A DNA stretch of 64,000 nucleotides from an uncultured Lachnospiraceae bacterium (lineage in GTDB: Bacteria > Bacillota > Clostridia > Lachnospirales > Lachnospiraceae). Of the stretch, positions 1-64,000 are shown one piece after another. Under the pieces are notes generated by a model. It worked only from the letters and a program-made list of their open reading frames with translations. It was not told where the DNA came from and made no database searches. Within the stretch, counting starts at the first letter, position 1. Each line of letters opens with the position of its first letter. Location of the stretch: NCBI GenBank assembly GCA_944381405.1, contig CALWLA010000007.1:8014-72013 (forward strand), in the 5' to 3' direction. A program made the translations under genes and the position numbers.

Positions 1-1091
1 ATTTCAGGGACCTCAGGGCCTTTGCCCTGGAGGCTTTGGAGGTGCTTTCAGGCGCTCCTTCGGCTGGGGAACGCAGGAGGCTGTGCAGCAGGCTTTATGG
101 CGCTCCGGAGGCTCCGACGGAGGGCCAGGGAGCGGAGCTTGGGCTCCTGCTATCCGTCTGGTCCGGAGAATTCCGGGATCTGATCCGGGCAGCCTGTGAA
201 AAAAATCTGAAGGATATGACGGTGCTTTTGGAAACCTTCCTGCAGCTTCTGACAGCCTTTGAGGAGGCCTGGGCGGAGCAGGGCCGTCTGCCGGATTCCC
301 AGGAGATCAAGGATATCCTGTATTCCTATGTATACGACTACTGCCTGGAGTTTACCCTGGAGGACCTGGAGCGGGCGCTGCGCCCGGCGGAAGCGCCCTC
401 CTGCAGGTGGCTCTGGGATGCGGATTTTGGGGAACCGGACTGGATCTATGAGCCGGGACTTCCGGTGACGGAAGCGGAATGCAGGCTTGCAGCGGACTTT
501 GGCGGGCTTTCAGAGGAACTGCTCCGTTCCATGGCGGAGGACTGCAGGGAAGAGGCGCTCCGGCTCTGGCAGGAGGCCTATGGAAGGACTGCGCCCCCCG
601 GCGCACTTTTTCTCCGGTTTCCGAAGGCGGCAGCCCCCCTTGGCAGAGCGGTGGCCCGGCAGCTGCAGGAGGCAGGCTTTTCCCTGTTCCTTCCGGCGGC
701 TCCGGTGCATCTGATCAACCGGGGACTTTCCCTGAACCCCTTTCCGGAAGCGGAAGGGGAGGCGGCTCTTCCTTTCAGACAGTGCCATAGGGAGGACCTG
801 GCGCTTTTTCTGGGCAGCCGCCTGAAGGCGGAAAAGCTGCGGAGCCTGGAACAGGCAGCAGGGATCCTGGCGGAAAGGACCGGGGGAAGGGCTGAGCTCT
901 TTGAGATCAGGATTCCCGGCGTTCCGGCGGCTTTGGAACCGGCCAGGGAAGCCGGAACCGGGGCGGCCTTTACGACCCGGCAGAAACGGCTCTGGGAGAG
1001 CCTTTTACAGAAACGGAAGGCCCTGTGGCCGGAGACGATGCCCAGGGGCGTTTTTCAGCCGGAACTCTTTACAAAGGAATCGACGAGGTAA
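1..1091 (+). CDS. hypothetical protein (5' end probably outside the window)
   Basis: Listed ORF 36..1091 starts at a TTG, but the same frame has no stop back to base 3, so the gene likely begins upstream. G/C-ending codon usage matches neighbours. No family or motif recognised. Confidence 0.55.
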   Translation, partial: FRDLRAFALEALEVLSGAPSAGERRRLCSRLYGAPEAPTEGQGAELGLLLSVWSGEFRDLIRAACEKNLKDMTVLLETFLQLLTAFEEAWAEQGRLPDSQEIKDILYSYVYDYCLEFTLEDLERALRPAEAPSCRWLWDADFGEPDWIYEPGLPVTEAECRLAADFGGLSEELLRSMAEDCREEALRLWQEAYGRTAPPGALFLRFPKAAAPLGRAVARQLQEAGFSLFLPAAPVHLINRGLSLNPFPEAEGEAALPFRQCHREDLALFLGSRLKAEKLRSLEQAAGILAERTGGRAELFEIRIPGVPAALEPAREAGTGAAFTTRQKRLWESLLQKRKALWPETMPRGVFQPELFTKESTR

Positions 1092-1097
1092 AACAGA

Positions 1098-1784
1098 ATG
1101 GATAAAAGAAAAGGACACAAGATGGCGGCGGGCCTGTGCCTTCTGGCAGCCCTTTCCCTTGCTTCCGGCTGCGGCAGCAAGGCGGAGCAGGAAACCACCG
1201 CAGCTTCCGCTTTGGCGGAGGAAACGATGACGGCGGCAGAAACCGCTGAAACGGAAACAGAGACCGAAGCAGAGACCGCGGAGACCTATCCCGGCACCCT
1301 GGCTGCGGCAGAAGGGGAGGAGCAGGCCTATTTCGGCGTGATGTACGCCTCTGTGCTGGACCTCTGGCAGGATGGAGAGGGCGTCAACATCTACAGCCTT
1401 CAGGACAGCAATGATCCGGAAAACATCTGGACCGTTTCCGGGCTCGACATCGGCCTTGTGGACACGGAGCTGGAAAAGGGAAGCCAGGCGGCGTTCCTCT
1501 TCAGCGGCGACATGGCCCGGGATCCGGAGCAGGTGGTGCTGGTGGCGGCGGTGCCCTATACGGCTTACCGGCTGGGCAGGGCGGAAGGCACTACGGACAA
1601 TAACATGATGAGCACCTTCTCCATCCGGACGGACAGCGGGGAGCAGATCTCCTTTCTGAAGGACGGCTGCAGGATCGAAGAAGGCGCCATGTCCAGAAAC
1701 GAAGGGGACCGGGTCGTCGTCTATTATGCCTATAGTCAGGAAAATGCGGTCTATTACCCTCTGGAGGTACGGGCGGCAGAATAA
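1098..1784 (+). CDS. putative lipoprotein, unknown function
   Basis: Signal peptide ending in lipobox LASGC, followed by an Ala/Glu/Thr-rich linker (AETAETETETEAETAET) and a globular C-terminal part. No family recognised. Confidence 0.7.
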   Translation: MDKRKGHKMAAGLCLLAALSLASGCGSKAEQETTAASALAEETMTAAETAETETETEAETAETYPGTLAAAEGEEQAYFGVMYASVLDLWQDGEGVNIYSLQDSNDPENIWTVSGLDIGLVDTELEKGSQAAFLFSGDMARDPEQVVLVAAVPYTAYRLGRAEGTTDNNMMSTFSIRTDSGEQISFLKDGCRIEEGAMSRNEGDRVVVYYAYSQENAVYYPLEVRAAE

Positions 1785-1824
1785 CTGTGGAGCTTCCGGC
1801 AGCGGCTTTTATTGAAGCGCCGGA

Positions 1825-3276
1825 GTGGAAAAGAGCATGGGAACAAAGATGTACAGAGAAAACAAAAAAGGGCTCCGGCGTCTGACTGGATTTTGGTGCG
1901 CGGCGGCGCTGATCCTCGGGCTGTTCTTTACGGCAGGCGCCGGGCAGGCCTATGGCGCGCCGGGGTGGCCAACCCTCTCCCAGTCCGTGAACGCAGGTGC
2001 TGCCATCTGCATGGATGCGGATACGGGGGCGATTCTCTATGGAAAAAATATCAACGAAAAGCATTATCCGGCTTCCATCACCAAGATCATGACAGCGCTT
2101 CTGGTGGTGGAAAACTGCAGCCTGGATGAGACGGTGACCTTTTCGGAAAGCGCGGTGACAGGCCTGGAGGCGGGGGCGGTAACGGCCTTTACCTCGGCAG
2201 GAGACCAGCTTTCCGTCAGAGACTGCCTCTATGCCCTTTTGTTCCGTTCCGCCAACGAGGTGGCAAACGCCCTGGCGGAGCATGTGGCAGGCAGCGTCAG
2301 CGCCTTTGCGGATATGATGAACGCGAAGGCGAAGTCCCTGGGCTGCCGGAACACCCATTTTGTCAATCCCAATGGACTGAACGATTCAGACCACTACACC
2401 ACGGCCTATGATATGGCGCTCATCGCCAGGGCCTGCATGGAAAACGAGACCTTCCTGTCCATTGAAACCGTGGACAGCTACACCATCGGCCCTACCCAGA
2501 AAAGGCCCAACGGCCTGACGGTGACCCTGGGCCATAAGATGAAGCGCAGCGGAACGGCATATTCCGACAGCCGTGTGGTGGCGGGAAAGACCGGATTCAC
2601 CAGCAGCGCGGGAAATACCCTTGTGACCATGGCGGAGGAAGGGGACCGGAGGCTTGTGGCGGTGGTGCTGCAGGACCGGAATCCCCAGCACTATACGGAT
2701 ACCGGCGCCATGCTGGACCTGGGCTTTTATTCCTTTGAAAACCTGGAGGCTCCGGAGCTTTTTGACGGAAAAGCCCTGGAGACCCAGCTGATCACCGACG
2801 GCGTCCTGCCCCAGGGAGAGGGGGCCAACAATCTGGAAACGGACCGGCCTCTGCAGGTGTCCCTGCCAAAGGGGGCTGCGGTTTCGGATCTGAGCTGCGA
2901 CATGGACTATAACCTGTCAGGAGGCGCGCCGGAGGAGGCGGTGGCACAGATGACCTTCCTCTATGGCGGAGACCATACGGCAGGCTCTTACTATATCCTG
3001 AACTCCAGGGAATCCAACCTGAGCATCCTGGACGTTTCCTCACCGGCTGCAGTGGCCATCGTCAGCATTTCCCTGGCGACCATCATCGGCATCGGCGCCT
3101 TCTTCCTGCTGGGAGGCGGCACCGCCTGGCACATGCACAACGTCAAGGTGGAAAAGCGGCGCAGGGAACGGATGCGCCGCCGGCGCCGCAGAAGGCTTGA
3201 GGCCATGGGCATGAGCGAGGAGGAATTCCAGCGGCTGGTACAGCGGCACCGGGATCATCCGGAGGACTGGGAATAA
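1825..3276 (+). CDS. D-alanyl-D-alanine carboxypeptidase (low-MW PBP, peptidase S11)
   Basis: Active-site motifs SxxK (ASITK), SxN (RSANE) and KTG (GKTGFT). N-terminal signal/TM segment. C-terminal TM segment followed by an Arg-rich tail (RRRERMRRRRRRR). Alternative starts at ATG 1837/1849. Confidence 0.9.
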   Translation: MEKSMGTKMYRENKKGLRRLTGFWCAAALILGLFFTAGAGQAYGAPGWPTLSQSVNAGAAICMDADTGAILYGKNINEKHYPASITKIMTALLVVENCSLDETVTFSESAVTGLEAGAVTAFTSAGDQLSVRDCLYALLFRSANEVANALAEHVAGSVSAFADMMNAKAKSLGCRNTHFVNPNGLNDSDHYTTAYDMALIARACMENETFLSIETVDSYTIGPTQKRPNGLTVTLGHKMKRSGTAYSDSRVVAGKTGFTSSAGNTLVTMAEEGDRRLVAVVLQDRNPQHYTDTGAMLDLGFYSFENLEAPELFDGKALETQLITDGVLPQGEGANNLETDRPLQVSLPKGAAVSDLSCDMDYNLSGGAPEEAVAQMTFLYGGDHTAGSYYILNSRESNLSILDVSSPAAVAIVSISLATIIGIGAFFLLGGGTAWHMHNVKVEKRRRERMRRRRRRRLEAMGMSEEEFQRLVQRHRDHPEDWE

Positions 3277-3334
3277 AGCGTCCCGAAGGCTGCGGCGGTC
3301 AGAGGATAAAACGGAAGATTAGACGGAGAAAGAC

Positions 3335-3811
3335 ATGGATACGGAAAAGGACCAAAAACAAAAGGGAGCCGGAAAAAGGCTCTTGGGCAGGATCTTGAAT
3401 TATGAAACGATCTCATATCTGGTGATCGGGGTGCTGACCACCCTGGTGGACTACCTGGTATTTGCCCTGGTGAACGAGGGCCTGCAGGCCGGGGGATTTT
3501 TCTCGGAGACGGCGGCGGTCATGATCGCTACCGTGGTCTCCTGGCTGGCGGCAGTCATATTTGCCTATATCACCAACAAGCTGATCGTCTTCCGGAATTT
3601 CTGCATGAAGCCCTCCTATCTGGCAAAGGAAGCCTCCGGCTTTTTTGCCGCAAGGGTCATGAGCGGGGTGATCACCCTGGCGCTCATGTGGCTCATGACG
3701 GATCTGGGCAGCATCAACGAATATATCGCAAAGATCATCACCTCTGTGTTCAACATGGTATTCAACTATGTAGCCAGCAAGCTCTGGATCTTTAAGAAAA
3801 AGGACGCATAA
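3335..3811 (+). CDS. GtrA family membrane protein
   Basis: 158 aa with four hydrophobic segments. GtrA-like ends (LVIGVLTTLVDYLVFALV ... NYVASKLWIFKKK). Confidence 0.85.
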   Translation: MDTEKDQKQKGAGKRLLGRILNYETISYLVIGVLTTLVDYLVFALVNEGLQAGGFFSETAAVMIATVVSWLAAVIFAYITNKLIVFRNFCMKPSYLAKEASGFFAARVMSGVITLALMWLMTDLGSINEYIAKIITSVFNMVFNYVASKLWIFKKKDA

Positions 3812-3857
3812 AAAGAGCGGGAAAGCAGGACGTTTACAAAAGAGCACGGAAAGCGGG

Positions 3858-6626
3858 ATGTTTACAGCGGGGAAAGGAACTGGCAGCATGACGGCTTTTG
3901 AAGAAGAATCCTGGCAGCAGGATAGAAGGGAAAAAAGAAAAAACTATCTGTTTACCGACAGGGACGCCTATCTGGCGGCCTTCCTGGCCCCTGTGCTGAT
4001 CCTGGTTGCGGTGCTGATCTGCAACCGGGTGTTTCCCTTCGGGGAGGAATGCTTCCTCCGGACGGATATGTATCATCAGTATGCTCCCTTCTTTTCCGAG
4101 CTCCAGGAAAAGCTGCGGAACGGGGGCTCTCTGCTCTACAGCTGGAACATCGGCCTGGGGGTCAATTTCACGGCCCTCTACGCCTATTATCTGGCAAGCC
4201 CCCTGAACTGGTTCGTGATCTTCTGCCCCAAGGAATACATCATCGAATTCATGACGGTGATGGTGGTGCTGAAGCTGGGCCTTGCGGGCCTTACCATGAC
4301 CTGGTACCTGAAGGACCGTTATAGACGGCAGGGCCTGGGAGCGGCTTTTTTCGGCATCTTCTATGCCTTGTCCGGTTATATGGCGGCCTATTACTGGAAT
4401 CTTATGTGGCTGGACTGCATCGTGCTGCTGCCGGTGGTGCTGCGGGGCCTGGAACGGCTTGTGACGGAGAAAAAGGGCATCCTCTATGCAGGAGCCCTGG
4501 GACTGAGCATCCTGTCCAATTATTATATCTCCATCATGACCTGCTTGTTCCTGGTGCTGTATTTCCTTACGCTGAACATTCTGGAACGGCCGGGATCCTT
4601 CGGCGTCTTTTTTGGAAGATGCCTGCGCTTTGCGGGTTACAGCCTGCTGGCGGGCGGCCTTTCCGCAGTGTTGCTGCTGCCGGAGATCGCAGCCCTTTCC
4701 TATACCGCCTCCTACGATGTGGTGTTCCCTCAGACCATCACCCAGTATTTTACGGTGATCGACATGCTGGCAAGGCATCTGCCGGGGGTGGAAACGGAGC
4801 AGGGGCTGGACCACTGGCCGAACATCTACTGCGGCACCGGCGTGTTCCTGCTTTTCGGGCTGTATCTGTCCGCCAAAAGGATCAGCCTGCGGGAAAAGGC
4901 GGTCTATAGCGGCCTTTTGCTGCTGTTTCTGCTGAGCTTTTCCGTCAACCTTCTGAATTTCATCTGGCACGGCTTCCATTACCCCAATTCCCTGCCGGCC
5001 CGCCAGTCCTTCATCTATATCTTCCTGATGCTTCTGGTGTGCTACCGGGCCTACATGCAGCTTGGCGGCATTTCCCCCGGGACCCTGGGCAGGACCTTTC
5101 TGGCAGGGGCGGCCTTTATCCTGCTTTGTCAGAAGCTGATCACCGCCAGACATTTTCAGTTCGGGGTCTATTATGTAGGCCTTCTGCTGCTGGCGCTGTA
5201 TGCCCTGGTGATCTACCTGTACAGGACCGGCAGGCTCAGGCGGTCCGGGGCGGCCCTTCTGGCCCTCTGTATCGTTATGGGAGAGGCGGCGGGCAACACG
5301 GCCATGACCTCCATCACCACCACCTCCCGCACTGCCTACACAAAGGACAATGAGGACGTGAGGACCCTGGTGGATTCTCTCTTTCCCAGCACCGGATTTT
5401 TCCGGGTGGAAAAGATCAGCCGCAAGACGAAAAACGACGGCGCCTGGATGAACTTCCCCTCCGTGTCGCTGTTTTCCTCCATGGCAAACGCCGACTGCAC
5501 GGATTTCTTCAGCGCCCTGGGCTGCGAGGCTTCTACCAACGCCTATAGCATTACGGGCTCCACACCGCTGGTGAATATGCTGTTTTCCGTAAAATACGCC
5601 ATCTACAATGCGCCCCAGGAGGACGGGGAGGAAAAGAAATTCCTGGAGAGCATCGGGGAGAGCTATCTCTATCAGAACAATTATGCACTGCCTGTGGGCT
5701 TTATGATGCCTGCGGCCATGGAAAACTGGCTGCAGGATCTGGATAACCCGGCCCTGGTGCAGGACGCCCTCTGCGACGTCCTGGGTACCGAGGCGGTGCT
5801 TCAGCCAAACGGAGAGCTGCCCAGCGAATCCGGCGCGGACTTTGCCGTCACCATTTCCCAGGACGGAGAGTACTATGCCTTTGTGACCAATCCGATGGTG
5901 AAGAAGGTAAAGGTGACGGCTGCGGGAACGGAACGCAGCTTTGAAAATGTGGACAGAGGGTATCTTCTGGAGCTGGGGAATCTGAAGCAGGGGGATCTGG
6001 TGCAGATGCGCTCCGAAACCGACGGACAGGATATGCAGGCCCAGATCTACCGCTTCGATTACGACGCTCTGCGGGAGGTCTACGGACAGCTTTCGGCGTA
6101 TCCGCTGCGGCTGGATGTCTGGGAGGATACCCGGCTGCGGGGCACGGTCACGGTGGATCCGGAGGCACTTTTTTCCGGAGACGGCAAAGGGAAACTCTTT
6201 CTGAGCATTCCCTACGACCGGGGCTGGAAGGCTTTTGTGGACGGAGAGCCGGTGGAGACCGTGAAGATCTTCGATACCTTCCTGGGAGTGGAGCTGCCGG
6301 AGGGAGAGCATCTTCTTGAGCTTCAGTATCAGCCGGAGGGCCTTGCGGAAGGTATGCTGATCTCCGGCGCGTCCCTGCTGCTGCTTTTGCTTTTGGCGCT
6401 TTTCACAAGGCTCAGGAACCGGAGGCCCGGCCCGGCCTCCACGGAAGAGGACGAGGAAGCGGCAGAAGAGGAAGAGACGGAAACAGAGGATTCCGAAGCA
6501 GAAGAGCTGGAAACGGAAGCGGAAGAAAACATGCCGGAGGGGGCTATGCCGGAAGAAGGACGGCAGCCCGGCCCCTGGGAGACCCTGGAGCCCTCCAGGG
6601 AGGAGCGGTATTTTTTAAAGGATTAG
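3858..6626 (+). CDS. YfhO family membrane glycosyltransferase-like protein
   Basis: 922 aa with a polytopic N-terminal ~500 aa and a large extracytoplasmic C-terminal domain, the architecture typical of bacterial YfhO. Final TM segment followed by a Glu-rich acidic tail. ATG 3888 is an alternative start with a better-placed GAAAGGA. Confidence 0.8.
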   Translation: MFTAGKGTGSMTAFEEESWQQDRREKRKNYLFTDRDAYLAAFLAPVLILVAVLICNRVFPFGEECFLRTDMYHQYAPFFSELQEKLRNGGSLLYSWNIGLGVNFTALYAYYLASPLNWFVIFCPKEYIIEFMTVMVVLKLGLAGLTMTWYLKDRYRRQGLGAAFFGIFYALSGYMAAYYWNLMWLDCIVLLPVVLRGLERLVTEKKGILYAGALGLSILSNYYISIMTCLFLVLYFLTLNILERPGSFGVFFGRCLRFAGYSLLAGGLSAVLLLPEIAALSYTASYDVVFPQTITQYFTVIDMLARHLPGVETEQGLDHWPNIYCGTGVFLLFGLYLSAKRISLREKAVYSGLLLLFLLSFSVNLLNFIWHGFHYPNSLPARQSFIYIFLMLLVCYRAYMQLGGISPGTLGRTFLAGAAFILLCQKLITARHFQFGVYYVGLLLLALYALVIYLYRTGRLRRSGAALLALCIVMGEAAGNTAMTSITTTSRTAYTKDNEDVRTLVDSLFPSTGFFRVEKISRKTKNDGAWMNFPSVSLFSSMANADCTDFFSALGCEASTNAYSITGSTPLVNMLFSVKYAIYNAPQEDGEEKKFLESIGESYLYQNNYALPVGFMMPAAMENWLQDLDNPALVQDALCDVLGTEAVLQPNGELPSESGADFAVTISQDGEYYAFVTNPMVKKVKVTAAGTERSFENVDRGYLLELGNLKQGDLVQMRSETDGQDMQAQIYRFDYDALREVYGQLSAYPLRLDVWEDTRLRGTVTVDPEALFSGDGKGKLFLSIPYDRGWKAFVDGEPVETVKIFDTFLGVELPEGEHLLELQYQPEGLAEGMLISGASLLLLLLLALFTRLRNRRPGPASTEEDEEAAEEEETETEDSEAEELETEAEENMPEGAMPEEGRQPGPWETLEPSREERYFLKD

Positions 6627-6638
6627 GAGGACAAAAGG

Positions 6639-7487
6639 GTGAAGGAGCTTAGGGGAAAGGAAGTGGCGGAGCATATCCGGCAGGAGGTGCTGGCAGGAGC
6701 GGAGCGCTTTGAAAAGGCCATGGGCAGAAAGCCCAGGCTGGTGATCCTGCGCTGCGGCGAAAAGCCGGCGGATCTGGCCTATGAGAGGAACGCCCTGAAA
6801 AAGGCGGAGCAGTTCGGTCTGGAGGCGGCAGCGGAGCAGTTTCCGGAGGACGTGGCGGACAGCGTGTTCCAGCACCGGTTCTTCGAGCTGAACGAGGACC
6901 GGCGCACGGACGGCATCCTGTTGCTCCGGCCGCTGCCGAAGCAGCTGAACGAGGGCTTCCTCATCAGCTCCATGGATGCGGAAAAGGATCTGGACGGCAT
7001 CAGCCCGGTAAACGCCGCAGGGGTCTATCTCGGCACGGAAAGCTTTGCCCCCTGTACGGCGGAGGCGGTGATGGAGCTTTTGCATTTTTACGGAATCGAG
7101 ACAGCAGGCAGACATGTGGTGATCATTGGACGCTCTGCGGTGGTGGGAAAGCCCCTTTCCATGCTGCTGCTGGAGGAGAACGCCACCGTCACCATCTGCC
7201 ACAGCCATACGGAGGAACTGCAGAAGGTCTGCAGGAAAGCGGACATCCTGATCAGCGCCGCAGGAAAGCCCCGGTTCGTAACGGAGGAATTTATCCGGCG
7301 GGGGACCGTGGTGATCGACGTGGGCATGAATGCAGGTCCTGACGGACATCTCTGCGGGGATGTGGATTTTGAGCGCTGCCGGAAAAAGGCGTCTGCCATG
7401 ACGCCGGTGCCGGGAGGCGTCGGTGCCATCACCACGGCGGTGCTCATGAAGCACCTGCTGCAGGCGGCGGAGGGAAATCTGCTGTAA
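6639..7487 (+). CDS. folD: bifunctional methylenetetrahydrofolate dehydrogenase/methenyl-THF cyclohydrolase
   Basis: GTG start. Rossmann segment VVIIGRSAVVGKP and C-terminal TPVPGGVGAITTAVLM typical of FolD. Confidence 0.93.
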   Translation: MKELRGKEVAEHIRQEVLAGAERFEKAMGRKPRLVILRCGEKPADLAYERNALKKAEQFGLEAAAEQFPEDVADSVFQHRFFELNEDRRTDGILLLRPLPKQLNEGFLISSMDAEKDLDGISPVNAAGVYLGTESFAPCTAEAVMELLHFYGIETAGRHVVIIGRSAVVGKPLSMLLLEENATVTICHSHTEELQKVCRKADILISAAGKPRFVTEEFIRRGTVVIDVGMNAGPDGHLCGDVDFERCRKKASAMTPVPGGVGAITTAVLMKHLLQAAEGNLL

Positions 7488-7512
7488 AGAAACGGAAAAG
7501 CGCGGAAAGGGC

Positions 7513-7541
7513 TTGATGAAACCAGGTCCTTTTTGTATAAT
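7513..7541 (+). promoter_or_regulatory. candidate sigma-A promoter for the SEC-C gene
   Basis: TTGATG (7513-7518), 17-nt spacer, TATAAT (7536-7541), about 95 nt upstream of ATG 7637. Confidence 0.4.
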
Positions 7542-7636
7542 GATAAGGCTATGGACGTCCGGGAGACCGGCGCCTTAAGAAAAAGAAAAACACAGGCCCT
7601 TACGGCCTGCAATGGATAGACGGAGGAAGAACAGTC

Positions 7637-8149
7637 ATGACATTACTGGAACAGTGGAGAAACAAGGCCTACGGAGATCAGCTGGACAAAAAGGCCCAGG
7701 AAAAGCTCTGGACGGATTATTTTCTGGTAGAAAAAGGAATCTATGAGCAGCTGCTTTCCCAGCCGGATCAGGTGGTAGAGGGCTCTGTAAAGGAGCTGGC
7801 GGAGAAATACGGCACGGACATCGAGACCATGACGGGATTTCTGGATGGCATCAACGAGTCCCTGAAGGGCTACGAGAACCCCATCGAGACCATGGATGAG
7901 AACACCAGCGTCAAGATCGAGATCGATCCGGAAAAGCTTTACTACAACATGGTGGACGCAAAGGCAAACTGGCTTTACAATCTGCCCCAGTGGGATTCCA
8001 TCCTTTCCGAGGAAAAGCGGAAGGAGCTTTACCACAGCTGCAAGATCTCCGGAACCGTCCGCCGCACCGGGAAAAAGGTATATCCCAACGATCCCTGTCC
8101 CTGCGGGAGTGGCAAGAAGTACAAAAAGTGCTGCGGCAAGAACGCTTAA
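7637..8149 (+). CDS. SEC-C metal-binding domain protein
   Basis: C-terminal SEC-C zinc motif [14 protein letters not shown]. The N-terminal ~140 aa are not recognised. Confidence 0.8.
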
Positions 8150-8167
8150 GGAACAGAACCCTGATTT

Positions 8168-8203
8168 CAGACACATCGGCAAGCCGTATGTGTCTGTTTC
8201 TTT
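8168..8203 (+). terminator. rho-independent terminator after the SEC-C gene
   Basis: CAGACACAT(8168-8176)/ATGTGTCTG(8188-8196) 9-bp stem with an inner CGG/CCG helix, followed by TTTCTTT. Confidence 0.7.
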
Positions 8204-8205
8204 GT

Positions 8206-8304
8206 GAAACACCCTTCGGGTGTACCGCTATGCCGTGAAAAGCACGGCAGAATCGATGAAATACCCTTCGGGTATACCATTATGCCGTGAAAAGCACGGC
8301 AGAA
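8206..8304 (+). repeat. tandem 52-nt duplication of a two-hairpin module in the hslO leader
   Basis: Unit A is 8206-8252 and unit B is 8258-8304, differing at 4 of 47 positions. Each unit holds hairpin 1 (ACACCC-UUC-GGGUGU in A, AUACCC-UUC-GGGUAU in B) and hairpin 2 (UGCCGUG-AAAAG-CACGGCA). The C>U and G>A changes in hairpin 1 are compensatory. Confidence 0.75.
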
Positions 8305-8314
8305 AAGGAGGAAA

Positions 8315-9199
8315 ATGCCCATGGATTATATGGTAAGGGCCACGGCGGCGGAAGGCATGCTGCGGGCCTTCTGCGTAACGGAACGGGATACGGTGGAGGC
8401 TGCAAGAAAGGCCCACAACACCTCCCCTGTGGCCACGGCGGCCCTGGGACGGCTCATGGCGGCGGCCCTGATGATGGGGGCGGACTTAAAGGAGGAAGGA
8501 GCCCTTCTGACCCTGAAGATCGGCTGTGACGGCCCCATCGGCGGCCTTCTGGTGACGGCGGACGGCCAGGGAAACGTCAAGGGCTATGTCAATGAGCCCG
8601 GCGTCATGCTGCCTGCCAATGAATTCGGAAAGCTGGACGTAGGCGGCGCTCTGGGCAACGGCGTGCTGTCCGTCATCCGGGACATCGGCCTGAAGGAGCC
8701 CTATGTGGGCCAGACTATGCTGGTATCCGGAGAGATCGCCGAGGACATCACCTATTATTTTGCGGCATCTGAGCAGACCCCTTCCTCCGTGGCCCTGGGG
8801 GTGCTGATGAACCGGGACAACACGGTGCGCAGGGCAGGGGGCTTCATGCTGCAGCTGATGCCCGGAGCGCCGGAGGAGCTGATCTCCGCCCTGGAGGAGC
8901 GGCTTTCCCATATCCGTCCGGTGACGGAGCTTCTGGACCGGGAGATGACGCCGGAGGAGATCCTTTCAGAGGTGCTGGCCGGCTTCCAGCCGGAATTCCA
9001 CGGCCAGACCCCGGTGCGCTTTTTCTGCGGCTGTACCAGGGAGCGGGTGGAAAAGGCCCTGATCAGCATCGGGAAAAAGGAGCTTGCGGAAATGATCGCA
9101 GAGGGAAAGGACATCGAGACGGTCTGCCATTTCTGCGGAAAGAAATACCGGTTTACGCCGGAGGAGCTTCAGACGCTTCTGGAAAAGGCCAGGAGCTGA
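8315..9199 (+). CDS. hslO: redox-regulated chaperone Hsp33
   Basis: Hsp33 length and layout. C-terminal zinc centre CGCTRERV ... CHFCGKKY. AAAGGAGG RBS 4 nt after repeat unit B. Confidence 0.93.
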   Translation: MPMDYMVRATAAEGMLRAFCVTERDTVEAARKAHNTSPVATAALGRLMAAALMMGADLKEEGALLTLKIGCDGPIGGLLVTADGQGNVKGYVNEPGVMLPANEFGKLDVGGALGNGVLSVIRDIGLKEPYVGQTMLVSGEIAEDITYYFAASEQTPSSVALGVLMNRDNTVRRAGGFMLQLMPGAPEELISALEERLSHIRPVTELLDREMTPEEILSEVLAGFQPEFHGQTPVRFFCGCTRERVEKALISIGKKELAEMIAEGKDIETVCHFCGKKYRFTPEELQTLLEKARS

Positions 9200-9229
9200 C
9201 ACAGGAAAAACAGCGAGGAGGAGATCGAA

Positions 9230-10984
9230 ATGGGAAAAAAGGGCGGTCAAAAAAAGGGGCCCGGAGAAAAGACCATCTTTTCTTATTACAAGCCCTATAA
9301 AAAGCTGTTTTTCGGAGATATGGCCTGCGCTTTTCTGGAGGCCATGGCGACCCTGATCATTCCCCTGATCATCCGGCATATCACGGGAGGCGTGGTGGAA
9401 AAACCCCTTACCGAGGCCCTTCCGGAGATCTACCAGCTGGGAGCCGTGATGATCGGGCTGTGCCTTGTGCAGCTGGTTTGCCAGTGGTATACCGTTTACT
9501 TCGGCCATATGGTGGGAACCATGCAGGAACGGGATATGCGTTCGGAGCTTTACGAGCATCTGCAGAAGCTGAGCTTCACCTTTTATGACAACGCCAAGGT
9601 GGGGTCGCTTTTGAGCCGGGTGACCTCAGATCTGTTTGAGCTCACGGAGCTTCTGCACCACGGGCCGGAGGACGTGGTCATCTCCATCATCAAGATCATT
9701 GGCGCTTTTGTGATTCTCTGGATGATCAACGGCAGGCTGGCCCTGGTATCCCTGCTGATGCTGGTGCTGATGCTGGTGATCGCCGTCTACTTCAACGGCA
9801 AGATGAAAAAGGCCTTTGCAGAGCGGCGGGAAGTGCTGGCGGACATGAACGGGCAGCTGGAGGATTCCCTGGCAGGCATCCGGGTGGTAAAGTCCTTTGC
9901 CAACGAGGACCGGGAGATCGAAAATTTCGAGAAGCAGAACAGCCGGTATGTGGAGGCGAAACGGCGTTCCTACGTCTATATGTCCACCTACCAGAGCTCC
10001 ATGAATTTCTTCAGCACCCTGATCACGGTGGTCTCCGTCATCGCGGGAGCGGCCATGATGGCCTGGGGCGGCCTTTCTGCGGCGGACCTGGTGGCCTTTA
10101 TCCTTTATATCAACAACTTTATCGAGCCGGTAAAGCGGCTGATCAATTTTACGGAGACCTTCCAGTCCGGCTGGTCCGGCTACGCCAGGTTCCGGGAGGT
10201 CATGGCGATATGCCCGGATATTACGGACAGCCCGGAGGCAAAGCCCCTTAGGGACTGCCGGGGAGACGTGCAGTTTTCCCATGTGTCCTTCCATTATGCG
10301 GACCATAACGAAACGGTGCTGAAGGATGTAAATCTTCATGTGGGAGCCGGAGAATACGTGGCGCTCTGCGGCAGCTCCGGCGCAGGCAAGACCACCCTCT
10401 GCTCGCTGATCCCGAGATTTTACGATGTGACGGAGGGGGCGGTGCTCATCGACGGTCAGGACGTGCGGGGGCTTCAGCTCAAGTCTCTCCGCAGCCATAT
10501 CGGCATCGTGCAGCAGGACGTTTATCTTTTTGCGGGAACCGTCATGGATAACATCCGGTACGGAAAACCCGACGCCACCGACGAGGAGTGCATTGCGGCG
10601 GCCAAGGCGGCCAACGCCCATTCCTTTATCATGGAGCTGCCGAAGGGCTACGATACGGACATTGGACAGCGGGGCGTCAAGCTTTCCGGAGGCCAGAAGC
10701 AGCGGCTTTCCATCGCCAGGGTGTTTCTGAAAAATCCGCCGGTGCTGATCTTCGACGAGGCCACCTCAGCGCTTGACAACGAGTCGGAGCGGGTGGTGCA
10801 GGAATCCCTGGAGCGGCTGTCCCGGAACAGGACCACCTTTGTCATCGCCCACAGGCTTTCCACCATCCGGAACGCCAAGCGGATCCTGGTGCTGACGGAG
10901 GAGGGCATCGCCGAAGAGGGCACCCACGAGGAGCTCCTGCGGAAAAACGGCGTGTACGCCGCCCTGTATCACGCGGGGCACTGA
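9230..10984 (+). CDS. ABC exporter, fused permease/ATP-binding protein (MsbA/multidrug type)
   Basis: Six-TM domain followed by an NBD with Walker A GSSGAGKTT, signature LSGGQKQR and Walker B LIFDEATSALD. Confidence 0.9.
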   Translation: MGKKGGQKKGPGEKTIFSYYKPYKKLFFGDMACAFLEAMATLIIPLIIRHITGGVVEKPLTEALPEIYQLGAVMIGLCLVQLVCQWYTVYFGHMVGTMQERDMRSELYEHLQKLSFTFYDNAKVGSLLSRVTSDLFELTELLHHGPEDVVISIIKIIGAFVILWMINGRLALVSLLMLVLMLVIAVYFNGKMKKAFAERREVLADMNGQLEDSLAGIRVVKSFANEDREIENFEKQNSRYVEAKRRSYVYMSTYQSSMNFFSTLITVVSVIAGAAMMAWGGLSAADLVAFILYINNFIEPVKRLINFTETFQSGWSGYARFREVMAICPDITDSPEAKPLRDCRGDVQFSHVSFHYADHNETVLKDVNLHVGAGEYVALCGSSGAGKTTLCSLIPRFYDVTEGAVLIDGQDVRGLQLKSLRSHIGIVQQDVYLFAGTVMDNIRYGKPDATDEECIAAAKAANAHSFIMELPKGYDTDIGQRGVKLSGGQKQRLSIARVFLKNPPVLIFDEATSALDNESERVVQESLERLSRNRTTFVIAHRLSTIRNAKRILVLTEEGIAEEGTHEELLRKNGVYAALYHAGH

Positions 10985-11105
10985 TGGGCCCATGGCCGGA
11001 AAGATGGCGTTTCCTGGTTGAAGGAGCGGGCTCCATCTATTGATAATCATGGAAAAATCTGCTAAACTGAACGGAAGCAAAAAAATTTGCAGCAGGGGAA
11101 AAGGT

Positions 11106-11915
11106 ATGTATAAACAGGGAATTTACACGGTAATGAGCAACCGCCGGATCGCGGCGGACGTCTATCGCATGGTGCTTTCCGGAGACACCCAGTATCTGGA
11201 CCGGCCGGGGCAGTTCATCAATATCAAATTGTCCGGACTGTATCTTCGCAGGCCCATTTCCGTCTGCGACTGGGACAAGGAGACCATCACCATCATCTAT
11301 AAGGTGGTGGGAGAGGGAACGGCCCGGATGGCGGCCATGACCGGCGGCGAGGAGCTGGATGTGCTGACAGGTCTTGGAAACGGCTTTGAAACGGACTTTA
11401 CAAAGCTTCTGCCTGAGGCGGGGATCCGGAAGAGCCCGGAGGGAAATTTCGTTTTCCCGGATGGTCGTCAGGTGACCGCGGCTGTGGTAGGCGGCGGCGT
11501 AGGCGTGCCTCCCCTTTACGCCCTGTCCCGGAAGCTCCTTTCCGAAGGCGTCCGGGTGATTGCGGTGCTGGGCTTTAACCAGGAGGACCAGATCTTCGGC
11601 TACCGGGATTTTGCGGAGCTGGGCGTTCCCGTATGCCTTACCACGGTGGACGGAAGCGTAGGGGTGAAGGGCTTTGTGACCGACGCCCTGAAAAACTTTG
11701 AATACGATTTTTACTTTACCTGCGGTCCGGAGCCTATGCTGCGGGCGGTATGGAATCTTGGAAAAGAGCGGGGCGTGGAGGGACTCCTGAGCTTTGAGGC
11801 CCGGATGGGCTGCGGCTTTGGCGCCTGCATGGGCTGCTCCTGTGAAACCATCGCGGGACCGAAGCGCATCTGCGTGGAGGGACCGGTGATGAAGAGCGGG
11901 GAGGTGCTGCTGTAA
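11106..11915 (+). CDS. pyrK: dihydroorotate dehydrogenase B electron-transfer subunit
   Basis: RRPISV FAD-binding motif, GGGVGVPPL NAD fold and C-terminal 2Fe-2S motif CGFGACMGCSC. ATG 11106 chosen over the longer ORF start at 11040. Confidence 0.9.
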   Translation: MYKQGIYTVMSNRRIAADVYRMVLSGDTQYLDRPGQFINIKLSGLYLRRPISVCDWDKETITIIYKVVGEGTARMAAMTGGEELDVLTGLGNGFETDFTKLLPEAGIRKSPEGNFVFPDGRQVTAAVVGGGVGVPPLYALSRKLLSEGVRVIAVLGFNQEDQIFGYRDFAELGVPVCLTTVDGSVGVKGFVTDALKNFEYDFYFTCGPEPMLRAVWNLGKERGVEGLLSFEARMGCGFGACMGCSCETIAGPKRICVEGPVMKSGEVLL

Positions 11916-12826
11916 TGGATATGCGCGTGACCTTAAGCGGCTGGACGCTGGACAATCCGGTGATTCCGGCTTCCGGGACCTATGGCTTCGGCTATGAGTT
12001 CCATCAGTTTTACGATATCAACATGTTGGGCAGCATTGCCTTAAAGGGAACCACGAAGGATCCCCGCTACGGCAATCCCCTTCCCAGGATCGCGGAGTGC
12101 CGGGAAGGCCTGATCAACGCCATCGGCCTGCAGAACCCCGGCGTGGAAAAGGTGATCTCCGAGGAGCTGCCCAGGCTTAAGACGGTCTTCCACAAAAAGG
12201 CAATCGCCAATATCTCCGGCTTCAGCATAGAAGATTATGTTTATACGGCCTCCCGCTTCGACCAGGAGGAGCAGATCGGGATCCTGGAGATCAACATCAG
12301 CTGCCCCAACGTCCATGGCGGCGGCATGGCCTTCGGACAGAAGGCGGAAGCGGCGGCAGAGGTGTGCCGGGCGGTGAAGGCGGCCTGCAAAAAGCCGGTA
12401 TACATGAAGCTTTCTCCCAACGTTACCAGCGTGGCGGAGATCGCAAAGGCCTGCGAAGAGGCAGGGGCGGACGGCATCGTGCTGATCAACACCATGCTGG
12501 GCATGCGGATCGAGCCCAGGACGGGCAAGCCCATCGTCAGCACCAAGGCCGCAGGATTTTCCGGACCGGCGGTAAAGCCGGTGGCAGTGCGGATGGTCTA
12601 TGAGGTGTATGAGGCGGTCAAATGTCCCATCATCGGCGTAGGCGGCATCGAGACTGCGGACGACGTCATCGAAATGATGAGCGCGGGAGCGGCGGCGGTA
12701 GAGGTAGGAGCCGCCAATCTGGTGGATCCCTATGCCTGCAAGAAGATCATCGAAGAGCTGCCGGAAAAGATGGCGGCCTACGGCATCGAACGGCTGTCGG
12801 ATATCACGGGAAGAGCCCATCATTAA
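11915..12826 (+). CDS. pyrD: dihydroorotate dehydrogenase B catalytic subunit
   Basis: TAATG overlap with pyrK. Class 1 DHODH motifs (GTYGFG, NISCPN, GVGGI). Confidence 0.93.
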
Positions 12827-12870
12827 ATTCATATAAGAAAAGCTTTGGAGTTTTCAGATCAGGAGGAGAT

Positions 12871-13581
12871 ATGAAGCAGAAAGATGTGATCATAGCGCTG
12901 GATTTCAAGGACAAGGCGGAGACCCTGGCCTTTCTGGACCGTTTTACGGAGGAAAAGCCCTTTGTCAAGATCGGCATGGAGCTGTTTTATGGAGAGGGCC
13001 CGGATATCGTGCGGGAAATCAAGGCCCGGGGACACAGCATTTTCCTGGATCTCAAGCTTCACGATATCCCCATGACGGTGCGGAAGGCCATGCGCAACCT
13101 GGCCCGTCTTGGCGTTGACATGACAAACGTGCATGCGGCGGGCACCGCCGATATGATGAAGGCGGCGCTGGAGGGCCTCAGGGAGGGCGCCCAGGAAGCG
13201 GGACTTCCCTGTGCAAAGCTCATCGCCGTGACCCAGCTGACTTCCACCAGCGAGGAGCGGATGCAGCGGGAGCTTCTGATCAACGCTCCCATCAACGATA
13301 CCATCATCCACTATGCAAAGAACGCCAAGGAGGCGGGCCTTTGCGGCGTGGTATGCTCTCCCCTGGAGGCGGCCATGGTAAAGGAGGCCTGCGGGAAGGA
13401 ATTCCTGACGGTGACCCCGGGCATCCGTTATCCCGGAGCCGGGGTGCAGGACCAGGTGCGGGTGACCTCTCCCAGCGACGCAAAGGAGATCGGAACGGAC
13501 TATATCGTGGTGGGACGCCCCATTACGGCTGCGGAGGACCCGGTGGCGGCATACCACAGAGTCTGCGGAGATTTTCTGTAA
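12871..13581 (+). CDS. pyrF: orotidine 5'-phosphate decarboxylase
   Basis: Internal ATG 12871 preceded by AGGAGG. Motifs IIALDF, KIGMELF and DLKLHDIP. The longer listed ORF (12622) merely overlaps pyrD out of frame. Confidence 0.92.
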
Positions 13582-13652
13582 AAGGGCAGGTTTCCTGAAA
13601 GCCTGCGGCGGCGGGCCATCACGGAAAACCGGCGGAAAGAAGGATCGGTTTT

Positions 13653-14258
13653 ATGAAAACGCATATCACATGGGAGGAGGCCCTTGGGCTTCTGGAAAAA
13701 TACAATCAGGAACCCTTCCATATCGAGCACGGCATCACGGTGGGCAAGACCATGGGCTGGTTCGCCCGGAATCTGGGCTATGAGGAGGAAGCGGATTTCT
13801 GGGAGGTGACAGGGCTCCTGCACGATGTGGATTTTGAAAGATATCCGGAGGAGCATTGCAAAAAGGCTCCGGAGCTATTGGCGGAGCTTTTTGCAGAGCC
13901 GGAGCTGGTGCATGCGGTCTGCTCCCACGGCTATGGGCTCTGCTCCGATGTGGAGCCGGAGCACCAGATGGAAAAGGTGCTTTTTGCGGAGGACGAGCTG
14001 ACAGGCATCATCTTTGCCGCGGCAAAAATGCGTCCCTCCAAAAGCTGCCGGGATATGGAGCTTTCCTCTCTGAAAAAGAAATTCAAGGACAAGCGCTTTG
14101 CGGCAGGCTGTTCCCGGGAGGTCATCCGGACCGGAGCGGAGCGCCTGGGCTGGACCCTGGAGGAGCTTCTGGAAAAGACCCTTCAGGCCATGCAGGCCTG
14201 CGAGGAGGACATCCGGAGGGAAACGGCTTCGGAAACGGAAAGAAAACAGGAAGGATAA
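13653..14258 (+). CDS. HD domain phosphohydrolase family protein
   Basis: H...HD metal-binding motif (GLLHDVDFERYPEEH). About 200 aa, HD superfamily size. Confidence 0.75.
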   Translation: MKTHITWEEALGLLEKYNQEPFHIEHGITVGKTMGWFARNLGYEEEADFWEVTGLLHDVDFERYPEEHCKKAPELLAELFAEPELVHAVCSHGYGLCSDVEPEHQMEKVLFAEDELTGIIFAAAKMRPSKSCRDMELSSLKKKFKDKRFAAGCSREVIRTGAERLGWTLEELLEKTLQAMQACEEDIRRETASETERKQEG

Positions 14259-14268
14259 GATAGATACT

Positions 14269-15564
14269 ATGGCATTTACCAAAAAGCCGGTTACCGGAAT
14301 GCGGGATATCCTGCCGGAGGAAATGGCAGTGAGAAACTATGTGGAGCAGACGATCCGGGAGACCTATGCGGGATACGGATTTTCCTCCATGATGACGCCG
14401 GTGGTGGAGCATATCGAAAATCTGACGGCAAAGCAGGGAGGAGACAACGAAAAGCTGATCTTCAAGATCCTGAAGCGGGGCGAAAAGCTTACGGAAGCCC
14501 TTTCAGACCTGCGGGCAGCCGGGGCCCCTGCAGAAGGGGAGGCGGAGAACCTTTCCGACAGCGGCTTAAGATACGATCTGACCCTGCCCCTGGCCCGGTA
14601 TTATGCAAATAACCAGAGCAAGCTCCCGCAGCCCTTCAAGGCGCTGCAGATGGGGCCGGTGTTCCGGGCGGACAGACCTCAGAAGGGCCGGTTCCGCCAG
14701 TTCCAGCAGTGCGACATCGACATTCTGGGAGACCCCACCAATCTGGCGGAAAAAGAGCTGATCCTAGCTACCTCCGAGGCCCTGGAAAAACTGGGCTTTG
14801 GAGAAAACTGCCGGATCATCATCAACGACCGGCGGCTTTTGTTTGAAATGATCGCCTATGCGGGGCTTCCCGGAGAGGATGCGGAAAAGATCCTGATCGT
14901 GCTGGACAAGGCGGACAAGATCGGCCCCGAGGGCGTGGATCAGGAGCTTCTGTCCATGGGTTACGGACAGGAGCAGATACAGCGCCTGCGGCAGCTGCTT
15001 TCCGGCTGTCAGGGTACCCCGGAGGACGCCAGGAACCTGGGAGAGGCGCTGGGCACCGAGACCGCAAAGGCGGCAGGGGAAAACGTCGCCGACATCATGC
15101 AGTCCATCGCCGCAGTGAAAAGCCGGCACATTCAGATGTGCTTTGTGCCCACATTGGTGCGGGGCATGGGCTATTATACAGGCACCATCTTCGAGATCCA
15201 GACCGACGCTTTGGGTTCCTCCATCGGCGGCGGCGGGCGCTATGACCGGATGATCGGAAAATTCACCGGCCAGGACGTTCCGGCAGTGGGCTTTTCCATC
15301 GGCTTCGAGCGCATTATGACCATCCTGATGGAGCAGGGCTTCAGCGTTCCGGAGACGGGAGAAAAGACCGTCTACCTCATCGAGAAGAACATGCCGCCGG
15401 AGCGGGTGGGAGAGATTCTGAACGAGGCCATCTCCGCCCGGAGCAAGGGGGCCAGGGTACTGGTCGCCTGGATGGCAAAGAACAAAAAGTTCCAGAAGGA
15501 AAATCTGATGAAAGAGGGCTATACCGATTTCCGGGATTTTTACCGGGAGGAACTGAAAAAATAA
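14269..15564 (+). CDS. hisS: histidine--tRNA ligase
   Basis: Starts MAFTKKPVTGMRDILPEE. Class II motifs (RYDLTLPLARY, FRQFQQCDIDILG, GGGGRYD). ATG 14269 lies 10 nt after the HD gene stop. Confidence 0.93.
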   Translation: MAFTKKPVTGMRDILPEEMAVRNYVEQTIRETYAGYGFSSMMTPVVEHIENLTAKQGGDNEKLIFKILKRGEKLTEALSDLRAAGAPAEGEAENLSDSGLRYDLTLPLARYYANNQSKLPQPFKALQMGPVFRADRPQKGRFRQFQQCDIDILGDPTNLAEKELILATSEALEKLGFGENCRIIINDRRLLFEMIAYAGLPGEDAEKILIVLDKADKIGPEGVDQELLSMGYGQEQIQRLRQLLSGCQGTPEDARNLGEALGTETAKAAGENVADIMQSIAAVKSRHIQMCFVPTLVRGMGYYTGTIFEIQTDALGSSIGGGGRYDRMIGKFTGQDVPAVGFSIGFERIMTILMEQGFSVPETGEKTVYLIEKNMPPERVGEILNEAISARSKGARVLVAWMAKNKKFQKENLMKEGYTDFRDFYREELKK

Positions 15565-15622
15565 ACGCGCCCGCCAAAAAGGGCGGAGCAGCATTACCAA
15601 AACCAAGGAGCATGAAACGATC

Positions 15623-17449
15623 ATGGCAGAAAGTATACAGGGACTTAAGAGAACCGCCAGATGTGCGGAGCTGGGAGAGCAGGACATTGACCGGAATGTA
15701 ACCGTCATGGGCTGGGTCCAGAAATCCAGGAACAAGGGAGGCCTTGTTTTCACGGATATGCGGGACCGCAGCGGGATCCTGCAGGTGATTTTTGAGGAGG
15801 ATATCTGCGGCAGCGAGGTCTTCGCAAAGGCAGGAACGCTGCACAGCGAATACTGCATCGCAGTAACGGGCCGGGTCCGCAGCAGAGGCAAGGACGTGAA
15901 CCGGGAGCTTGCCACCGGCGCCATCGAGATCGAGGCAAAGGAGCTGCGCATCCTTTCCGAGTCCGCACCCCTTCCCTTCCCCATCGAGAGCGAGACAAAG
16001 ACCAGGGAGGAGCTTCGTCTGAAATACCGGTATCTGGATCTGCGCCGTGCGCCGCTGCAGCGGAACATCATGCTGCGCTCAAAGCTGGCCATGAGCGTGC
16101 GGAACTTCCTGACGGAGGAGGGCTTCCTGGAGATCGAGACACCCACCTTCATCAAGTCCACGCCGGAGGGAGCCAGAGACTATCTGGTACCTTCCAGAGT
16201 GCATCCGGGAGAGTTTTATGCGCTGCCCCAGTCGCCGCAGCTTCTGAAGCAGCTTCTGATGTGCTCCGGCTTCGACCGTTATTTCCAGCTGGCCCGGTGC
16301 TACCGGGACGAGGATCTGCGGGCGGACCGGCAGCCGGAATTCACCCAGATCGACATGGAGCTTTCCTTTGTGGATGTGGAGGATGTGCTGGAGGTCAATG
16401 AAAGGCTGTTGAAGCGCATCTTCAAAGAGGTCATCGGCGTGGAGGTGGAGCTTCCCATTCCCCGCATGACCTGGCAGACTGCCATGGACCTGTACGGCTC
16501 TGACAAGCCGGATCTGCGCTTCGGCCTCCCCATTGCGGATGTTTCCGAGGTGGTAAAGGATACGGAGTTTTCTGTATTCCGGGATGCGGTGGCAGCAGGT
16601 GGCGCTGTGCGGGGCATCCGGGTTCCGGGGGAGGGCCACATGCCCAGAAAAAAGATCGACGCCCTGGTGGACGTGGCGAAATACTACGGCGGCAAGGGCC
16701 TGGCATATCTCTGCGTAGGCTGCGCTGAGGACGGCGGCCACAAGTGCTCCTTCGGCAAGTTCATGACAAAGGAGCAGCTGGACGCCATCGTTTCAGCCAT
16801 GGGCGCAGAGCAGGGCGATCTGCTGGTATTTGCCGCAGACCGGCTTTCCGTTGTGCGGAACGTGCTGGGAAATGTACGCCTTGCCCTTGGAAAACAGCTG
16901 GATCTGATCAAAAAGGACGACTGGAAGTTTGTCTGGATCACGGAATTCCCGCTTCTGGAGTGGTCCGAGGAGGAAAACCGGTTCATGGCGATGCACCATC
17001 CTTTTACCGCGCCCATGGACGAGGACTGGCAGTATATCGACAGCGATCCGGGACGGGTAAGGGCAAAGGCTTATGATATCGTCCTGAACGGAACGGAGCT
17101 GGGAGGCGGTTCCGTCCGGATCCATCAGGCGGACATCCAGGAAAAGATGCTGGAGGTCCTGGGCTTTACGCCGGAACGGGCCAACGAGCAGTTCGGCTTC
17201 CTGTTGGAGGCCTTCAAATATGGCGTTCCGCCCCACGCAGGCCTAGCCTACGGCATGGACCGGGTAGCTATGTGGATGGCGGGTGCGGACAGCATCCGCG
17301 ACGTCATGGCTTTCCCGAAGCTGAAGGACGCTTCCGACGCTATGATGGGAGCCCCGGCAGAGGTGGACCAGCAGCAGCTGAGGGATCTGGCGATCCTGGT
17401 GGATCAGTCAGCCATCGAAAAGAAAGAAACAACCGAACAGGAATCCTAA
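15623..17449 (+). CDS. aspS: aspartate--tRNA ligase
   Basis: OB-fold N-terminus, motif 2 CYRDEDLRADRQPEFTQID, motif 3 GLAYGMDR. 608 aa bacterial-type with the insertion domain. Confidence 0.95.
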   Translation: MAESIQGLKRTARCAELGEQDIDRNVTVMGWVQKSRNKGGLVFTDMRDRSGILQVIFEEDICGSEVFAKAGTLHSEYCIAVTGRVRSRGKDVNRELATGAIEIEAKELRILSESAPLPFPIESETKTREELRLKYRYLDLRRAPLQRNIMLRSKLAMSVRNFLTEEGFLEIETPTFIKSTPEGARDYLVPSRVHPGEFYALPQSPQLLKQLLMCSGFDRYFQLARCYRDEDLRADRQPEFTQIDMELSFVDVEDVLEVNERLLKRIFKEVIGVEVELPIPRMTWQTAMDLYGSDKPDLRFGLPIADVSEVVKDTEFSVFRDAVAAGGAVRGIRVPGEGHMPRKKIDALVDVAKYYGGKGLAYLCVGCAEDGGHKCSFGKFMTKEQLDAIVSAMGAEQGDLLVFAADRLSVVRNVLGNVRLALGKQLDLIKKDDWKFVWITEFPLLEWSEEENRFMAMHHPFTAPMDEDWQYIDSDPGRVRAKAYDIVLNGTELGGGSVRIHQADIQEKMLEVLGFTPERANEQFGFLLEAFKYGVPPHAGLAYGMDRVAMWMAGADSIRDVMAFPKLKDASDAMMGAPAEVDQQQLRDLAILVDQSAIEKKETTEQES

Positions 17450-17484
17450 AAGGGAAACAACCAAACAGGCATCATAAACAAGAC

Positions 17485-17520
17485 GGCTTCGGGGGCAGGT
17501 TTTCGCTCCCGAAGCCTTGG
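17485..17520 (+). terminator. candidate terminator hairpin after aspS
   Basis: GGCTTCGGG(17485-17493)/CCCGAAGCC(17508-17516) perfect 9-bp stem extendable by 2-3 pairs. Only a short TT follows, so the U-tract is weak. Confidence 0.4.
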
Positions 17521-17531
17521 AGATTTTGCGA

Positions 17532-18107
17532 ATGGATAAAAGAGAATTCCTTTCCCAGCTCCGGGGGGCGCTGGCCTATGAGCTGCCGCCGCAGCTTGTG
17601 GAAAGCAATCTGAGCTACTATCGGGGATACATAGAGGAAGAGCTCCGGAAGGGCAGAAGGCAGGAAGAGGTGCTGGCGGAACTGGGAGATCCCAAGCTCA
17701 TCGCCCGTTCCATCATCGACGCCATCAAAAGCGGCGCCGACGGTATTCCGGGTACGGCAGACGACATCAGTTTTACCGGCGGAGGCCCCATCTTCGCGGA
17801 GGAGGGACAGTACCGGACAGAGGAGCCGGGCTGCAATACCTTTGATGAACAGGGCAGGGAATCCTGCGACAGCCAGGAGCAGTTTGCAGGAGGCGGCTAT
17901 GGCAGCGGCTCGACGCCGAGACAAAAGACCACCTTCCGGCAGTTTGACATGAACGGCGGCTGCGGCTGCCTGGGACTGATCCTGGTATTTTTCCTGATCA
18001 TGTCCCTGATCGGCTGGGTCATCGGGCTTCTGAGCCCGATCCTCGCGCCGGTGTGCATGGTGCTGCTGATCCTCTGGCTGGTGGAACGCATTCGGGAGAA
18101 CAAATAA
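17532..18107 (+). CDS. DUF1700-like membrane protein
   Basis: N-terminus MDKREFLSQLRGAL...LSYYRGYIEEEL...LGDPKLIARSII resembles DUF1700 proteins. Gly-rich middle and C-terminal TM segments. Confidence 0.65.
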   Translation: MDKREFLSQLRGALAYELPPQLVESNLSYYRGYIEEELRKGRRQEEVLAELGDPKLIARSIIDAIKSGADGIPGTADDISFTGGGPIFAEEGQYRTEEPGCNTFDEQGRESCDSQEQFAGGGYGSGSTPRQKTTFRQFDMNGGCGCLGLILVFFLIMSLIGWVIGLLSPILAPVCMVLLILWLVERIRENK

Positions 18108-18165
18108 ATGAACCAGACCCGGCAGCCCGCCGGGAAAAGACATTACATATTCAGAAAGAAAACGG

Positions 18166-18756
18166 ATGGAATTTATGGAACGTTACATGTTTGCTTCGGA
18201 TATCCACGGGTCAGCTTTCTGGTGCAGAAAGCTGCTTTCGGCCTTTCAGGAAAGCGGCGCAAAAAAGCTGATCCTGCTGGGGGATATCCTTTATCACGGT
18301 CCCAGAAACGACCTGCCTGAGGAATATGCGCCAAAGGAGGTCATCGCCATGCTCAATCCCCTGCGGGAAAAGATACTCTGCGTCCGGGGAAACTGCGAGG
18401 CAGAGGTTGACCAGATGGTGCTGGACTTTCCCTGCATGGCGGATTACGGCTTTCTGGTGCTGAACGGCCTGAGCTTTTACGCAACCCACGGGCATGTGTA
18501 CAATACCCTTTCCGAGGGGAAAAATCTGCCCCCCATGAATCCGGGAGAGATCCTGATCCACGGACATACCCATATCCCGGTGGCGGAGACCTTTGCAGCT
18601 GACCGGGGAGAGATCTACTGGCTCAATCCCGGCTCCGTCAGCATTCCCAAGGGGGGCTTTCCGAACAGCTACGGGCTTTTGACAGGCACCCGTTTCCAGG
18701 TGCTGGATTTTGCAGGCGGCGTCATAAAGGAGATCGACTTAAAGCATGAACTATGA
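18166..18756 (+). CDS. YfcE/MJ0936-family metallophosphoesterase
   Basis: Motifs SDIHGS, GDILYHGPRN, GNCE, THGH and HGHTH. Confidence 0.85.
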   Translation: MEFMERYMFASDIHGSAFWCRKLLSAFQESGAKKLILLGDILYHGPRNDLPEEYAPKEVIAMLNPLREKILCVRGNCEAEVDQMVLDFPCMADYGFLVLNGLSFYATHGHVYNTLSEGKNLPPMNPGEILIHGHTHIPVAETFAADRGEIYWLNPGSVSIPKGGFPNSYGLLTGTRFQVLDFAGGVIKEIDLKHEL

Positions 18757-19939
18757 TCTGATCGCCCCCTGCCATTTCGGCCTGGAGGCATGTACAAAAA
18801 AGGAGATCCAGAGGCTTGGCTATGAGATCCGGGAAGTGTCCGACGGACGGGTGACCTTTTCTGGCGACGAGCTGGCGGTCTGCCGCAGCAACATCTTCCT
18901 ACGGACGGCGGAGCGCATCCTGCTTCTGGCCGGAAGCTTTGAGGCCAGGACCTGGGACGAGCTGTTTGAAAAGACCAAAGCCCTTCCCTGGGAGGCGTTC
19001 ATTCCGCTGGAGGGACGGGTGTGGGTGGCAAAGGCTTCCTCGGTAAAATCAAAGCTTTTTTCTCCCAAGGATTTTCAGACCATCATACAGAAGGCCATCG
19101 TATCGCGGCTGCAGGCGGCTTATCATATGGAGGGACAGCGGCTGCCCATGGACGGAGCGGACTATGCGCTCCGTGTCTTTGCTTTCAAAGACCGGATCAC
19201 CATCGGCATCGATACCAGCGGGGAATCCCTGCACAAGCGGGGCTACAGAAGGCTTACAGCCAAGGCCCCCATTACGGAGACCCTGGCGGCGGCGCTTCTG
19301 ATGCTGACCCCCTGGCGGGAGGATCGGCCCCTGGTGGATCCCTTCTGCGGCTCCGGGACCTTCTGCATCGAAGCCGCCATGATGGCGGCAGATCGTGCGC
19401 CGGGGATGAACCGGAATTTTTCCGCTACGGCCTGGGAAAACCTGATTCCGAAACAGCTCTGGTACCAGGCCTATGACGAGGCCTATGACCGGGCGGACCG
19501 GGTGGATCTGGAGGCGCTCCGGAAGAAAACGGACATCCAGGGCTTTGACATCGACGGAGAGATCGTGGAGGCAGCCAGAGCAAACGCCAGGGCCGCAGGG
19601 GTGGAGGAGCTGATCCACTTCCAGCGGCGGGATGTGGCGCAGCTGAGCCATCCGAAAAAATATGGCTTTATCATAACCAATCCCCCTTATGGGGAACGGA
19701 TCTCCGAAAAGGAGGAGCTGCCGGCGCTGTACCAGACCCTGGGAGAGCGCTACAGGGCCCTGTCGGACTGGAGCCTTTATGTGATCACCGCCTATGAGGA
19801 GGCGGAAAAACAGCTGGGAAGAAAGGCGGATAAAAACCGCAAGATCTATAACGGCATGATGAAAACCTATTTCTATTCGTATTTTGGCAAGAAACCGCCG
19901 AAGCGGGAGGAAGGGGAAGCAGCCGGAGGTGAGGAATGA
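18746..19939 (+). CDS. THUMP-domain class I SAM-dependent RNA methyltransferase
   Basis: SAM motif DPFCGSGT and catalytic NPPYGERI. N-terminal THUMP-like region. Overlaps the upstream gene by 11 nt. Confidence 0.85.
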   Translation: MNYDLIAPCHFGLEACTKKEIQRLGYEIREVSDGRVTFSGDELAVCRSNIFLRTAERILLLAGSFEARTWDELFEKTKALPWEAFIPLEGRVWVAKASSVKSKLFSPKDFQTIIQKAIVSRLQAAYHMEGQRLPMDGADYALRVFAFKDRITIGIDTSGESLHKRGYRRLTAKAPITETLAAALLMLTPWREDRPLVDPFCGSGTFCIEAAMMAADRAPGMNRNFSATAWENLIPKQLWYQAYDEAYDRADRVDLEALRKKTDIQGFDIDGEIVEAARANARAAGVEELIHFQRRDVAQLSHPKKYGFIITNPPYGERISEKEELPALYQTLGERYRALSDWSLYVITAYEEAEKQLGRKADKNRKIYNGMMKTYFYSYFGKKPPKREEGEAAGGEE

Positions 19940-20565
19940 AGATCGTATTTGCAACTGGCAACGAAGACAAGATGCGGGAGGTCCGGGAGATCCTGGGGGC
20001 TCCGGGCAGAGAGATTCTTTCCATAAAGGAGCTGGGTATCCAGGCGGAAGCTGAGGAAAACGGCAGCACTTTTTCGGAAAATGCGGAGATCAAGGCCAGG
20101 GAGATCCATGAAAAGCTCCGGCAGAGAGCTCTTTTACAGGGGGAAGCCCTGGATGCAGTGGTGTTGGCGGACGACAGCGGGCTCTGCATCGACTACCTGG
20201 AGGGAGCGCCCGGCGTCTATTCCGCCCGTTGGCTTGGACATGACACGCCTTACACGGAAAAGAACCGCATGGTGTTGGAAAAGCTGCGGGAGGCCGGAGC
20301 GGGGCAGCGGGGCGCCAGATTCGTCTGCGCCATCTGCGGCGTTCTGGAAAACGGAGAGGTGCTCCATACCGAAGGGGTGATGGAGGGAGAGATCGCGAAG
20401 GAAAGCTCCGGGGAAAACGGCTTTGGCTATGACCCGATCTTCTGGCTTCCGGAATACGGGATGACTTCGGCCCAGATCTCCAGAGAGGAGAAGAACCGGA
20501 TCTCTCACAGAGGGAAGGCCTTGCGGGCCATGAAGGCGCTGCTTGAGGAAAGGCAGAAGGTATGA
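19936..20565 (+). CDS. rdgB: XTP/dITP diphosphatase (Ham1/RdgB)
   Basis: MKIVFATGNEDKMREV start, FGYDPIF and SHRG motifs. ATGA overlap with the upstream gene. Confidence 0.9.
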   Translation: MKIVFATGNEDKMREVREILGAPGREILSIKELGIQAEAEENGSTFSENAEIKAREIHEKLRQRALLQGEALDAVVLADDSGLCIDYLEGAPGVYSARWLGHDTPYTEKNRMVLEKLREAGAGQRGARFVCAICGVLENGEVLHTEGVMEGEIAKESSGENGFGYDPIFWLPEYGMTSAQISREEKNRISHRGKALRAMKALLEERQKV

Positions 20566-21056
20566 AAAAGATTCTGGTGGCCAGCGACACCCATGGCAGA
20601 CTTCAAAATCTGAAAAAAGTGATCGCGCTGAACAACCCGGTGGACATGTTTGTTTTCTGCGGAGACGGAGAGGGCATCGAGCAGGAGCTCGGGGAGCTGG
20701 GGCTGCCCGGCGGCTGCGAGCTGCACATGGTACGGGGAAACAACGATTATTTCTCTGACCTGCCAAAGGACGATGAATTTTATATCGGCCCCTACAAGGC
20801 GTTTCTGACCCATGGACATCTCTATGGGGTAAGCGTCTCCAGCCGCAGGCTGGCAGAGGAGGCCCGGGAGCGGGGCTGTGCCCTGGCGTTTTTCGGGCAT
20901 ACCCATAGGCCGGCCCAGGAGGAAGAGGGCGGGGTGACCTGCCTCAATCCCGGAAGCATGAGCTACCCCAGGCAGTTTGACAGACGGCCCTCCTTCCTGC
21001 TCATCGAGCAGGAGGACAGCGGAAGGCTCCATTTCCATCAGGGATATCTGGATTAA
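20562..21056 (+). CDS. YsnB/MJ0936-family metallophosphoesterase
   Basis: SDTHG, GDGEG, GNND, THGH and GHTH motifs. ATGA overlap with rdgB, the same pairing as B. subtilis ysnA-ysnB. Confidence 0.85.
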   Translation: MKKILVASDTHGRLQNLKKVIALNNPVDMFVFCGDGEGIEQELGELGLPGGCELHMVRGNNDYFSDLPKDDEFYIGPYKAFLTHGHLYGVSVSSRRLAEEARERGCALAFFGHTHRPAQEEEGGVTCLNPGSMSYPRQFDRRPSFLLIEQEDSGRLHFHQGYLD

Positions 21057-21133
21057 AAAAAGGCGCTGCCGTAAAAAGACCGAAAGGCAATTGCCATAAA
21101 AAGGTCGCAAGATCATATCAGGGAGGAAGGAAC

Positions 21134-22285
21134 ATGAAAAAACATGGAATGATGCTGGCTGCAGCGGCGGCCGTGATGCTGATGGCAGCGGGCTGTGGCG
21201 CTTCCGCGGAAACGGAAACCACAGCTGCGGCGGCAGAGACGGAAGCGGCAGCGGAAACAACGAAAGCAGAGGAAACCGCGGATGCAGCAGAGACGCAGGA
21301 AGCGGAAGCAGAAGGCCAGGAGGCAGCCTCCGGGGCAGCAGAGGAAGAGGCGGGAGAGGCCCATTATCTGGATGATACGGTGCTGCGGGTAGGCTCTCTG
21401 AAGGGCCCCACCACCATGGGTCTCGTGAACATGATGTCTCTGTCGGAGGCGGGAGAGCTGCCCTATCAGGCGGAATTCACCATGGCTACCACGGCGGATG
21501 AGATCACTGCAAAGATCGCCAGCGGCGATATGGACATCGCGCTGATTCCCGCAAACCTGGCTTCGGTGCTTTATAACAAGACCGAGGGACAGATCGCAGT
21601 GCTGGATATCAATACCCTTGGGGTTCTGTACGGCGTAACGGGGGATCCTTCCATCACGGGCCTTTCCGATCTTGCAGGAAAGACCGTATACATGACCGGC
21701 CAGGGTACCACGCCGGAGTTTGCTCTGGACTACATCCTTGCGGAAAACGGCCTGTCAGAGGAGGTAACGGTGGAGTTCAAGAACGAGGCTACGGAGATCG
21801 CCGCCCTGCTGCAGGAGGATCCCATGGCCATCGCCATCCTGCCCCAGCCCTTTGCGACGGTGACCCAGCAGCAGAATCCCGAGGTAAAGGAATTCCTCGA
21901 TCTGACGGAGGAATGGAAGAGCTGTCCTGACAGCGGTTCCTCTGAGCTGGTGACCGGCGTTACCATCGTGCGGAAGGAATTTCTGGAGGCCCATGAGGCG
22001 CTGGTAGCGGAATTTGTCCTGGAGCATCAGGAATCCGCCCTGAAGGCGCAGGAGGATCCGGAGCAGACCAGCCAGCTGGTGGCGCAGTACGGCATCATTG
22101 AAAAGGCGCCTGTGGCAAAGCTGGCCCTGCCCAAGTGCAACATCGTGTGCATCACAGGCAATGAAATGCAGGAGGCATTGTCCGGCTATCTGGAGGTGCT
22201 GTATCAGGCAAATCCCCAGTCTGTAGGCGGAGCCCTTCCGGCAGAGGATTTTTACGCTTTTACGGAAGTTTCCGGCGAGGAATAA
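21134..22285 (+). CDS. ABC transporter substrate-binding lipoprotein (NMT1/SsuA-like)
   Basis: Lipobox MAAGCGA, Ala/Glu/Thr linker, periplasmic-binding fold resembling nitrate/sulfonate/THI5-type SBPs. Substrate not assignable. Confidence 0.75.
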   Translation: MKKHGMMLAAAAAVMLMAAGCGASAETETTAAAAETEAAAETTKAEETADAAETQEAEAEGQEAASGAAEEEAGEAHYLDDTVLRVGSLKGPTTMGLVNMMSLSEAGELPYQAEFTMATTADEITAKIASGDMDIALIPANLASVLYNKTEGQIAVLDINTLGVLYGVTGDPSITGLSDLAGKTVYMTGQGTTPEFALDYILAENGLSEEVTVEFKNEATEIAALLQEDPMAIAILPQPFATVTQQQNPEVKEFLDLTEEWKSCPDSGSSELVTGVTIVRKEFLEAHEALVAEFVLEHQESALKAQEDPEQTSQLVAQYGIIEKAPVAKLALPKCNIVCITGNEMQEALSGYLEVLYQANPQSVGGALPAEDFYAFTEVSGEE

Positions 22286-22310
22286 ACGCCTCGTCTGAAG
22301 CAGGAGCATC

Positions 22311-23096
22311 ATGAAAAAAGAACTTCTTCAAAAAATCGGAATAGGGATCTTCTGGCTGCTGTGCTGGCAGGGCCTGGCGCTGCTTGTGGACAACAGCATC
22401 CTGCTGGTAGGTCCCTATGAGATGTGGCTGACCCTTATACAGCTTTTTTCACAGGGGGAATTCTGGCTTTCCATAGGAAATTCGCTTTTGCGGATCGGAG
22501 CCGGATTCCTCCTGGCTTCTTTCTTTGGGATTCTGTGGGGCGGACTGGCCTCCAAAAGCCGGTTTGTTTCCTTTTTTCTGTCGCCGCTGGTATCCCTGAT
22601 GAAGACCATCCCGGTGGCTTCCTTTGTGATCCTGGCCATCATCTGGCTGGGAGGGACCCGGAACCTCAGCGTCTTTGTTTCCTTTGTAGTGGTGTTTCCA
22701 ATGGTATACCTCAGCACCCAAAGCGGGATCCGCAGCACCGACAGGAAGCTTCTGGAGATGGCCAGGGTGTTCCACATCGGTACATTCCGAAGGCTGCGGC
22801 ATATCTATTTTCCGGCGGTGTTTCCGTATCTGACAAATTGCTTCAAGACCGCCCTGGGTATGGCCTGGAAATCCGGCGTGGCGGCGGAGCTCATCGGGCA
22901 GCCCAGACATACCATTGGCGGAAATCTGTATCAGGCAAAGATCTTTCTGGATACGCCGGGGCTCTTTGCCTGGACCTTTACCATCATCCTGGTAAGCTTC
23001 CTGTTTGAAAAGCTGGTGCTGTGGCTGTGCAGCCTGCTGCAGCAGGAAGACATGCAGGGGGAGGAGCCGGCGGAACAGCAGGGAGGGAGCCTATGA
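22311..23096 (+). CDS. ABC transporter permease (SsuC/TauC type)
   Basis: Six hydrophobic segments and an EAA-like loop (ARVFHIGTFRRLRHIYFPAV). Confidence 0.85.
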   Translation: MKKELLQKIGIGIFWLLCWQGLALLVDNSILLVGPYEMWLTLIQLFSQGEFWLSIGNSLLRIGAGFLLASFFGILWGGLASKSRFVSFFLSPLVSLMKTIPVASFVILAIIWLGGTRNLSVFVSFVVVFPMVYLSTQSGIRSTDRKLLEMARVFHIGTFRRLRHIYFPAVFPYLTNCFKTALGMAWKSGVAAELIGQPRHTIGGNLYQAKIFLDTPGLFAWTFTIILVSFLFEKLVLWLCSLLQQEDMQGEEPAEQQGGSL

Positions 23097-23773
23097 ACAG
23101 GGAAAACAGAAACGTCCGGGTGATCCTGTCGGAGATCTCCAAAAGCTATGGGGAAAAACAGGTGCTGACAGGCATCGAGGCGGTGCTTGCATCGCCGGAG
23201 CGGTATGGCCTTGTGGGCCGCAGCGGCTGCGGAAAAACGACGCTTCTGAGACTCCTTCTGAGCCTGGAAAAGCCGGATGCGGGGGTTGTGGAATGGCGTC
23301 TTGGAGAGGGGCAGGCAGAGCGGCTTCAGCCGCATCCTCTGATCGGCGCCGTGTTTCAGGAGGACCGGCTCTGCGAGGGACTGAGCGCCCTGGAAAATGC
23401 CGCCCTGGTCATCCCCAGGGACCGGGAGCTCTTTCAGAACCGGGCGCTTTTGCGCAGGGAGCTTTTGCGCCTCCTTCCGGAGGATGCCCTGGAGAAACCG
23501 GTGGCAAGGCTTTCCGGAGGACAGCGCAGGCGGGCAGCCATCGCCAGAGCCATGTGCGCGCCGGAGCCTCTGGCCTATCTGATGGACGAGCCGCTGACAG
23601 GCCTGGACCGGCAGACCAAGGAGGAGGTTACCGCCTATATCAGGGAAAAAACAGAAGGCGCCCTGTTCCTGGTGGCGACCCATGAGGCGGAGGATATGGA
23701 GCTTCTGGGGGTCCGGCAGGAGCATATCCTGCGGCTCCGTCCGGGAGGAAGGGGATTTGAAAAGCTGTCCTGA
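23093..23773 (+). CDS. ABC transporter ATP-binding protein
   Basis: ATGA overlap with the permease. Walker A GRSGCGKTT, signature LSGGQRRR, Walker B YLMDEP, H-loop ATHE. Confidence 0.88.
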   Translation: MNRENRNVRVILSEISKSYGEKQVLTGIEAVLASPERYGLVGRSGCGKTTLLRLLLSLEKPDAGVVEWRLGEGQAERLQPHPLIGAVFQEDRLCEGLSALENAALVIPRDRELFQNRALLRRELLRLLPEDALEKPVARLSGGQRRRAAIARAMCAPEPLAYLMDEPLTGLDRQTKEEVTAYIREKTEGALFLVATHEAEDMELLGVRQEHILRLRPGGRGFEKLS

Positions 23774-23819
23774 AGGGCGGCCTTGAAAAAAGGCTCTGAA
23801 GAAAGATGGGAGAAACCAG

Positions 23820-23848
23820 TTGACTTTCATGCTCTAAAATGTTAAAGT
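23820..23848 (+). promoter_or_regulatory. candidate promoter for the yerC-like gene
   Basis: TTGACT (23820-23825), 17-nt spacer, TAAAGT (23843-23848). The -10 is weak. Confidence 0.3.
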
Positions 23849-23892
23849 GACAGACAGAGAGATTTTGAAATGACAGTCTGGAGGAATATGCC

Positions 23893-24198
23893 ATGAATCC
23901 AAAGATCCATACGGAAGAGGTTGACCATCTTTTTGATGCGGTGCTGACCCTGAAGACCAGGGAGGACTGCTATAAGTTTTTCGAGGACGTCTGTACCATC
24001 AAGGAGCTTTTGGCCATGGCTCAGCGCTATGAGGTGGCTCTGATGCTGGAAAAGAAGATGACCTATCTGGATATCGCGGAAAAGACCGGGGCTTCCACAG
24101 CCACCATCAGCCGTGTCAACCGTTCCCTGACCTATGGAGAAGACGGATATGCCATGGTATTTGAACGGTTGAAGGAAGAACAGGAAAACGACCAGTAA
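23893..24198 (+). CDS. yerC: YerC/YecD family TrpR-related protein
   Basis: 101 aa. TrpR-like HTH (TYLDIAEKTGASTATISRVNRSL) and a typical YerC N-terminus (EVDHLFDAVLTLKTREDCYKFFEDVCT). Confidence 0.85.
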   Translation: MNPKIHTEEVDHLFDAVLTLKTREDCYKFFEDVCTIKELLAMAQRYEVALMLEKKMTYLDIAEKTGASTATISRVNRSLTYGEDGYAMVFERLKEEQENDQ

Positions 24199-24242
24199 AT
24201 ACAAGCAGTCGTAACGAAAAGAAAATACGGAAATGAAATCAT

Positions 24243-24272
24243 AGCGGAGGGTGGCTGCCTTCCGCTTTTCTT
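24243..24272 (+). terminator. terminator between the convergent yerC-like and XRE/S24 genes
   Basis: AGCGGAGGG(24243-24251)/CCTTCCGCT(24258-24266) stem (one G-U pair), then TTTCTT. Confidence 0.6.
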
Positions 24273-24304
24273 ATGCGGAGATCACTCCTCTTTTTATGCG
24301 GAGA

Positions 24305-25054
24305 TCATTCCTCTCTGGGTACCTTTCCCAGGATCCTTCCTACTACCCGGATCTCCCCTTCCTCAGGGAAGACGTCCGGGAAATCCCCGTTTAAGGAAAG
24401 GAGCCGGTCGGCGCCGGCCTCCTTGACATAGAGGCCGCCGTCCTTGGAAAAAAGACCGATGTCATGGAGGGAAAGGGAATCCGTCTTCGCCACATAGAGC
24501 AGGTCTCCATCCTGGAACATGGGCTCCATACTGCTGCCGGAAACGCCCACGATGAAATCCGCACCCCGGCGTGCAGGGGCAGGGACGGTTTCCAGAGGCA
24601 TGTCCGCGGAATAGACGCCGGTTCCGGCGCTGGCTGCGTACTGCAGGAAGGGATAGAGACGGATTGGTTCCTCTGGAGGCAGGGAAGGGGCGGCAGGGGT
24701 TTGGGACAGGGTCTCCGGAGCCCGCTCCGGCAGGGCCATGAGCTGCCGGTCCATCAGGTAGGAAAGGGTCTCCCTGTCATAGGAAGAGAGACGGCGCAGC
24801 TTCTCGAGAAAGCGCAGCTCCTCCTGGGTGAATACCGGATTTTTCTGAGGCATCCCCTCCACATCCTGGAAGAGAAAGTTGGCGTCCACCTGCAGGGCCG
24901 GGATCAGCCTGCATAAAACGGCCTCCTTGGGGGTATGAAGCCCGTTTTCATAGTTTGCCACGGCTCCCTTGGATACGCCCAAAAGTCCCGCAAGCTCTTC
25001 CTGCGTATAGTGGCAGGCAAGTCTGGCCTCCCGAATTCTGCTGCCGATTCCCAT
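24305..25054 (-). CDS. XRE-family HTH repressor with LexA-like S24 peptidase domain
   Basis: N-terminal HTH_XRE (IREARLACHYTQEELAGLLGVSKGAVANYENG), Pro-rich linker, candidate Ala-Gly cleavage site (AASAGTG), catalytic Ser in GSSMEP and Lys in LYVKE. The only minus-strand CDS in the window. Confidence 0.88.
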   Translation of the reverse strand: MGIGSRIREARLACHYTQEELAGLLGVSKGAVANYENGLHTPKEAVLCRLIPALQVDANFLFQDVEGMPQKNPVFTQEELRFLEKLRRLSSYDRETLSYLMDRQLMALPERAPETLSQTPAAPSLPPEEPIRLYPFLQYAASAGTGVYSADMPLETVPAPARRGADFIVGVSGSSMEPMFQDGDLLYVAKTDSLSLHDIGLFSKDGGLYVKEAGADRLLSLNGDFPDVFPEEGEIRVVGRILGKVPREE

Positions 25055-25149
25055 AAGATCCCTTCCTTATCCGTTTCTTTTATCTATATGTATGTTATTT
25101 GATTTCTTTATCTGTATTCTACTATGGTTTCAGGCCTCCGTCAACCGAA

Positions 25150-25205
25150 AAGTTCAGAAAAACTGAGAAAAAATACTTGAAAGTTCAGAAAAACTGTACT
25201 ACAAT
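25150..25205 (+). promoter_or_regulatory. promoter with two exact 16-nt direct repeats (putative operators)
   Basis: AAGTTCAGAAAAACTG at 25150-25165 and 25181-25196. TTGAAA (25177-25182), 17 nt, TACAAT (25200-25205). The second repeat fills the spacer. Each repeat contains the CAG-N5-CTG dyad. Confidence 0.55.
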
Positions 25206-25245
25206 ACAAGCACCTTCAGAAAAGGAAACAAAGGAGGGAAAGAAG

Positions 25246-25557
25246 ATGAAGATAGAACTTAAGGTATATACGACAAAAGAGCAGAGGGTCTTCCTGAACC
25301 GGGTACGGAGAAAGGCGCTGCGCTTCATGCAGGCGGTCCTTCCCTTTGCAGAGGCGGCCGCAGGGCTATCCCTGATCCTGCTGATGTGCTGCATGGATTC
25401 GGAAAATATCGCTTCGGTGGTAAAGGGACTGTGGGTCTCCGGACTGATCTTCTGCGGAAGCTTCCTTTTAAAGCGTTCCGTGGATTCGGAACAGCGTCGC
25501 CTGCAGCATGAGCGCCGTTTCATGGCCCTGAGAGGCATGCGGGGCAGGATCGCATGA
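25246..25557 (+). CDS. small membrane protein, unknown function
   Basis: ATG 25246 preceded by AAGGAGGGA. 103 aa with two hydrophobic segments (AAGLSLILLMCCM, LWVSGLIFCGSFLL) and basic termini. No family recognised. Confidence 0.55.
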   Translation: MKIELKVYTTKEQRVFLNRVRRKALRFMQAVLPFAEAAAGLSLILLMCCMDSENIASVVKGLWVSGLIFCGSFLLKRSVDSEQRRLQHERRFMALRGMRGRIA

Positions 25558-25600
25558 TGAAGCAGCAGGCAGCATAGGGCCTGAGCCCCAGGAGGTAGAC

Positions 25601-26944
25601 ATGTACACGGAAATACTGCTTATGATCATAACCGGACTGTGCCTGCTCATCCTGATCCTGGAGATCAGGCGGACCTTTTCCGCAAGGGGCCGGGACCGGC
25701 TTAAGGAGCAGCTGGCAGCTTCGGAAGATCAGATCGCGGATATGGTAGGAGAACGGATCGGCACCATCCGGACGGACATCGGCGGCTGGCTGGCCCATGA
25801 CGCGGAGGAAAACCGCAGGAACCGGCAGGAGGTCTCCGAGATGATCCGGCAGGGCAGCGCGGATCAGCAGCGGAGCCTGCAGCGCCTCTCCCTAAGCCAG
25901 CAGGAGGCCCTGGACCGTTTTGCCGAACGGCAGCAGCGGGCCCTGCGGGAATCCCTGCAGGAGCTGCAGGAAACCAACCGGCAGAAGCTGGAGGAGATCC
26001 AGACAGGCATCAATGAAAAATTGGAGAGCTCCCTGAATCAGCGCCTGGAGGATTCCTTCAGGACCGTGGGAGAGCAGCTGTCCAGGCTCTATACCTCTCT
26101 TGGAGAGCTGGGGAAGCTGGAGGACGGTGTCAACTCCCTGAACCGGACCCTCTCCAACGTGAAGACCCGGGGCATACTGGGGGAGGCCCAGCTGGAAAAT
26201 ATCCTGGCCTCCATCCTTTCCAATACCCTTTACGAGAAAAACGTCGTCACGAAACGAAACAGCCGGGATCCGGTGGAATTTGCGGTGAAGATTCCCGACA
26301 AGGAGGTACAGGGCAGCTTTATGTATCTGCCCATCGACTCCAAGTTCCCGACTTCCATTTACGACAGGATCGCAGAGGCCTCGGAGGCAGGAGACAGCGA
26401 GGGACTGCAGCGGGCCCAGCGGGAACTGGAGCAGCGGATCCGCACCGAGGCGAAGGCCATCAGCGAAAAATACATCGATCCGCCTGCCACCACGGATTTT
26501 GCCCTGATGTTCCTGCCGACGGAATCTCTTTATGCAGAGGTGCTGCGGATCTCAGGGCTGACGGAGGAATGCCAGCGGAAATACCATATCGTGATCACCG
26601 GGCCCACCACCATTGCGGCTTTGCTGAACAGCCTCAGCATCGGCTTCCGTTATATGGCGGTCAACAGGGATTCCCAGAACATCCTGAAGCTTCTGTCTGC
26701 CATCAAGAGCCAGTACGGCAATCTGAGCCAGCTGATCGAAAAGGCAGGAAGGCGGCTGGATCTGGCAAGACAGGCCACCAGCGATCTGAAGCGCAGAACG
26801 GAGCTGATCAACCGAAGGCTCTCGGCGGTGGAGGAGATCGATGCGTCGGAGGCAAAGGAGCTTCTGGGTATGGGGCCTGTGGGAGAGGAATCTGCAGATA
26901 CAGTGTCAGAGGAGGACAGATTAGACAATTCCGCCGGAGTATGA
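25601..26944 (+). CDS. rmuC: DNA recombination protein RmuC
   Basis: N-terminal TM segment, long Gln/Glu/Arg-rich coiled coil, C-terminal RmuC region (LPIDSKFP ... ALMFLPTESLYAEV ... IVITGPTT). Confidence 0.88.
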   Translation: MYTEILLMIITGLCLLILILEIRRTFSARGRDRLKEQLAASEDQIADMVGERIGTIRTDIGGWLAHDAEENRRNRQEVSEMIRQGSADQQRSLQRLSLSQQEALDRFAERQQRALRESLQELQETNRQKLEEIQTGINEKLESSLNQRLEDSFRTVGEQLSRLYTSLGELGKLEDGVNSLNRTLSNVKTRGILGEAQLENILASILSNTLYEKNVVTKRNSRDPVEFAVKIPDKEVQGSFMYLPIDSKFPTSIYDRIAEASEAGDSEGLQRAQRELEQRIRTEAKAISEKYIDPPATTDFALMFLPTESLYAEVLRISGLTEECQRKYHIVITGPTTIAALLNSLSIGFRYMAVNRDSQNILKLLSAIKSQYGNLSQLIEKAGRRLDLARQATSDLKRRTELINRRLSAVEEIDASEAKELLGMGPVGEESADTVSEEDRLDNSAGV

Positions 26945-26965
26945 TATAGTAAAAAAATGAAATGC

Positions 26966-26985
26966 CTCCGGGCAGGAGCCCGGAG
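26966..26985. other. GC-rich hairpin after rmuC, U-tract only on the opposite strand
   Basis: CTCCGGGC-AGGA-GCCCGGAG. An A-run (26951-26957) lies upstream on the + strand, so the T-run belongs to the - strand reading. Confidence 0.35.
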
Positions 26986-27007
26986 CCGCAATGAGAGGTA
27001 ATCGAAC

Positions 27008-28639
27008 ATGGCAATGTCGTCAGAGGAACGCAGGCGAAGAGTACGGAAGGCGGTGGAGGCCCGGAGAAAAAGCGATCCATCAGGCCAGAGAACCGGTCAG
27101 GCTGCATACAGCGGTACGGACAGTACCGGCAGCAGGGACCGTGCCAATGGCGCAGACCGTATCAGCCGCGTAAGCCAAACCAACCGCAGCAGTCAGCGGC
27201 GCAGACGGCAGAGAAAAAAGAGGAATCAGGCGATCATACGGCTGGTTCTTCTTGTGATTCTGGCAGCCCTCATCCTTGTTTTGGCAGTCCTTGGCATCCG
27301 TGCAGCGGTGGGCTGGCTGAAAAACAGCCTCCCGGGAGAGCAGCAGGAGACGACAGCAGCCGTGTCTGGGGAAAGCCAGGAGGAGACGACAGCGGAGCCC
27401 ACGGTTTCCGCTCTTGAAACAACGCTTGCAGAGGCAGAGCTCATGGCGGCCATGTACGACTACGACGGAGCCATCGCCCTGCTTTCTGAGACAGCCGAGA
27501 CGGCGGACAGCCCCGAGGCCCAGGCGGCCATTGCGGAATATGAACAGATCAAGACCACTCTGGTGAAACAGGATATTTCCAAGATCACCCATGTGTTCTT
27601 CCATATCCTGACGGTGGACTCCGAAAACGCCTTTGACGTCAGCAAATGGGGCAAACAGGCAGAGGGCTACAACAGCCTTATGACTACCATACCGGAATTC
27701 GAGCGCATGCTGGATATCTTCTATGAGGAAGGCTATGTGCTGGTGGGACTTCATGACATGGCAGAAATGGAGACCCAGCCGGACGGTACCGTAAAGATGG
27801 TGGGAAAGGACATCATGCTGCCGCCGGGCAAGAAGGCCATGGTCATGTCCGAGGATGACGTCTGCTACTACGAATATATGGAGGGGGCAGGCTTTGCGGA
27901 CCGGATGATCGTGGGAGAGGACGGCAGACCCACCTGCGTTTATGTGGACGAAAACGGAACGGAGCATGTGGGCGCCTACGACCTGGTACCCATCCTGGAT
28001 CAGTTCATCGACGAGCATCCGGATTTTTCCTATCAGGGAGCCAAGGCCATCATCGCCTTTACAGGCTATAACGGCATCCTGGGATACCGCACGGATGAAA
28101 CCTACGACCCTTCCTCCGATATGTACGATCCGGAAAAAACAGCCAACCCCAACATCGAGGCGGACAGAGAGGCAGCCAGACAGGTGGTGGAGGCTCTGCG
28201 CCAGGATGGATACGAGCTGGCCTCCCACAGCTGGGGCCACCGGGATATGGGCGCCATCAGCCTGGAGCATCTGAAGACGGATACGGACCGTTGGGACAGA
28301 AACGTCAACCAGGAGCTTCTGGGGGGCACCTGCGATATCATCATCTACCCCAAGGGCGCAGATGTGGGAGACTGGAGGGAGAGCTCCTATTCCCACGAAA
28401 CCAACGCGAAATTCGATTATCTGTGGAACAAGGGCTTCCGCTATTTCTGTAATGTGGATGCCTCCACCCCTGCATGGGTGCAGAAGGGCTCAGATTTCCT
28501 GCGGCAGGGAAGACGACCTCTGGACGGCTATAATCTCTGGAACGATATCGCAAACGGAAAGAACCGTCTGTCGGATCTCTTTACGGACGTGTCCGCAGTC
28601 TTTGACAGCAGCCGTCCCACTCCTGTGCTTCCTTACTAA
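27008..28639 (+). CDS. membrane-anchored polysaccharide deacetylase family protein
   Basis: Basic cytoplasmic N-terminus, single TM segment, extracellular domain with the deacetylase-like His motif (ELASHSWGHRDM). Confidence 0.75.
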   Translation: MAMSSEERRRRVRKAVEARRKSDPSGQRTGQAAYSGTDSTGSRDRANGADRISRVSQTNRSSQRRRRQRKKRNQAIIRLVLLVILAALILVLAVLGIRAAVGWLKNSLPGEQQETTAAVSGESQEETTAEPTVSALETTLAEAELMAAMYDYDGAIALLSETAETADSPEAQAAIAEYEQIKTTLVKQDISKITHVFFHILTVDSENAFDVSKWGKQAEGYNSLMTTIPEFERMLDIFYEEGYVLVGLHDMAEMETQPDGTVKMVGKDIMLPPGKKAMVMSEDDVCYYEYMEGAGFADRMIVGEDGRPTCVYVDENGTEHVGAYDLVPILDQFIDEHPDFSYQGAKAIIAFTGYNGILGYRTDETYDPSSDMYDPEKTANPNIEADREAARQVVEALRQDGYELASHSWGHRDMGAISLEHLKTDTDRWDRNVNQELLGGTCDIIIYPKGADVGDWRESSYSHETNAKFDYLWNKGFRYFCNVDASTPAWVQKGSDFLRQGRRPLDGYNLWNDIANGKNRLSDLFTDVSAVFDSSRPTPVLPY

Positions 28640-28669
28640 AGGGCGCAGAGAAAAAGGAATGACAAAAAC

Positions 28670-29284
28670 ATGATCAGCTTTGTACACGGAATATTATGCG
28701 ACCTGGAGGAGGGCTCCATCGTTGTGGAGGCGGGGGGCGTGGGATACGGAATCTATGTGCCCGCCACGGTGCTGCAGCAGCTGCCCTCCATCGGAGAAGA
28801 GGTAAAGATCTACACATATTTTTCCGTCCGGGAGGACGGCCAGAGCCTTTACGGCTTCCTGAACAAGGAGGACCGGGAGATGTTCCGGCAGCTGCTTTCC
28901 GTCAACGGAATCGGCCCCAAGGGGGCCCTGGGCATCCTGTCTGTCCTCCGGCCTGACGATCTGCGGATGGCCATCATCACAGGGGACGCCAAGTCCATCA
29001 GCCGGGCGCCGGGAATCGGCGCAAAGACCGCCCAACGGGTGATTCTGGATCTGAAGGACAAGATCGACGCCGGCGCTGTGCTGCGGCATGCCGGGGAGGA
29101 GGGCCCTCTTCCGGAGAGCGGCGGTCCCTTCCCTGCAGGCGGCGGCCCTGCGGAAGAGGCGGTGGAGGCCTTGGCCTCCCTCGGCTACAGCAGGCTGGAG
29201 GCGGGCCGGGCGGTGCGGCGGCTTGCCATTACCGAGGATATGACGGCAGAGCAGATCCTCCGGCTGGCCCTTCGGAACCTGTAA
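28670..29284 (+). CDS. ruvA: Holliday junction branch migration complex subunit RuvA
   Basis: MISFVHGIL start, OB domain, HhH motifs (VNGIGPKGAL, APGIGAKTAQRV) and C-terminal domain III. Confidence 0.93.
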   Translation: MISFVHGILCDLEEGSIVVEAGGVGYGIYVPATVLQQLPSIGEEVKIYTYFSVREDGQSLYGFLNKEDREMFRQLLSVNGIGPKGALGILSVLRPDDLRMAIITGDAKSISRAPGIGAKTAQRVILDLKDKIDAGAVLRHAGEEGPLPESGGPFPAGGGPAEEAVEALASLGYSRLEAGRAVRRLAITEDMTAEQILRLALRNL

Positions 29285-29357
29285 GGGCGGGCCTCCCGCT
29301 CCTATAAACCGGTTGACAAATCCGGGAAACTTTTTATAATACAGTTGTAAATCAAAT

Positions 29358-29520
29358 ATGGCTAGGGGCGCTTATTGCTGAGATGGAAGCGGAAGCTTTC
29401 TGTCCCTCATGACCTGACCAGGATAATGCCTGCGTAGGGAAGCACAGTTACGAAAAACGCCGGAGGAGGACTCCGGGGAGTTTCGTGCATTTTCAGCAGC
29501 CCCTCCTAAAGAACAGGAGG
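29358..29520 (+). promoter_or_regulatory. TPP (THI-box) riboswitch with SD-sequestering expression platform
   Basis: AGGGGCGC...CUGAGA...CCCUCAUGACCUGACCAGGAUAAUGCCUGCGUAGGGAAGC matches the conserved THI-box core. Downstream CCCCUCCU (29500-29507) can pair with the AGGAGG SD (29515-29520) of thiT. Confidence 0.9.
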
Positions 29521-29527
29521 TTTTTTT

Positions 29528-30190
29528 ATGTCTATTTTTGTCAATGCGGAAGGCGGACTTACCACAGCAGGGTATATCGGCTGCATCGTCCTGATCCTTG
29601 CGCTTTTGCTGGCGGTCCTTTTCGTCAGAGGAAACGGCGAAACCCAGAGCAAGCAGATGTCCGCCAAAAAGCTGGCCTATTGCGCCATGTGCATCGCCCT
29701 GGCGGCGGTGACCTGCATGATCAAGGTCTTCGAGTTCCCCTTCGGCGGCTCCGTGACCCTCTGCACCATGCTTTTCGGCATGCTTCCGGCCTGGTTCTAC
29801 GGCCTCAAGACAGGACTGCTGTGCGGCCTGATCTACGGCATCGTCCAGTTCGTGCTGGGACCCTATGTCATGACTCCGGTGCAGGTGCTTTTCGACTATG
29901 TGTTCGCCTTTATGATCATGGGGATCGCAGGCATTTTCTGCAATCAGAAAAACGGCCTGGTAAAGGGCTACATCGCAGCTGTGCTGGGAAGATGGATCAT
30001 GGCCACCATCGCGGGCCTGATCTGGGTATCCCTGGGCTCCACCGCCTGGGAGGGCTGGGCGCCCCTGCCCTATTCCATGGCCTATAACGGCGCCTACATC
30101 GGCGCGGAGGCTGTGCTGACCCTGGTGATCCTTTCCGTTCCGGCGGTCAGAAAGGCCCTTTCCAGGATCAAAAAGCAGGCCATCAGCTGA
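29528..30190 (+). CDS. thiT: ECF transporter S component for thiamine
   Basis: Six-TM protein with ThiT-like segments (MGIAGIF, PYSMAYNGAY), directly behind a TPP riboswitch. Confidence 0.88.
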   Translation: MSIFVNAEGGLTTAGYIGCIVLILALLLAVLFVRGNGETQSKQMSAKKLAYCAMCIALAAVTCMIKVFEFPFGGSVTLCTMLFGMLPAWFYGLKTGLLCGLIYGIVQFVLGPYVMTPVQVLFDYVFAFMIMGIAGIFCNQKNGLVKGYIAAVLGRWIMATIAGLIWVSLGSTAWEGWAPLPYSMAYNGAYIGAEAVLTLVILSVPAVRKALSRIKKQAIS

Positions 30191-30262
30191 TGAAGAAGAT
30201 GCCCATTTGGAGGCTATGCCGCAAAAGGGCGTGACAAAGGGCGAAGCCCTGGAAAAAACTTG

Positions 30263-30303
30263 TCCGGAGCCGGGTGAGATCTGCCCAAAGGCTCCGGATT
30301 TTT
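30263..30303 (+). terminator. rho-independent terminator after thiT
   Basis: TCCGGAGCC(30263-30271)/GGCTCCGGA(30290-30298) followed by TTTTT. Confidence 0.7.
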
Positions 30304-30367
30304 CATTGCTTTTTTTCCGGCTTTGGCGTATGCTTAAGACACACACCTGATGTCCCGAAGGAGGGAC

Positions 30368-30886
30368 ATGAAACAGCTTACCTATCTGAAATATGCAGTC
30401 ATTTCCATTGGCTTTATTCTGGCCGCGATCCTTTTTCTAAACGAAGAACAGACTCCTACAGAGGAGCTTTTGCTGACCTCAGACCCTAGCTGGGAAAAGG
30501 CCTATGAGGAAACGGCAGCCCCTTCCAAGGCAGCGGAGGAGCAGGAAATCTCAAAGGAGGAGCTGCGGGCCATGATCCGGGAGATCCTGGCAGAACCGGA
30601 ATTTTCCGGCGGGGCAGCTGGACCGTCTTTGGCCCCGGCACTCCCGGAAACCGCCGCCCCAGACCAAACTTCGGCTTCGGCGGAGACCTCCTCCGGGCTG
30701 GTGAATCTGAACACCGCAGACAAAGAGGAGCTTATGACCCTTACGGGCATCGGCGAGGCCAGGGCGGAGGCGATCCTTCAGTACCGGGAGGACTACGGCC
30801 CCTTTGCCCACATCGAAGAGATCATGAACATCTCCGGCATCAAAGAAAAGGCTTTTGAAAAAATTAAGGATTATATCACGGTTTAG
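30368..30886 (+). CDS. comEA: ComEA family DNA-binding protein
   Basis: ATG 30368 after GGAGGG. N-terminal TM segment and C-terminal helix-hairpin-helix pair (VNLNTADKEELMTLTGIGEARAEAIL ... ISGIKEKAFEKI). Confidence 0.88.
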   Translation: MKQLTYLKYAVISIGFILAAILFLNEEQTPTEELLLTSDPSWEKAYEETAAPSKAAEEQEISKEELRAMIREILAEPEFSGGAAGPSLAPALPETAAPDQTSASAETSSGLVNLNTADKEELMTLTGIGEARAEAILQYREDYGPFAHIEEIMNISGIKEKAFEKIKDYITV

Positions 30887-30992
30887 GAGGGGGCTTTGCT
30901 TGCCTCGTTCAAGGCTTTTGTGTTATACTCTAATTTACATGAAATACGGGCGGGGCATGGAAAAAGTCCGGCAGCCCGGAGGAGGTCAATTT

Positions 30993-31379
30993 ATGGCAGA
31001 AAATGAGAATGGTTCCCTTCACGTTGTATACGAAAAGGAAAAGCTGGGCAGCGTCAAGATCGCAGACGACGTGATCGCCTGTATCGCAGCCCTGGCTGCA
31101 ACCGAGGTGGAAGGCGTCGACAGCATGGCCGGAAACATCACCAACGAGCTGATTTCCCGGCTGGGAGTAAAGAATCTTTCCAAGGGCGTCAAGCTGGATC
31201 TGAACGGAGATGAGGTCAGCATCGAGCTGTCCCTGAATATGACCTACGGCTACAATATCCCGGAGGTTTCAGAGCAGGTGCAGGAAAGAGTCAAGAACAC
31301 CGTGGAAAACATGACGGGCCTTCATGTAATGGATGTCAGCATCAGCATTGCCGGCGTCAATACCAGTGTAAATCGATAA
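30993..31379 (+). CDS. Asp23/Gls24 family envelope stress protein
   Basis: ATG 30993 after GGAGGAGG. KIADDVIACIAALAATEVEGV is typical of Asp23. Located upstream of nusB as in Bacillus (yqhY). Confidence 0.88.
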   Translation: MAENENGSLHVVYEKEKLGSVKIADDVIACIAALAATEVEGVDSMAGNITNELISRLGVKNLSKGVKLDLNGDEVSIELSLNMTYGYNIPEVSEQVQERVKNTVENMTGLHVMDVSISIAGVNTSVNR

Positions 31380-31397
31380 AAAGGAGCTGCGGGATTC

Positions 31398-31898
31398 ATG
31401 ACCAGACATGAACTGAGAGAACAGGCGTTCCGGATGCTTTTCGGGGTGGAATTCCACACGGAGGACCGGAGGGAGGCCCTGGAAAATTATATGGATGTCA
31501 CCTTTGACGGCAAAATGACTGAGGCTGAACGGCAGGAGGTCATCGAAAAGGTGCTGGACATCGACGGGAAAAAACCGGAGCTGGACGCCCGCATCGACAG
31601 CGTGGCGGAGGGCTGGAAGGTCAGCCGCATGGGAAAGGCGGAGCTCAACATCCTGCGTCTGGCTCTCTACGAAATGCAGTATGACGACAGCGTACCGGTA
31701 AAGGTAGCCATCAACGAGGCGGTGGAGCTGGCCAAGGAATACGGAAGCGGCGACGCCCACGCCTTTGTAAACGGCATTCTGGCAAAACTCATCGACAGGG
31801 ACCTTCCCGAAGCGGAGGGGGAAAAGGCAGCCGCCCCGGAAGCGGCAGCGCCCCGGCAGGAGGAAGCGCCAAAGGACGATGAAGCAGGTTCCTTGTAA
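31398..31898 (+). CDS. nusB: transcription antitermination factor NusB
   Basis: [14 protein letters not shown] start and [10 protein letters not shown] / FVNGILAK motifs. Extra acidic C-terminal tail. Confidence 0.92.
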
Positions 31899-31916
31899 AT
31901 TGAAGAGAGCAGAAAC

Positions 31917-33194
31917 ATGACCGGCGTATATACAGTTTCACAGATCAATGCTTATATCAAAAACCTGTTTGTCCACGACTTCGCCCTGTCCAATATCTGT
32001 ATCGAGGGGGAGGTCAGCAACTGTAAATATCACAGCTCCGGTCATATTTATTTTACGCTGAAGGACCAGGGAGCCGCCATGGCCTGCGTCATGTTTGCCA
32101 GGGAACGGCAGGGCCTTTCCTTCCGGCTGCAGGACGGACAGCAGATCGAAGCCAGGGGACAGATCTCCGTTTACGAAAAAACGGGCACCTACCAGCTTTA
32201 TGTGCGGGAGTTGCGGCTTTCCGGCAGAGGCGCTTTATACGAGCAGTTCGAGCGGCTTAAGGCGGAGCTGGAAGAAATGGGCATGTTCGCCGACTGCTAC
32301 AAAAAGCCGATTCCGCCCTATGCCATGCGCATCGGCATTGTGACGGCTCCCACAGGGGCGGCCATTCAGGATATCTGCAACATTTCCAGAAGGCGGAATC
32401 CCTATGTGGAGCTGATCCTTTATCCGGCGCTGGTACAGGGAAGGGAAGCCAAGGACAGCATCGTCCGGGGAATCCGGAGGCTGGATGAGATGGGGCTTGA
32501 CGTCATCATCGTAGGCCGGGGCGGAGGCTCCATAGAGGATCTCTGGGCCTTCAACGAGGAATGCGTGGCCCGGGCGATCTTCGATGCGGAGACGCCCATC
32601 ATTTCCGCAGTGGGCCATGAGACGGACTACACCATCGCGGACTTTGTGGCGGACCTGCGGGCGCCGACCCCCTCTGCGGCGGCAGAGCTCGCAAATTTTG
32701 AATACCATCAGCTGATGGAAGAGCTGGCTAGCCGGAGGAGCGCTCTGGAGGCGGCGGTCCTGCGAAAGGCGGAAGCGCTGCGGGCCAGGCTTTCCAGGGA
32801 ACGGCTTGCTCTGCAGCTCCAAAGCCCGGAAAGGCGGCTTGCGGAACAGAAGCAGCGGCTTTCCGAAAAGGAAAGGCAGCTCAGAGAGCTTCTGCAGGCA
32901 GCGATCCAGGTCCGCAGGCAGGCGCTTTGGCAGGACAGGCAGATGCTGGATCAGCGGATGCAGCAGCGGCTTTTAGAAACAAGACACCGGTTGGAGCTTC
33001 TGGCAGGAGGGTTGGAGGGCCGTTCTCCCCTGAAACGGCTTGGGGGTGGCTATGCCTATCTGGAGGATGGAGAGGGACAGGCAGTCCGCTCCATCGGACA
33101 GCTGAAGCCCCAGGACCGTTTTACCGCCCATCTGCCGGACGGGGCAGTGGAAGCGCTGGTAGTGAAGACGGTGCCCGGGAAGCCGGAAGCATAA
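31917..33194 (+). CDS. xseA: exodeoxyribonuclease VII large subunit
   Basis: OB fold (YTVSQINAYIKNLF...GHIYFTLKD), catalytic core (VGRGGGSIEDLWAFN) and C-terminal coiled coil. Confidence 0.93.
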   Translation: MTGVYTVSQINAYIKNLFVHDFALSNICIEGEVSNCKYHSSGHIYFTLKDQGAAMACVMFARERQGLSFRLQDGQQIEARGQISVYEKTGTYQLYVRELRLSGRGALYEQFERLKAELEEMGMFADCYKKPIPPYAMRIGIVTAPTGAAIQDICNISRRRNPYVELILYPALVQGREAKDSIVRGIRRLDEMGLDVIIVGRGGGSIEDLWAFNEECVARAIFDAETPIISAVGHETDYTIADFVADLRAPTPSAAAELANFEYHQLMEELASRRSALEAAVLRKAEALRARLSRERLALQLQSPERRLAEQKQRLSEKERQLRELLQAAIQVRRQALWQDRQMLDQRMQQRLLETRHRLELLAGGLEGRSPLKRLGGGYAYLEDGEGQAVRSIGQLKPQDRFTAHLPDGAVEALVVKTVPGKPEA

Positions 33195-33214
33195 GGAAGA
33201 AGGCGTTAAGCATC

Positions 33215-33439
33215 ATGGAAGAAAAGAAAACCTTGAGTATAGAAGAAAGCCTGGACCGGATCCAGGAGATCCTGCAGGAGCTGGAGGAGGGAGGCTGCTC
33301 TCTGGAGCGCTCCTTCCAGCTTTATGAGCAGGGGGTCCGGCTGATCGCCTCTGCCGAGGGGCAGATCGGTCAGGTGGAAAAAAAGCTGCGCATCCTGAAA
33401 GGAGACGAGGCGGCTTCAGAAGGGGAACAGGAGGAGTGA
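33215..33439 (+). CDS. xseB: exodeoxyribonuclease VII small subunit
   Basis: 74 aa. LSIEESLDRIQEILQELEEGGCSLERSFQLYEQG is the XseB signature helix. ATG 33215 lies inside the longer listed ORF 32927..33439. Confidence 0.9.
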   Translation: MEEKKTLSIEESLDRIQEILQELEEGGCSLERSFQLYEQGVRLIASAEGQIGQVEKKLRILKGDEAASEGEQEE

Positions 33440-33445
33440 CAGATC

Positions 33446-34432
33446 ATGGCGGAATTCAAAGCAGAACTGCAGACAGGCATTGAACGGGTGGACCGGGAGA
33501 TCCAGCGGTTCCTTCCGGAAGAGAGCGGCAGGCAGAGACTGATCCTGGAGGCCTGCAATTACTCTGTCAGAAACGGGGGAAAGCGGATCCGGCCGCTGCT
33601 GATGGAATCGGCCTATTTTCTTTGCAGGCTCAGAGAGCGGGGGGCACAGGGAGGGGCCGAAAGCGGAACCGGGTCCTGCTCCCGGGAGCCGGAAGCCCTG
33701 TACCAGGCGTTTCATGAGGAATATGAAGGGATCCTGGCGCCTTTTCTGGCGGCCATCGAAATGATCCATTCCTCTTCCCTGGTGCATGACGATCTGCCCT
33801 GTATGGACAACGACAGGCTGCGGCGGGGAAAGCCCTCCACCTGGGCAAAATACGGCGAGGACATGGGTACCCTGGCGGGAGACGGCCTGATGATCTATGC
33901 CTTTGAGACAGCCTGCAAGGCAAAGTCCTCCGGACAGGCAGAAGGCCAGGCGGAAAGGGTGCTTAAGGCGATCCGCATCCTGGCCCAAAAGACCGGCATT
34001 TTCGGCATGATCGGCGGCCAGACCGTGGATGTGGCCCTGACAGGAAAACCCATCACGCCGGAGGAACTGGAATTCATCTACCGGCTGAAAACAGGGGCGC
34101 TTTTAGAGGCGTCCATGATGATCGGCGGCGTGCTGGCAGGGGCAGGGACGGATACCGTCCGCAGCCTGGAGCTGGCAGCCTCGGAGCTCGGCATGGCCTT
34201 CCAGATCCAGGACGATATCCTGGACGAGACCGGCAGCGAAGAGGACCTGGGCAAGCCGGTGGGCTCGGATGAACGGAACTGCAAGACCACCTATGTGAAG
34301 CTCTACGGCTTGACCGCTGCGGAGGAAGCCGTCAGGAGCTGCACGGAACGGGCGGAGAAGGAGCTTCTCGCCATCGGGGAGTATCCCTTCCTGATGGAGC
34401 TGTGCGGTTATCTGATCCAGAGAAAGCACTAA
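33446..34432 (+). CDS. ispA: polyprenyl (farnesyl/geranylgeranyl) diphosphate synthase
   Basis: First and second Asp-rich motifs LVHDDLPCMDND and FQIQDDILD. Carries a ~30-aa insertion near the N-terminal third (RLRERGAQGGAESGTGSCSREPEA). Confidence 0.9.
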   Translation: MAEFKAELQTGIERVDREIQRFLPEESGRQRLILEACNYSVRNGGKRIRPLLMESAYFLCRLRERGAQGGAESGTGSCSREPEALYQAFHEEYEGILAPFLAAIEMIHSSSLVHDDLPCMDNDRLRRGKPSTWAKYGEDMGTLAGDGLMIYAFETACKAKSSGQAEGQAERVLKAIRILAQKTGIFGMIGGQTVDVALTGKPITPEELEFIYRLKTGALLEASMMIGGVLAGAGTDTVRSLELAASELGMAFQIQDDILDETGSEEDLGKPVGSDERNCKTTYVKLYGLTAAEEAVRSCTERAEKELLAIGEYPFLMELCGYLIQRKH

Positions 34433-34460
34433 GAGGATGTATAGTTAAGAGGAAGCGGTT

Positions 34461-36323
34461 ATGCTGCTGGAACATATCAACGGTCCGGAGGATCTGAAAA
34501 AACTGACCTTCCGGCAGACGGAGATCCTGGCACAGGAGATCCGGGAGTTTATCATCGAGAAAATCAGCCATACGGGAGGCCATCTGGCCTCCAATCTTGG
34601 CGTTGTGGAGCTGACCATCGCCCTGTTCCGGGCGCTGGATATGCCAAAGGACAAGATCGTCTGGGATGTGGGACATCAGGCCTATACCCATAAGATCCTG
34701 TCCGGCAGGAAGGACGATTTTGACGGCCTCCGGCAGCTGGGCGGGATCAGCGGCTTCCCGAAACGGGAGGAGAGCCCCTTTGACAGCTTCGATACAGGAC
34801 ATTCCTCCACCTCCATTTCCGCAGGCCTTGGCATCGCTCAGGGCAGGGATCTTCTGGGGGAGGATTATACGGTGGTGTCCGTCATCGGAGACGGCGCCCT
34901 GACGGGAGGCATGGCCTACGAGGCCCTGAACAACGCGGCTCATCTGGGCAAAAATTTCATCATCATCCTGAACGACAACAAAATGTCCATTTCGGAAAAC
35001 GTTGGGGGCGTTTCCAATTATCTCAACGGCCTTCGGACGGCGGCGGGCTACAACCGCTTCAAAAAGCAGCTGGAGCAAAGGCTGCGGTCCATCCCCTGTA
35101 TCGGAAACCGGGTAGCCAACCGGCTGAAGCGTACCAAGGACAGCATCAAGGGCATGGTGATTCCGGGAATGCTCTTCGAGGACATGGGCATCACCTATCT
35201 GGGGCCGGTGAACGGTCACGACGTGAGAGCCCTGGAGCGGGCCATCCGGGACGCCAAAAAGCTGGATCACGCGGTGCTGCTGCATGTGCTGACCAAAAAA
35301 GGCAAGGGCTATAAGCCTGCAGAGGAAGCGCCGGAGCGGTTCCACGGGGTAGAGCCCTTTGACAAACGGACGGGACACAGCCTTTCCGAAAGCTCCCTGC
35401 CGAAATACACCAAGGTATTTTCCGACAAGCTCTGCGAAATGGCTAAGGAGGACAAGCGGATCGTAGCGGTGACGGCGGCCATGCCGGACGGGACCGGACT
35501 TTCCCAGTTCAAAAAGCTGTATCCGGAACGGTTCTTCGATGTGGGGATCGCCGAGGCCCACGCAGTGACCAGCGCCGCCGGTATGGCGGCGGCAGGCATG
35601 CGGCCGGTGGTGGCGGTGTATTCCTCCTTTTTGCAGAGAGGCTTTGACCAGATCGTCCACGACGTGTGCCTGCAGAATCTGCCGGTGGTGTTTGCCGTGG
35701 ACCGGGCGGGCCTGGTGGGCTCCGACGGAGAGACCCATCAGGGCATCTTCGACCTGTCCTACCTGTCCCTGATCCCCAACATGACGGTGATGGCGCCGAA
35801 AAACCTCTGGGAGCTCAGAAGCATGCTGGAGTTCGCCCTGCAGCAAAAGGGGCCTGTGGCCATCCGGTACCCCAGAGGCACCGCCTATACCGGGCTGAAA
35901 AAATACGCCGCGCCCATGGAATACGGCAAGGGAGAGCTGATCTATCAGGGTCAGGACATCGCTCTCCTGGCTCTGGGCTCCATGGTCAGCACCGCGGAGC
36001 ATATCTGCGACAAGCTGTCGGCAGAGGGGTACCGGCTGACCCTGGCCAACGCCCGTTTTGCAAAGCCGGTGGATCTGGGGCTTCTGGAAAAGCTCTGTCT
36101 GAGCCATAAGACCATTGTGACCCTGGAGGAAAACGTGGACCGGGGCGGCTTTGGCCAGGTGGTGACAGGCTACGTCCACACCCATTTTCCAAAGGTACGG
36201 GTGTTGAACATCACCCTGCCGGACGCTTATGTGGAGCACGGGGACGTCAGCGCCCTGCGGAAGCTTCTGCGCATCGATTCGGATTCCGTGATCCAGCGGT
36301 TCCGGGAGGAGGAGATCCTATGA
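34461..36323 (+). CDS. dxs: 1-deoxy-D-xylulose-5-phosphate synthase
   Basis: 620 aa. GGHLASNLGVVELT, GDGALTGGMAYEALN (TPP binding) and transketolase-like C-terminal domains. Confidence 0.95.
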   Translation: MLLEHINGPEDLKKLTFRQTEILAQEIREFIIEKISHTGGHLASNLGVVELTIALFRALDMPKDKIVWDVGHQAYTHKILSGRKDDFDGLRQLGGISGFPKREESPFDSFDTGHSSTSISAGLGIAQGRDLLGEDYTVVSVIGDGALTGGMAYEALNNAAHLGKNFIIILNDNKMSISENVGGVSNYLNGLRTAAGYNRFKKQLEQRLRSIPCIGNRVANRLKRTKDSIKGMVIPGMLFEDMGITYLGPVNGHDVRALERAIRDAKKLDHAVLLHVLTKKGKGYKPAEEAPERFHGVEPFDKRTGHSLSESSLPKYTKVFSDKLCEMAKEDKRIVAVTAAMPDGTGLSQFKKLYPERFFDVGIAEAHAVTSAAGMAAAGMRPVVAVYSSFLQRGFDQIVHDVCLQNLPVVFAVDRAGLVGSDGETHQGIFDLSYLSLIPNMTVMAPKNLWELRSMLEFALQQKGPVAIRYPRGTAYTGLKKYAAPMEYGKGELIYQGQDIALLALGSMVSTAEHICDKLSAEGYRLTLANARFAKPVDLGLLEKLCLSHKTIVTLEENVDRGGFGQVVTGYVHTHFPKVRVLNITLPDAYVEHGDVSALRKLLRIDSDSVIQRFREEEIL

Positions 36324-37141
36324 AAGAAGGCGGAAAAAAGAAACGGCTGGACGTCCTCCTTTACGAGAGAGGCTTTGTTCAGAGCCGGGAAAAGGCAAAA
36401 ACCGTGATCATGAGCGGCATCGTCTATGTCAACGGCCAGAAGGAGGACAAGGCGGGCACCACCTTTCCGGATACGGAGGCCCTTGCCATCGAGGTGCGGG
36501 GCAACGCCCTGCCCTATGTATCCAGAGGCGGCCTGAAGCTGGAAAAGGCGGTAAAGCTCTGGGAGCTGGACTTTTCCGGATTTGTATGCATGGACATCGG
36601 TGCTTCCACCGGCGGCTTTACCGACTGCATGCTGCAAAACGGCGCGGCAAAGGTCTTTGCCGTGGACGTGGGACACGGACAGCTGGACTGGAAGCTGCGG
36701 GAGGATCCCCGGGTGGTCTGCATGGAAAAAACGAATATCCGCTATGTGCAGCCGGAGGATATCGGCGGGCAGCAGCTGGATTTCGCCTCGGTGGACGTTT
36801 CCTTCATCTCCCTGGACAAGGTGCTGCCGGCGGCAAGACCCCTTTTGCGGGAGGGAGGCCGTATGGTCTGCCTCATCAAGCCCCAGTTCGAGGCAGGCAG
36901 GGAAGAAGTTGGAAAAAAGGGCGTGGTGCGGGACCGGAAGGTGCATCTTGCGGTGGTGGAGCGAATCATGGAGCTTTGCCGCAGCCTGGATTTTTCCATC
37001 CTGGGCCTTACCTACAGCCCCATCCGGGGTCCGGAGGGCAACATCGAGTATCTGATCTATATTGAAAAGGGCGGAGAACAGGGGGACATCCCCAGGGCCG
37101 AGGCGGTGGTGGCCGAAGCCCACGAAGCCCTGGACCGCTGA
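36320..37141 (+). CDS. tlyA: TlyA family rRNA (cytidine-2'-O)-methyltransferase
   Basis: S4-like N-terminus (RLDVLLYERGFVQSREKAKTVIMSG), FtsJ fold with DIGASTGGFTD. ATGA overlap with dxs. Confidence 0.9.
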   Translation: MKEGGKKKRLDVLLYERGFVQSREKAKTVIMSGIVYVNGQKEDKAGTTFPDTEALAIEVRGNALPYVSRGGLKLEKAVKLWELDFSGFVCMDIGASTGGFTDCMLQNGAAKVFAVDVGHGQLDWKLREDPRVVCMEKTNIRYVQPEDIGGQQLDFASVDVSFISLDKVLPAARPLLREGGRMVCLIKPQFEAGREEVGKKGVVRDRKVHLAVVERIMELCRSLDFSILGLTYSPIRGPEGNIEYLIYIEKGGEQGDIPRAEAVVAEAHEALDR

Positions 37142-37159
37142 TAGGGACGGAGAGCATTT

Positions 37160-37987
37160 ATGAAGCATTTTTTCATCATCATAAACATGGAAAAACGCCT
37201 GGCAGAAAAAACGGGACGGACCATCGAGCAGTTCCTGGAGACCTGCGGCGGAGAGGTTTCCTACGAGACCTGGAAGGGACCCAGACAGAAGAAGTATGAT
37301 CTTCCGGAGGGAACGGACTGTATCATTACGGTTGGGGGCGACGGCACCCTGATCCAGACTGCCCGGGCCACCATCGGCTCCGGGGTCCCCATCATCGGAA
37401 TCAACCGGGGGCACCTGGGATATCTGACCCAGTTGACCCGGGAAAAGGATATCGTGCCTGCGTTGAAGCGGCTTTTAGAGGAACAGTATACCATCGAGGA
37501 ACGGATGATGCTCCGGGCCCGGGTATACCGGAAGGGCAAGTGCATTTACAAGGATGTGGCGCTGAACGAGGTGCTGCTGACCCGGTACGACAGCCTCAGG
37601 ACCATTCATTTCAAGGTGTATGTCAACGAGATCTGTCTGAACGAATACAGCTCTGACGGTCTCATCGTGGCGACCCCCACCGGCTCCACGGCCTATTCCC
37701 TTTCGGCGGGAGGCCCCATTGCGGAGCCGGAGGCCAAGCTGATGATCATGACACCCATCTGTTCCCATACCATCAATTCCCGTTCCATCATCTTTTCGCC
37801 CAACGACACGGTGCGGCTTGTGCCGGAGAGCGAAAACCAGATCGTGGCCTGCGACGGAGACCTTCCGGTGGAGCTGCAGAAGGGGGATGAGGTAGAAGTG
37901 GTGCGTTCCAGGCATTCGGCGCGGCTGGTGCGGCTGAAGGAGGAATCCTTCCTGGAGACCCTGCGGGACAAAATGACCTTCGTATAA
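37160..37987 (+). CDS. nadK: NAD kinase
   Basis: GGDGT motif (VGGDGTLI), NRGHLGYL, ATPTGSTAYSLSAGGP. Confidence 0.93.
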   Translation: MKHFFIIINMEKRLAEKTGRTIEQFLETCGGEVSYETWKGPRQKKYDLPEGTDCIITVGGDGTLIQTARATIGSGVPIIGINRGHLGYLTQLTREKDIVPALKRLLEEQYTIEERMMLRARVYRKGKCIYKDVALNEVLLTRYDSLRTIHFKVYVNEICLNEYSSDGLIVATPTGSTAYSLSAGGPIAEPEAKLMIMTPICSHTINSRSIIFSPNDTVRLVPESENQIVACDGDLPVELQKGDEVEVVRSRHSARLVRLKEESFLETLRDKMTFV

Positions 37988-38008
37988 CGATATGGCGGAA
38001 AAGAGGAC

Positions 38009-38464
38009 ATGCCAATGAAAGTAGGCAGACAGGCAAAAATCATAGAGCTGATCGGAAGATATGACGTGGAGACCCAGGAGGAGCTCTGCGATCTTCTGAA
38101 TCAGGAGGGATATGACGTGACCCAGGCCACCGTATCCAGGGATATCCGGGAGCTCAGGCTGACAAAGGTAAATCACAACGGAAAGCAGAGCTACAAGGCC
38201 CTGCCGGGAAATGTGGACCTTTCCAGAAAATATCTGAACATCCTGAAGGACGGCTATGTTTCCATGGACATGGCCCAGAACCTGCTGGTGGTAAAGACCG
38301 TGTCAGGCATGGCCATGGCTGTGGCGGCGGCCATCGATTCCCTGCAGTTCCGGGAGATCGTGGGCTGCATCGCCGGAGACGATACCATCATGCTGGCCAT
38401 CCGCAGCGTGGATGACTGCCTTGAGGTGATGAAACAGCTGAGAGGGATCCTGGAGGAAAAATAA
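38009..38464 (+). CDS. argR: arginine repressor
   Basis: Winged-helix N-terminus (RQAKIIELIGRYDVETQEEL...TQATVSRDIREL) and C-terminal GCIAGDDTI arginine-binding motif. Confidence 0.92.
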   Translation: MPMKVGRQAKIIELIGRYDVETQEELCDLLNQEGYDVTQATVSRDIRELRLTKVNHNGKQSYKALPGNVDLSRKYLNILKDGYVSMDMAQNLLVVKTVSGMAMAVAAAIDSLQFREIVGCIAGDDTIMLAIRSVDDCLEVMKQLRGILEEK

Positions 38465-38467
38465 TCC

Positions 38468-40165
38468 ATGTTACTGGAACTGAACGTAAAGGACATCGCT
38501 CTGATCAAAAAGGCCCGGGTGGAATTTGGAGAGGGCCTCAATATCCTGACGGGAGAAACCGGCGCGGGAAAATCCATCGTCATCGGCTCCATCGGCCTGG
38601 CCCTGGGGGCAAAGGCCCGGGGAGACCTTTTGCGGGAGGGGGCGGAGGAGGCTTATATCGAGCTGGTTTTCCAGACGGAGCCGGGCTCCGGGCTGCAGGA
38701 AAAGCTCCACTCCCTGGGGGTCGCCATGGAGGAGGACGGGCTTTTGATCATCAGCCGGCGCATCGGCCAAAAGCGCTCCGTTTCGAAGATCAATGACGAG
38801 ACCGTGACCCTGGCGAGACTGCGGGAGGTCACCTCTCTGCTCATAGATATCTACGGCCAGCATGAGTATCAGACCCTCCTGGATCCGAAGCAGCATCTGG
38901 ATATCCTGGACGCTTTGTGCCGCAGGGAGAACGAAGCCCTGTTTGCTGCCCTGCAGGAGGCCTACCGGAGCTACAGCGCAGCAAAAAAACGGCTGCAGGA
39001 TTTCTCCATGGACGAGGAGTCCAGAAAACGGGAAATGGATTTTGCCGCCTTTGAGATCGGAGAGATCGAGGCGGCGGGACTTCGGGAAGGAGAGGAACAG
39101 GAGCTGGCCGCCCGGTACCGGCGGATGAGCCACGCCAGGCAGATCGCGGAGCATCTGTCCAGGGCCTACGGCCTGCTTTCTGAAAACGGCGTGTCAGAGG
39201 CTCTTTCCGAGGTGACGGAGGCGGCGGGCTATGACGAGGGGCTTTCGGCCCTTCGGGATCAGCTCTGCGATGCGGAGAGCATCCTTTCGGAGGCGGCCCG
39301 GGAGGTAAGGGACTATGGGGATTCCCTGGAGATGGACGAGGCCGCCTTTCAGGAAACGGAACAGCGGCTGGATCTGATCCGGGGCCTCATGGCAAAATAC
39401 GGAGGCTCTGAGGCAGCGGTGGAGGCTTATCGGAAAAAGAAGGCGGACCGGCTTTTGGAGCTTCAGGATTACGAGGAGACCCGGAAACGCTACGCCGCGG
39501 AGGCAGGAGAAGCGGAGGCGGCCCTGCTGAAGCTTTGCCGCAGCCTTTCCGAAAAACGCCGGATCGCGGCAGAAAAGCTGTCTGAGGCGGTGTGCCGGGA
39601 GCTTCGGGATCTGGGCTTTGAAAGCGTCAGCTTCCGGGCGGAATTCGGCGAACGGGAGCCCTCTCCCGAAGGAACGGACACGGTCTGCTTTATGACCTCC
39701 CTCAATCCGGGAGAAAAGGAACGGCCCCTGCAGGAGGTAGCCTCCGGCGGCGAGCTGTCCCGGATCATGCTGGCCCTTAAGACGGTGTTGGCGGAAACAG
39801 ACGATATCCCCACCCTGATCTTCGATGAGATCGATACGGGCATCAGCGGACGCACCGCCCAGAAGGTGGCGGAAAAGCTGGATATCATATCCGGGGGCCA
39901 TCAGGTGATCTGCATCACCCATCTGCCCCAGATCGCCGCCATGGCGGACCGGCATTTTGTCATTCAGAAGGAAACCAGAGAAGGGCGCAACGAAACGGAG
40001 ATCCGGCCCCTTTCCGGAGAAAACTCCCTTTCCGAGCTCACGCGGCTTCTGGGAGGCGCCCGCATCACGGAGGCGGTGCTGCAGAACGCCCGGGAGATGA
40101 AGGAGCTGGCGCAAAAAGAGAAAAAAATGCACAAAGAAGCCCGGAAAAAGAAGGACGAACTATAG
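38468..40165 (+). CDS. recN: DNA repair protein RecN
   Basis: Walker A GETGAGKS, long coiled coil, C-terminal SGGELSR and IFDEIDTGISG. Confidence 0.95.
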   Translation: MLLELNVKDIALIKKARVEFGEGLNILTGETGAGKSIVIGSIGLALGAKARGDLLREGAEEAYIELVFQTEPGSGLQEKLHSLGVAMEEDGLLIISRRIGQKRSVSKINDETVTLARLREVTSLLIDIYGQHEYQTLLDPKQHLDILDALCRRENEALFAALQEAYRSYSAAKKRLQDFSMDEESRKREMDFAAFEIGEIEAAGLREGEEQELAARYRRMSHARQIAEHLSRAYGLLSENGVSEALSEVTEAAGYDEGLSALRDQLCDAESILSEAAREVRDYGDSLEMDEAAFQETEQRLDLIRGLMAKYGGSEAAVEAYRKKKADRLLELQDYEETRKRYAAEAGEAEAALLKLCRSLSEKRRIAAEKLSEAVCRELRDLGFESVSFRAEFGEREPSPEGTDTVCFMTSLNPGEKERPLQEVASGGELSRIMLALKTVLAETDDIPTLIFDEIDTGISGRTAQKVAEKLDIISGGHQVICITHLPQIAAMADRHFVIQKETREGRNETEIRPLSGENSLSELTRLLGGARITEAVLQNAREMKELAQKEKKMHKEARKKKDEL

Positions 40166-40260
40166 GAATTGTGATATAATAGGAGAAACAGCCGGTTTTC
40201 CCTCCGGCAAGGGGCCGGGCAGGGCGGCTGTTGTGCAGCGAGCAGAGGGGGATGCAAACT

Positions 40261-41703
40261 ATGAAAAAAATATTGCTTCTTGCAAGCGAAGCGGTACCGT
40301 TCATCAAAACCGGAGGATTGGCAGATGTCGTGGGGTCTCTGCCGAAAAACATCGACCGGGAATTTTTTGACTGCCGGGTGATGATTCCAAAGTATCTGTG
40401 CATCAAGGAAGAAATGAGCCAGAAGATGGAATACATCACCAATTTCTACATGAACTATCTGGGACAGGATCGTTATGTAGGAATCTTCAAGGCAGAGTGG
40501 GAAGGTATCACCTATTATTTCATCGATAACGAGTATTATTTTTCCGGCTGGAGCCCCTATGGGGACTGGCTGTGGGATCTGCAGAAATTCTGCTTCTTCG
40601 AAAAGGCGGCGCTGAACGCCCTTCCGGTGATCGGCTTCCAGCCGGATCTGATCCACTGCCATGACTGGCAGACGGGCCTTGTGCCGGTTTATCTCAAGGA
40701 CGCCTATGCAGGCGGCGATTTTTACAGAAACATCAAGTCGGTCTTCACCATCCATAACCTGAAATTCCAGGGCGTCTGGGACGTGAAGACGGTTCAGATG
40801 CTTTCGGAGCTTTCCGACTATTACTTTACGCCGGACAAGCTGGAGGCCTACAAAAACGGAAACATGCTGAAGGGCGGCCTGGTTTATGCGGATGCCATCA
40901 CCACCGTCAGCAACACCTATGCAGAGGAGATCAAGACGCCCTTTTACGGGGAAGGACTGGACGGACTGCTGCGGGCAAGGGCCAATTCCCTCCGGGGTAT
41001 CGTCAATGGCATCGACTACAGCGAGTTCGATCCGGAAACGGATCCCCACATCGAGGCCAGATACAACCTCAAGGATTTCCGCAAGGAAAAGAAAAAGAAC
41101 AAGCTGGCGCTGCAGCGGCAGCTGGGCCTTCCGGAGGACGAGGGCAAGTTCATGATCGGTATCGTATCCAGACTGACGGATCAGAAGGGCATCGACCTGA
41201 TCCAGTGCGTCATGGACGATCTGTTCCAGGACGATATCCAGTTCGTGGTGCTGGGCACCGGAGAGGAACGGTATGAAAACATGTTCCGCCACTATGACTG
41301 GAAGTACCACGACAAGGTTTCCGCCCAGATCTATTACAGCGATCCCCTGGCTCACCGTATCTATGCGGCCTGCGACGCTTATCTGATGCCGTCGCTGTTT
41401 GAGCCCTGCGGACTTTCTCAGCTGATCGCCCTTCGCTACGGCGCAGTCCCCATCGTGCGGGAGACCGGCGGCCTGAAGGACACGGTGGAGCCCTACAACG
41501 AGTACGAATCCACCGGCACGGGATTTTCTTTTGCCAACTATAACGCCCACGAGATGCTTTCCATCATCCGCTATGCGGAGGCCGTATATTATAATAAGAA
41601 ACGGGAGTGGAACAAGCTCATCGACCGGGGCATGTCCAGGGATTTCTCCTGGAAGACCTCGGCAGCCAAGTACCAGGAGCTTTATGACTGGCTGATCGGC
41701 TGA
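40261..41703 (+). CDS. glgA: glycogen (starch) synthase
   Basis: MKKILLLASEAVPFIKTGGLADV (KTGGL motif) and C-terminal GT5 motifs (LMPSLFEPCGLSQL). An extended -10 TGATATAAT lies at 40172-40180. Confidence 0.93.
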   Translation: MKKILLLASEAVPFIKTGGLADVVGSLPKNIDREFFDCRVMIPKYLCIKEEMSQKMEYITNFYMNYLGQDRYVGIFKAEWEGITYYFIDNEYYFSGWSPYGDWLWDLQKFCFFEKAALNALPVIGFQPDLIHCHDWQTGLVPVYLKDAYAGGDFYRNIKSVFTIHNLKFQGVWDVKTVQMLSELSDYYFTPDKLEAYKNGNMLKGGLVYADAITTVSNTYAEEIKTPFYGEGLDGLLRARANSLRGIVNGIDYSEFDPETDPHIEARYNLKDFRKEKKKNKLALQRQLGLPEDEGKFMIGIVSRLTDQKGIDLIQCVMDDLFQDDIQFVVLGTGEERYENMFRHYDWKYHDKVSAQIYYSDPLAHRIYAACDAYLMPSLFEPCGLSQLIALRYGAVPIVRETGGLKDTVEPYNEYESTGTGFSFANYNAHEMLSIIRYAEAVYYNKKREWNKLIDRGMSRDFSWKTSAAKYQELYDWLIG

Positions 41704-41754
41704 TCGGCTTTTGGAAGTTTCAACAGCTTTTGCAGCAAACAAATGGAGTAACGA

Positions 41755-42213
41755 ATGAACATCTGGCAGCAGCTTCTCTCCAATACCACATTGATCACAG
41801 CCTGCGTGGCATGGCTCATCGCCCAGGTTTTAAAGACCATCATCGACTTTCGGGTGTACAAGAGCTTCAATCCGGAACGGCTGGTGGGCTCCGGGGGCAT
41901 GCCCAGCTCCCATTCCTCCACCGTCTGCGCCCTGGCGGCGTCAGCCTTTCTGCATTACGGACCGGGCTCCTTTGAGTTTTCCGTAAGCTTCATCCTGGCC
42001 ATGGTGGTGATGTACGACGCCACCGGCGTGCGGCAGGAAACCGGCAAGCAGGCCAAGGTGCTGAACGCGCTGCTTCGGGAAAATCCCTTTGAATGGACAG
42101 GGGAGCTGCTGGAGCAGAGGCTGAAGGAGTTTGTGGGACATACGCCGCTGCAGGTATTTGCGGGAGCGGTGCTGGGAATTCTGGTGGCCCTTGCGGCGGA
42201 ATTCCTGTTCTAA
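41755..42213 (+). CDS. divergent PAP2 (DUF212) family membrane protein
   Basis: GGMPSSHSS and YDATGVR motifs. 152 aa with about four TM segments. Confidence 0.85.
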   Translation: MNIWQQLLSNTTLITACVAWLIAQVLKTIIDFRVYKSFNPERLVGSGGMPSSHSSTVCALAASAFLHYGPGSFEFSVSFILAMVVMYDATGVRQETGKQAKVLNALLRENPFEWTGELLEQRLKEFVGHTPLQVFAGAVLGILVALAAEFLF

Positions 42214-42260
42214 AAAAAGAAAAGCTGCTTTTCCGCCAGGAAAAGCGTTGCAGGAGAAGG

Positions 42261-43229
42261 ATGAGATCTCAGAAAAAAACAGGTCTGAAAAAGAGCATAA
42301 GCTGGATCATTCTGATGGCGGTACTTCTGGTATCGCCGTCGCTTCTGTCCGGCTGTAAGGGTGTGGAGCTGGAGAACAAGACGGAGCAGGTCCGGGGCTA
42401 TTCCCGGCAGCAGGCCATGATCCTTTTGGCCAACGAACGGAACCGGTATCAGAACGTCTATTCCCCGGAGATCTGGCAGGGCGACTTTCAGGATCAGATG
42501 GTGGAAAACGTCAAGGGCTTTCTGGAGCAGATCGCGACCCTGAAGCTTATGGCAGAGGAGCGGGGCATCAATCTGACGGGCCAGGAGCAGGAAGCGCTGC
42601 GGAACCTCAGCGATCAGTATTATGCCGGCCTTTCCGAAGCGGACCGGGACTATATCGGCTGCAGCCTGCAGGATGTGCAGACCATGTATACGGATTATTA
42701 TCTGGCGGACAAGGTGGCGGAGACCCTGACCCAGGGAGCGGAGACGGAGATCAGCGATTCCGAAGCGAAGATCATCCATGTGGATCAGATCGTGACCGCA
42801 TCCCTGCCGAAGGCCATGGCCATCCTGAAGCTGGTGAAGCTGGAGGGGGCGGACTTCGACGCTATGGCCAGAAGATATTCCGAATCCGAGGAGCTGGAGC
42901 GGGAGCTTTACCGGGCCCCTGAGGAGGACGTTTATCAGCGGACTGCCTTTTCCCTGGACGAAGGGGAGATCTCCAACATCGTGGAGATGGATGGCATGTA
43001 TTATATCATCCGCTGCAGGGACGGCTATGACGAGGAGGCCACCCTGGAACGGAAGGAGCGGCTTCAGACCGCCATGCTGGATCAGGCCTTCCTGTCGGTG
43101 TATCAGCCCTATCAGGAGGAGCACAGGCTTCACTTCACCGCGGGCTTCTGGAATCAGCTGGATTTTTCAGACCATCCGGATTCCACCGTCACCAATTTTT
43201 TCAGCCTGTATCAGGAATACTTTTCCTGA
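42261..43229 (+). CDS. PrsA/SurA-like peptidylprolyl isomerase lipoprotein
   Basis: ATG 42261. Lipobox LLSGC. Parvulin-like C-terminal half (IIHVDQI...GADFDAMARRYSE...GEISNIVEMDGMYYIIRC). Confidence 0.75.
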   Translation: MRSQKKTGLKKSISWIILMAVLLVSPSLLSGCKGVELENKTEQVRGYSRQQAMILLANERNRYQNVYSPEIWQGDFQDQMVENVKGFLEQIATLKLMAEERGINLTGQEQEALRNLSDQYYAGLSEADRDYIGCSLQDVQTMYTDYYLADKVAETLTQGAETEISDSEAKIIHVDQIVTASLPKAMAILKLVKLEGADFDAMARRYSESEELERELYRAPEEDVYQRTAFSLDEGEISNIVEMDGMYYIIRCRDGYDEEATLERKERLQTAMLDQAFLSVYQPYQEEHRLHFTAGFWNQLDFSDHPDSTVTNFFSLYQEYFS

Positions 43230-43267
43230 TGGCCGGACCTGGGCTTCCGGGAATAAATAAAATATCA

Positions 43268-43305
43268 GTATAAGTATAAGTATAAGTATAAGTATAAGTA
43301 TAAGT
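43268..43305. repeat. hexanucleotide microsatellite (GTATAA)6
   Basis: Six perfect tandem GTATAA units (43268-43303) plus a partial GT, lying between the stop of the PPIase gene and its terminator. Confidence 0.95.
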
Positions 43306-43313
43306 GTCAGCGC

Positions 43314-43343
43314 GGCTGCCGGATCTCCGGCAGCCTTGTTTTT
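43314..43343 (+). terminator. rho-independent terminator
   Basis: GGCTGCCGG-ATCT-CCGGCAGCC followed by TTGTTTTT. Confidence 0.8.
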
Positions 43344-43383
43344 GTATAAATACAATTTTTTGTCCCAAAATCAGAAAAACACC

Positions 43384-43412
43384 TTTACAAATTTATATTT
43401 ATACGCTATTAT
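43384..43412 (+). promoter_or_regulatory. candidate promoter of the amino-acid ABC operon
   Basis: TTTACA (43384-43389), 17 nt, TATTAT (43407-43412) in an AT-rich intergenic stretch. Confidence 0.4.
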
Positions 43413-43468
43413 GTATAATCATACAAAAGAAACGGATAAATATCAAAATTTGTTTGGAGGAAAAGGAT

Positions 43469-44401
43469 ATGAAAAAGTCTATGATGAAAAAATATGCAGC
43501 TCTTGGTATTTCAGCGATGATGCTGGCAGCTCTTTCCGGCTGCGGTGCAGCAGAGGAAGCCCAACAGGCCCTGAATGAGGAGGCCCAGACCGCAGCGGAG
43601 ACCACCACGGCGGCAGCGGCGGAGGAGGCTTCCGGGGAAACCCCAGAGGCAGGCGACCGGCTGGAGGCCATCAAGGCGGCAGGAAAGCTGGTGATGGCCA
43701 CAAGCCCGGACTTTGCTCCCTATGAGTTCGAGGATATCTCCAGCGGCGAAAAGAAATACGCCGGCGCAGACATCGATCTGGCGGAATACATCGCAGATAA
43801 GATCGGGGTAGAGCTGGAGATCCAGGCCATGGACTTTGCGGCCTGCCAGGCAGCAGTCACCACCGGCGCAGTGGATATCTCCATCGCAGGTTATTCTGCG
43901 ACTCCGGAGCGTGAAGAGAGCATGGGTCTTTCCCATCCCTACAGCGCAGAGGAGGACGACGGAAAGTCCCAGGGCATCCTCATTAAGAAGGAACGGGCGG
44001 AGGAGCTTTCCACCGCAGAGGCCTTTGCAGGAAAGACGGTAGCGGCCCAGAACGGCGCCCTGCAGCAGAACCTTCTGACGGAGCAGCTTCCGGACACCAA
44101 CATGGAGACCATCATCAGCGTAACGGATGCGGTCCTGATGCTGACCACAGACAAGATCGACGGACTTGCCATCGCCACCTCCGTGGGAGAGCAGTACATG
44201 GCAAACTACCCGGATCTCGTGATGAGCGACTTCTATTTTGTGATGGAGGACGAGGGAAGCGTTGCGGCAGTGCCCAAGGGCGAGCAGGAGCTTCTGGACG
44301 TGGTGAACGAATGCATCGACGAGGTGATGGAGCAGGGGCTCTACAAGCAGTGGTATGATGAAAATCTGGAGCTGGCAAAATCCCTGGGTCTGGACGTATA
44401 A
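43469..44401 (+). CDS. amino acid ABC transporter substrate-binding lipoprotein (family 3)
   Basis: ATG 43469 after GGAGGAAAAGG. Lipobox LSGCGA, Ala/Glu/Thr linker, then a typical SBP_bac_3 core ([14 protein letters not shown]...GADIDLA...). Confidence 0.88.
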
Positions 44402-44462
44402 GCACCCGGACAGCAGCAGGATTTTGAAAAACAGACTTCATGATGGATAAAGGGTGAATGAC

Positions 44463-45146
44463 ATGATAGAAAATTTGATTCGGGTTTGGGATAAATATTG
44501 GATACTGTTCCTGCAGGGACTGGGAATTACCCTGCTGCTGAGCCTTATCACGGTGGTGGCCGGTTGTATTCTGGGATTTCTGCTCTCCCTTCTGCGGATG
44601 AGCAAGCTGAGGATCTTCCACTTCCGGCCCCTGAACACCATTGCAGGCATCTATGTAGAGGTCATCCGGGGAACGCCGATCCTTCTGCAGCTGTATTTTT
44701 TCTATTTCATGCTGCCGGAGATGATCCCCTTCCTGAATCCCTCCAAGCTGGTATGCTGTACCTTCGCCCTGTGCCTGAACTCCGCGGCCTATGTTTCCGA
44801 GGTCATCCGGGCAGGCATCCAGGCGGTGGACAAGGGGCAGACGGAGGCGGCCCGGTCCCTGGGCCTTAACCAGAAACAGACCATGATGCACGTGGTGCTG
44901 CCCCAGGCGGTGAAAAACATCCTGCCGGCCCTTTGCAACGAATTTGTTACCATGATCAAGGAAACCTCCCTGGCCTCCACCTTCTTTGTAGGAGAGCTGA
45001 TGACGGTTTACCGCACCATTTCCGGCGCGCTGTTCCTGACCATCGAGCCTTTGATCATCGTAGGCATCATTTACTTTATCGTTACCTTTACCCTGTCCAA
45101 GGGCGTGCTGTATATGGAAAAGCGGATGGCAGCTTCGGCAGCCTGA
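44463..45146 (+). CDS. amino acid ABC transporter permease (His/Glu/Gln/Arg/opine family)
   Basis: YVEVIRGTPILLQLYFFYF and the EAA loop (EAARSLGLNQKQTMMHVVLPQA). GTG 44454 is an alternative start. Confidence 0.9.
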   Translation: MIENLIRVWDKYWILFLQGLGITLLLSLITVVAGCILGFLLSLLRMSKLRIFHFRPLNTIAGIYVEVIRGTPILLQLYFFYFMLPEMIPFLNPSKLVCCTFALCLNSAAYVSEVIRAGIQAVDKGQTEAARSLGLNQKQTMMHVVLPQAVKNILPALCNEFVTMIKETSLASTFFVGELMTVYRTISGALFLTIEPLIIVGIIYFIVTFTLSKGVLYMEKRMAASAA

Positions 45147-45194
45147 TGGGAGACGGCATCGGCCCGGGAACTGAGAAAATAAGGAAAGAAGACC

Positions 45195-45962
45195 ATGGAG
45201 ATAAAGACAAACAAGAAAACAGAAGCAGGAGAAGAGCTCATCCGGGTGGAGGGGCTCGAGAAAAAATTCGGCAGCCTTCAGGTGCTGAAGGGCATCGACC
45301 AGGTGATCCGCAAGGGAGAGGTAGTGTCCGTCATCGGCCCCTCCGGCGGCGGCAAATCCACCTTCCTGCGGTGCCTGAATCTGTTGGAGGTACCGGACGG
45401 GGGCAGCATCTTTTTTGAAGGGGTGGACATCACCCGAAAGGACGTGGACATCAACCTGCACCGGCAGAAGATGGGCATGGTGTTCCAGCATTTCAACGTT
45501 TTCCCCAACATGACCGTGGGGGAAAACGTCACCATGGCGCCGGTGCTCCTTGGGAAAAAGACCAAGGAGGAGGCCCGGGAAATGGCAAAGGAGCTCCTGA
45601 ACAGAGTCGGCCTTCTTGACAAGATCGACGCTTACCCCCAGAAGCTTTCCGGAGGACAGAAGCAGCGGCTTGCCATCGTGCGGGCCCTGGCCATGGAACC
45701 GGACGTGATGCTCTTCGACGAGCCCACCTCGGCCCTGGATCCTGAAATGGTAGGAGAGGTGCTGAACGTAATCAAGGAGCTGGTGAAGACCGGCATGACC
45801 ACGGTGATCGTGACCCATGAGATGGGATTTGCCAAGGAGGTTTCCGACCGGGTGCTGTTTATGGACGGCGGCGTCATCGCCGAGGAGGGCACTCCCGAGG
45901 AGCTTTTCGAGCATCCCAAGAGCGAACGTACCAAGGAATTTCTCGGAAAGGTGCTTTATTAA
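45195..45962 (+). CDS. amino acid ABC transporter ATP-binding protein
   Basis: Walker [10 protein letters not shown], signature LSGGQKQR, Walker [13 protein letters not shown]-loop VTHEMGFA. Confidence 0.93.
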
Positions 45963-46019
45963 AGCCCTGCCGGGGCAGCTGGCCTTCCGGCGGGAATCAG
46001 AAAACAAAGAGGCGGAAAC

Positions 46020-47477
46020 ATGGACAAGAAAACATATCAGGCATATATCGAAGAAAAAAAAGAACTGGTTTTTGAGGTATCGGACAAGATCTGGGAATAC
46101 GCAGAGCTGTCCCTGAAGGAGCACAAGTCCTGCCAGCTGTACTGCAAGGTGCTGAAGGAGGAGGGCTTTACGGTGGAAAACCCGGTGGCGGGCATCGAAA
46201 CCGCCTTTGCCGCAAGCTTTGGCAGCGGCAGCCCGGTGATCGGTATCCTGGGAGAATACGACGCCCTGAGCGGCCTGTCCCAGAAGGCGGGGGCGGCAGA
46301 GCGCTGCGAGATCCTGGAAGGGGGCAACGGCCATGGCTGCGGCCATAACATGCTGGGAGCAGGCTCCCTGGCGGCTGCTATCGGCATCAAAAAATATCTT
46401 TCCGAAAAACCTGCCGGTAGCGGCACTGTGATCTTTTTCGGCTGCCCCGGCGAGGAGGGGGGCGCGGCAAAGGCCTTTATGGCGAGAGACGGGGTCTGGA
46501 AAAAACTGGACTGCGCCCTTACCTGGCATCCGGGCGACTGCAATCAGGTCACCAGCGGTACCTGCAACAGCTGCATTCAGACGGAGTATGCCTTCCAGGG
46601 CATCGCTTCCCATGCGGCAGGCAATCCGGAGCTGGGGCGTTCCGCCCTGGATGCGGTGGAGGTGATGAACATGGGCGTGCAGTTCCTGCGGGAGCATATG
46701 CCCCAGGAGGCCCGGATCCATTACGCCATCACCGATGCAGGGGGCGTTTCCCCCAATGTGGTGCAGCCCCATGCCCAGGTGCTCTACATGGTGCGCTCCG
46801 TGCTGGCAAAGGACGCCCTGGCGTTGCAGAAACGGGTGGACGACATCGCGGAGGGCGCGGCCCTCATCACCGGCACCAGGCTGAAGAAAAAGTTCATCGA
46901 CGGCTGCTCCAATACGGTGCCCAACAAGGTGCTGGAGGAGCTTCTGTATCAGAACTTCCAGGAAACCGGCGTTCCGGAATATACGGAGGAGGAGCTGGCC
47001 TATGCCAAGGCCCTGACGAACTCCTATGAGTTCCATGACGACAGGCTTCCGGGAGACGCCTGGGAGGAGAGCCCGGAGATCAAGGCCTTTGTGGAAAAGG
47101 CTTCTGAAAACGCCACAAAGCCCATGAATGATTTCCTGATCCCGTATCTCTACAGCGAGAAAAAGACCCCGGGATCCACAGATGTGGGAGACGTGAGCTG
47201 GCTGACTCCGGCGGCCCAGTTCAACACCGCCTGCTTTGCGGCAGGCTCCCCGGGACACAGCTGGCAGAATGTTTCCTGCGGCTGCACCTCCATCGGACAC
47301 AAGGGCCTGCTGTGCGCAGGCAAGGTGCTCTGCGGGACCGCCATCGATCTCTTTGAGGATCCGAAGCTCATCGAAGCCGCAAAGGAGGAATTTGCGGAAA
47401 AAACAAAGATCGGCTATTACTGTCCGGTTCCTGAGGACGCAAAGCCGGTGCTTTCCGGAGAAAAGATCGAGTTTTAA
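46020..47477 (+). CDS. M20 family amidohydrolase (AbgB/aminobenzoyl-glutamate hydrolase subunit B-like)
   Basis: GILGEYDALSGLSQ and GHGCGHNMLG metal-binding region typical of the AbgB-like M20 subfamily. 485 aa. Confidence 0.8.
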   Translation: MDKKTYQAYIEEKKELVFEVSDKIWEYAELSLKEHKSCQLYCKVLKEEGFTVENPVAGIETAFAASFGSGSPVIGILGEYDALSGLSQKAGAAERCEILEGGNGHGCGHNMLGAGSLAAAIGIKKYLSEKPAGSGTVIFFGCPGEEGGAAKAFMARDGVWKKLDCALTWHPGDCNQVTSGTCNSCIQTEYAFQGIASHAAGNPELGRSALDAVEVMNMGVQFLREHMPQEARIHYAITDAGGVSPNVVQPHAQVLYMVRSVLAKDALALQKRVDDIAEGAALITGTRLKKKFIDGCSNTVPNKVLEELLYQNFQETGVPEYTEEELAYAKALTNSYEFHDDRLPGDAWEESPEIKAFVEKASENATKPMNDFLIPYLYSEKKTPGSTDVGDVSWLTPAAQFNTACFAAGSPGHSWQNVSCGCTSIGHKGLLCAGKVLCGTAIDLFEDPKLIEAAKEEFAEKTKIGYYCPVPEDAKPVLSGEKIEF

Positions 47478-47566
47478 GGAGGCGGACCCGGGACGGCCCG
47501 CGATCAAAACCGGCGGGGCAGCACTCCTGGAGCCGGGAGATAGAAAGTTTAGAAAAATTTTAGCTT

Positions 47567-47596
47567 TATCAGCACTCTTGCAGCAAGAGTGCTATT
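47567..47596 (+). promoter_or_regulatory. CIRCE operator (HrcA binding site)
   Basis: TCAGCACTC-TTGCAGCAA-GAGTGCTAT versus consensus TTAGCACTC-N9-GAGTGCTAA (16/18 match, exact 9-nt spacer). Confidence 0.85.
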
Positions 47597-47622
47597 GACA
47601 AAAGCTTTCACTCAGGTATAAT
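47595..47622 (+). promoter_or_regulatory. sigma-A promoter of htpG
   Basis: Consensus TTGACA (47595-47600), 16-nt spacer, consensus TATAAT (47617-47622). The -35 overlaps the right end of CIRCE. Confidence 0.7.
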
Positions 47623-47727
47623 AAAACTAACGGCACAAGACGCGGGGCGCTTTGCTTCCGGGTCTTGTGTTTTGCAGAAAAATCCCTTTGGAGACAGGAA
47701 AAGGGAAGAAAAGAGGAGTGATAGGCA

Positions 47728-49869
47728 ATGTCAGAATTTCAGAACATGCAGGGAAGTCTCACTATCAACAGCGAGAACATTTTCCCCATTATCAAAAAAT
47801 GGCTTTATCAGGATCATGATATTTTCTACCGGGAGCTGATCTCTAACGGCTGCGACGCAGTGACCAAGCTGAAAAAGCTTGCTCTCATCGGAGAATACAC
47901 CGCACCGGCAGAGGAAACATACCGGATCGACGTGACGGTGGATCCGGAGAAAAAGACCATCGAGGTAAAGGATAACGGCCTGGGCATGACCGCCGAGGAG
48001 GTCAACAGCTATATCAACCAGGTGGCATTTTCCGGCGCGGCGGATTTCCTGCAGAAATATAAGGACAAGGCCAACGAGGATCAGATCATCGGTCATTTCG
48101 GACTGGGCTTTTATTCCGCCTTCATGGTGGCGGACCGGGTGACCATCGACACCCGTTCCTATAAGGCGGACGCGCTGCCGGTCCACTGGGAGTCTGACGG
48201 CGGCACGGAATACACCATGACGGAGGGCGACAGAGCAGAGCGGGGCACCACCATCACCCTGTACCTCAACGAGGACAGCCTGGAGTTCTGCAACGGCTAC
48301 AAGGCCAGAGAGGTGATCGAGAAATACTGCTCCTTCATGCCGGTGGAGATCTACCTTCACGACGTCAAGCGGGACGCAGAGGACGCAAAACGCCGGGAAG
48401 AGGATATCCAGAAAAAACGGGAAGAAGCGGAGCAGAAGGCCAGGGAGGCCGAGGCAAAACAGGCAGATGCATCTGCAAGCGCCGAGGATAAAGAAAAAGC
48501 GGAAAAGGAAGCGAAGGATGCCGCCGAGGCTCTTTCCGAGGCAGAAAGGATCCCGGAGGAAAAGCCTCTGAACGATACCAATCCCCTGTGGAACGAAAAT
48601 CCCTCTCAGGTAAAGGAGGAGCAGTACAAGGAATTCTATCGGAAAGTCTTTATGGACTTTAAGGAGCCCCTGTTCTGGATCCATCTGAACATGGACTATC
48701 CCTTCAACCTGAAGGGCATCCTGTATTTCCCCAAGGTGAACACCCAGTACGATAACCTAGAGGGCACCATCAAGCTGTACAACAACCAGGTATTCATCGC
48801 GGATAACATCAAGGAGGTCATTCCGGAGTATCTGATGCTGCTGAAGGGCGTCATCGACTGTCCGGATCTGCCCCTGAACGTCAGTCGGTCCGCTCTGCAG
48901 AACGACGGATTTGTCAAGAAGATCTCCGACTATATCACCAAGAAGGTGTCCGACAAGCTTTCCGGCATGTTCAAGACAGACCGGGAGAACTACGAAAAAT
49001 ACTGGGACGACATCAGCCCCTTTATCAAATACGGCTGCCTGAAGGACAGCAAGTTCGGCGACAAGATGAAGGACGCCATCCTCATGAAGGACCTGTCCGG
49101 CAAGTACCTGACGGCAGAGGAATACCTGAAGGGAGGTAAGGACGCAGAGGCAGGCGAAGCGCCGGAAGCCGGGGCAGAGGAAGCGGCAAAGGCCAAGACG
49201 GCTGAGACGGCAGAAAAACCTGCGGAGGAAAAAAACAGCGCAGAACCGGAGAAAAAGGAACCGGAGAAAAAGACCGTTTTCTATGTGACGGACGAGAAGG
49301 AGCAGGGCCAGTACATCCGCATGTTCAAGGACGCAGGCCTCAATGCGGTGATCCTGGATCAGGTCATTGACACCCCCTTCATCGGATTTATGGAGCAGAA
49401 GCATGAGGCGCTGAAGTTCACCCGCATCGATGCAGACCTGAGCGAGGCCTTCAAGGAGGAAAATGCAGAGGCAGCGGATCAGAAGCAGCAGGAGGCCCTG
49501 ATCGCCCTGTTCCGGAAGGCAGCAGGAAACGACCAGCTGGAGGTAAAGGTAGAAAACCTGAAGGACAGCACCGTGGCTTCCATGATGACCATGTCTGAGG
49601 AAGGCCGCCGGATGCAGGAAATGATGAAGATGTATGCGGCCTACGGCATGGATATGGGAGCTCTGGGAGAAAAGGACCAGACCCTGGTGCTGAACGCAGG
49701 AAACGATCTGGTAAAGCGGCTCCTGAAAGAGGATGGAGAGGAAGCCCTCCGGATGCAGATCGCGGAGCAGCTTTACGACATGGCCCTGCTTTCCAGAGGC
49801 GGCCTGAGCCAGGAACGGATGACCGCCTTTATCAGAAGAAGCCAGGAGCTGATGATGAAGCTTTCCTGA
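47728..49869 (+). CDS. htpG: molecular chaperone HtpG (Hsp90)
   Basis: GHKL ATPase motifs ELISNGCDA, DNGLGMT and GHFGLGFYS. 713 aa with two charged low-complexity insertions. Confidence 0.95.
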   Translation: MSEFQNMQGSLTINSENIFPIIKKWLYQDHDIFYRELISNGCDAVTKLKKLALIGEYTAPAEETYRIDVTVDPEKKTIEVKDNGLGMTAEEVNSYINQVAFSGAADFLQKYKDKANEDQIIGHFGLGFYSAFMVADRVTIDTRSYKADALPVHWESDGGTEYTMTEGDRAERGTTITLYLNEDSLEFCNGYKAREVIEKYCSFMPVEIYLHDVKRDAEDAKRREEDIQKKREEAEQKAREAEAKQADASASAEDKEKAEKEAKDAAEALSEAERIPEEKPLNDTNPLWNENPSQVKEEQYKEFYRKVFMDFKEPLFWIHLNMDYPFNLKGILYFPKVNTQYDNLEGTIKLYNNQVFIADNIKEVIPEYLMLLKGVIDCPDLPLNVSRSALQNDGFVKKISDYITKKVSDKLSGMFKTDRENYEKYWDDISPFIKYGCLKDSKFGDKMKDAILMKDLSGKYLTAEEYLKGGKDAEAGEAPEAGAEEAAKAKTAETAEKPAEEKNSAEPEKKEPEKKTVFYVTDEKEQGQYIRMFKDAGLNAVILDQVIDTPFIGFMEQKHEALKFTRIDADLSEAFKEENAEAADQKQQEALIALFRKAAGNDQLEVKVENLKDSTVASMMTMSEEGRRMQEMMKMYAAYGMDMGALGEKDQTLVLNAGNDLVKRLLKEDGEEALRMQIAEQLYDMALLSRGGLSQERMTAFIRRSQELMMKLS

Positions 49870-49922
49870 TACAGGCATAACACAAGAGACAAGCTTAAGG
49901 GACAGACATAACGGGCAAAAAC

Positions 49923-51275
49923 ATGAATCAGCAGTCATTGATCAGAGGGAACATCACAGGTTCCCTCCTGCTGTTTGCCCTGCCCATGATGGCGGGGAAT
50001 CTTCTGCAGCAGTTTTACAATATCACGGATACCTTTATCGTGGGCCGGTTCCTGGGGACAGAGGCGTTGGCGGCAGTGGGCTCAGCCTATACCCTGATGA
50101 CCTTTCTGACCTCCATCCTGATCGGCCTTTCCATGGGAAACGGGGTATTCGTATCCATCTGTTTCGGAAAAGAGGAGAGGAGAAGGCTTCGGACAGGCGT
50201 GTTCCTCTCCTTTCTTCTGATCTTCGGAATCACGGCGGTGATGAACATCGCCGTATTTCTGCTGCTGGAACCCATCCTTTTGTTCATGAACATCCCGGCG
50301 GAGGTGCAGCCTCTCATGCGGGAATATCTTGCAGTGATCTTTCTGGGGCTCTTCGGGGTATTCCTTTATAATTACTTTACCTGCCTGCTGCGGGCCATCG
50401 GCAATTCCGCGGTGCCCCTCTGGTTCCTGCTTCTGTCCACGGTGGTAAATATCCTACTGGATCTGGTGTTTGTGGTGCCCCTTCAGATGGGGGTGGCAGG
50501 CGCTGCCTGGGCCACCATCATCGCCCAGTATCTTTCCGGCCTAGGGGTCATGGCCTATACCCTGGTGAAATGCCCGGAATTCCGGGTGCAGCGCCGGGAA
50601 ATGCGCTGGGACCAGGGAATCCTTTCGGAGATCGCAGGCCTTTCCGTGCTGACCTGCCTGCAGCAGTCAGTGATGAACTTCGGCATCCTCATGGTGCAGG
50701 GACTGGTGAACAGCTTCGGCACCACCGTCATGGCGGCCTTTGCGGCAGCGGTGAAGATCGACTCCTTTGCCTACATGCCGGTGCAGGATTTCGGCAATGC
50801 CTTTTCTACCTTTGCGGCTCAGAACTTCGGCGCAGGGAAGCCGGAACGGATCAGGGAAGGGATCCGGAAGGCGCTTTTGTGCATTACGGTGTTCTGCCTG
50901 ACGGTCTCCGCCCTGGTGTTCCTGTTTGCAGGCCAGCTGATGCTGATCTTCGTTAAGCCGGAGGAAACGGCGGTGATCGCCGAAGGGGTCCGCTATCTGC
51001 GGGTGGAAGGCGCTTTCTATATCGGCATCGGGATCCTGTTTCTGCTTTACGGTTTTTACCGGGCGGTGAAAAAGCCGGGCATGTCTCTGGTGCTGACGGT
51101 GATCTCCCTGGGGACCCGGGTGCTGCTGGCCTATGCCACCGCAGGGGCTGTGGGCGTGACGGGGATCTGGGCGGCCATTCCCATCGGCTGGTTCCTGGCA
51201 GACCTGACAGGATATCTCTACTACCGCCGTCAAAAGAACTTGTTATTTTCAGGATCCTATGATAAAATTTCTTAG
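49923..51275 (+). CDS. MATE family efflux transporter
   Basis: 12-TM protein. N-terminus LLLFALPMMAGNLLQQFYNITDTFIVGRFLG is typical of MATE/NorM-like exporters. Confidence 0.9.
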   Translation: MNQQSLIRGNITGSLLLFALPMMAGNLLQQFYNITDTFIVGRFLGTEALAAVGSAYTLMTFLTSILIGLSMGNGVFVSICFGKEERRRLRTGVFLSFLLIFGITAVMNIAVFLLLEPILLFMNIPAEVQPLMREYLAVIFLGLFGVFLYNYFTCLLRAIGNSAVPLWFLLLSTVVNILLDLVFVVPLQMGVAGAAWATIIAQYLSGLGVMAYTLVKCPEFRVQRREMRWDQGILSEIAGLSVLTCLQQSVMNFGILMVQGLVNSFGTTVMAAFAAAVKIDSFAYMPVQDFGNAFSTFAAQNFGAGKPERIREGIRKALLCITVFCLTVSALVFLFAGQLMLIFVKPEETAVIAEGVRYLRVEGAFYIGIGILFLLYGFYRAVKKPGMSLVLTVISLGTRVLLAYATAGAVGVTGIWAAIPIGWFLADLTGYLYYRRQKNLLFSGSYDKIS

Positions 51276-51356
51276 ATCTGAAGGACGCTTCGGGCATGCC
51301 CGGAGGGATCAGGCAGGAGGCCTGTCTGAGGAACAGAAAGAGAAAGGTGAGATGGG

Positions 51357-52673
51357 ATGAACGTTCTTTTAAAAGGCGCTGAAGTTTATACCGAAGAAGG
51401 ACTGAAAAGATGCGATCTTTCCATTTGCAACGGACGCATTCAGTTCGATACGGCTCACAGAGCATTTGACAAGGTAGAGGATCTTAGCGGCCTTGTTTTA
51501 GTTCCCGGTTTCGTGGATGTACATGTGCATCTGCGGGAACCGGGCTTTTCTTATAAGGAGACCATAAAGACCGGAAGCCGGGCGGCGGCAAGAGGCGGAT
51601 TTACCGCAGTCTGCGCCATGCCGAATCTAAAGCCGGCCCCCTCCTCCATGGAGGCCCTGTCCCAGGAGCTGGAGCTGATCCACCGGGATGCAGCGGTGCA
51701 TGTGTATCCTTATGGAACCATCACAAAGGATCAGAGCGGCAGAGGAGCGCTTTCCGATATGGAGGAGCTTCGGGACTACGTGGTGGGCTTTTCCGACGAC
51801 GGAAAGGGCGTCCAGGAGGAGGAGACCATGCGCCAGGCCATGGAGCGGGCGGCGGCACTGGGGGTCCCTATCGTGGCGCACTGCGAGGACGAGAGGGAGC
51901 TCAAGCCCGGCGGCTGCATCCATGAAGGCGAATATGCCAGACTCCATAACCATGTGGGTATCAACTCCGCCAGCGAGTGGAAGCAGGTACAGCGGGACAT
52001 CGCCCTTTGCGAGGAAACCGGCTGTCAGTATCATATCTGCCATGTTTCCACCAAGGAAACGGTGGAGCTGGTGCGGCAGGCGAAAAAACGGGGCCTTCGG
52101 GTCACCTGTGAAACCGGTCCCCACTATCTGATCTATACGGACATGGATCTTCAGGAAAGCGGCGCCTGGAAGATGAATCCGCCGATTCGCAGCGCAGAAG
52201 ACCGGGAGGCTCTGCTGGAGGGCATCAATGACGGTACCATCGACTGCATCATCACGGATCATGCGCCCCACAGCCAGGAGGAAAAGTCCAGAGGGCTGGA
52301 TGGCTCTGCCTTTGGCATCACAGGGCTGGAAACGGTGCTCCAGGCAGTCTATTCCATGCTGGTAAAGACCGGAAAGATGAGCTTTGACCGCATGATCGCT
52401 TGCATGTGCATAAATCCCAGGAAGATCTTCGGGATTCCTGGGGCCGTTACCAGGGCGGAGCATCTTCGGGAAAAGCATGCGGAATATTACGGCGGAATCA
52501 CCGAGGGAGCTCTTGCGGACCTTACAGCTCTGGACCTGCACAAGGAGTGCATCATCGACAGCAGCAGCTTTTATTCCATGGGAAAAAGCACGCTGTTCGA
52601 CGGCGCAAGGGTGCAGGGAGAGGTGCGGGGCACCTGGATCGCTGGGAAAAAGGTCTATCCCTTTGAAGCATAA
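51357..52673 (+). CDS. pyrC: dihydroorotase
   Basis: DVHVHLREPG metal motif, CAMPN and ITDHAPH. Confidence 0.92.
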   Translation: MNVLLKGAEVYTEEGLKRCDLSICNGRIQFDTAHRAFDKVEDLSGLVLVPGFVDVHVHLREPGFSYKETIKTGSRAAARGGFTAVCAMPNLKPAPSSMEALSQELELIHRDAAVHVYPYGTITKDQSGRGALSDMEELRDYVVGFSDDGKGVQEEETMRQAMERAAALGVPIVAHCEDERELKPGGCIHEGEYARLHNHVGINSASEWKQVQRDIALCEETGCQYHICHVSTKETVELVRQAKKRGLRVTCETGPHYLIYTDMDLQESGAWKMNPPIRSAEDREALLEGINDGTIDCIITDHAPHSQEEKSRGLDGSAFGITGLETVLQAVYSMLVKTGKMSFDRMIACMCINPRKIFGIPGAVTRAEHLREKHAEYYGGITEGALADLTALDLHKECIIDSSSFYSMGKSTLFDGARVQGEVRGTWIAGKKVYPFEA

Positions 52674-52740
52674 AAGGCTTTCAGAGCCAGGGCCATTCAT
52701 CTGTGAAACGAAGTCAATTTATATAAAGGAGAAAAGGAAT

Positions 52741-53406
52741 ATGAAGGAAGATATCGCAAAAGGCTTGTTATCCATCAAGGCTGTATTTCTGAGACCGGAG
52801 GAGCCCTTTACCTGGGCCAGCGGAATCAAGAGCCCCATCTACTGCGACAACCGCCTGGTATTGACCGCACCGGAGGTGCGCACCATGGTGGAGACCCAGA
52901 TCGCGGAAACCATAAAGAAATATTATCCCGGCTGTGAGGTGCTGATGGGTACCTCCACCGCAGGAATCGCCCACGCAGCCATTGCAGCCCACATGATGGG
53001 ACTGCCCATGGGCTATGTGAGAGGCTCTGCAAAGGATCACGGCAGGACCAACCAGATCGAAGGAAGGCTGGAAAAGGGACAGAAGGTCGTAGTGGTGGAG
53101 GATCTGATCTCCACCGGCGGCTCCGTCATCGAGGTGGTGAACGTGCTGCGGGAGGCAGGCGCAGAGGTGCTGGGCATCGTCAGCATCTTCACCTATGGCA
53201 TGGCAAAGGGCCTGAACCGGCTGCGGGAGGCGCAGGTCAACAACATCAGCCTCTGCGATCTGGACACCCTGGTGGAGGTAGCCGTGGAAGAAGGTTATAT
53301 CAAGAAGGAAGACCGGATCAAGCTGCTACAGTTCAGGGACAACCCGTCAGATGAATCTTGGATGAAGGGGGAAGTGAAATGCAAAGAGATCAGATCAGGA
53401 ATCTGA
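52741..53406 (+). CDS. pyrE: orotate phosphoribosyltransferase
   Basis: ATG 52741 after [28 protein letters not shown] and PRPP loop [13 protein letters not shown]. The longer listed ORF (52477) overlaps pyrC. Confidence 0.92.
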
Positions 53407-54320
53407 TAAGCATTCTGGACTTATCAGTTGATGAGATCAACGGACTGATCGATGTGGCAAACGACATCGACCAGCATCCGGAGAGATACCAGGAGGCCTG
53501 CCGCCATAAGCAGCTGGCAACCCTGTTTTTTGAGCCCTCCACCAGGACCCGATTGAGCTTTGAATCCGCCATGCTGAGCCTGGGAGGCTCTGTGCTGGGC
53601 TTTTCCTCGGCTAATTCCAGCTCTGCGGCGAAAGGAGAGAGCGTTTCCGATACGGTGCGGACCGTGGGTAACTATGCGGACATCATCGCCATGCGCCACC
53701 CCAAAGAGGGAGCGCCCATGATCGCTTCCCAGCATACGGTGGTACCCATCATCAATGCGGGAGACGGCGGACATTTCCATCCCACCCAGACCCTTACGGA
53801 TCTTCTGACCATCAGCCGGAAAAAGGGCCGTCTGTCGGATATGACCATCGGCCTTTGCGGAGACCTGAAGTTCGGCCGCACGGTACACAGCCTCATCGAG
53901 GCGACCCTGCGGTATCCCAATATCCGCTATATTCTTATCAGCCCCGAGGAGCTTCGCGTTCCGGAATACATGATCGACGAGCTGAAGGAAGCGGGAGCTG
54001 ATTTTGAAGAGGTGACAGATCTGGAGGCGGCAATGCCGCAGCTGGATATTCTTTATATGACCCGTATCCAGAAGGAGCGTTTCTTTAACGAAGAGGACTA
54101 TCTCAGACTGAAGGACACCTACATCCTGACGCCGGACAAGCTGAAAAATGCCAAGAGCGACCTGAGCATCCTGCACCCCCTGCCGAGAGTCAACGAGATC
54201 TCCGTAAAAGTGGACGAGGATCCCAGGGCCTGCTATTTCTACCAGACCCTTTGCGGAAAGCAGATCCGCATGGCGCTGATCCTATTCCTTCTGGGCATTC
54301 ACCCGGAAGAACAGGCGTAA
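53379..54320 (+). CDS. pyrB: aspartate carbamoyltransferase catalytic subunit
   Basis: [13 protein letters not shown] and HPLPR motifs. ATG 53379 after GGGGGA (alternative ATG 53358). Overlaps the pyrE 3' end. Confidence 0.93.
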
Positions 54321-54365
54321 GCCTTTTGGACAAACCGGACAGTCAGAAATTTGGAGGAAAAAGCG

Positions 54366-54785
54366 ATGAATATAGACGGCGTAACCACGGGAATCGTGCT
54401 GGATCATATACAGGCCGGAAAATCCATGGAGATCTATGAATACCTGGGGCTCGACAAGCTCCAGAGCTGCGTGGCAGTCATCCAGAACGTGCGCAGCGCG
54501 AAGTATGGGAAGAAGGATATCATCAAGATCGACGAGCTCATCGATCTGAATCTGGATGTGCTGGGGTATTTCGATCCCAACATCACGGTGAATTATATCA
54601 AGGACGGAAAGCTTCTGGAAAAGAAGCATCTGGCTCTGCCGGATCGCCTGACGGATGTGCTGCACTGCAAAAACCCGCGGTGTATCACCAGCTGCGAGCA
54701 GGAGATCCCTCATGTATTTGAACTGGTGGATCGGGAGAAGAAGATCTACCGGTGCATCTACTGCGATACCCAGGTGCGGGTATGA
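54366..54785 (+). CDS. pyrI: aspartate carbamoyltransferase regulatory subunit
   Basis: ATG 54366 after GGAGG. GIVLDHI allosteric domain and zinc domain CKNPRCIT...CIYCD. Confidence 0.9.
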   Translation: MNIDGVTTGIVLDHIQAGKSMEIYEYLGLDKLQSCVAVIQNVRSAKYGKKDIIKIDELIDLNLDVLGYFDPNITVNYIKDGKLLEKKHLALPDRLTDVLHCKNPRCITSCEQEIPHVFELVDREKKIYRCIYCDTQVRV

Positions 54786-54858
54786 TCTGCAAAAGGCGAT
54801 TCGCAGCATAGAAAAAACAGCAGCAACTATATGGTATTACAGAATTGAAAATCGCGAA

Positions 54859-54890
54859 GGAGCATGGCCGAGGGGCTGTGCTCTTTTTTT
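54859..54890 (+). terminator. rho-independent terminator after pyrI
   Basis: GGAGCATGGCC-GAGG-GGCTGTGCTC stem (two G-U pairs) followed by TTTTTTT. Marks the GC-rich/AT-rich boundary. Confidence 0.75.
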
Positions 54891-55129
54891 GCGGCGATTT
54901 TGAAATTGAATGTCATTCCAAAAAGTTCCTGATTTTCGAAAGTTTTTGGATCACATTCCCAAAAGTGTTGAAAAAACGGGCGTTTTTGGATTCGGATTGT
55001 CCCATGCTTTTTATTTGTATGCCCGTGATATAGACGCAGGATGGCGGAAATGCGGGATGAAAGACAAGGGAGAGAGCATCTCCCTTTTTTTATTGCAAAA
55101 AATAGGAGCAGGGTGGGTGAAAACTAGCG

Positions 55130-55160
55130 AACTCCAAATAATGAACAATTATTTGGAGTT
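55130..55160. repeat. perfect 13-bp inverted repeat (hairpin or operator)
   Basis: AACTCCAAATAAT-GAACA-ATTATTTGGAGTT. The arms are exact reverse complements. Confidence 0.9.
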
Positions 55161-55499
55161 GGGGAGTGGGCTGACGGCAAAGGAAAAGGCGAGGCGTAAG
55201 GGTATGTATATGTACAGGGGGGGGATGGATATGCGGATGCAGGTGAGGAAGCGGATATGGGTGATTGAAGGGCGAGACTGTGGGAGATAAGTGAAAATGG
55301 ACATTCCAGAAGCTGCGAGGACAGTGATGGGATGTTTATTTTTAGATTGAAGGAAATGCAAAAAACGAAATGATTCTGTAAGACAATGGCTAGCCTGAAT
55401 TTTTAGTGGCATGAGAATGGGCTATGATGGCAGTTTTCTACATCAAAATTAGCTGAAAAAGGTGTTTTTGCGTAAAAGCGTTTGCATAGTGATTTCTTC

Positions 55500-55646
55500 A
55501 TTATAAAGCGAAAGTCGGAGTGATCAGGCGGTGGGGCTATCTATTATAAAGCGAAAGTGGGGAGTCTGGTCGGGCTTGAGAAACATGAAATTTTTCATTT
55601 TGGATAGATGGACGCAAACAGTGATGAGGTCATTATAAAGCGAAGG
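55500..55646 (+). repeat. three direct copies of ATTATAAAGCGAA(A/G)G
   Basis: Copies at 55500-55515, 55543-55558 and 55632-55646 (third has one mismatch). Each is followed within ~30 nt by a GGCGGT/GGTCGG element. Confidence 0.85.
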
Positions 55647-55803
55647 ATACGATACGTTGCTGGCGGTTTGGATTATGTCCACACCGCTGAAAGGCTGATA
55701 AATCAAGGACTTTTAAGAAATGTTCAGTACATATCGACAGGGCTGTCCAAATGATTTTAGTTGCTAGAGAAATGATATTTACCGATTGCTATGCGGAAAC
55801 CAT

Positions 55804-55894
55804 GTCTACCCAAATGGAATTATTGAAGGAAATAGAGGGCAATAAAGTATTCAACATTTGAGGTGTCTGCCCTAAATGGAATAGTTGATGAAAA
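55804..55894 (+). repeat. two ~29-nt imperfect direct repeats
   Basis: GTCTACCC-AAATGGAATTATTGAAGGAAA (55804-55832) and GTCTGCCCTAAATGGAATAGTTGATGAAAA (55865-55894), period 61 nt. Confidence 0.8.
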
Positions 55895-56020
55895 CAGACT
55901 ATGAAAGACTAGAAATGAACATTTCTGGTATTAATTTTATAAAATTTGGAAACTGGATTTAAGGGTACAGATGTACAGAGATTTGTTTGTTTCATTATAT
56001 AAATTGACTGAAAGAAAGGC

Positions 56021-56069
56021 TACTGTGGAAATCATGAAGAGGGGAATAAAGAAATGATTATCCACAGTA
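56021..56069. repeat. 15/16-nt inverted repeat just upstream of ugd
   Basis: TACTGTGGAAATCAT (56021-56035) and ATGATTATCCACAGTA (56054-56069). One-nt bulge, 18-nt loop, ends 55 nt before ATG 56125. Confidence 0.85.
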
Positions 56070-56124
56070 ATTTCGATCATAGAAAATATTCCGGATTTGC
56101 CGGATAGAAAGAGGAAAGGTTGTT

Positions 56125-57375
56125 ATGGATAAAAAGTATACGATTACTGTAGCTGGAACCGGATATGTGGGATTGTCGATTGCCACACTGCTGTCTCAGC
56201 ATCATAAGGTTTATGCTGTAGATATCGTTCCGGCAAAGGTTGATATGGTGAACCAGCGTAAATCACCGATTCAGGATGAATATATCGAAAAATATCTGGC
56301 AGAGAAGGACTTGGATTTGACCGCAACGCTTGACGCAGAGATGGCGTATAGAGCTGCGGATTTTGTTGTAATCGCGGCGCCTACAAACTACGACTCAAGT
56401 ACACAGCACTTTGACACGAGTGCAGTTGAAAACGTGATTGAACTGGTTATGAAATATAACCCGGAAGCAATCATGGTCATCAAATCGACCATTCCGGTTG
56501 GATATACGAAAAGTATCCGGGAGAAAACCGGAAGCAAGAATATCCTATTTAGCCCTGAGTTTTTAAGAGAGTCAAAAGCATTATATGACAATTTATATCC
56601 GTCAAGGATCATCGTGGGCACTGATATGGAGGACGAACGACTGGTCAATGCTGCACATACATTCGCTGAACTCTTGCAGGAGGGTGCTATTAAGGAGAAT
56701 ATCGACACGCTGTTTATGGGTTTCACCGAGGCTGAGGCTGTGAAACTGTTTGCTAATACCTATCTGGCACTTCGCGTGGCTTATTTCAACGAGCTTGATA
56801 CTTATGCGGAAATGAAGGGGCTTAATACCCAGCAGATCATTAAAGGTGTCTGCCTGGATCCGCGTATCGGAGATTTCTACAACAATCCGAGCTTTGGCTA
56901 TGGTGGATATTGTCTGCCAAAGGATACTAAACAGTTGCTGGCAAACTATCAGGATGTTCCAGAGAACTTGATTGAAGCAATCGTAGAGAGCAATAGGACG
57001 AGGAAGGATTTTATAGCAGATCGTGTACTGAAACTGGCCGGATATTATGACTATTACAATCGTGGCGACTATAGTGCTGACGAGGAAAAGAAATGCGTCA
57101 TTGGCGTTTATCGGCTGACCATGAAGAGCAATTCTGATAACTTCCGTCAGAGCAGTATCCAGGGTGTTATGAAGAGAATCAAGGCAAAGGGAGCTACAGT
57201 AATTATTTACGAACCAACTCTGGAAGATGGAAGTACTTTCTTCGGATCTGTAGTTGTAAATGATTTGGAAAAGTTCAAGGAGATGTCACAGGCCATTATC
57301 GCTAATCGGTATGACAAGTGCCTGAATGATGTGAAAGAGAAAGTTTATACAAGGGATATTTTCCAGAGGGATTGA
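56125..57375 (+). CDS. ugd: UDP-glucose 6-dehydrogenase
   Basis: Rossmann [10 protein letters not shown] and catalytic Cys motif [12 protein letters not shown]-rich codon usage. GAGGAAAGG RBS. Confidence 0.92.
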
Positions 57376-57385
57376 GGAGATAGCA

Positions 57386-59086
57386 ATGAATTACAAAGAT
57401 AGATATGAACAATGGCTAAATGATGATTTTTTTGATGAGACGACTCGAAAAGAGTTAGCCGCCTTAACAGACGATAAAGAGATTGAGGATTGTTTTTATC
57501 GCGATCTTGAGTTTGGTACAGGTGGTTTACGTGGCATCATGGGAGCCGGTACCAATCGAATGAATCAATACACAGTCGGGAAAGCAACGGCTGGACTTGG
57601 AAAGTATCTGCTTGATACTTATGGAGCAGAAGCCTGCAGAACTCGAGGCGTAGTTATTAGTTATGATACCCGGAATAACAGTAAATATTTTTCACAGACG
57701 ACAGCTAATATATTGAGTGGTATGGGAATCCGTGTTTATCTTCATTCCAACGCAAGACCAACACCACAGCTATCTTTTTCTGTGAAGTTCTTCCATGCAC
57801 TTGCCGGCGTAGTCATTACTGCCAGCCATAATCCAAAGAAATATAACGGTTACAAAGTATATGACGAATTTGGCTGCCAGCTTGTCCCCTGGCAGGCAAA
57901 GCAAGTGATCAGTTATGTGGATGCGATTACAGATTACCACAGCATTAACTATACAGGGAATGACAGCCTTATTTCTATGGTTGATGTGACGGATAACTTT
58001 GTCATGGCTGTCATGAAACAAAGTCGATATGAAGATCAACAGGCAAAGGAGGATTTAAAAGTTATATATACCCCATTACACGGGACAGGAAATATCCCTG
58101 TTCAGAAAGCGCTTCATTTAGGTGGTTTTACTCAAATTGAGCCAGTGGTAGAGCAAGTTGTCCCTGACGGGAACTTCCCCACTGTGGTCTCTCCTAACCC
58201 TGAAGACAAGAGAGCTTTGGAATTGGGAATTGTACAGGCAAAACGTATTGATGCGGACATCGTGTTGGGGACAGACCCGGATTGCGACCGTGTAGGAATT
58301 GCAGTTAGAAACTCAACTGGTGATTATCAATTAATGACCGGCAATCAGGTCGGCGCTTTGTTGATGAGATTCATCTTGACCCATACAGATTTGACTCAAT
58401 ATTCTCGTCCGGCAGTTGTGAAAACAGTCGTTACTTCAGAGCTTGGAGCGGATATTGCCAGAAAACATGGTATTACTGTGTTCTCCACTTTGACTGGTTT
58501 TAAATTCATCGGGGAAAAGATCACGCAGTTTGAGCGGGATAAAGCGGAAGGCAGTGCTGACCGGAATTTTGATTTCCTGTTCGGCTATGAAGAATCTTAT
58601 GGGTATTTAGCTGGAACACATGCCCGTGATAAAGATGCGGTTGTCAGCTCCCTGTTGATCTGTGAGATGGCTGCCGAAGCAAAGGCAAATGGAAAGACTC
58701 TTCTTGATGAAATGGATGAGATCTATGCGGAGTATGGTTACTACCGCGATGCTCTGGATAGTTTCACATTGAAGGGAAAGGACGGATTAGAAAAGATAAC
58801 GGCTATGATGACTGAATTACGTTCCTCTGATTCTCCATTTGAGGATACAGCTTCCGTTATTGATTACAGCAAACCAGTGGATGCAGAACCTGGATTCGGG
58901 AAACTACCTACGTCCAACGTTTTGAAATATATCTTGGAAGATGGCTCATGGATTGCTGTACGCCCGTCCGGCACGGAGCCCAAAATAAAAATTTATTACA
59001 GCATAAAGGCTGTTGATAAGGAAACTGCAGAGAAGAAATTAATAGATATACAAAATGTGATCCAGAGTAAGCTGGAACTTAACTAA
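57386..59086 (+). CDS. phosphoglucomutase/phosphomannomutase family phospho-sugar mutase
   Basis: Phosphoserine loop [15 protein letters not shown], metal loop GTDPDCDR and sugar loop GYEESYGY. 566 aa, PgcA-like size. Confidence 0.9.
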
Positions 59087-59100
59087 GGGGGCAAGGCGTT

Positions 59101-60420
59101 ATGAATATTATTTTACTTTCCGGGGGAAGCGGCAAGCGTCTGTGGCCTCTTTCCAATGAAGTAAGAAGCAAACAGTTTATCAAGTTGTTTAAAAATGAGA
59201 ATGGCGAATATGAATCCATGGTCCAGAGGGTGTACCGTCAGATCCATGCGGTAGATGATGCTGCCAATATTACGATTGCGACCAGTAAATCCCAAGCAAG
59301 TGCCATTAAAAATCAGTTGGGTGAGAAAGTATCGATCTGTGTGGAACCTTGCAGGCGGGATACATTTCCGGCGATTGTACTTGCTGTTTCTTATCTTCAT
59401 GATGAATTGGGAGTGTCTGAGGATGAGGCGGTAGTTGTCTGCCCGGTAGACCCTTATGTTGATCATACATACTACGAAGCAGTGGAAAAATTACAGGAGT
59501 TAGCAAAAGAAGAAAACGCTAACCTTACACTGATGGGAATTGAACCAACCTATCCTTCTGAGAAGTATGGCTATATCATTCCTGAGTCTGGCGATTCTGT
59601 GAGCAAAGTTAAGGAATTTAAAGAAAAACCAGATCAGGAGACAGCAAAGAAATATCTTACACAGAATGCCCTTTGGAATGCAGGTATTTTCGCATTTAAG
59701 ATCGGTTATTTGCTCAATAAAGCACATAGCATGATCGATTTTGAAGATTACCGTGAGTTATTTAATAAGTATGACACATTGGCTAAGATCAGCTTCGATT
59801 ACGCTGTCGTAGAAAAAGAGCCATCCATCCAGGTATTGCGTTACAAAGGAGACTGGAAAGATGTGGGGACCTGGAATATGATGGCCGAGGTCATGGCAGA
59901 TACAACAAAAGGAAAGGTGATCCTGGATGATGCCTGCGAGAATACCAATGTGGTAAATGAGCTCAATATTCCGATTCTCTGTATGGGATGCAAAGACCTG
60001 ATCGTTGCGGTCAGTGGTGACGGGATCCTGGTTTCTGATAAGGAACGCAGCGGCTATATGAAGCCTTATGTGGAAAAAATCGAAACAGAGGCCATGTATG
60101 CAGAAAAATCCTGGGGAACCTACACTGTTATTGATGTGCAGGTTGGTTCCATGACTGTAAAACTGTCTATGAAACCAGGCGAACATATGAGTTATCACAT
60201 GCACAATTACCGGGAGGAAGTATGGACGGTGGTATCCGGCAAAGGAAAAGCTATTGTTGATGGAATGGAACAGATTCTACGGACTGGCGATGTCATCACG
60301 ATTGCGGCAGGCTGCAAGCATACGGTAGAGGCAATCACCGGGTTGGACATGATTGAAGTTCAAATTGGTGAGGAAATTAGTGTTAGTGATAAAGTGAAGT
60401 TTTCGCTGGGCGAAAGATAG
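59101..60420 (+). CDS. manC: mannose-1-phosphate guanylyltransferase with C-terminal cupin
   Basis: LLSGGSGKRLWPLSNEVRSKQF nucleotidyltransferase motif. C-terminal cupin (GEHMSYHMHNYREEVWTVVSGKG). Confidence 0.88.
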   Translation: MNIILLSGGSGKRLWPLSNEVRSKQFIKLFKNENGEYESMVQRVYRQIHAVDDAANITIATSKSQASAIKNQLGEKVSICVEPCRRDTFPAIVLAVSYLHDELGVSEDEAVVVCPVDPYVDHTYYEAVEKLQELAKEENANLTLMGIEPTYPSEKYGYIIPESGDSVSKVKEFKEKPDQETAKKYLTQNALWNAGIFAFKIGYLLNKAHSMIDFEDYRELFNKYDTLAKISFDYAVVEKEPSIQVLRYKGDWKDVGTWNMMAEVMADTTKGKVILDDACENTNVVNELNIPILCMGCKDLIVAVSGDGILVSDKERSGYMKPYVEKIETEAMYAEKSWGTYTVIDVQVGSMTVKLSMKPGEHMSYHMHNYREEVWTVVSGKGKAIVDGMEQILRTGDVITIAAGCKHTVEAITGLDMIEVQIGEEISVSDKVKFSLGER

Positions 60421-60434
60421 TGGGTGCGGTAGAA

Positions 60435-61400
60435 ATGGAAATATTGAAACTGAAGCCTGCGGGAAAGGATTATCTCTGGGGTGGTACAAGACTCCGTGAT
60501 GAATATGGGAAGAAAATTGATCTGACCCCTTTAGCGGAAACATGGGAGTGTTCTGTTCATCCGGATGGTCCCAGTATTGTAACGAATGGAGAATTTAAAG
60601 GCTGGAAGTTAACAGATGTCTTAAAGCAGCATCCGGAATTTCTTGGCTTAAAGGTCAAAAATGGTGAATTACCTATCTTAGTGAAATTTATAGATGCGAA
60701 ACAGGATCTGTCTGTGCAGGTACATCCGGATGATGAGTATGCCAGAAAGAATGAACATCAAAATGGAAAAACCGAAATGTGGTATGTCATTGATGCCGAT
60801 GAAGGGGCAAATCTGATCTATGGCTTTCAGCACAAAGTTACAGACGATATTTTAAGAAACGCTGTCGAGACAGGAACCCTTGATAAACATCTGCAAAAAG
60901 TGTCTGTCCATAAGGGTGATATCTTCTATGTTCCAGCAGGGACAGTTCATGGTATAGGAGCTGGTATTCTGCTTGCGGAGATTCAGGAAAGCTCCAATGT
61001 AACATACCGTGTCTATGATTATGACAGGGTTGATAAAAATGGAAAAAAACGGGAACTTCATTTTGATAAGGCCGTTCATGTTATGAACATGGATATGGCT
61101 CCAGATGTAAAGCAGATGCCGAGGATAATAAAACATTATCCGGGATGTTCACGAGAACTGCTGTGTCGCTGCAAATACTTTGAAGTTGAAAGAATTCAAG
61201 TCACCAAAGCATTTTCATTTTCTGTTCTTGAAGAATCGTTCCAAGTCATTATGTGCCTGGAAGGAGAGGGACAGATAGAGACAATGGATGAGAACCTAAA
61301 ACCAGTCAGGTTTGTGAAGGGAAGGACATTGCTTCTTCCAGCTGGACTTGGAAGGTGTCTGGTTGTTGGGGATGCTACGATATTGAAGATAAGGTGTTAA
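60435..61400 (+). CDS. manA: mannose-6-phosphate isomerase, class I
   Basis: [46 protein letters not shown] 60420 is an alternative start overlapping the manC stop. Confidence 0.88.
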
Positions 61401-61426
61401 TTAAAATTTTAGGAGGATTAACGATT

Positions 61427-62458
61427 ATGAAAAAGGCATTAATTACTGGAATTACTGGTCAGGATGGTTCCTACTTGGCGGAATTTCTTCTCGAGAAGGG
61501 CTATGAGGTACATGGAATCATACGTCGTGCATCTGTTTCTACAACCGCACGTATAGACCACATTCTAGACAAATTAAATATCCATGAAGGAGACCTGTCA
61601 GATTCTTCCAGCATCATACGCATTGTTCTTCAGGTTAAGCCAGATGAAATTTATAATCTTGCAGCTCAGTCTCATGTACAGGTGTCCTTTGATGCAGCTG
61701 AGTATACAGGAGATGTAGATGCTCTTGGTGTACTTCGAATCCTTGAGGCTGTGCATACCGCTGGCTTGGATAAAACCTGCCGCGTATATCAGGCATCTAC
61801 TTCTGAACTGTACGGAAAGGTTGAGGAAGTTCCGCAGAACGAGAATACACCGTTCCATCCATATTCACCTTACGCAGTAGCAAAGCAGTATGGTTATTGG
61901 ATGATTAAAGAATATAGAGAAGCATATGGCATTTTCGCATGCAACGGTATCCTTTTTAATCATGAATCAGAACGTCGTGGCGAGAATTTTGTAACGCGTA
62001 AGATTACTTTGGCAGCCGGACGTATCGCTTGTGGTCTTCAGGATCATCTTGAGCTTGGTAATCTGGATTCTCTGCGTGACTGGGGATACGCCAAGGATTA
62101 TGTGGAGTGTATGTGGCTGATCTTACAGCAGGATGAGCCAGATGATTATGTAATTGCTACTGGTGTACAGCACACGGTTCGGGAGTTTACAACGCTTGCT
62201 TTTGCTAATAATGGTATCGAGCTCGAGTGGAGAGGTGAAGGTATGGATGAAAAGGGATATGACAAACAGACTGGCAAGATGCTGGTTTGTGTAAATCCCA
62301 AGTGGTATCGTCCCACGGATGTTGTAAATCTTTGGGGAGATCCAACTAAGGCAAGAACTAAGTTGGGCTGGAATCCTCAGAAAACAAGTTATGAGGAGCT
62401 TTGCAGAATCATGGCAGAGCATGACTTACAATTAGCTAAAAAGGAAGCAGGTGTGTAA
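61427..62458 (+). CDS. gmd: GDP-mannose 4,6-dehydratase
   Basis: ATG 61427 after [49 protein letters not shown] and [10 protein letters not shown]. Confidence 0.95.
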
Positions 62459-63373
62459 ATGAAGGCTTTAATCACTGGAAGCAATGGCTTTATTGGCTCA
62501 CATCTTAGTACAGAGTTTGAGAAAAATGGATATGAAGTTATTAAGAGTGATCTTACTGAAGGTGGCGGAAATATTGCCATGGATATAATGAATCCAGCGG
62601 TGATTCAAAGTGTTCTTGAGAAATATAAACCAGATGTTATCATCAACATGGCCGGGCAGGCAAATGTAGGACTCTCGTGGAAGAAGCCACAGCTTACTGT
62701 TCAGCTTAACACGGTTGGATTGATTAATATCTTGGAATCTGTAAAAGCGGTCAACTCTGAGATACGTGTTATTGCTATTGGTTCTTCTGACGAATATGGG
62801 AGTTTAAAAGAAAGCGGTTCCAATGTTACTGAAGATATTCCTGTGAAACCGGTCACACCTTATGCTATTTCTAAACAGGCACAGGAGTTGTTTGCACAGC
62901 TGTACGTCCAATCGTATGGCATGGATATCTGCATGATTCGGCTATTCAATCTTGGTGGGGCAGGTCAATCAAAAGGATATATGATTTCTGATTTTTCTTC
63001 CGGTATTGCTGAAGTTGAGCTTGGAAAAAAAGATGTGATGTCTGTCGGCAACCTTGAGAGTGCCAGAGACTATACACATGTGAAGGATGCCTGTAGAGCT
63101 GTACGGCTTATTGTGGAAAAAGGACATGTTGGAGAGGTATACAATATCTGTTCTGGCACAACTCACACTGTACAGGAAGTCTTAGATAAGTTGATTGCAA
63201 TGGCAAAGACAGAGATTAAGGTTGTACAGGATCCAGCGAGGATGCGCCCGAGTGACACTCCGGTCGTTTGCGGTAATCATGATAAGCTGACTGCACATAC
63301 AGGATGGCAACCGAAATATGGTATTGATGAGATATTGAAAGATGCCCTCACTTATTGGAGAGAGCAGAATTGA
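62459..63373 (+). CDS. rmd: GDP-4-dehydro-6-deoxy-D-mannose reductase-like SDR (Rmd-like)
   Basis: Starts 1 nt after the gmd stop. ALITGSNGFIGSHL, YAISK, VYNICSG and VQDPARMRPSD resemble recalled Rmd sequences rather than Fcl. Exact product (D-rhamnose vs 6-deoxy-D-talose) cannot be decided by eye. Confidence 0.7.
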   Translation: MKALITGSNGFIGSHLSTEFEKNGYEVIKSDLTEGGGNIAMDIMNPAVIQSVLEKYKPDVIINMAGQANVGLSWKKPQLTVQLNTVGLINILESVKAVNSEIRVIAIGSSDEYGSLKESGSNVTEDIPVKPVTPYAISKQAQELFAQLYVQSYGMDICMIRLFNLGGAGQSKGYMISDFSSGIAEVELGKKDVMSVGNLESARDYTHVKDACRAVRLIVEKGHVGEVYNICSGTTHTVQEVLDKLIAMAKTEIKVVQDPARMRPSDTPVVCGNHDKLTAHTGWQPKYGIDEILKDALTYWREQN

Positions 63374-63390
63374 TTTATTAGGAGTGACTA

Positions 63391-64000
63391 TATGAGAATG
63401 AAATTCCTTAATACCCACATTGATAATCTTACAATGAGTGAAGCAATTCAAGAAATAGATAAATTAATCCAAGATGGAAAGCATTCGTATGTAGTTACTC
63501 CTAATCTGGATCATATTGTACTTATAGAAAATGATGAGTTATTTAAAGAAATTTATGACAATGCGGATTTGGTTTTAGCTGATGGGAAACCGTTGTTGTG
63601 GATTGCGAAAAGGCAAGGAACTCCAATTAAAGAAAAAGTATCTGGTTCGGATCTTTTCCCGGAGATGTGTAAGTTGGCAGCAAAGAACGGGTACAAGATT
63701 TATATCCTTGGAGCAGCTGAGGGAGTAGCAGATAAGGCTGCAGAGAACCTTATAGTAAAGTTTAATGGACTTAAAATTGTAGGTACATATTCGCCACCTA
63801 TAGGATTTGAAACGGACAAAACTGAGGTTCAAAAAATTGTTAATAAGATTAACGAATCCAAAGCTGATATTTTGGCCGTTGCATTAGGCTCACCGAAGGG
63901 CGAAAAGTTCATATATAGGATTAGAGAGAAGATATGTGTGGTTTTGTCAATTTCAATCGGGGCCACGATAGATTTTGAGGCAGGGAATTTGAAGCGTGCT
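63391..64000 (+). CDS. WecG/TagA/CpsF family glycosyltransferase (3' end outside the window)
   Basis: Not in the ORF track because no stop lies within the window. My translation from ATG 63391 (after AGGAG) gives MRMKFLNTHIDNLTMSEA...VVTPNLDHIV...ADLVLADGKPLLW...VSGSDLF...YILGAAEG...ILAVALGSPKGEKF, the WecG/TagA pattern. Confidence 0.85.

Follow-up and report, generated by a model that had tools for sequence, protein, structure and literature searches.

Gene content and base composition downstream of pyrBI

In the window (the whole stretch of 64,000 nt analysed here), pyrB (53379–54320, + strand; GC3 ~0.70) and pyrI (54366–54785, +), matched by Pfam OTCace and PyrI, respectively, on identical contigs, form a conserved GC-rich left flank. 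Between pyrI and ugd lie 1.34 kb (54786–56124) without a family-supported open reading frame, comprising an AT-rich, strain-invariant spacer (54786–55165), a strain-variable purine-rich tract (55166–55384; G 37%, C 9.6%) and a conserved C-poor leader of ~740 nt (55385–56124), all read on the + strand. The spacer contains a terminator-like hairpin of pyrI with a T7 run (54859–54890; visible in the sequence, imperfect and not flagged by the terminator scan), a second terminator-like hairpin that the scan did flag (55066–55096), two copies of TCC(A/C)AAAA-N18-TTTTTGGA (54917–54990) and a perfect palindrome with a 13-bp stem (55130–55160). The variable tract holds relics of a ugd 5′ fragment: GGAAGCGGATATGGGTGATTG at 55247–55267 (repeat D3, shared with the ugd start) and, at 55373–55384, ...ATTCTGTAAGAC, which resembles ...ALYD and is read as a further ugd 5′ relic.

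The seven coding sequences that the first-pass annotation had listed, from ugd to a TagA-like gene, were all confirmed, and all lie on the + strand. The first is ugd, encoding UDP-glucose 6-dehydrogenase (56125–57375, 416 aa; NCBIfam TIGR03026, 306 bits against a cut-off of 190). It is followed by genes for a phosphoglucomutase/phosphomannomutase-family protein (57386–59086, 566 aa; Pfam PGM_PMM_I–IV, with every NCBIfam match under the equivalog cut-off) and a ManC-like mannose-1-phosphate guanylyltransferase (59101–60420, 439 aa; Pfam NTP_transferase and MannoseP_isomer, with TIGR01479 under its cut-off at 212 bits). Next come genes for the class I mannose-6-phosphate isomerase ManA (60435–61400; TIGR00218, 164 against 116 bits) and the GDP-mannose 4,6-dehydratase Gmd (61427–62458; TIGR01472, 513 against 415 bits). 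An Rmd/GTS-like SDR reductase/epimerase (62459–63373; Pfam Epimerase/GDP_Man_Dehyd) reaches no NCBIfam cut-off; its assignment as Fcl was rejected at 48 of 500 bits, and its position after gmd suggests that it probably makes a GDP-6-deoxy-D-hexose. The last gene encodes a WecG/TagA/CpsF-family glycosyltransferase (63392–64000) and runs past the window end; an identical full-length copy (248 aa) in locus L001 scored 143 bits with TIGR00696 against a cut-off of 69.

Beyond the window, identical metagenome contigs add wzy, wzx and six glycosyltransferase genes, along with a 2,3-dehydratase pathway; homologues of Wzx contain PF01943 and bear the names sugar translocase or O-antigen export protein. 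Functions were assigned throughout by homology, and the AT-rich DNA represents the first 9 kb of a predicted ~22-kb Wzx/Wzy-type polysaccharide cluster, an operon-like cassette extending from 55385 to ~77140 in window-equivalent coordinates. The cassette is predicted to encode UDP-glucuronate synthesis through Ugd, a GDP-mannose route (ManA, PMM and ManC) leading to a GDP-6-deoxyhexose (Gmd and the Rmd-like reductase), an NDP-hexose 2,3-dehydratase/ketoreductase branch, seven glycosyltransferases, a Wzy polymerase and a Wzx flippase; these sugars are putative products, and the polymer would be a surface capsule, EPS or wall glycan. Of the proteins that contig extension had been expected to reveal, the polymerase and the flippase were thus recovered. 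Neither an initiating phosphoglycosyl transferase nor a chain-length regulator is encoded beside the cassette in the window genome, and the former would be encoded elsewhere in that genome.

The compositional break perceived by eye after pyrI was borne out by every measure. G+C falls from 0.571 (1–54785) to 0.400 in the intergenic stretch (54786–56124) and 0.423 in the genes (56125–64000), an overall drop from 57.1% to 42.0% that replaces the visual estimate of about 60% and 40%. The 1-kb windows upstream have a mean G+C of 0.572 (sd 0.023, minimum 0.516), against 0.420 (maximum 0.444) in the nine from 55001 on. The maximum-likelihood single change point falls after base 54780 (2-lnL support interval 54699–54827; log-likelihood ratio 363), making the step highly significant; it coincides with the pyrI stop codon (54785), some 100 nt 5′ of the position 54891 proposed earlier, an immaterial difference. 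GC3 drops from 0.73 to 0.40: upstream genes have 0.726 ± 0.039 (n = 41, minimum 0.647), the six complete locus genes 0.37–0.47 and the partial seventh 0.33 (Mann–Whitney p = 9e-8 against upstream), which agrees with the preference for A/T-ending codons noted before. Tetranucleotide usage correlates at 0.945 among 9-kb chunks of the host and at 0.724 between host and locus. The whole cassette, rebuilt from identical contigs, has 38.5% G+C and its glycosyltransferase/wzy core 35.5%, with an internal gradient from sugar-nucleotide genes (41–44%) to glycosyltransferase, wzy and wzx genes (31–36%).

Variation at the site and a near-identical cassette elsewhere

In sister species with 92% and 89% PyrB identity, homology ends at the pyrI stop, which is followed directly by housekeeping genes, DUF4317 in L104 or cmk-ispH-rpsA-tig-clpPX in L102/L103, in DNA of uniformly 50–60% GC. 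The block was found at this site in none of 80 more distant Clostridia (GTDB relatives). Conspecific strains, whose flanks match at 98.0–98.9% nucleotide identity across as much as 12 kb, have other glycan genes after pyrI, with at least three other gene sets occupying the site. Strain L151, 98.0% identical to the window over 43379–55356, continues with Alg14/Alg13-like genes, a pyruvyl transferase, a TPP enzyme, an SDR, GT4, DUF1919, a hexapeptide acetyltransferase, GT2 and Wzy; L157 has a dNK-like gene and FdtA, and L152 differs again. We are highly confident that an uncultured gut species of Eubacteriales (Clostridia) has a strain-variable glycan site here, 3′ of pyrBI. That this site is fixed between conserved flanks is shown on its left side only, because all public contigs end 0.3–1.9 kb after wzx. 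The first-pass annotation had suggested a horizontally acquired or hypervariable surface-polysaccharide locus beside core pyrimidine genes; alignment downstream of pyrI indicates that both hold together, the locus being replaced in conspecific strains and absent from sister species rather than conserved at this position.

The spacer differs from that of L151, which has a different cassette, by a single mismatch and a 1-nt indel over 380 nt, and is without homology in any other locus compared. Homology of L152, L153, L154 and L157 to the window ends at 55160–55170, and the divergence of strains is placed at 55161–55170; the palindrome ends exactly at this divergence point, and five independent contigs terminate at 55133–55183. 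The variable tract is ~75% identical to L151 up to ~55356, with a 37-nt deletion; in L001 and L114, too, the leader comes after a comparable purine tract that cannot be aligned. Because the AT-rich spacer is conserved between strains with different cassettes, the compositional step at ~54780 is not the cassette junction. The earlier placement of the locus start at ~54.9 kb thus gives way to a 1.34-kb non-coding stretch within which the exchanged unit begins at ~55385, with ugd from 56125. In all likelihood, the real G+C drop after pyrI forms the margin of a surface-polysaccharide cassette that varies between strains and is exchanged horizontally.

In locus L001, the place of pyrI upstream is taken by an EPS polyprenyl glycosylphosphotransferase gene, and the leader/ugd allele is a different one. 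Leader and ugd are 66–97% identical to the window, with the ugd alleles forming a mosaic of 81–97% by sliding identity; 57374–64000 is 99.5–100% identical (the PGM/PMM gene 99–100% at the nucleotide level), and past 64000 the two lineages stay 99.8–99.9% identical for ~13 kb more. L001/L096 may represent either a separate species or a strain that holds the cassette at a second location. The exchange is recent, given 99.5–100% identity from 57374 behind a divergent leader and ugd. Truncated ugd copies lie at junctions in other loci, and ugd itself is a likely recombination anchor.

A conserved leader at the head of the cassette

The leader contains three boxes, CATTATAAAGCGAAAG (55497–55515, 55543–55558 and 55631–55646), each preceded by a −10-like TATAAA, followed by three CC(C/T)AAATG repeats (55748, 55809 and 55871), a conserved hairpin ACTGTGGA...TCCACAGT (56022–56068) and a hairpin TCCGG-ATTTG-CCGGA (56090–56104) 5′ of the ugd ribosome-binding site. 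Its start base is shared: copies 98–99.6% identical begin exactly at 55385 in at least five other upstream contexts (PFK, an S8 peptidase/permease set, an IS, a truncated ugd and a 114-aa gene). A further 24 homologues were found in metagenomes, and the leader is present in more than 30 metagenomic loci; it was not found in viral contigs or plasmids. The C-poor leader would be transcribed, and its boxes would serve in the control of transcription elongation or antitermination.

The leader might instead be a non-functional recombination scar of decayed gene fragments, kept similar by frequent exchange, a possibility we consider unlikely but give appreciable weight. Over its first ~55 nt the leader is similar to ugd codons 166–185, and in several loci it lies behind an intact ugd 5′ fragment; the remainder, however, has no ugd similarity at the protein or profile level. 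The consensus RNA fold is weak, at −16.5 kcal/mol over 392 columns and with covariation in 3 of 44 pairs, whereas the hairpin and the hairpin next to the ribosome-binding site are conserved. Box invariance among the metagenome homologues is partly imposed by the search pattern, but blocks outside the pattern are also near-invariant, with freely varying segments between them. Moreover, the leader is kept before different first genes (ugd or an SDR epimerase), and its strong asymmetry, G over C on the coding strand with C at 12%, is maintained.

Route of exchange and comparison with known polysaccharide loci

At the far end of the cassette, 63 nt separate wzx from an IS21-like end into which an rve_3 element has inserted; the IS elements there explain why every public assembly breaks at this point. 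Elsewhere, an rve_3 IS interrupts ugd in L114, DDE_Tnp_1 elements occur in L112/L115, and recombination scars consist of fragments of ugd, NTP-transferase, FdtA and acyltransferase genes. The window has no tRNA (ARAGORN), and no mobile-element genes were found among 30 upstream ORFs (Pfam) or the called genes of 43.5–54.8 kb, with the ORFs at ~37.2–43.2 kb outside the scan. Neither an integrase nor direct or inverted terminal repeats occur between the left end and the sequence after wzx. The absence of such elements on this side had been noted before, when the route was considered not evident; recombination, together with far-end IS elements outside the window, now suggests one.

The razor-sharp left end at 55385, the palindrome at the divergence point and the IS21-like, IS3-like and DDE_Tnp_1 elements flanking copies could also reflect insertion of a classical island, an ICE, a prophage remnant or a composite transposon, with a site-specific recombinase or a transposase acting at a defined att or target site after pyrI. 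This reading is nevertheless improbable in view of the missing integrase, tRNA and terminal repeats and the absence of the leader from viral contigs and plasmids. In addition, strains differ in their glycan cassette rather than in an occupied versus empty site, and the L001 breakpoint falls within ugd or at its end, where homologous exchange would place it. An ancient resident locus, with low G+C from local mutational or selective bias (membrane proteins, low expression), is highly improbable and already contradicted. Genes for wzx, wzy and glycosyltransferases are AT-rich in many bacteria for debated reasons (PMC3715488), and the AT-rich spacer belongs to the conserved backbone, but the block is missing here in sister species and replaced in conspecific strains, a near-identical copy lies behind different upstream genes, and the soluble enzymes Gmd, ManA and PGM also have GC3 of 0.37–0.45 against 0.73 in the host. 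An assembly or binning chimera of a GC-rich chromosome and a lower-GC contig is barely credible: many metagenome contigs break at 55133–55257, where real strain divergence from 55166 accounts for the breaks, and again within ugd at ~56297, showing an ambiguous assembly graph, but at least two other samples yielded the pyrI–spacer–leader–ugd join in assemblies of their own (L009/L105 and L106/L108; L009 is 99.98% identical across it), with ERZ28613950 and ERZ24773413 as independent assemblies of pyrI–leader–ugd, and coverage in sample BRZ_KN is similar on the two sides, at 4.4 (pyr contig), 4.75 (mid-cassette contig) and 6.1 (wzx contig).

The composition step, absence from sister species, conspecific replacement, near-identical cassette in another allele and context, and far-end IS elements are observed. 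Very probably, the route is recombination through shared head modules together with IS activity, not an integrase/tRNA island. Under this model, the cassette would owe its AT-richness to a gene pool moving between genomes of different base composition rather than to anything in this chromosome. Exchange would proceed by homologous or illegitimate recombination, with the conserved head modules (leader and ugd) acting as one anchor and IS elements contributing to rearrangement, and would involve no integrase or att site.

Enterobacterial O-antigen clusters (galF–gnd, with JUMPStart/ops; for example, the Salmonella galactose-initiated set, PMC3715488) are likewise variable Wzx/Wzy clusters at a fixed chromosomal site beside housekeeping genes, with G+C far under the genome value, forms swapped by lateral transfer and flank recombination, and a conserved non-coding leader at the head. 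They show the same gradient, described in Salmonella with man/sugar-nucleotide genes intermediate and glycosyltransferase, wzx and wzy genes lowest (PMC3715488). In contrast, the host here belongs to the Gram-positive-type Clostridia, the left flank is pyrBI, and the leader, at ~740 nt with three boxes, is unlike the 39-bp JUMPStart and its single ops; no gene resembling RfaH was identified for this locus. The Streptococcus pneumoniae cps locus (dexB–aliA), a recombination hotspot with IS remnants, is likewise a Firmicutes Wzx/Wzy capsule locus swapped as a cassette, with a conserved 5′ region, a serotype-specific centre, border IS and gene fragments, and mosaic breakpoints in shared genes (PMC5850285). 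Its conserved 5′ part, however, is cpsA–D (regulators and initiating transferase), which is missing beside the window cassette; such genes lie ahead of the leader in other contexts only (L001, L121, L128, L129 and L131).

A long leader between the promoter region and the first glycan-operon gene is likewise found in Bacteroides CPS operons, where UpxY, a NusG paralogue, is recruited at opsX pause sites (PMC11685472), and in the RfaH/ops and Firmicutes LoaP systems. The boxes share a short invariant GCG-N-AG(C/T) mini-hairpin-like core (GCGAAAG here versus 5′-YGCGNAGCR and GCGGTAGC), a lead that hints at opsX/ops-type pause sites; unlike in Bacteroides, there are three boxes, each after a −10-like TATAAA, and no NusG paralogue gene lies beside any of the ~30 loci examined. 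If the resemblance holds, it would imply elongation control over an operon of more than 20 kb by the same logic as in Bacteroides CPS. The locus is thus of a familiar kind, and its unexpected and distinctive part is the conserved 740-base leader that heads the cassette and matches no family in Rfam.

Gene content of the AT-rich cassette and the compositional step

A compositional break at 54891 had been placed by eye in the first-pass annotation, which took the DNA beyond it for an acquired or hypervariable surface-polysaccharide locus. When computed, the step proved very large: G+C drops from 0.571 (positions 1–54785) to 0.400 (54786–56124) and 0.423 (56125–64000), and GC3 falls from 0.726 ± 0.039 in the upstream genes (n = 41) to 0.33 in the truncated last gene of the locus and 0.37–0.47 in its other six, all complete (Mann–Whitney p = 9e-8 versus upstream). 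The annotated position, however, lay about 100 nt too far. A single-change-point likelihood scan put the break after base 54780 (2-lnL support interval 54699–54827; lnLR 363), which is the pyrI stop codon. Tetranucleotide usage correlated at 0.945 between host chunks and at 0.724 between host and locus. Housekeeping genes upstream of the break include those for FolD, Hsp33, HisS, AspS, RuvA, NusB, Dxs and HtpG and the pyr genes. The host side also carries a GC-rich pair encoding a GtrA-like flippase and a YfhO glycosyltransferase (3335–6626), a resident glycan-modification module of host-like composition, against which the AT-rich cassette can usefully be set. A 973-aa open frame at 44115–47036 on the minus strand was rejected as a gene, being a shadow ORF opposite SBP/permease/ABC/M20 genes (GC1 0.74, GC3 0.55).

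The pyrI gene (54366–54785) is followed by 1.34 kb without a supported ORF and then by seven tightly packed co-directional genes, matching the seven reported at first reading, from ugd through a TagA-like gene. These are ugd (56125–57375), a PGM/PMM-family mutase gene, a ManC-like guanylyltransferase gene, class I manA, gmd, the gene for an SDR reductase that is not Fcl and is Rmd/GTS-like by position, and a WecG/TagA/CpsF glycosyltransferase gene that extends past the window end. NCBIfam cut-offs were exceeded by Ugd, ManA, Gmd and WecG/TagA.

Contigs 99.8–100% identical to the window extend the operon beyond 64000. Pfam searches of these contigs assigned three GT4, one GT2-like and one GT1 glycosyltransferase; a 423-aa multi-TM protein with PF04932 (Wzy_C) at ~67.6–68.9 kb window-equivalent is the polymerase. 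The remaining content comprises a 51-aa NTP-transferase remnant, an NDP-hexose 2,3-dehydratase, a GFO/Idh/MocA oxidoreductase, an FdtA remnant with an SDR, and a 510-aa Wzx-type flippase. The flippase itself gave a weak match to NCBIfam WZX_like (E = 1.8e-8, below the cut-off), and its homologues (50–63% identity), annotated as sugar translocase or O-antigen export protein, contain PF01943. Thus two of the genes that the first-pass annotation expected further along, the flippase and the polymerase, are present on identical contigs, whereas the third, the initiating transferase, is missing: neither an initiating glycosyl-phosphotransferase nor a chain-length regulator or kinase was found from pyrI to the insertion sequence (IS) after wzx in the window lineage. 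The whole unit, from 55385 to ~77140 window-equivalent, measures ~21.8 kb at 38.5% G+C, with a GT/wzy core at 35.5%. By class, G+C is 57% in the host, 41–44% in the sugar-nucleotide genes and 31–36% in the GT/wzy genes. The polysaccharide is predicted to contain GlcA, mannose and/or a 6-deoxy-D-hexose, and a 2,6-dideoxy sugar.

Replacement after pyrI and a second genomic context

Alignment of the region downstream of pyrI, as suggested at first reading, shows that the locus is replaced in conspecific strains and absent after pyrI in sister species. In the closest relatives found (PyrB identity 92% and 89%; nucleotide identity of the pyr region 80% and 75%), pyrI is followed by DUF4317 or by cmk-ispH-rpsA-CYTH-tig-clpP-clpX; this DNA is 50–60% G+C throughout, and likeness to the window ends at the pyrI stop. 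The block followed pyrI in none of 80 more distant Clostridia. Among GTDB species representatives the best PyrB relatives are 66–76% identical, too distant to inform on synteny, and the nearest named relative is Candidatus Avilachnospira (Eubacteriales; 85% PyrB identity).

Conspecific contigs, whose PyrB falls in the same 90% cluster, match the window at 98.0–98.9% identity along as much as 12 kb of flank and have different sets of glycan genes at this position. The left flank is kept to 55160–55356 and then gives way to four different continuations. In strain contig L151, pyrI is followed by Alg14/Alg13-like genes and genes for a pyruvyl transferase, a TPP enzyme, an SDR and a GT4, and further on by DUF1919, a hexapeptide acetyltransferase, a GT2 and Wzy; L157 has a dNK/thymidylate-kinase-like gene and FdtA, and L152 yet another content. 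Between the window and L151, the spacer after pyrI (54786–55165) differs by one mismatch and one 1-nt indel, and a ~75% similar purine-rich tract is retained in L151 to ~55356. Strain divergence starts at 55161–55170, directly past a perfect 13-bp-stem palindrome, and five independent contigs end at 55133–55183 because the strains diverge there. The palindrome (55130–55160; AACTCCAAATAAT-GAACA-ATTATTTGGAGTT) sits exactly where conspecific strains with different cassettes part, and may be a terminator, a recombination site or a chance occurrence. No homology to any other locus examined was found for 54786–55384. Two adjacent copies of TCC(A/C)AAAA-N18-TTTTTGGA at 54917–54990 are operator-like in appearance. 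A 126-aa ORF in this interval (54910–55290) had no family match and was treated as non-coding.

The same cassette occurs in a second context. In contigs L001 and L096 it follows a gene for an EPS polyprenyl glycosylphosphotransferase, and this upstream DNA is GC-rich (51–55%) and absent from the window. Identity to the window is 66–86% in the ~740-nt C-poor leader that precedes ugd, 81–97% in ugd, which is mosaic, and 99.5–100% from 57374 to the window end; past that point the two lineages remain 99.8–99.9% identical for ~13 kb more. The jump at 57374 therefore puts a recombination breakpoint at the ugd 3′ end and shows the exchange to be very recent. The pyrI–leader–ugd join was assembled independently in two other samples, and coverage within one sample was 4.4 for pyr, 4.75 for mid-cassette and 6.1 for wzx contigs, excluding an assembly artefact as the source of the junction. 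A ~20-kb cassette common to two genomic contexts at 99.5–100% identity is thus shown directly.

Together, these results qualify the locus as a Wzx/Wzy-dependent surface-polysaccharide cassette at a variable chromosomal site. It has the defining features of such cassettes and sites, save that the initiating transferase and regulator are absent beside the cassette in this genome, and the flank evidence comes from the left side only.

Head region, far end and route of acquisition

The leader (55385–56124) carries three CATTATAAAGCGAAAG boxes, at 55497, 55543 and 55631. The exact 36-aa product of a small leader ORF, used as a search device for DNA copies and with no claim that it is a gene, recovered nine contigs, all 98–99.6% identical to the window from exactly 55385 (AATGGCTAGCCTGAATTTTTAGTGG...). 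Upstream of this point the nine copies have mutually unrelated DNA: PFK, an S8 peptidase/xanthine permease set, a DDE_Tnp_1 IS, a truncated ugd fused in-frame at ...KALYD, or a 114-aa gene and then a purine-rich tract. Small leader ORFs of 36 and 48 aa belong to no family and were treated as non-coding; the 36-aa frame is retained in L001 with many replacements. A three-box pattern scan of metagenomes added 24 diverged leader members (L116–L150), so that the family, found at gut Clostridia glycan cassette heads, spans these loci, the window and L001 (2941–3666). The scan also returned 11 unrelated 27-nt tandem arrays. Long tandem arrays of the 27-nt unit CATTATAAAGCGCCAAGTGTCAATTAA were seen in L119, L122, L124, L126, L133, L138, L141, L142, L144 and L146 (Ga0123353 and related metagenomes); they have the TATAAAGCG core in common with the leader boxes and are otherwise apparently unrelated.

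In the metagenome loci, the leader stands between a front end (ORFs that look CpsC/CpsD-like by eye, a 114-aa protein and an initiating transferase) and variable genes, the first of which is ugd, or an SDR epimerase in four loci. In L001, L128, L131 and L145 the DNA upstream of the leader holds a Bac_transf gene, that of L001 scoring 338 bits against TIGR03025 (cut-off 296); in L121 and L129 the upstream ORFs resemble CpsC/CpsD-type regulators by eye alone.

Junctions recur around the leader. Codons 1–163 of ugd directly precede it in L113, L116, L128 and L145, in-frame and with the stop TAG at leader nt 7–9. In five loci the leader left end is the exact insertion point of a 1.3-kb module that encodes a 153-aa XRE/HTH_3 protein (L118, 909–1370; L131; L139; L148, in two tandem copies; L150), and in seven loci a second break falls inside ugd at codons ~88–94. 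These recurrent junctions identify the head region as a recombination hot spot. An ugd 3′ fragment follows wzx in L096 (15989–16456), the window purine tract retains relics of an ugd 5′ fragment (55247–55267 and 55373–55384), and the cassette has the look of an insertion into an older ugd. In three contexts (window 55166–55384; L001 2690–2940; L114 400–726) the leader is preceded by purine-rich tracts (G 37%, C about 10%, with G runs) that are alike in composition and non-alignable. An invertible promoter was considered for a 15-nt inverted repeat (54831–54845/55373–55387) and rejected, since a hand estimate makes such a repeat expected by chance in 1.5 kb; it is not common to the other contexts.

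At the far end, an IS21-like end starts 63 nt past the wzx stop in the window lineage (contig L161, 5143–5810; ~77.1 kb window-equivalent), with a TG... terminus, repeated TTCCGG/GGAAAT motifs and an IstA-like N-terminus; the element is itself split by an rve_3 (IS3-type) element. Because of these nested elements, all public assemblies of the window lineage stop after wzx. A second lineage has a different insertion 181 nt past the wzx stop, and in L096 an acyltransferase fragment and the ugd 3′ fragment precede the contig end. Extension by three routes, through the Rmd-like protein and through homologue searches with the 2,3-dehydratase and Wzx, led each time to IS elements or forks: public contigs end there, 0.3–1.9 kb past wzx, and none crosses.

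Transposon-like ends were rejected, as no repeats are common to the left end and the post-wzx tails. No mobile-element genes occur among 30 ORFs scanned upstream, to 37.1 kb, or among the called genes at 43.5–54.8 kb; no recombinase was found in the window ORFs of the same two intervals or in the cassette, and the window contains no tRNA. This agrees with the first reading, which saw no integrase, transposase, tRNA or flanking direct repeat on this side. Over the intervals scanned and the cassette itself, the locus is not an integrase-mediated island, ICE or prophage.

A possible role for the leader, and comparison with known systems

On the coding strand the 740-nt leader has 12% C and 25% G. 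Besides the boxes (a TATAAA and a GCGAAAG core, in three invariant copies) it contains three CC(C/T)AAATG repeats and a hairpin, ACTGTGGA...TCCACAGT, at 56022–56068, whose 8+3 pairs are retained by all 18 homologues, with one compensatory change at each of two pairs; a small hairpin abuts the ugd ribosome-binding site. The search pattern itself accounts for part of the box invariance in the metagenome matches; conservation also holds for L001 and for the flanking blocks, neither of which was pattern-selected.

A strongly structured RNA was rejected: RNAalifold, run on 23 sequences, gave −16.5 kcal/mol and covariation in 3 of 44 pairs, segment folds were near zero, a brute-force covariation screen was too noisy for use, and the hairpin at 56022–56068 is the only structure consistently kept. 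As the global consensus structure is weak, the leader is not a riboswitch-like folded RNA. Within 54700–56250 there was no Rfam match (best E-value 0.39, all far under gathering scores). The sole gathering-level match in the window is a TPP riboswitch (29354–29457; 62.7 bits) preceding a ThiT/YuaJ-type thiamine transporter gene (29528–30190). Searches of phage and plasmid collections found no similarity to the leader.

We tentatively propose, as a possibility that we hold with well under even confidence, that the leader is a new class of cis-acting element with a dual role, as a transcribed control region and as a portable head for cassette swapping. A rival reading takes the boxes as operator sites for the XRE protein, whose module adjoins the leader left end in five loci and is possibly a regulator of the boxes or a small mobile module. 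Another takes the leader as a functionless scar; its first ~55 nt do resemble ugd, but descent of the whole leader from a decayed ugd 3′ part was rejected despite matching lengths (740 versus 753 nt), since tblastn with Ugd residues 150–416 and an nhmmer leader profile found nothing past the first ~13 residues, or ~55 nt.

Under the preferred reading, the leader would be transcribed over its length, and its C-depletion would avoid Rho. In each box a −10-like TATAAA would stand ahead of a GCGAAAG mini-hairpin, and the boxes may act as sites where the polymerase pauses or an elongation factor is recruited. In the dual-role proposal, the recruited elongation or antitermination factor would carry transcription through the >20-kb AT-rich operon, and the sharp left end and the adjoining ugd could supply homology for swapping whole cassettes between loci and genomes. 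Such boxes would work like ops/opsX in the RfaH and UpxY systems (PMC11685472). Their likeness to GCG..AGC ops hairpins is by inspection only, and no NusG paralogue gene was evident in the ORFs scanned, which were some of those within 3–5 kb upstream of 12 leader-bearing loci and some of those in the window. The leader is a concrete candidate for a new elongation-control element.

The main finding holds, though it is of an ordinary kind and comes from a little-known lineage; above routine are the near-identical 20-kb cassette in two contexts and the conserved leader without an Rfam family. Surface glycans govern the encounters of gut commensals with phages and the immune system, and to our knowledge almost nothing is known of how glycan diversity arises in uncultured Clostridia. 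In practical terms, metagenome assemblies break at cassettes of this kind, with their repeated heads and IS caps, and composition-based binning would be expected to fail there; the three CATTATAAAGCG boxes offer a simple sequence handle for locating glycan cassette starts in MAGs.

Finally, the locus shows O-antigen/cps logic at work in an uncultured gut Eubacteriales lineage, with a fixed site, swappable cassettes of low GC, and shared genes that hold the breakpoints. In Salmonella O-antigen clusters the man genes are 36–41% G+C and the GT/wzx/wzy genes 28–37%, in a genome of 51–52% (PMC3715488), and the cassette shows the same gradient. The closest models are the O-antigen galF–gnd locus and the pneumococcal cps locus.

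Follow-up and report, generated by a model that had tools for sequence, protein, structure and literature searches.

Surface polysaccharides determine how hosts, phages and competitors perceive gut and rumen Clostridia, and to our knowledge almost nothing is known about how polysaccharide loci are regulated or exchanged beyond Bacteroides, the enterobacteria and a few Bacilli. In the window, meaning the whole 64-kb stretch of DNA that was analyzed, a long gap lies between pyrI and ugd, the first gene of a polysaccharide operon, which raises the question of what this gap is and what it does. The main reading, to which a probability of about 0.5 was assigned, is that the gap forms a composite 5' non-coding region belonging to a polysaccharide locus that varies by strain and is exchanged horizontally, with hairpin-plus-terminator attenuation at the entrance followed by an imported module that provides the promoter and 5' untranslated region (UTR) of ugd. 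In this one species, at least seven alternative cassettes were found behind a single conserved non-coding entrance; a 31-nt palindrome, named H4, marks the swap point and has a core that recurs in other lineages; and a non-coding element, named X, is maintained by selection while it moves between genomes with ugd. The entrance, H4 and X are all absent from Rfam and provide sequence tags by which such loci could be found and typed in metagenomes.

Size, composition and coding content of the gap

The genes that flank the gap were identified with Pfam. pyrI (PyrI and PyrI_C domains) ends at 54785, and ugd, a member of the UDP-glucose 6-dehydrogenase family with three UDPG_MGDP_dh domains, occupies 56125-57375 on the + strand, leaving 1339 nt between the two stop and start positions. 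Counted from the end of the T-run of the pyrI terminator (54890) the distance is 1234 nt, in agreement with the approximately 1.2 kb given by the first-pass annotation. This was the longest gap in the window, in which the median gap was 58 nt according to a crude greedy ORF map that is imperfect because GC-rich shadow ORFs get picked up.

That annotation had also judged the ORFs within the gap to lack RBSs and to be of implausible composition, and the Pfam, blastx, sibling-strain and protein-versus-DNA comparisons all identified the gap as non-coding. Six-frame translations had no Pfam hits at E ≤ 1, and blastx of the gap against 7,324 ORF translations from all related loci returned homologous leaders only. 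The 126-aa ORF at 54910-55290 was rejected as a gene, being broken in sibling strains by a 1-nt indel and non-synonymous changes. Small proteins in X were likewise rejected, as each ORF of at least 18 aa was conserved less as protein than as DNA. A pseudogene within the gap was also discarded, since the six-frame Pfam search and blastx against related ORFs and against ugd were empty apart from the ugd-derived first ~20 nt of X. The whole gap had no match to phages and X had none to plasmids; plasmid matches were limited to the coding part of ugd (68-74%).

The composition of the gap, a feature absent from the first-pass annotation, was the most extreme in the whole window, with C at its lowest (10-13%) and the excess of G over C at its highest. 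Leaders in nearly all lineages shared this trend, with 11-16% C and a G>C skew of 0.24-0.43. Seven terminator-like sites were observed, compared with 1.0 ± 0.9 expected. The three reported copies of a CATTCC(C)A(A/G)AAG motif were recovered as exact matches to CATTCCNRAAR at 54914, 54954 and 55302, with no further copy in the 64 kb, a count that is weak when taken alone (0.97 expected, with 8 of 100 shuffles reaching three). The description of the stretch as structure-rich held, as significant hairpins are abundant. The proposed repeat or dyad families, at least four, are not all unrelated: the CATTCC copies belong to one hairpin family and the CATTATAAAGCG copies to one 132-nt duplication.

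Judged from these sequence comparisons, the gap is a real, non-coding mosaic of three parts, 54786-55160, 55161-55384 and 55385-56124, and neither junk nor one leader. The stretch was conserved in related loci and is under purifying selection, which speaks against unconserved junk. The description of the gap as one 1.2-kb leader of the sugar operon had to be abandoned, because the species' own locus entrance covers 54786-55160 only and 55385-56124 is part of a horizontally exchanged block of non-coding DNA plus ugd. Sibling strains that lack this block had leaders of merely 400-670 nt.

The conserved entrance and the cassette junction

Upstream of the gap are htpG, a MATE transporter gene and pyrC-pyrE-pyrB-pyrI. 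The 18 kb downstream contain sugar-nucleotide, glycosyltransferase and Wzy genes only, beginning with ugd and a phosphoglucomutase-family gene. Positions 54786-55160 were common to 21 metagenome contigs of the same species at 88-100% identity (blastn and alignments); identity ran to about 55105-55170 and was followed by at least seven different gene sets. Metagenome assemblies break at this junction between conserved flank and cassette. The alignments show a species-conserved entrance at 54786-55160, kept whichever cassette comes next. Sister species, in which pyrI is 85-90% identical, had neither a polysaccharide locus nor homologous sequence after pyrI. The 5' part also had no match in 80 pyrI loci of other species or in 112 ugd/pyrI loci (blastn and nhmmer). 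The best explanation is that the site after pyrI in one uncultured Clostridia species received an insertion of a strain-variable and horizontally exchanged polysaccharide locus.

The entrance begins with the intrinsic terminator of the pyr operon, T1 (54860-54890, + strand), in which GAGCAUGGCC is predicted to pair with GGCUGUGCUC ahead of U7 (-21.2 kcal/mol, z -5.2). T1 was identical in 21 of 21 same-species contigs; the sister species has another terminator, and homology to it stops at the pyrI stop codon. Next on the + strand are two tandem 40-nt units, U1 (54914-54953) and U2 (54954-54993), each consisting of CATTCC(C)AAAAG...TTTTTGGAT. Their four arms allow alternative pairings, 1:2 with 3:4, or 2:3, and a 92-nt stretch here was invariant in all strains, the diverged haplotype included, while the fold z-score was only -1.7. 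A scan of JGI metagenomes with the U1-U2 pattern found nothing. T2 (55061-55093, + strand) is a terminator-like hairpin, AAGGGAGA-GAGCA-UCUCCCUU followed by U7, and corresponds to the internal hairpin with T-run that had been noticed at about 55067-55091 (here 55066-55093, -13.4 kcal/mol, z -3.3). Its stem and U-run were retained in both haplotypes, its loop differed between them, and it was the last element in common with strain L007. The pattern of an intrinsic terminator, a G+C-containing stem followed by a sense-strand U-run, was found at both T1 (54860-54890) and T2 (55066-55093). In 54786-55384 neither scanning nor inspection by eye turned up a convincing sigma-A promoter.

H4 lies at the end of the entrance (55130-55160) and is a perfect palindrome, AACTCCAAATAAT-GAACA-ATTATTTGGAGTT, with a predicted stability of -20.5 kcal/mol (z -7.9). 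It can be read as arms, spacer and arms of 13-5-13 or 12-7-12. Breakpoints between strains were located to the right of H4 in L003, L005, L006, L008, L094, L096 and L100, and to its left in L012. Across these alignments H4 marks the point at which strains diverge and cassettes are swapped. The 20-nt core CAAATAATAACAATTATTTG recurred, in near-identical copies, in three other lineages (L118-123, L138 and L175), where it lies in the leaders of ugd-containing polysaccharide loci from unrelated bacteria; six core matches from viral contigs were discarded as chance matches within coding DNA of contigs with 27-31% GC. In L175 a promoter-like site is followed 31-56 nt later by the H4-like core, then by a hairpin with U6, and then by the first gene. 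The outer stem had no compensatory changes in L118, L138 or L175, and conservation was limited to the AT-rich core, so a DNA site fits as well as an RNA hairpin.

Beyond H4 is a variable, G-rich and C-poor spacer (55161-55291, + strand; 9% C, 38% G) that differs in length and sequence between cassette types. A likeness of 55247-55267 to the GxGxxG codons of ugd was taken as chance because L010 lacks this stretch. The spacer ends at B2 (55292-55347, + strand), a hairpin of 17-18 bp that contains the third CATTCC unit, has a U-rich 3' side (-23.4 kcal/mol, z -7.1) and starts 130 nt past H4, with T2 located upstream of H4. RNAalifold analysis of six cassette types predicted 18 pairs, two with compensatory changes and many with wobble-compatible one-sided changes, and none of the lower 15 pairs was broken in any of the six. 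The covariation shows a terminator-like + strand hairpin after H4, and the conservation of G.U pairs is indicative of the + strand RNA. Part of the U-run of B2 pairs with an A-run upstream. B2 was located 40-120 nt ahead of the first gene in L001, L006, L010 and L100 and is not universal, because it was missing from cassettes L003, L005, L007 and L008. PyrR-type attenuation at B2, suggested by UCCAGAAG in the window, was rejected: the loop was unconserved in other cassettes and the Rfam PyrR model had no match.

The element that moves with ugd

The remainder of the gap is X (55385-56124, + strand). Homology to all foreign contexts began at 55377/55385, within a boundary sequence, AATGGCTAGCCTGAATTTTTAG (55377-55405, + strand), that is derived from ugd codons. 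The exchange unit extends from 55385 to about 57290-57362, so that most of ugd forms its coding part. X was 98% identical to L107-L114 in unrelated contexts, and diverged alleles were found in L125-132, L133, L217, L135, L137 and L138. The block of 740 nt plus ugd occurred in at least eight allelic lineages in other genomes, frequently in the middle of an operon. X together with ugd formed a block-wise mosaic, and the ugd protein was 94-100% identical to more than 100 distinct sequences from many contigs.

X was more conserved than the four-fold degenerate sites of ugd in every pair compared. In the best pair the identity of X was 0.83-0.86, compared with 0.57 at ugd four-fold sites; other pairs gave 0.74 versus 0.41, about 0.70 versus 0.49, and, for the L133 allele, where the contrast is small, 0.72 versus 0.63. 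Blocks of 12-19 nt within X were nearly invariant across lineages with ugd four-fold identities of 0.40-0.63, and the stretches 55685-55785 and 55885-55985 evolved at about the neutral rate. These comparisons show that X and ugd have been exchanged horizontally as one recombination unit and that X is under purifying selection.

A decayed 5' half of ugd was found upstream of X in five lineages; in L107, L133, L135 and L137 it continues directly into X (E 4e-23 to 2e-4), and L137 retains YDNVYPLKI at the left end of X. The ugd-derived part of X is restricted to its first ~20 nt, with no hit at E < 1 in the rest. X was therefore rejected as a ugd pseudogene remnant: no residual protein-level similarity to ugd, its 3' part included, was detected along the element. 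The short leader of L010 was also rejected as a miniature X, its likeness past about 55396 being no better than that of shuffles.

The most conserved block of X, 55486-55513, lies at hairpin HP-A (55480-55509, + strand), which has 12 pairs, a G.U to G-C change in L137 and a fold z of -2.5. The first CATTATAAAGCG copy forms the 3' arm of HP-A. The sequence CATTATAAAGCGAA occurred three times, at 55499, 55542 and 55631 (0 of 100 shuffles); the further CATTATAAAGCG copies at 55542 and 55631 stem from a 132-nt internal duplication (55498-55629) whose copy number varies by lineage. Three degenerate repeats of ~63 nt, r1-r3 (TGTCYNCCMAAATGRAWTWRTTG; 55741-55900, + strand), resemble the left end of X. 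A candidate hairpin in r2 (55811-55820 with 55849-55860) has 10 pairs and one-sided wobble changes only, and is weakly supported because its single-sequence fold was no better than shuffles. An 11-nt complementarity between 55716-55726 and 55916-55926 was unconserved in L125 and was dropped as chance. For X as a whole, structures from five lineages contained 11 pairs changed on both sides, whereas shuffles gave 5.4 ± 1.5 and slid controls 1-8. Here as elsewhere in the gap, structures were predicted from the same few alignments that were used to score them, which for X comprise 5-9 lineages.

The right end of X resembles a promoter with a structured 5' UTR. A candidate sigma-A promoter (TTGAGG, 16 nt, TGg-AATAGT; 55858-55885, + strand) was identified by its match to the consensus, with a weak -10 (AATAGT) and a predicted start near 55892. 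The scan hit fell at the same position in four lineages of a 7-lineage alignment, and by eye the hexamers were nearly invariant in six of the seven. About 20-35 nt after the predicted start is an invariant palindrome, GAAATGAACATTTCTG (55912-55927), a conserved block in 6-7 lineages. It is a candidate operator, or alternatively a candidate 5' strand of a long-range pairing with the Shine-Dalgarno (SD)/AUG region (56114-56126); the predicted pairing included one compensatory pair. Next are P11 (56021-56069, + strand), a 15-bp hairpin of CUACUGUGGAAAUCAU...AUGAUUAUCCACAGUA (-17.3 kcal/mol, z -5.5), a conserved single-stranded linker (56070-56089), and P12 (56090-56104, + strand), a 5-bp hairpin UCCGG-N5-CCGGA located 20 nt ahead of the start codon and followed by the SD sequence GAGG (56113-56116).

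The first-pass annotation had recommended a search for homologous leaders with covariance models, and this was productive: model R1 matched the right end of X in nine lineages, placing P11 directly upstream of ugd in each, including L134, which was not used in building R1. In the model-fitted alignment four of the 15 pairs of P11 were changed on both sides and 94% of cells were paired. P12 varied between G-C and, in L125 and L137, G.U, with a both-sided change in L138. The nine-lineage right-end model, in an alignment fitted to R1 itself, contained five both-sided pair changes, whereas shuffles gave 1.6 ± 0.9 and slid controls 0-1. Under this model the covariation shows that X ends in a two-hairpin 5' UTR.

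Proposed mechanism, alternative readings and known systems

In the main reading, transcription entering the locus would be conditionally terminated at T2 and/or B2. The H4 hairpin and the CATTCC hairpin units may form a recognition element at which a putative factor decides read-through, a logic that would be shared with LoaP-type systems and with locus L175, whose leaders likewise combine a hairpin with a terminator. No RNA-binding regulator was seen, either within the window or over 10 kb downstream, as a candidate trans-acting factor. Since H4 and the entrance are the sole sequences common to all cassettes, they are proposed also to be the homology anchor for cassette replacement. X would then give ugd and the nucleotide-sugar genes a candidate promoter of their own (55858-55885), perhaps an operator, and a structured 5' UTR, in which P11, the linker, P12 and the SD sequence may set mRNA stability or translation. 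Depletion of C from the sense strand would make the long untranslated RNA a poor substrate for Rho. A more far-reaching reading, possible but tentative, is that the polysaccharide loci of Clostridia use two classes of cis-acting element not described before, represented by H4 and X. In this view the short, AT-rich H4 hairpin would bring a putative read-through factor to the entrance, as a functional counterpart of ops and of the LoaP hairpin that relies on another partner. X, at 600-740 nt, would act as a structured leader RNA that spreads horizontally while welded to ugd, and would sense a signal (e.g. a UDP-sugar or a protein) via its conserved blocks and P11-linker-P12-SD, thereby controlling ugd and the nucleotide-sugar genes.

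The nature of X could also be construed in other ways. It may be a large structured cis-acting RNA, either a metabolite- or protein-sensing 5' UTR or an operon-internal platform for mRNA processing, instead of a promoter region. The covarying pairs in excess of controls, the + strand-specific conserved G.U pairs, the candidate long-range pairing of 55915-55925 with the SD/AUG region and the single-stranded linker between two hairpins just ahead of the SD sequence are consistent with this, as is the frequent location of X directly after a + strand gene with no terminator between (L110, L125 and L217). The lineages number only 5-9, however, conservation is largely of primary sequence with near-neutral spacers between blocks, the r2 hairpin is no better than shuffles, and there is no Rfam family match; moreover, in L108-L114 the gene upstream of X is divergent, and therefore a promoter must lie in or near X. 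On balance this reading is doubtful. The alternative that X consists of the decaying remains of an ancient ugd duplication hitch-hiking with ugd, and the 5' part a 3' UTR of the pyr operon, draws on the ugd-derived left end, the decayed ugd halves in five lineages and the two near-neutral stretches. It is disfavored and very unlikely, given the conservation of X beyond ugd four-fold sites, the nearly invariant blocks and the lack of similarity to the 3' part of ugd; and because the 5' part of the gap lacks homology in the sister species, it is no ancestral 3' UTR of the pyr operon. Similarly improbable is a small RNA gene that lies between T1 and T2 (about 54900-55093) and is unconnected with the polysaccharide locus: a structured 200-nt segment, 100% conserved, does end there in a good hairpin with U7, and 54891-55170 folds with z -3.1, but there is no promoter-like site upstream, no Rfam match and no homolog beyond the species.

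For the entrance, H4 might be a lox/dif-like DNA site with 12-13-bp arms and a 5-7-bp spacer, at which a tyrosine recombinase swaps cassettes. A perfect palindrome exactly at the divergence point, flanked by breakpoints on the right side (many strains) and on the left side (L012), a core conserved elsewhere without compensatory changes, and, in L175, a Phage_integrase fragment located 1.3 kb ahead of the H4-like site would all agree with such a site. On balance the reading is unlikely: no recombinase gene was seen beside the site among the scanned ORFs of the window or in L118 and L138, and the distal parts of the cassettes, as far as visible, contained no second copy. Homologous recombination can be focused by a conserved 27-31-bp element alone, and the L175 copy is situated in a leader that is transcribed, after a promoter-like site and ahead of a terminator-like hairpin. 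Less likely again is a single processive-antitermination leader of a known type (RfaH/ops, LoaP or UpxY), in which a NusG paralog loaded in the leader carries RNA polymerase through the whole operon. The leader is long and has terminator-like hairpins, and in L107, one of the foreign X-ugd contexts, the operon is headed by genes for a 174-aa NusG-family protein and a PRD/Mga-like regulator. As the first-pass annotation had anticipated, however, no known signature fitted the gap. No match to ops (GGCGGTAGnnTG) with up to one mismatch was found there, the sole match in the window being at 27814 on the - strand (3.05 expected by chance); GGCGGTGGGGCT at 55525 sits in the duplicated segment and was unconserved in L125, L133 and L135. 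There was no UNCG loop closed by at least four pairs on either strand of 54786-56124, and no EAR or other Rfam match. The LoaP-like NusG paralog that had been suggested near the locus was not found among the scanned window ORFs, small ORFs included, or in the 10 kb downstream. The operon starts with ugd and the phosphoglucomutase-family gene, not with upxY/upxZ, and the parts of the mosaic leader differ in their histories. An invertible promoter segment inside the gap is the least credible alternative. Polysaccharide loci of gut bacteria are often phase-variable and several inverted repeats are present, but these are close-spaced hairpins that do not flank any segment of 150-400 bp. The suggested inversion was not seen in any of ~45 contigs carrying parts of the gap, and blastn of gap parts among related loci gave no minus-strand hits, in assembled consensus contigs that could miss a minority orientation.

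Several known systems resemble parts of this locus. JUMPstart/ops, through which RfaH acts, is a short conserved non-coding element in the leaders of unrelated, horizontally exchanged enterobacterial polysaccharide clusters, and it too lies at the edge of a variable region and hence also delimits recombination; here the phylum is another, ops is absent, and H4 is a palindrome rather than an 8-12-nt signal on the non-template strand. In the serotype-cassette loci, such as pneumococcal cps between dexB and aliA and the E. coli O-antigen between galF and gnd, a variable biosynthetic cassette beside a conserved flank is likewise replaced by recombination, whereas the left anchor here is not a gene but a 375-nt non-coding entrance with a palindrome at its end. 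EAR (eps-associated RNA, Rfam epsC) of the Bacillales is located between genes in a polysaccharide operon and is proposed to promote terminator read-through; X is also often operon-internal, but has no match to the Rfam model, is 600-740 nt long and is unrelated in sequence. LoaP-dependent leaders of Bacillota, described for the dfn and mln operons of Bacillus velezensis, contain a UNCG-tetraloop hairpin, decide read-through within the leader and have loaP encoded beside the target operon (PMC12691694). As here, a small hairpin and then an intrinsic terminator precede a long and costly biosynthetic operon, and the corresponding order of H4 and then B2 was found at the level of pattern and covariation only; the hairpin here differs in being an AT-rich 13-bp palindrome with a GAACA/AACA loop, with no UNCG hairpin and no NusG paralog within reach. 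Capsule operons of Bacteroides use UpxY/UpxZ and invertible promoters, and their 5' UTR holds specificity determinants for transcript elongation (PMC11685472). They share with this locus the presence of several alternative polysaccharide gene sets, which here are alleles of one locus across strains rather than several loci per genome and involve no inversion.

In Rfam 15 (riboswitches, EAR/epsC, PyrR site, T-box and others), the gap had sub-threshold chance hits only (E 0.4-8) and 12 related loci returned nothing. The sole match in the window at gathering thresholds was a TPP riboswitch at 29354.

A gene-free gap made of three pieces

The gap between pyrI, which ends at 54785 (Pfam PyrI and PyrI_C), and ugd, which starts at 56125 (Pfam UDP-glucose/GDP-mannose dehydrogenase family), is 1339 nt long, or 1234 nt counted from the pyrI terminator, and is the largest in the window on a crude ORF map. 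ugd is followed by genes for phosphoglucomutase, mannose-1-phosphate guanylyltransferase, phosphomannose isomerase, GDP-mannose dehydratase and an epimerase/reductase. Nowhere else in the 64 kb is the C content as low (10-13%) or the G>C skew as strong as in this gap. Its six-frame translations had no Pfam match at E ≤ 1, and blastx against 7,324 ORF translations from all related loci matched only homologous leaders. A 126-aa ORF was frameshifted in sibling strains, and ORFs in the 3' part were better conserved as DNA than as protein. The first-pass annotation had described a long non-coding stretch with several motifs here, and both the stretch and the motifs are real. Its view of the region as regulatory-looking, conserved and fitting no known signature also held, but its reading as a single 1.2-kb leader did not: three pieces that differ in their history are joined here, namely part A (54786-55160), part B (55161-55384) and X (55385-56124), the last imported with ugd.

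The only Rfam match at the gathering threshold within the window was a TPP riboswitch (RF00059, 29354-29457, +, 62.7 bits). Genes for a LexA-like repressor (HTH_3 and Peptidase_S24; 24305-25054, -), NusB (31398-31898, +) and ArgR (38009-38464, +) are ordinary housekeeping surroundings. A MATE-family protein with weak Polysacc_synt similarity just 5' of the pyr genes (49923-51275, +) and a GtrA-like membrane protein far upstream of them (3335-3811, +) possibly have glycan export or modification roles outside the variable locus.

The strain-variable locus and its entrance

Look-ups of the exact protein sequences of PyrI and of two variants 99% identical to it yielded 21 metagenome contigs of the same species. 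In all 21, the DNA after pyrI was common at 88-100% up to about 55105-55170, and beyond it lay at least seven different gene sets: the ugd set of the window, an Alg14/GT28/pyruvyl-transferase set, a dNK/FdtA set, epimerase-first and PGM-first sets, a GT4/radical-SAM set, and the variant in contig L007. Many of these contigs stop 300-900 nt past pyrI, as would be expected at a place where strains living together differ. Relatives with 85-90% identical PyrI had no polysaccharide locus at this place and no homology past the stop codon, indicating that the whole region, including the pyrI terminator, is a species-specific island. The closest named PyrI relatives among the matches listed had 72-75% identity.

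Part A contains the pyrI terminator T1 (fold -21.2 kcal/mol); a tandem pair of 40-nt units (U1 and U2, both of the form CATTCC(C)AAAAG...TTTTTGGAT) with arms that allow alternative pairings; T2, a second terminator-like hairpin with a U7 run (z -3.3); and H4, a perfect palindrome at 55130-55160 (AACTCCAAATAAT-GAACA-ATTATTTGGAGTT; z -7.9). Two haplotypes of 54975-55080 occur in the same-species contigs, the stem and U-run of T2 being kept in both, and one mosaic strain (contig L095) indicates recombination within the entrance. Part B consists of a G-rich spacer of variable length followed by B2 (55292-55344), a hairpin of 17-18 bp (-23.4 kcal/mol, z -7.1) that includes the third CATTCC unit and is U-rich on its 3' strand. 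RNAalifold gave 18 pairs for B2 in six cassette types, two with compensatory changes and many with one-sided changes that wobble pairing tolerates; the lower 15 pairs are all intact. B2 is read on the + strand, since the opposite strand would have A.C mismatches in place of several conserved G.U pairs. CATTCC in the 5' arm is invariant and its pairing partner varies; this suggests that the sequence itself is recognised in addition to being paired. B2 lies 40-120 nt ahead of the first gene in four contigs (L001, L006, L010 and L100), and is absent from the variants of four others (L003, L005, L007 and L008).

H4 is the point of divergence, as most cassettes depart from the window directly to its right or within its right arm. 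Contig L012 matches the window, with full identity, only to the right of the left edge of H4 (L012:1-45 versus window 55129); its first 42 nt are unrelated to the window and carry an inverted CATTCC unit, so that L012 may show the same cassette in a different genomic setting or a join made in assembly at the palindrome. The H4 core, CAAATAATAACAATTATTTG, was also present in ugd-containing loci of three unrelated lineages: just 5 nt ahead of the left end of X in L118-123; 60 nt past a Bac_transf gene and 300 nt before X in L138; and at L175:1741-1766, in a 505-nt intergenic region, 31-56 nt 3' of a TTGAAG-17-TATTAT promoter-like site. The predicted L175 RNA has an H4-like hairpin and then a hairpin with U6, about 55 nt ahead of the first gene. 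Outside the species the AT-rich core alone is kept, and the outer stem has no compensatory changes. A looser H4 pattern gave about six chance matches in 2.1 Mb of fetched loci, none with the full 20-nt core.

H4 could alternatively be the core site of a recombinase. An integrase fragment lies near the L175 copy, beside the polysaccharide locus there (L175:129-428, +; a 99-aa ORF, 1.3 kb 5' of the H4-like site, that matches Phage_integrase over its C-terminal catalytic part), but the window locus showed neither a recombinase nor a second site.

A second gene-free gap, of about 500 nt, lies in the same polysaccharide cassette about 8 kb past the window end, with a GT1 gene on one side and a hexose-dehydratase gene on the other (L218:14616-15119); a half-site scan for X-, H4- or B2-like elements found no match in it.

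The X element and its spread with ugd

The ugd protein was 94-100% identical in more than 100 distinct sequences on many contigs, and was far more widespread than PyrI of this species. The stretch 55377/55385-57362, made up of 740 nt and almost the whole of ugd, was 98% identical to contigs with unrelated surroundings, where it follows a NusG-paralog/Bac_transf operon head (L107), adjoins a divergent phosphofructokinase gene (L108-L114) or follows an XRE-type gene (L110). Diverged X alleles precede ugd in L125-132, L133, L217, L135, L137 and L138, and the right end alone does in L118-124 and L134; most other ugd homologs (81-87% identical) have an upstream gap of less than 100 nt without X. 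Identity of L107 to the window was about 99% over X and ugd versus 47-80% in the subsequent genes, while L217 was 63-99% identical over X and ugd and about 100% from 57285 to 64000. These profiles indicate that X and ugd are one exchange unit. L107 itself carries a PRD/Mga-like regulator gene 5' of its operon head, a TTGACA-18-TAAAAT promoter-like site (694-730, by eye), a 174-aa NusG-family paralog (967-1491, +), Bac_transf, a decayed ugd fragment, X and ugd.

Comparison of alleles indicates that X is constrained and non-coding. Identity of X to the window was 0.83-0.86 in L125 (ugd four-fold sites 0.57, third positions 0.62), 0.72 in L133 (four-fold sites 0.63), 0.74 in L135 (0.41) and about 0.70 in L137 (0.49). 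Conservation is block-wise, near-invariant at 55486-55513, 55839-55853, 55912-55927, 56022-36 and the last 100 nt, and near-neutral at 55685-55785 and 55885-55985. In five lineages X is immediately preceded by the 5' half of a ugd gene, truncated or decayed and running to residues 159-163, and L137 still reads YDNVYPLKI across the left boundary; the left end of X, AATGGCTAGCC, is thus derived from ugd. Beyond this end no similarity to the 3' part of ugd was found. The arrangement fits a spread of X in which a ugd'(1-160)-X-ugd donor inserts, aided by homology, into a ugd gene already in place. The copies of the motif CATTATAAAGCG / CATTATAAAGCGAA derive from a 132-nt internal tandem duplication of X (55498-55629), with three copies in the window, L133, L135 and L217, two in L137 and one in L125.

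DNA identity among ugd alleles was 0.92-0.99 in the 5' third (56185-56485) versus 0.79-0.88 in the rest (56585-57285). The truncated copies upstream of X in other lineages span just this better-conserved third, so gene conversion between two ugd copies is possible. In L110 an intact 185-aa ORF (1495-2052, +) is the N-terminal NAD-binding half only of a ugd homolog, 78% identical to residues 3-159 of the window's ugd, and is separated from X-ugd by a small minus-strand ORF and the XRE-type HTH gene.

An RNAalifold consensus of X from five lineages had 93 pairs, 11 changing on both sides, versus 5.4 ± 1.5 in column shuffles (0/500) and 1-8 in slid controls; structure and score come from the same alignment, and this excess is suggestive only. 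The right end, with P11 (15 bp, 56021-56069) and P12 (5 bp, 56090-56104), is the best-supported structure within X. A covariance model placed it directly 5' of ugd in nine lineages, one of them outside the model-building set. On the model-fitted alignment 94.5% of cells pair, and 5 of 20 pairs change on both sides, versus 1.6 ± 0.9 in shuffles and 0-1 in slid controls. A conserved single-stranded linker separates the two hairpins, and past P12 come the SD and then the start codon. A promoter-like site at 55858-55885 (TTGAGG, 16 nt, TGg-AATAGT) is kept in most lineages, and an invariant palindrome, GAAATGAACATTTC, lies about 20-35 nt past its predicted start; alternatively, this palindrome may pair with the SD/AUG region.

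A possible working of the locus

The mosaic build, the patterns of conservation, the hairpins with their covariation and the joint transfer of X and ugd are shown by the comparisons; how the locus works is inferred from them. Transcription entering the locus would be terminated conditionally at T2 and/or B2, with H4 and the CATTCC hairpins as recognition elements of a putative factor. The same conserved entrance may serve as a homology anchor for cassette replacement, and X would provide ugd and the nucleotide-sugar genes with their own promoter and structured 5' UTR. So equipped, X would be able to function after a divergent gene, after a terminator (as in L118) or inside operons. The sense strand of the leaders has 11-16% C, with a G>C skew of 0.24-0.43 in all lineages but one, and through this depletion the long untranslated RNA would be a poor substrate for Rho. 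We give this combined reading a probability of about 0.5; the architectural part alone is very probable, and the attenuation or antitermination step is tentative and rather doubtful.

Leader-based control of other polysaccharide and secondary-metabolite operons would be similar in its working, but the gap lacks the defining marks of each of these systems: it contains no ops element (RfaH-type), no UNCG hairpin (LoaP-type) and no match to EAR or any other Rfam family, no NusG paralog was found adjacent to the locus and no upxY/upxZ at it, and no inversion of sub-segments was found. The recognition hairpin and terminator proposed for the entrance are arranged as in L175 and, in principle, in LoaP leaders (PMC12691694). 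Conserved cis elements heading exchangeable polysaccharide loci are of a known kind; H4 and X/RE are two elements absent from current RNA libraries, of relevance to surface glycans of gut Clostridia and to RNA-motif discovery. Between rmlC and the X-like leader of L118 (L118:3530-3625) there is a hairpin of 12 bp, with CATTCC at its start and U7-AUU at its end, followed by a second terminator-like hairpin, both seen by eye and differing from the terminator-like sites that a separate scan lists for this locus; the tail, TTTTTTTATTTCTAAAAAAT, resembles by eye the T2 tail of the window, TTTTTTTATTGCAAAAAAT.

Follow-up and report, generated by a model that had tools for sequence, protein, structure and literature searches.

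Which GDP-6-deoxyhexose is supplied by the polysaccharide genes that close a 64,000-nucleotide stretch of DNA (the window) from an uncultured Lachnospiraceae bacterium, and what kind of glycan would receive it? The preliminary description had placed a complete route from fructose-6-P to a GDP-6-deoxyhexose, together with ugd, in one operon. Every gene that it named is present and intact within an operon-like block of seven co-directional genes on the + strand, which run in the order ugd-mutase-manC-manA-gmd-rmd-GT26 (Table 1). The intergenic gaps are 10, 14, -1, 26, 0 and 18 nt, respectively, the complete set of catalytic motifs is intact in the enzymes of the block, and no convincing + strand terminator was found inside it. 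The title of that description listed the genes in pathway order, which differs from their order on the DNA, and its interval began at the mutase, so that ugd, 10 nt upstream, lay just outside.

Table 1. Features at the supply end of the glycan locus and the evidence for their assignment
Feature	Coordinates	Strand	Evidence
Non-coding stretch between pyrI and ugd, ~1.3 kb	54786..56124	+	GC break; conserved leader; three ATTATAAAGCGAA boxes
ugd, UDP-glucose 6-dehydrogenase, 416 aa, makes UDP-glucuronate	56125..57375	+	TIGR03026, PDB matches, Cys motif
alpha-D-phosphohexomutase, 566 aa, inferred phosphomannomutase	57386..59086	+	Pfam PGM_PMM domains I-IV
manC, mannose-1-phosphate guanylyltransferase, 439 aa, C-terminal cupin (PMI type II-like)	59101..60420	+	PF00483 + PF01050
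manA, class I mannose-6-phosphate isomerase, 326 aa from GTG	60420..61400	+	TIGR00218; PF20511 + PF21621
gmd, GDP-mannose 4,6-dehydratase, 343 aa	61427..62458	+	TIGR01472
rmd, Rmd-type GDP-4-keto-6-deoxy-D-mannose 4-reductase (SDR), 304 aa	62459..63373	+	PDB, Foldseek, NJ tree
GT26 (WecG/TagA/CpsF family) glycosyltransferase, first 203 of 248 codons, cut by window end	63392..64000	+	TIGR00696 on L002

We consider it likely, at a probability of roughly 0.7, that positions 56125-64000 are the front end of a larger Wzy-dependent type of surface-glycan locus, where the nucleotide sugars GDP-D-rhamnose and UDP-glucuronate are supplied. In the proposed pathway, ManA would convert fructose-6-P to mannose-6-P, the phosphohexomutase would convert this to mannose-1-P, if its specificity is as inferred, and ManC would form GDP-mannose. 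Dehydration by Gmd would then give GDP-4-keto-6-deoxy-D-mannose. The translationally abutting SDR would use NAD(P)H to reduce C4 of this intermediate, the most probable product being GDP-D-rhamnose, and Ugd would in parallel oxidize UDP-glucose to UDP-glucuronate. Taken as a single locus, this is an ordinary, well-explained polysaccharide gene cluster of an already known type.

To assign families, we compared the proteins with NCBIfam and PRK models at their curated cut-offs, determined Pfam architectures for all genes, and searched for sequence matches in the PDB. Curated cut-offs were exceeded by ManA (TIGR00218, 164 bits; cut-off 116), by Gmd, which reached the TIGR01472 equivalog level (513 bits; cut-off 415), by Ugd with a subfamily model (TIGR03026, 306 bits; cut-off 190), and by the GT26 protein. 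Gmd is 61% identical to the E. coli enzyme and has the STSELYG and YAVAK motifs. An alternative ATG for manA is located at 60435, downstream of the GTG start. The Ugd product is a three-domain NDP-sugar dehydrogenase with the catalytic cysteine motif GGYCLPKD at residues 260-267, and its nearest characterized relative is Ugd: the PRK15057 match covers the full length at 562 bits, under the equivalog cut-off of 757, and in the PDB the top match is to the Klebsiella Ugd (3PHL, 522 bits), followed by HasB of S. pyogenes (1DLI, 471 bits). A role as GDP-mannose 6-dehydrogenase was ruled out, with AlgD (1MFZ) scoring 88 bits versus 522 for Ugd. Neither the mutase nor ManC reached an NCBIfam equivalog cut-off. 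ManC scored 212 bits with TIGR01479 (cut-off 373), has GGSGKRLWPLS at residues 8-18, and finds the GDP-mannose pyrophosphorylase of T. maritima (2X5S, E 1e-41) as its best PDB match. All four mutase motifs (TASHNP, DPDCDR, EESYG and RPSGTEP) were found, and homologs 41-42% identical to the mutase precede manC in three other loci (L009, L012 and L015). It is from this conserved position only that we infer a specificity for mannose phosphates; the enzyme may have phosphoglucomutase activity as well.

The identity of the deoxyhexose turns on the SDR, whose start codon immediately follows the gmd stop. The protein has an extended SDR fold, matches PF16363 end to end (223 bits), and contains GSNGFIG, GSSDEYG and YAISK at residues 7-13, 108-114 and 135-139, respectively. 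In the PDB sequence search, its best match was the Rmd of Aneurinibacillus thermoaerophilus (2PK3; 220 bits, 37% identity, E 2.7e-64), followed by that of Pseudomonas aeruginosa (6X3B; 151 bits, 31% identity, E 4e-43), with the best Gmd behind both at 112 bits; identity to characterized Rmds is thus no higher than 31-37%. Foldseek ranked the same two structures first (2PK3, TM 0.84) and second for the predicted fold, in which the AF2 model has low confidence at residues 112-137, adjoining the active site. A neighbor-joining tree placed the SDR as sister to the A. thermoaerophilus enzyme, with Fcl as the outgroup. The earlier placement of the protein with Rmd-type reductases rather than with GDP-L-fucose synthase is therefore upheld by sequence, tree and fold. 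The segments quoted in its favor, VYNICSG (227-233), VQDPARMRPSD (256-266) and the YAISK motif, are all present, and the P. aeruginosa string given for comparison, VYNVCSG...VQDPARMR, agrees with the 6X3B alignment. Both of these Rmds make D-rhamnose, and the predicted product of the SDR is most probably GDP-D-rhamnose (EC 1.1.1.281), the stereochemistry at C4 being the inferred part of this assignment.

It is at C4 that the most serious alternative arises, namely that the SDR is a reductase of the Tld/GTS type, which delivers hydride to the opposite face and yields 6-deoxy-D-talose. The GDP-6-deoxy-D-talose synthase of A. actinomycetemcomitans (Tld/GTS, Q9JRN7) shares the substrate and cofactor of Rmd and is a member of the same set of homologous SDRs, but its product has the opposite C4 configuration; the literature treats Tld as an Rmd homolog. 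P. syringae and Y. enterocolitica O:10 have Rmds that are linked to D-rhamnose, yet published annotation tables label these enzymes GDP-6-deoxy-D-talose 4-dehydrogenase, so that the two activities are not cleanly distinguished by similarity. Tld is thus evidently a relative, and sequence similarity by itself does not settle the configuration at C4. Expressed gene families bearing the same name also occur in rumen metatranscriptomes. We nevertheless regard a talose product as unlikely, because sequence, tree and fold all place the A. thermoaerophilus Rmd nearest among characterized enzymes, with that of P. aeruginosa next, and both are D-rhamnose makers. When the published tld primers were compared with metagenome contigs, the 3' primer had no matches and the 5' primer matched seven unrelated genes (GalE-like, 3-beta-HSD-like and peptidases).

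Other activities are harder to reconcile with the data. Fucose operons also place an SDR after gmd, as in the gmd-fcl pair of E. coli, which would allow a GDP-L-fucose synthase (an Fcl/WcaG-type 3,5-epimerase/4-reductase) or a ColC-like enzyme and a glycan with L-fucose or colitose. However, the SDR scores 48 bits with the Fcl model NF047922, far under its cut-off of 500, E. coli Fcl is only 20% identical and is the outgroup in the tree, and Fcl structures are absent from the top sequence and fold matches; this reading is effectively already refuted. It is also quite improbable that a different nucleotide sugar is the substrate of the SDR, which would then be a DmhB-like GDP-6-deoxy-4-keto-heptose reductase or a second dehydratase or epimerase, with the GDP-mannose genes serving mannose incorporation only. 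A GDP-heptose 4,6-dehydratase (7US5) does appear among the sequence and fold matches, and PGAP labels homologs of the SDR as GDP-mannose 4,6-dehydratase. Yet the adjoining gene encodes a canonical Gmd, well over its equivalog cut-off, no heptose-pathway genes were seen in the cluster, and the SDR, which lacks ~40 residues of the length of Gmd, has higher scores with Rmds than with any dehydratase.

The GT26 gene had been described as a WecG/TagA-type transferase, and a full-length copy on L002, a contig that matches the window at 100% identity, bears this out (TIGR00696, 143 bits; cut-off 69). On that contig, GT26 is followed past the window end by three consecutive GT4 genes, a gene for a Wzy_C protein, a GT2 gene and a further GT4-type transferase gene. 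GT26 and the downstream transferases (four GT4-type and one GT2) would assemble a lipid-linked repeat unit, which the Wzy_C protein would polymerize or transfer. Neither a priming phosphoglycosyl transferase nor a flippase nor a chain-length regulator was found in the window or in the 10 kb downstream, so it is the Wzy_C match alone that suggests the type of pathway and the fate of the glycan. The wall or capsule polymer proposed in the preliminary description is one possible destination, but an exopolysaccharide or protein glycosylation would fit the Wzy_C protein equally.

Characterized systems resemble the locus in different respects. The Rmd of A. thermoaerophilus L420-91T, from the GDP-D-rhamnose pathway of an S-layer glycan, shares the GxxGxxG, S..Y-x3-K, FNxxGxGQ and RD motifs with the SDR; this organism is also a Firmicute, and its Rmd is likewise paired with gmd. 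Unlike that system, the locus described here includes a Wzy_C protein, has no ABC transporter within 10 kb, and supplies UDP-glucuronate. The SDR and the P. aeruginosa Rmd, from the common polysaccharide antigen locus, both carry the VYN(I/V)CSG and VQDPARMR segments, and both loci have adjacent gmd and rmd genes and several GT4 genes, which in P. aeruginosa encode the WbpX/Y/Z rhamnosyltransferases. The P. aeruginosa antigen is a homopolymer that depends on an ABC transporter. As in our locus, the colanic acid cluster of E. coli (cpsG-cpsB-gmd-fcl with GTs, Wzy and Wzx) has genes for GDP-mannose supply, gmd and a reductase among transferases and a polymerase, and its polymer contains glucuronate, while UDP-glucuronate is the predicted second donor here. 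In contrast, the E. coli reductase is Fcl, and ugd and manA, both inside the block here, lie outside the E. coli cluster.

We also observed conservation of the gmd-rmd pair well beyond this organism. Of nine other genomes from the Clostridia and Gammaproteobacteria, eight have an SDR homolog directly after gmd, and in the ninth (L015) only a 3' part of gmd was detected before it; manC, manA or the mutase is usually upstream of the pair. The cassette is 63-79% identical in genomes of Ruminococcus, Schaedlerella, Lachnospiraceae and Oscillospiraceae; no copy above 79% was found in a scan of genome contigs, which implies that the representative of this species either does not carry the island or was not among them. 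At least 119 other clusters, each at least 75% identical, are among the matches listed, and metagenomes contain abundant homologs at 75-88% identity. Thus, the cassette is not unusual for Clostridia, and the suggestion that it would be so for a clostridial organism was overstated. Tentatively, and with some doubt, we read gmd-rmd(-GT26) as a module widely shared across phyla by gut and rumen anaerobes, covering Lachnospiraceae, Ruminococcus, Oscillospiraceae, Succinivibrio and Sphaerochaeta. GT26, a frequent neighbor of the pair, could be a hitherto unrecognized transferase that uses a GDP-6-deoxyhexose donor. If the module is indeed so shared, these anaerobes would commonly carry glycans with D-rhamnose (or 6-deoxy-D-talose). 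This would go against a published survey, in which the GDP-D-rhamnose pathway was largely confined to Pseudomonas and metagenomes yielded no Rmd. The literature on Butyrivibrio, Ruminococcus and Lachnospiraceae, when searched for glycans with D-rhamnose or 6-deoxytalose, returned nothing usable. Should GDP-D-rhamnose be the product, a sugar regarded as rare and largely pseudomonad would probably occur routinely on the surface of Firmicutes in the gut and rumen, which would matter for recognition by the host immune system, for the receptors of phages and bacteriocins, and for the annotation of metagenomes. Current labels vary, with homologs of this SDR called GDP-mannose 4,6-dehydratase by PGAP and true Rmds elsewhere called GDP-6-deoxy-D-talose 4-dehydrogenase.

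The locus was probably acquired horizontally. It adjoins the pyr operon of a clostridial genome of ~57% GC and spans at least 17 kb, over which GC content falls to ~42% across the cluster and to 34-36% further on; the break from 57% to ~42% falls inside the non-coding stretch upstream of ugd. One protein of the pyr region shares a cluster, at >=90% identity, with a protein named Candidatus Avilachnospira, the one hint at a closer taxonomic placement. For the Gmd proteins, which are 92-96% identical across phyla, recent horizontal transfer was ruled out because nucleotide identity is only 69-77%, a pattern that fits an older spread under strong constraint. A conserved cluster leader begins at 55385, where homology to another contig (L001) starts. 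An Rfam search of the 1.3 kb stretch returned no family above noise, and the 13-mer ATTATAAAGCGAA occurs three times in the leader versus 0.05 expected.

Seven tightly packed plus-strand genes occupy window positions 56125-64000, and they were assigned by HMM scans. All catalytic motifs expected for the enzymes of the block are intact, the successive intergenic gaps are 10, 14, -1, 26, 0, and 18 nt, and no convincing plus-strand terminator was found inside the block. The operon-like gene set proposed in a preliminary description is thus borne out, although ugd lies just upstream of the start assigned there and the genes had been named in pathway order rather than gene order. When compared to solved structures, Ugd matched the Klebsiella UDP-glucose dehydrogenase (522 bits) and the S. 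pyogenes enzyme (471 bits), with GDP-mannose dehydrogenase at 88 bits, and ManC matched the T. maritima GDP-mannose pyrophosphorylase. Because the phosphohexomutase has only weak solved relatives, its role was inferred from context: a mutase 41-42% identical to it stands before manC in three other loci, suggesting that it acts as a phosphomannomutase. The C-terminal cupin of ManC carries an H-x-H...R-E-x-W motif resembling the one in type II phosphomannose isomerases. ManC may have two functions, one of them overlapping in part with the class I ManA encoded next to it.

Features of the sugar cluster and its surroundings (window coordinates unless a contig is named)
Feature	Position	Strand	Evidence or remark
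TPP riboswitch	29354-29457	+	RF00059, 62.7 bits, above gathering score
pyrB	53358-54320		
pyrI	54351-54785		
Island boundary	54786-55385		GC ca. 52% to ca. 40-46%
Hairpin with T-run	55066-55086		terminator-like
Leader	55385-56124	+	ATTATAAAGCGAA at 55500, 55543, and 55632 (span 55500-55644)
ugd	56125-57375	+	TIGR03026 above cut-off; E. coli Ugd model matched end to end
alpha-D-phosphohexomutase	57386-59086	+	all four PGM_PMM domains
manC	59101-60420	+	nucleotidyl transferase and C-terminal cupin
ManC cupin motif	60196-60225	+	residues 366-375
manA, class I	60420-61400	+	TIGR00218, 164 bits (cut-off 116)
gmd	61427-62458	+	TIGR01472, 513 bits (cut-off 415)
Extended SDR, 304 aa	62459-63373	+	Rmd-like by PDB, tree, and fold comparisons
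GT26 (WecG/TagA/CpsF)	63392 to window end	+	TIGR00696, 143 bits (cut-off 69), identical full-length copy
2,3-dehydratase and GFO/IDH pair	L002 14600-17077		ca. 8-10 kb past window end
Nucleotidyltransferase fragment, 51 aa	L004 11764-11919		before the same pair
gmd, 3' part detected	L015 10018-10410		R. flavefaciens YAD2003

The SDR that follows gmd had been read from P. aeruginosa Rmd motifs as an Rmd (GDP-4-dehydro-6-deoxy-D-mannose reductase) rather than an Fcl (GDP-L-fucose synthase). These motifs were quoted correctly, as VYNVCSG and IVQDPARMR are both found in the alignment to the P. aeruginosa Rmd structure (6X3B). Among solved structures, the best match is the A. thermoaerophilus Rmd (2PK3; E 2.7e-64, 220 bits) and the second is 6X3B (E 4e-43, 151 bits), with the best Gmd behind both of these characterized enzymes at 112 bits. 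Full-length identities follow the same order: 37% and 31% to the A. thermoaerophilus and P. aeruginosa Rmds, 24-28% to Gmds, and 20% to E. coli Fcl. We also built a neighbor-joining tree from the SDR, nine genomic homologs, the two Rmds, Gmds, and Fcl. The SDR and its nine homologs are sister to the A. thermoaerophilus Rmd, followed first by the P. aeruginosa Rmd and next by the Gmds as a clade; Fcl is the outgroup. There is no model for Rmd in NCBIfam, and the SDR reaches 48 bits on the Fcl equivalog model, whose cut-off is 500. Thus, the SDR groups with Rmds and not with Fcl. In a fold search, its AlphaFold model (pLDDT 80, weak at residues 112-137) matched 2PK3 best (TM 0.84) and 6X3B second.

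Because Rmds are the closest characterized enzymes in sequence, in the tree, and in fold, we favor GDP-D-rhamnose as the predicted product, with a probability of roughly 0.7. However, the GDP-6-deoxy-D-talose synthase of A. actinomycetemcomitans (Tld/GTS; Q9JRN7) is treated in the literature as an Rmd homolog, and published annotation tables apply the name "GDP-6-deoxy-D-talose 4-dehydrogenase" to both P. syringae Psyr_0915 and the Y. enterocolitica O:10 Rmd, each of which is linked to a D-rhamnose antigen. The stereochemistry at C4 is therefore not readable from family membership, and the SDR could instead produce 6-deoxy-D-talose, which we regard as unlikely given its closeness to the Rmds. 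With GDP-D-rhamnose as the product, the cluster would encode the textbook route to this sugar nucleotide, and the logic of the locus resembles that of the E. coli colanic acid cluster and of the P. aeruginosa common polysaccharide antigen.

A scan of species-representative genomes recovered nine close homologs of the SDR (63-79% identity), carried by rumen Clostridiales and Oscillospiraceae MAGs, Schaedlerella arabinosiphila, two Ruminococcus flavefaciens strains, Lachnospiraceae AC2029, Succinivibrio dextrinosolvens, and an Aeromonadales MAG. For eight of them, at most a few bases separate the start of the homolog from the end of a gmd whose product is 82-96% identical to the Gmd of the window, a context that strongly supports use of the Gmd product by the SDR. 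In R. flavefaciens YAD2003, the ninth, just the 3' portion of gmd, starting near nucleotide 639 of the gene, was detected before the Rmd homolog; a truncated gmd or a rearrangement may explain this. Usually manC, manA, or the mutase lies upstream of the pair, and a GT26 gene adjoins it in half of the ten loci (the cluster of the window being counted via metagenome contig L001). At the nucleotide level the pair is just 69-77% identical to the homologous loci, which rules out recent transfer as the cause of the very high protein identity of Gmd across phyla and points to constraint and older spread; this Gmd lineage (Clostridia, Succinivibrio, and the Aeromonadales MAG) is under unusually strong constraint. 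Sphaerochaeta halotolerans also has a Gmd that clusters with that of the window at 90% identity or more.

The SDR clade is very abundant. Using the SDR as query, at least 4231 of the proteins scored as candidates pass E 1e-20, and clustering at 90% identity gives, among the matches listed, at least 119 clusters besides its own, none of them below 75% identity to the SDR. With these clusters and the nine genomic homologs, the locus is not unusual for Clostridia, and the preliminary interpretation is supported in part. A preprint survey with very strict BLAST criteria placed the GDP-D-rhamnose pathway mostly in Pseudomonas and found Rmd absent from metagenomes; judged by sequence similarity, our abundance data contradict the survey, and this lends the finding some value to annotators. 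Naming within the Rmd family is inconsistent: PGAP calls the SDR homologs "GDP-mannose 4,6-dehydratase", whereas the talose label is given elsewhere to Rmds of D-rhamnose producers and is taken at face value in a rumen metatranscriptome study.

The cluster lies in a distinct island. GC content is 54-61% up to ca. 54.8 kb, where the pyr genes end, and 41-45% through the sugar cluster; the boundary falls straight after pyrI, and homology to L001 begins only at its far edge. A terminator-like hairpin also lies there. The leader contains three copies of a 13-mer (0.05 expected) that are largely kept in L001 and may be regulator sites or part of a leader RNA of the glycan operon; no Rfam family matches the leader. 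L001 shares the cluster (ugd 96%, leader 76%, and mutase onward 99-100% identical) but has a phosphoglycosyl-transferase gene (51-55% GC) where the window has pyr genes. Thus, this is a mosaic glycan island set in different contexts, as is typical of surface-polysaccharide loci.

Over window positions 56297-64000, a second metagenome contig, L002, shows 100% identity, and it extends the cluster at a GC content of 34-36%. The genes there encode GT26, three GT4 enzymes in a row, a protein with a Wzy_C domain, a GT2, and one more GT4-type transferase. Neither a priming transferase nor a flippase or ABC transporter was seen in the window or within ca. 10 kb downstream. Given the Wzy_C protein, the product could be a Wzy-type capsule or exopolysaccharide or a wall polymer, or the glycan could be attached to protein (S-layer glycosylation). 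Beyond the transferases, L002 encodes an NDP-hexose 2,3-dehydratase and a GFO/IDH oxidoreductase, which resemble a second deoxysugar module added at a recombination scar; on sister contigs L004-L007 a nucleotidyltransferase fragment precedes this pair. Elsewhere in the window, a TPP riboswitch unrelated to the sugar cluster was detected.
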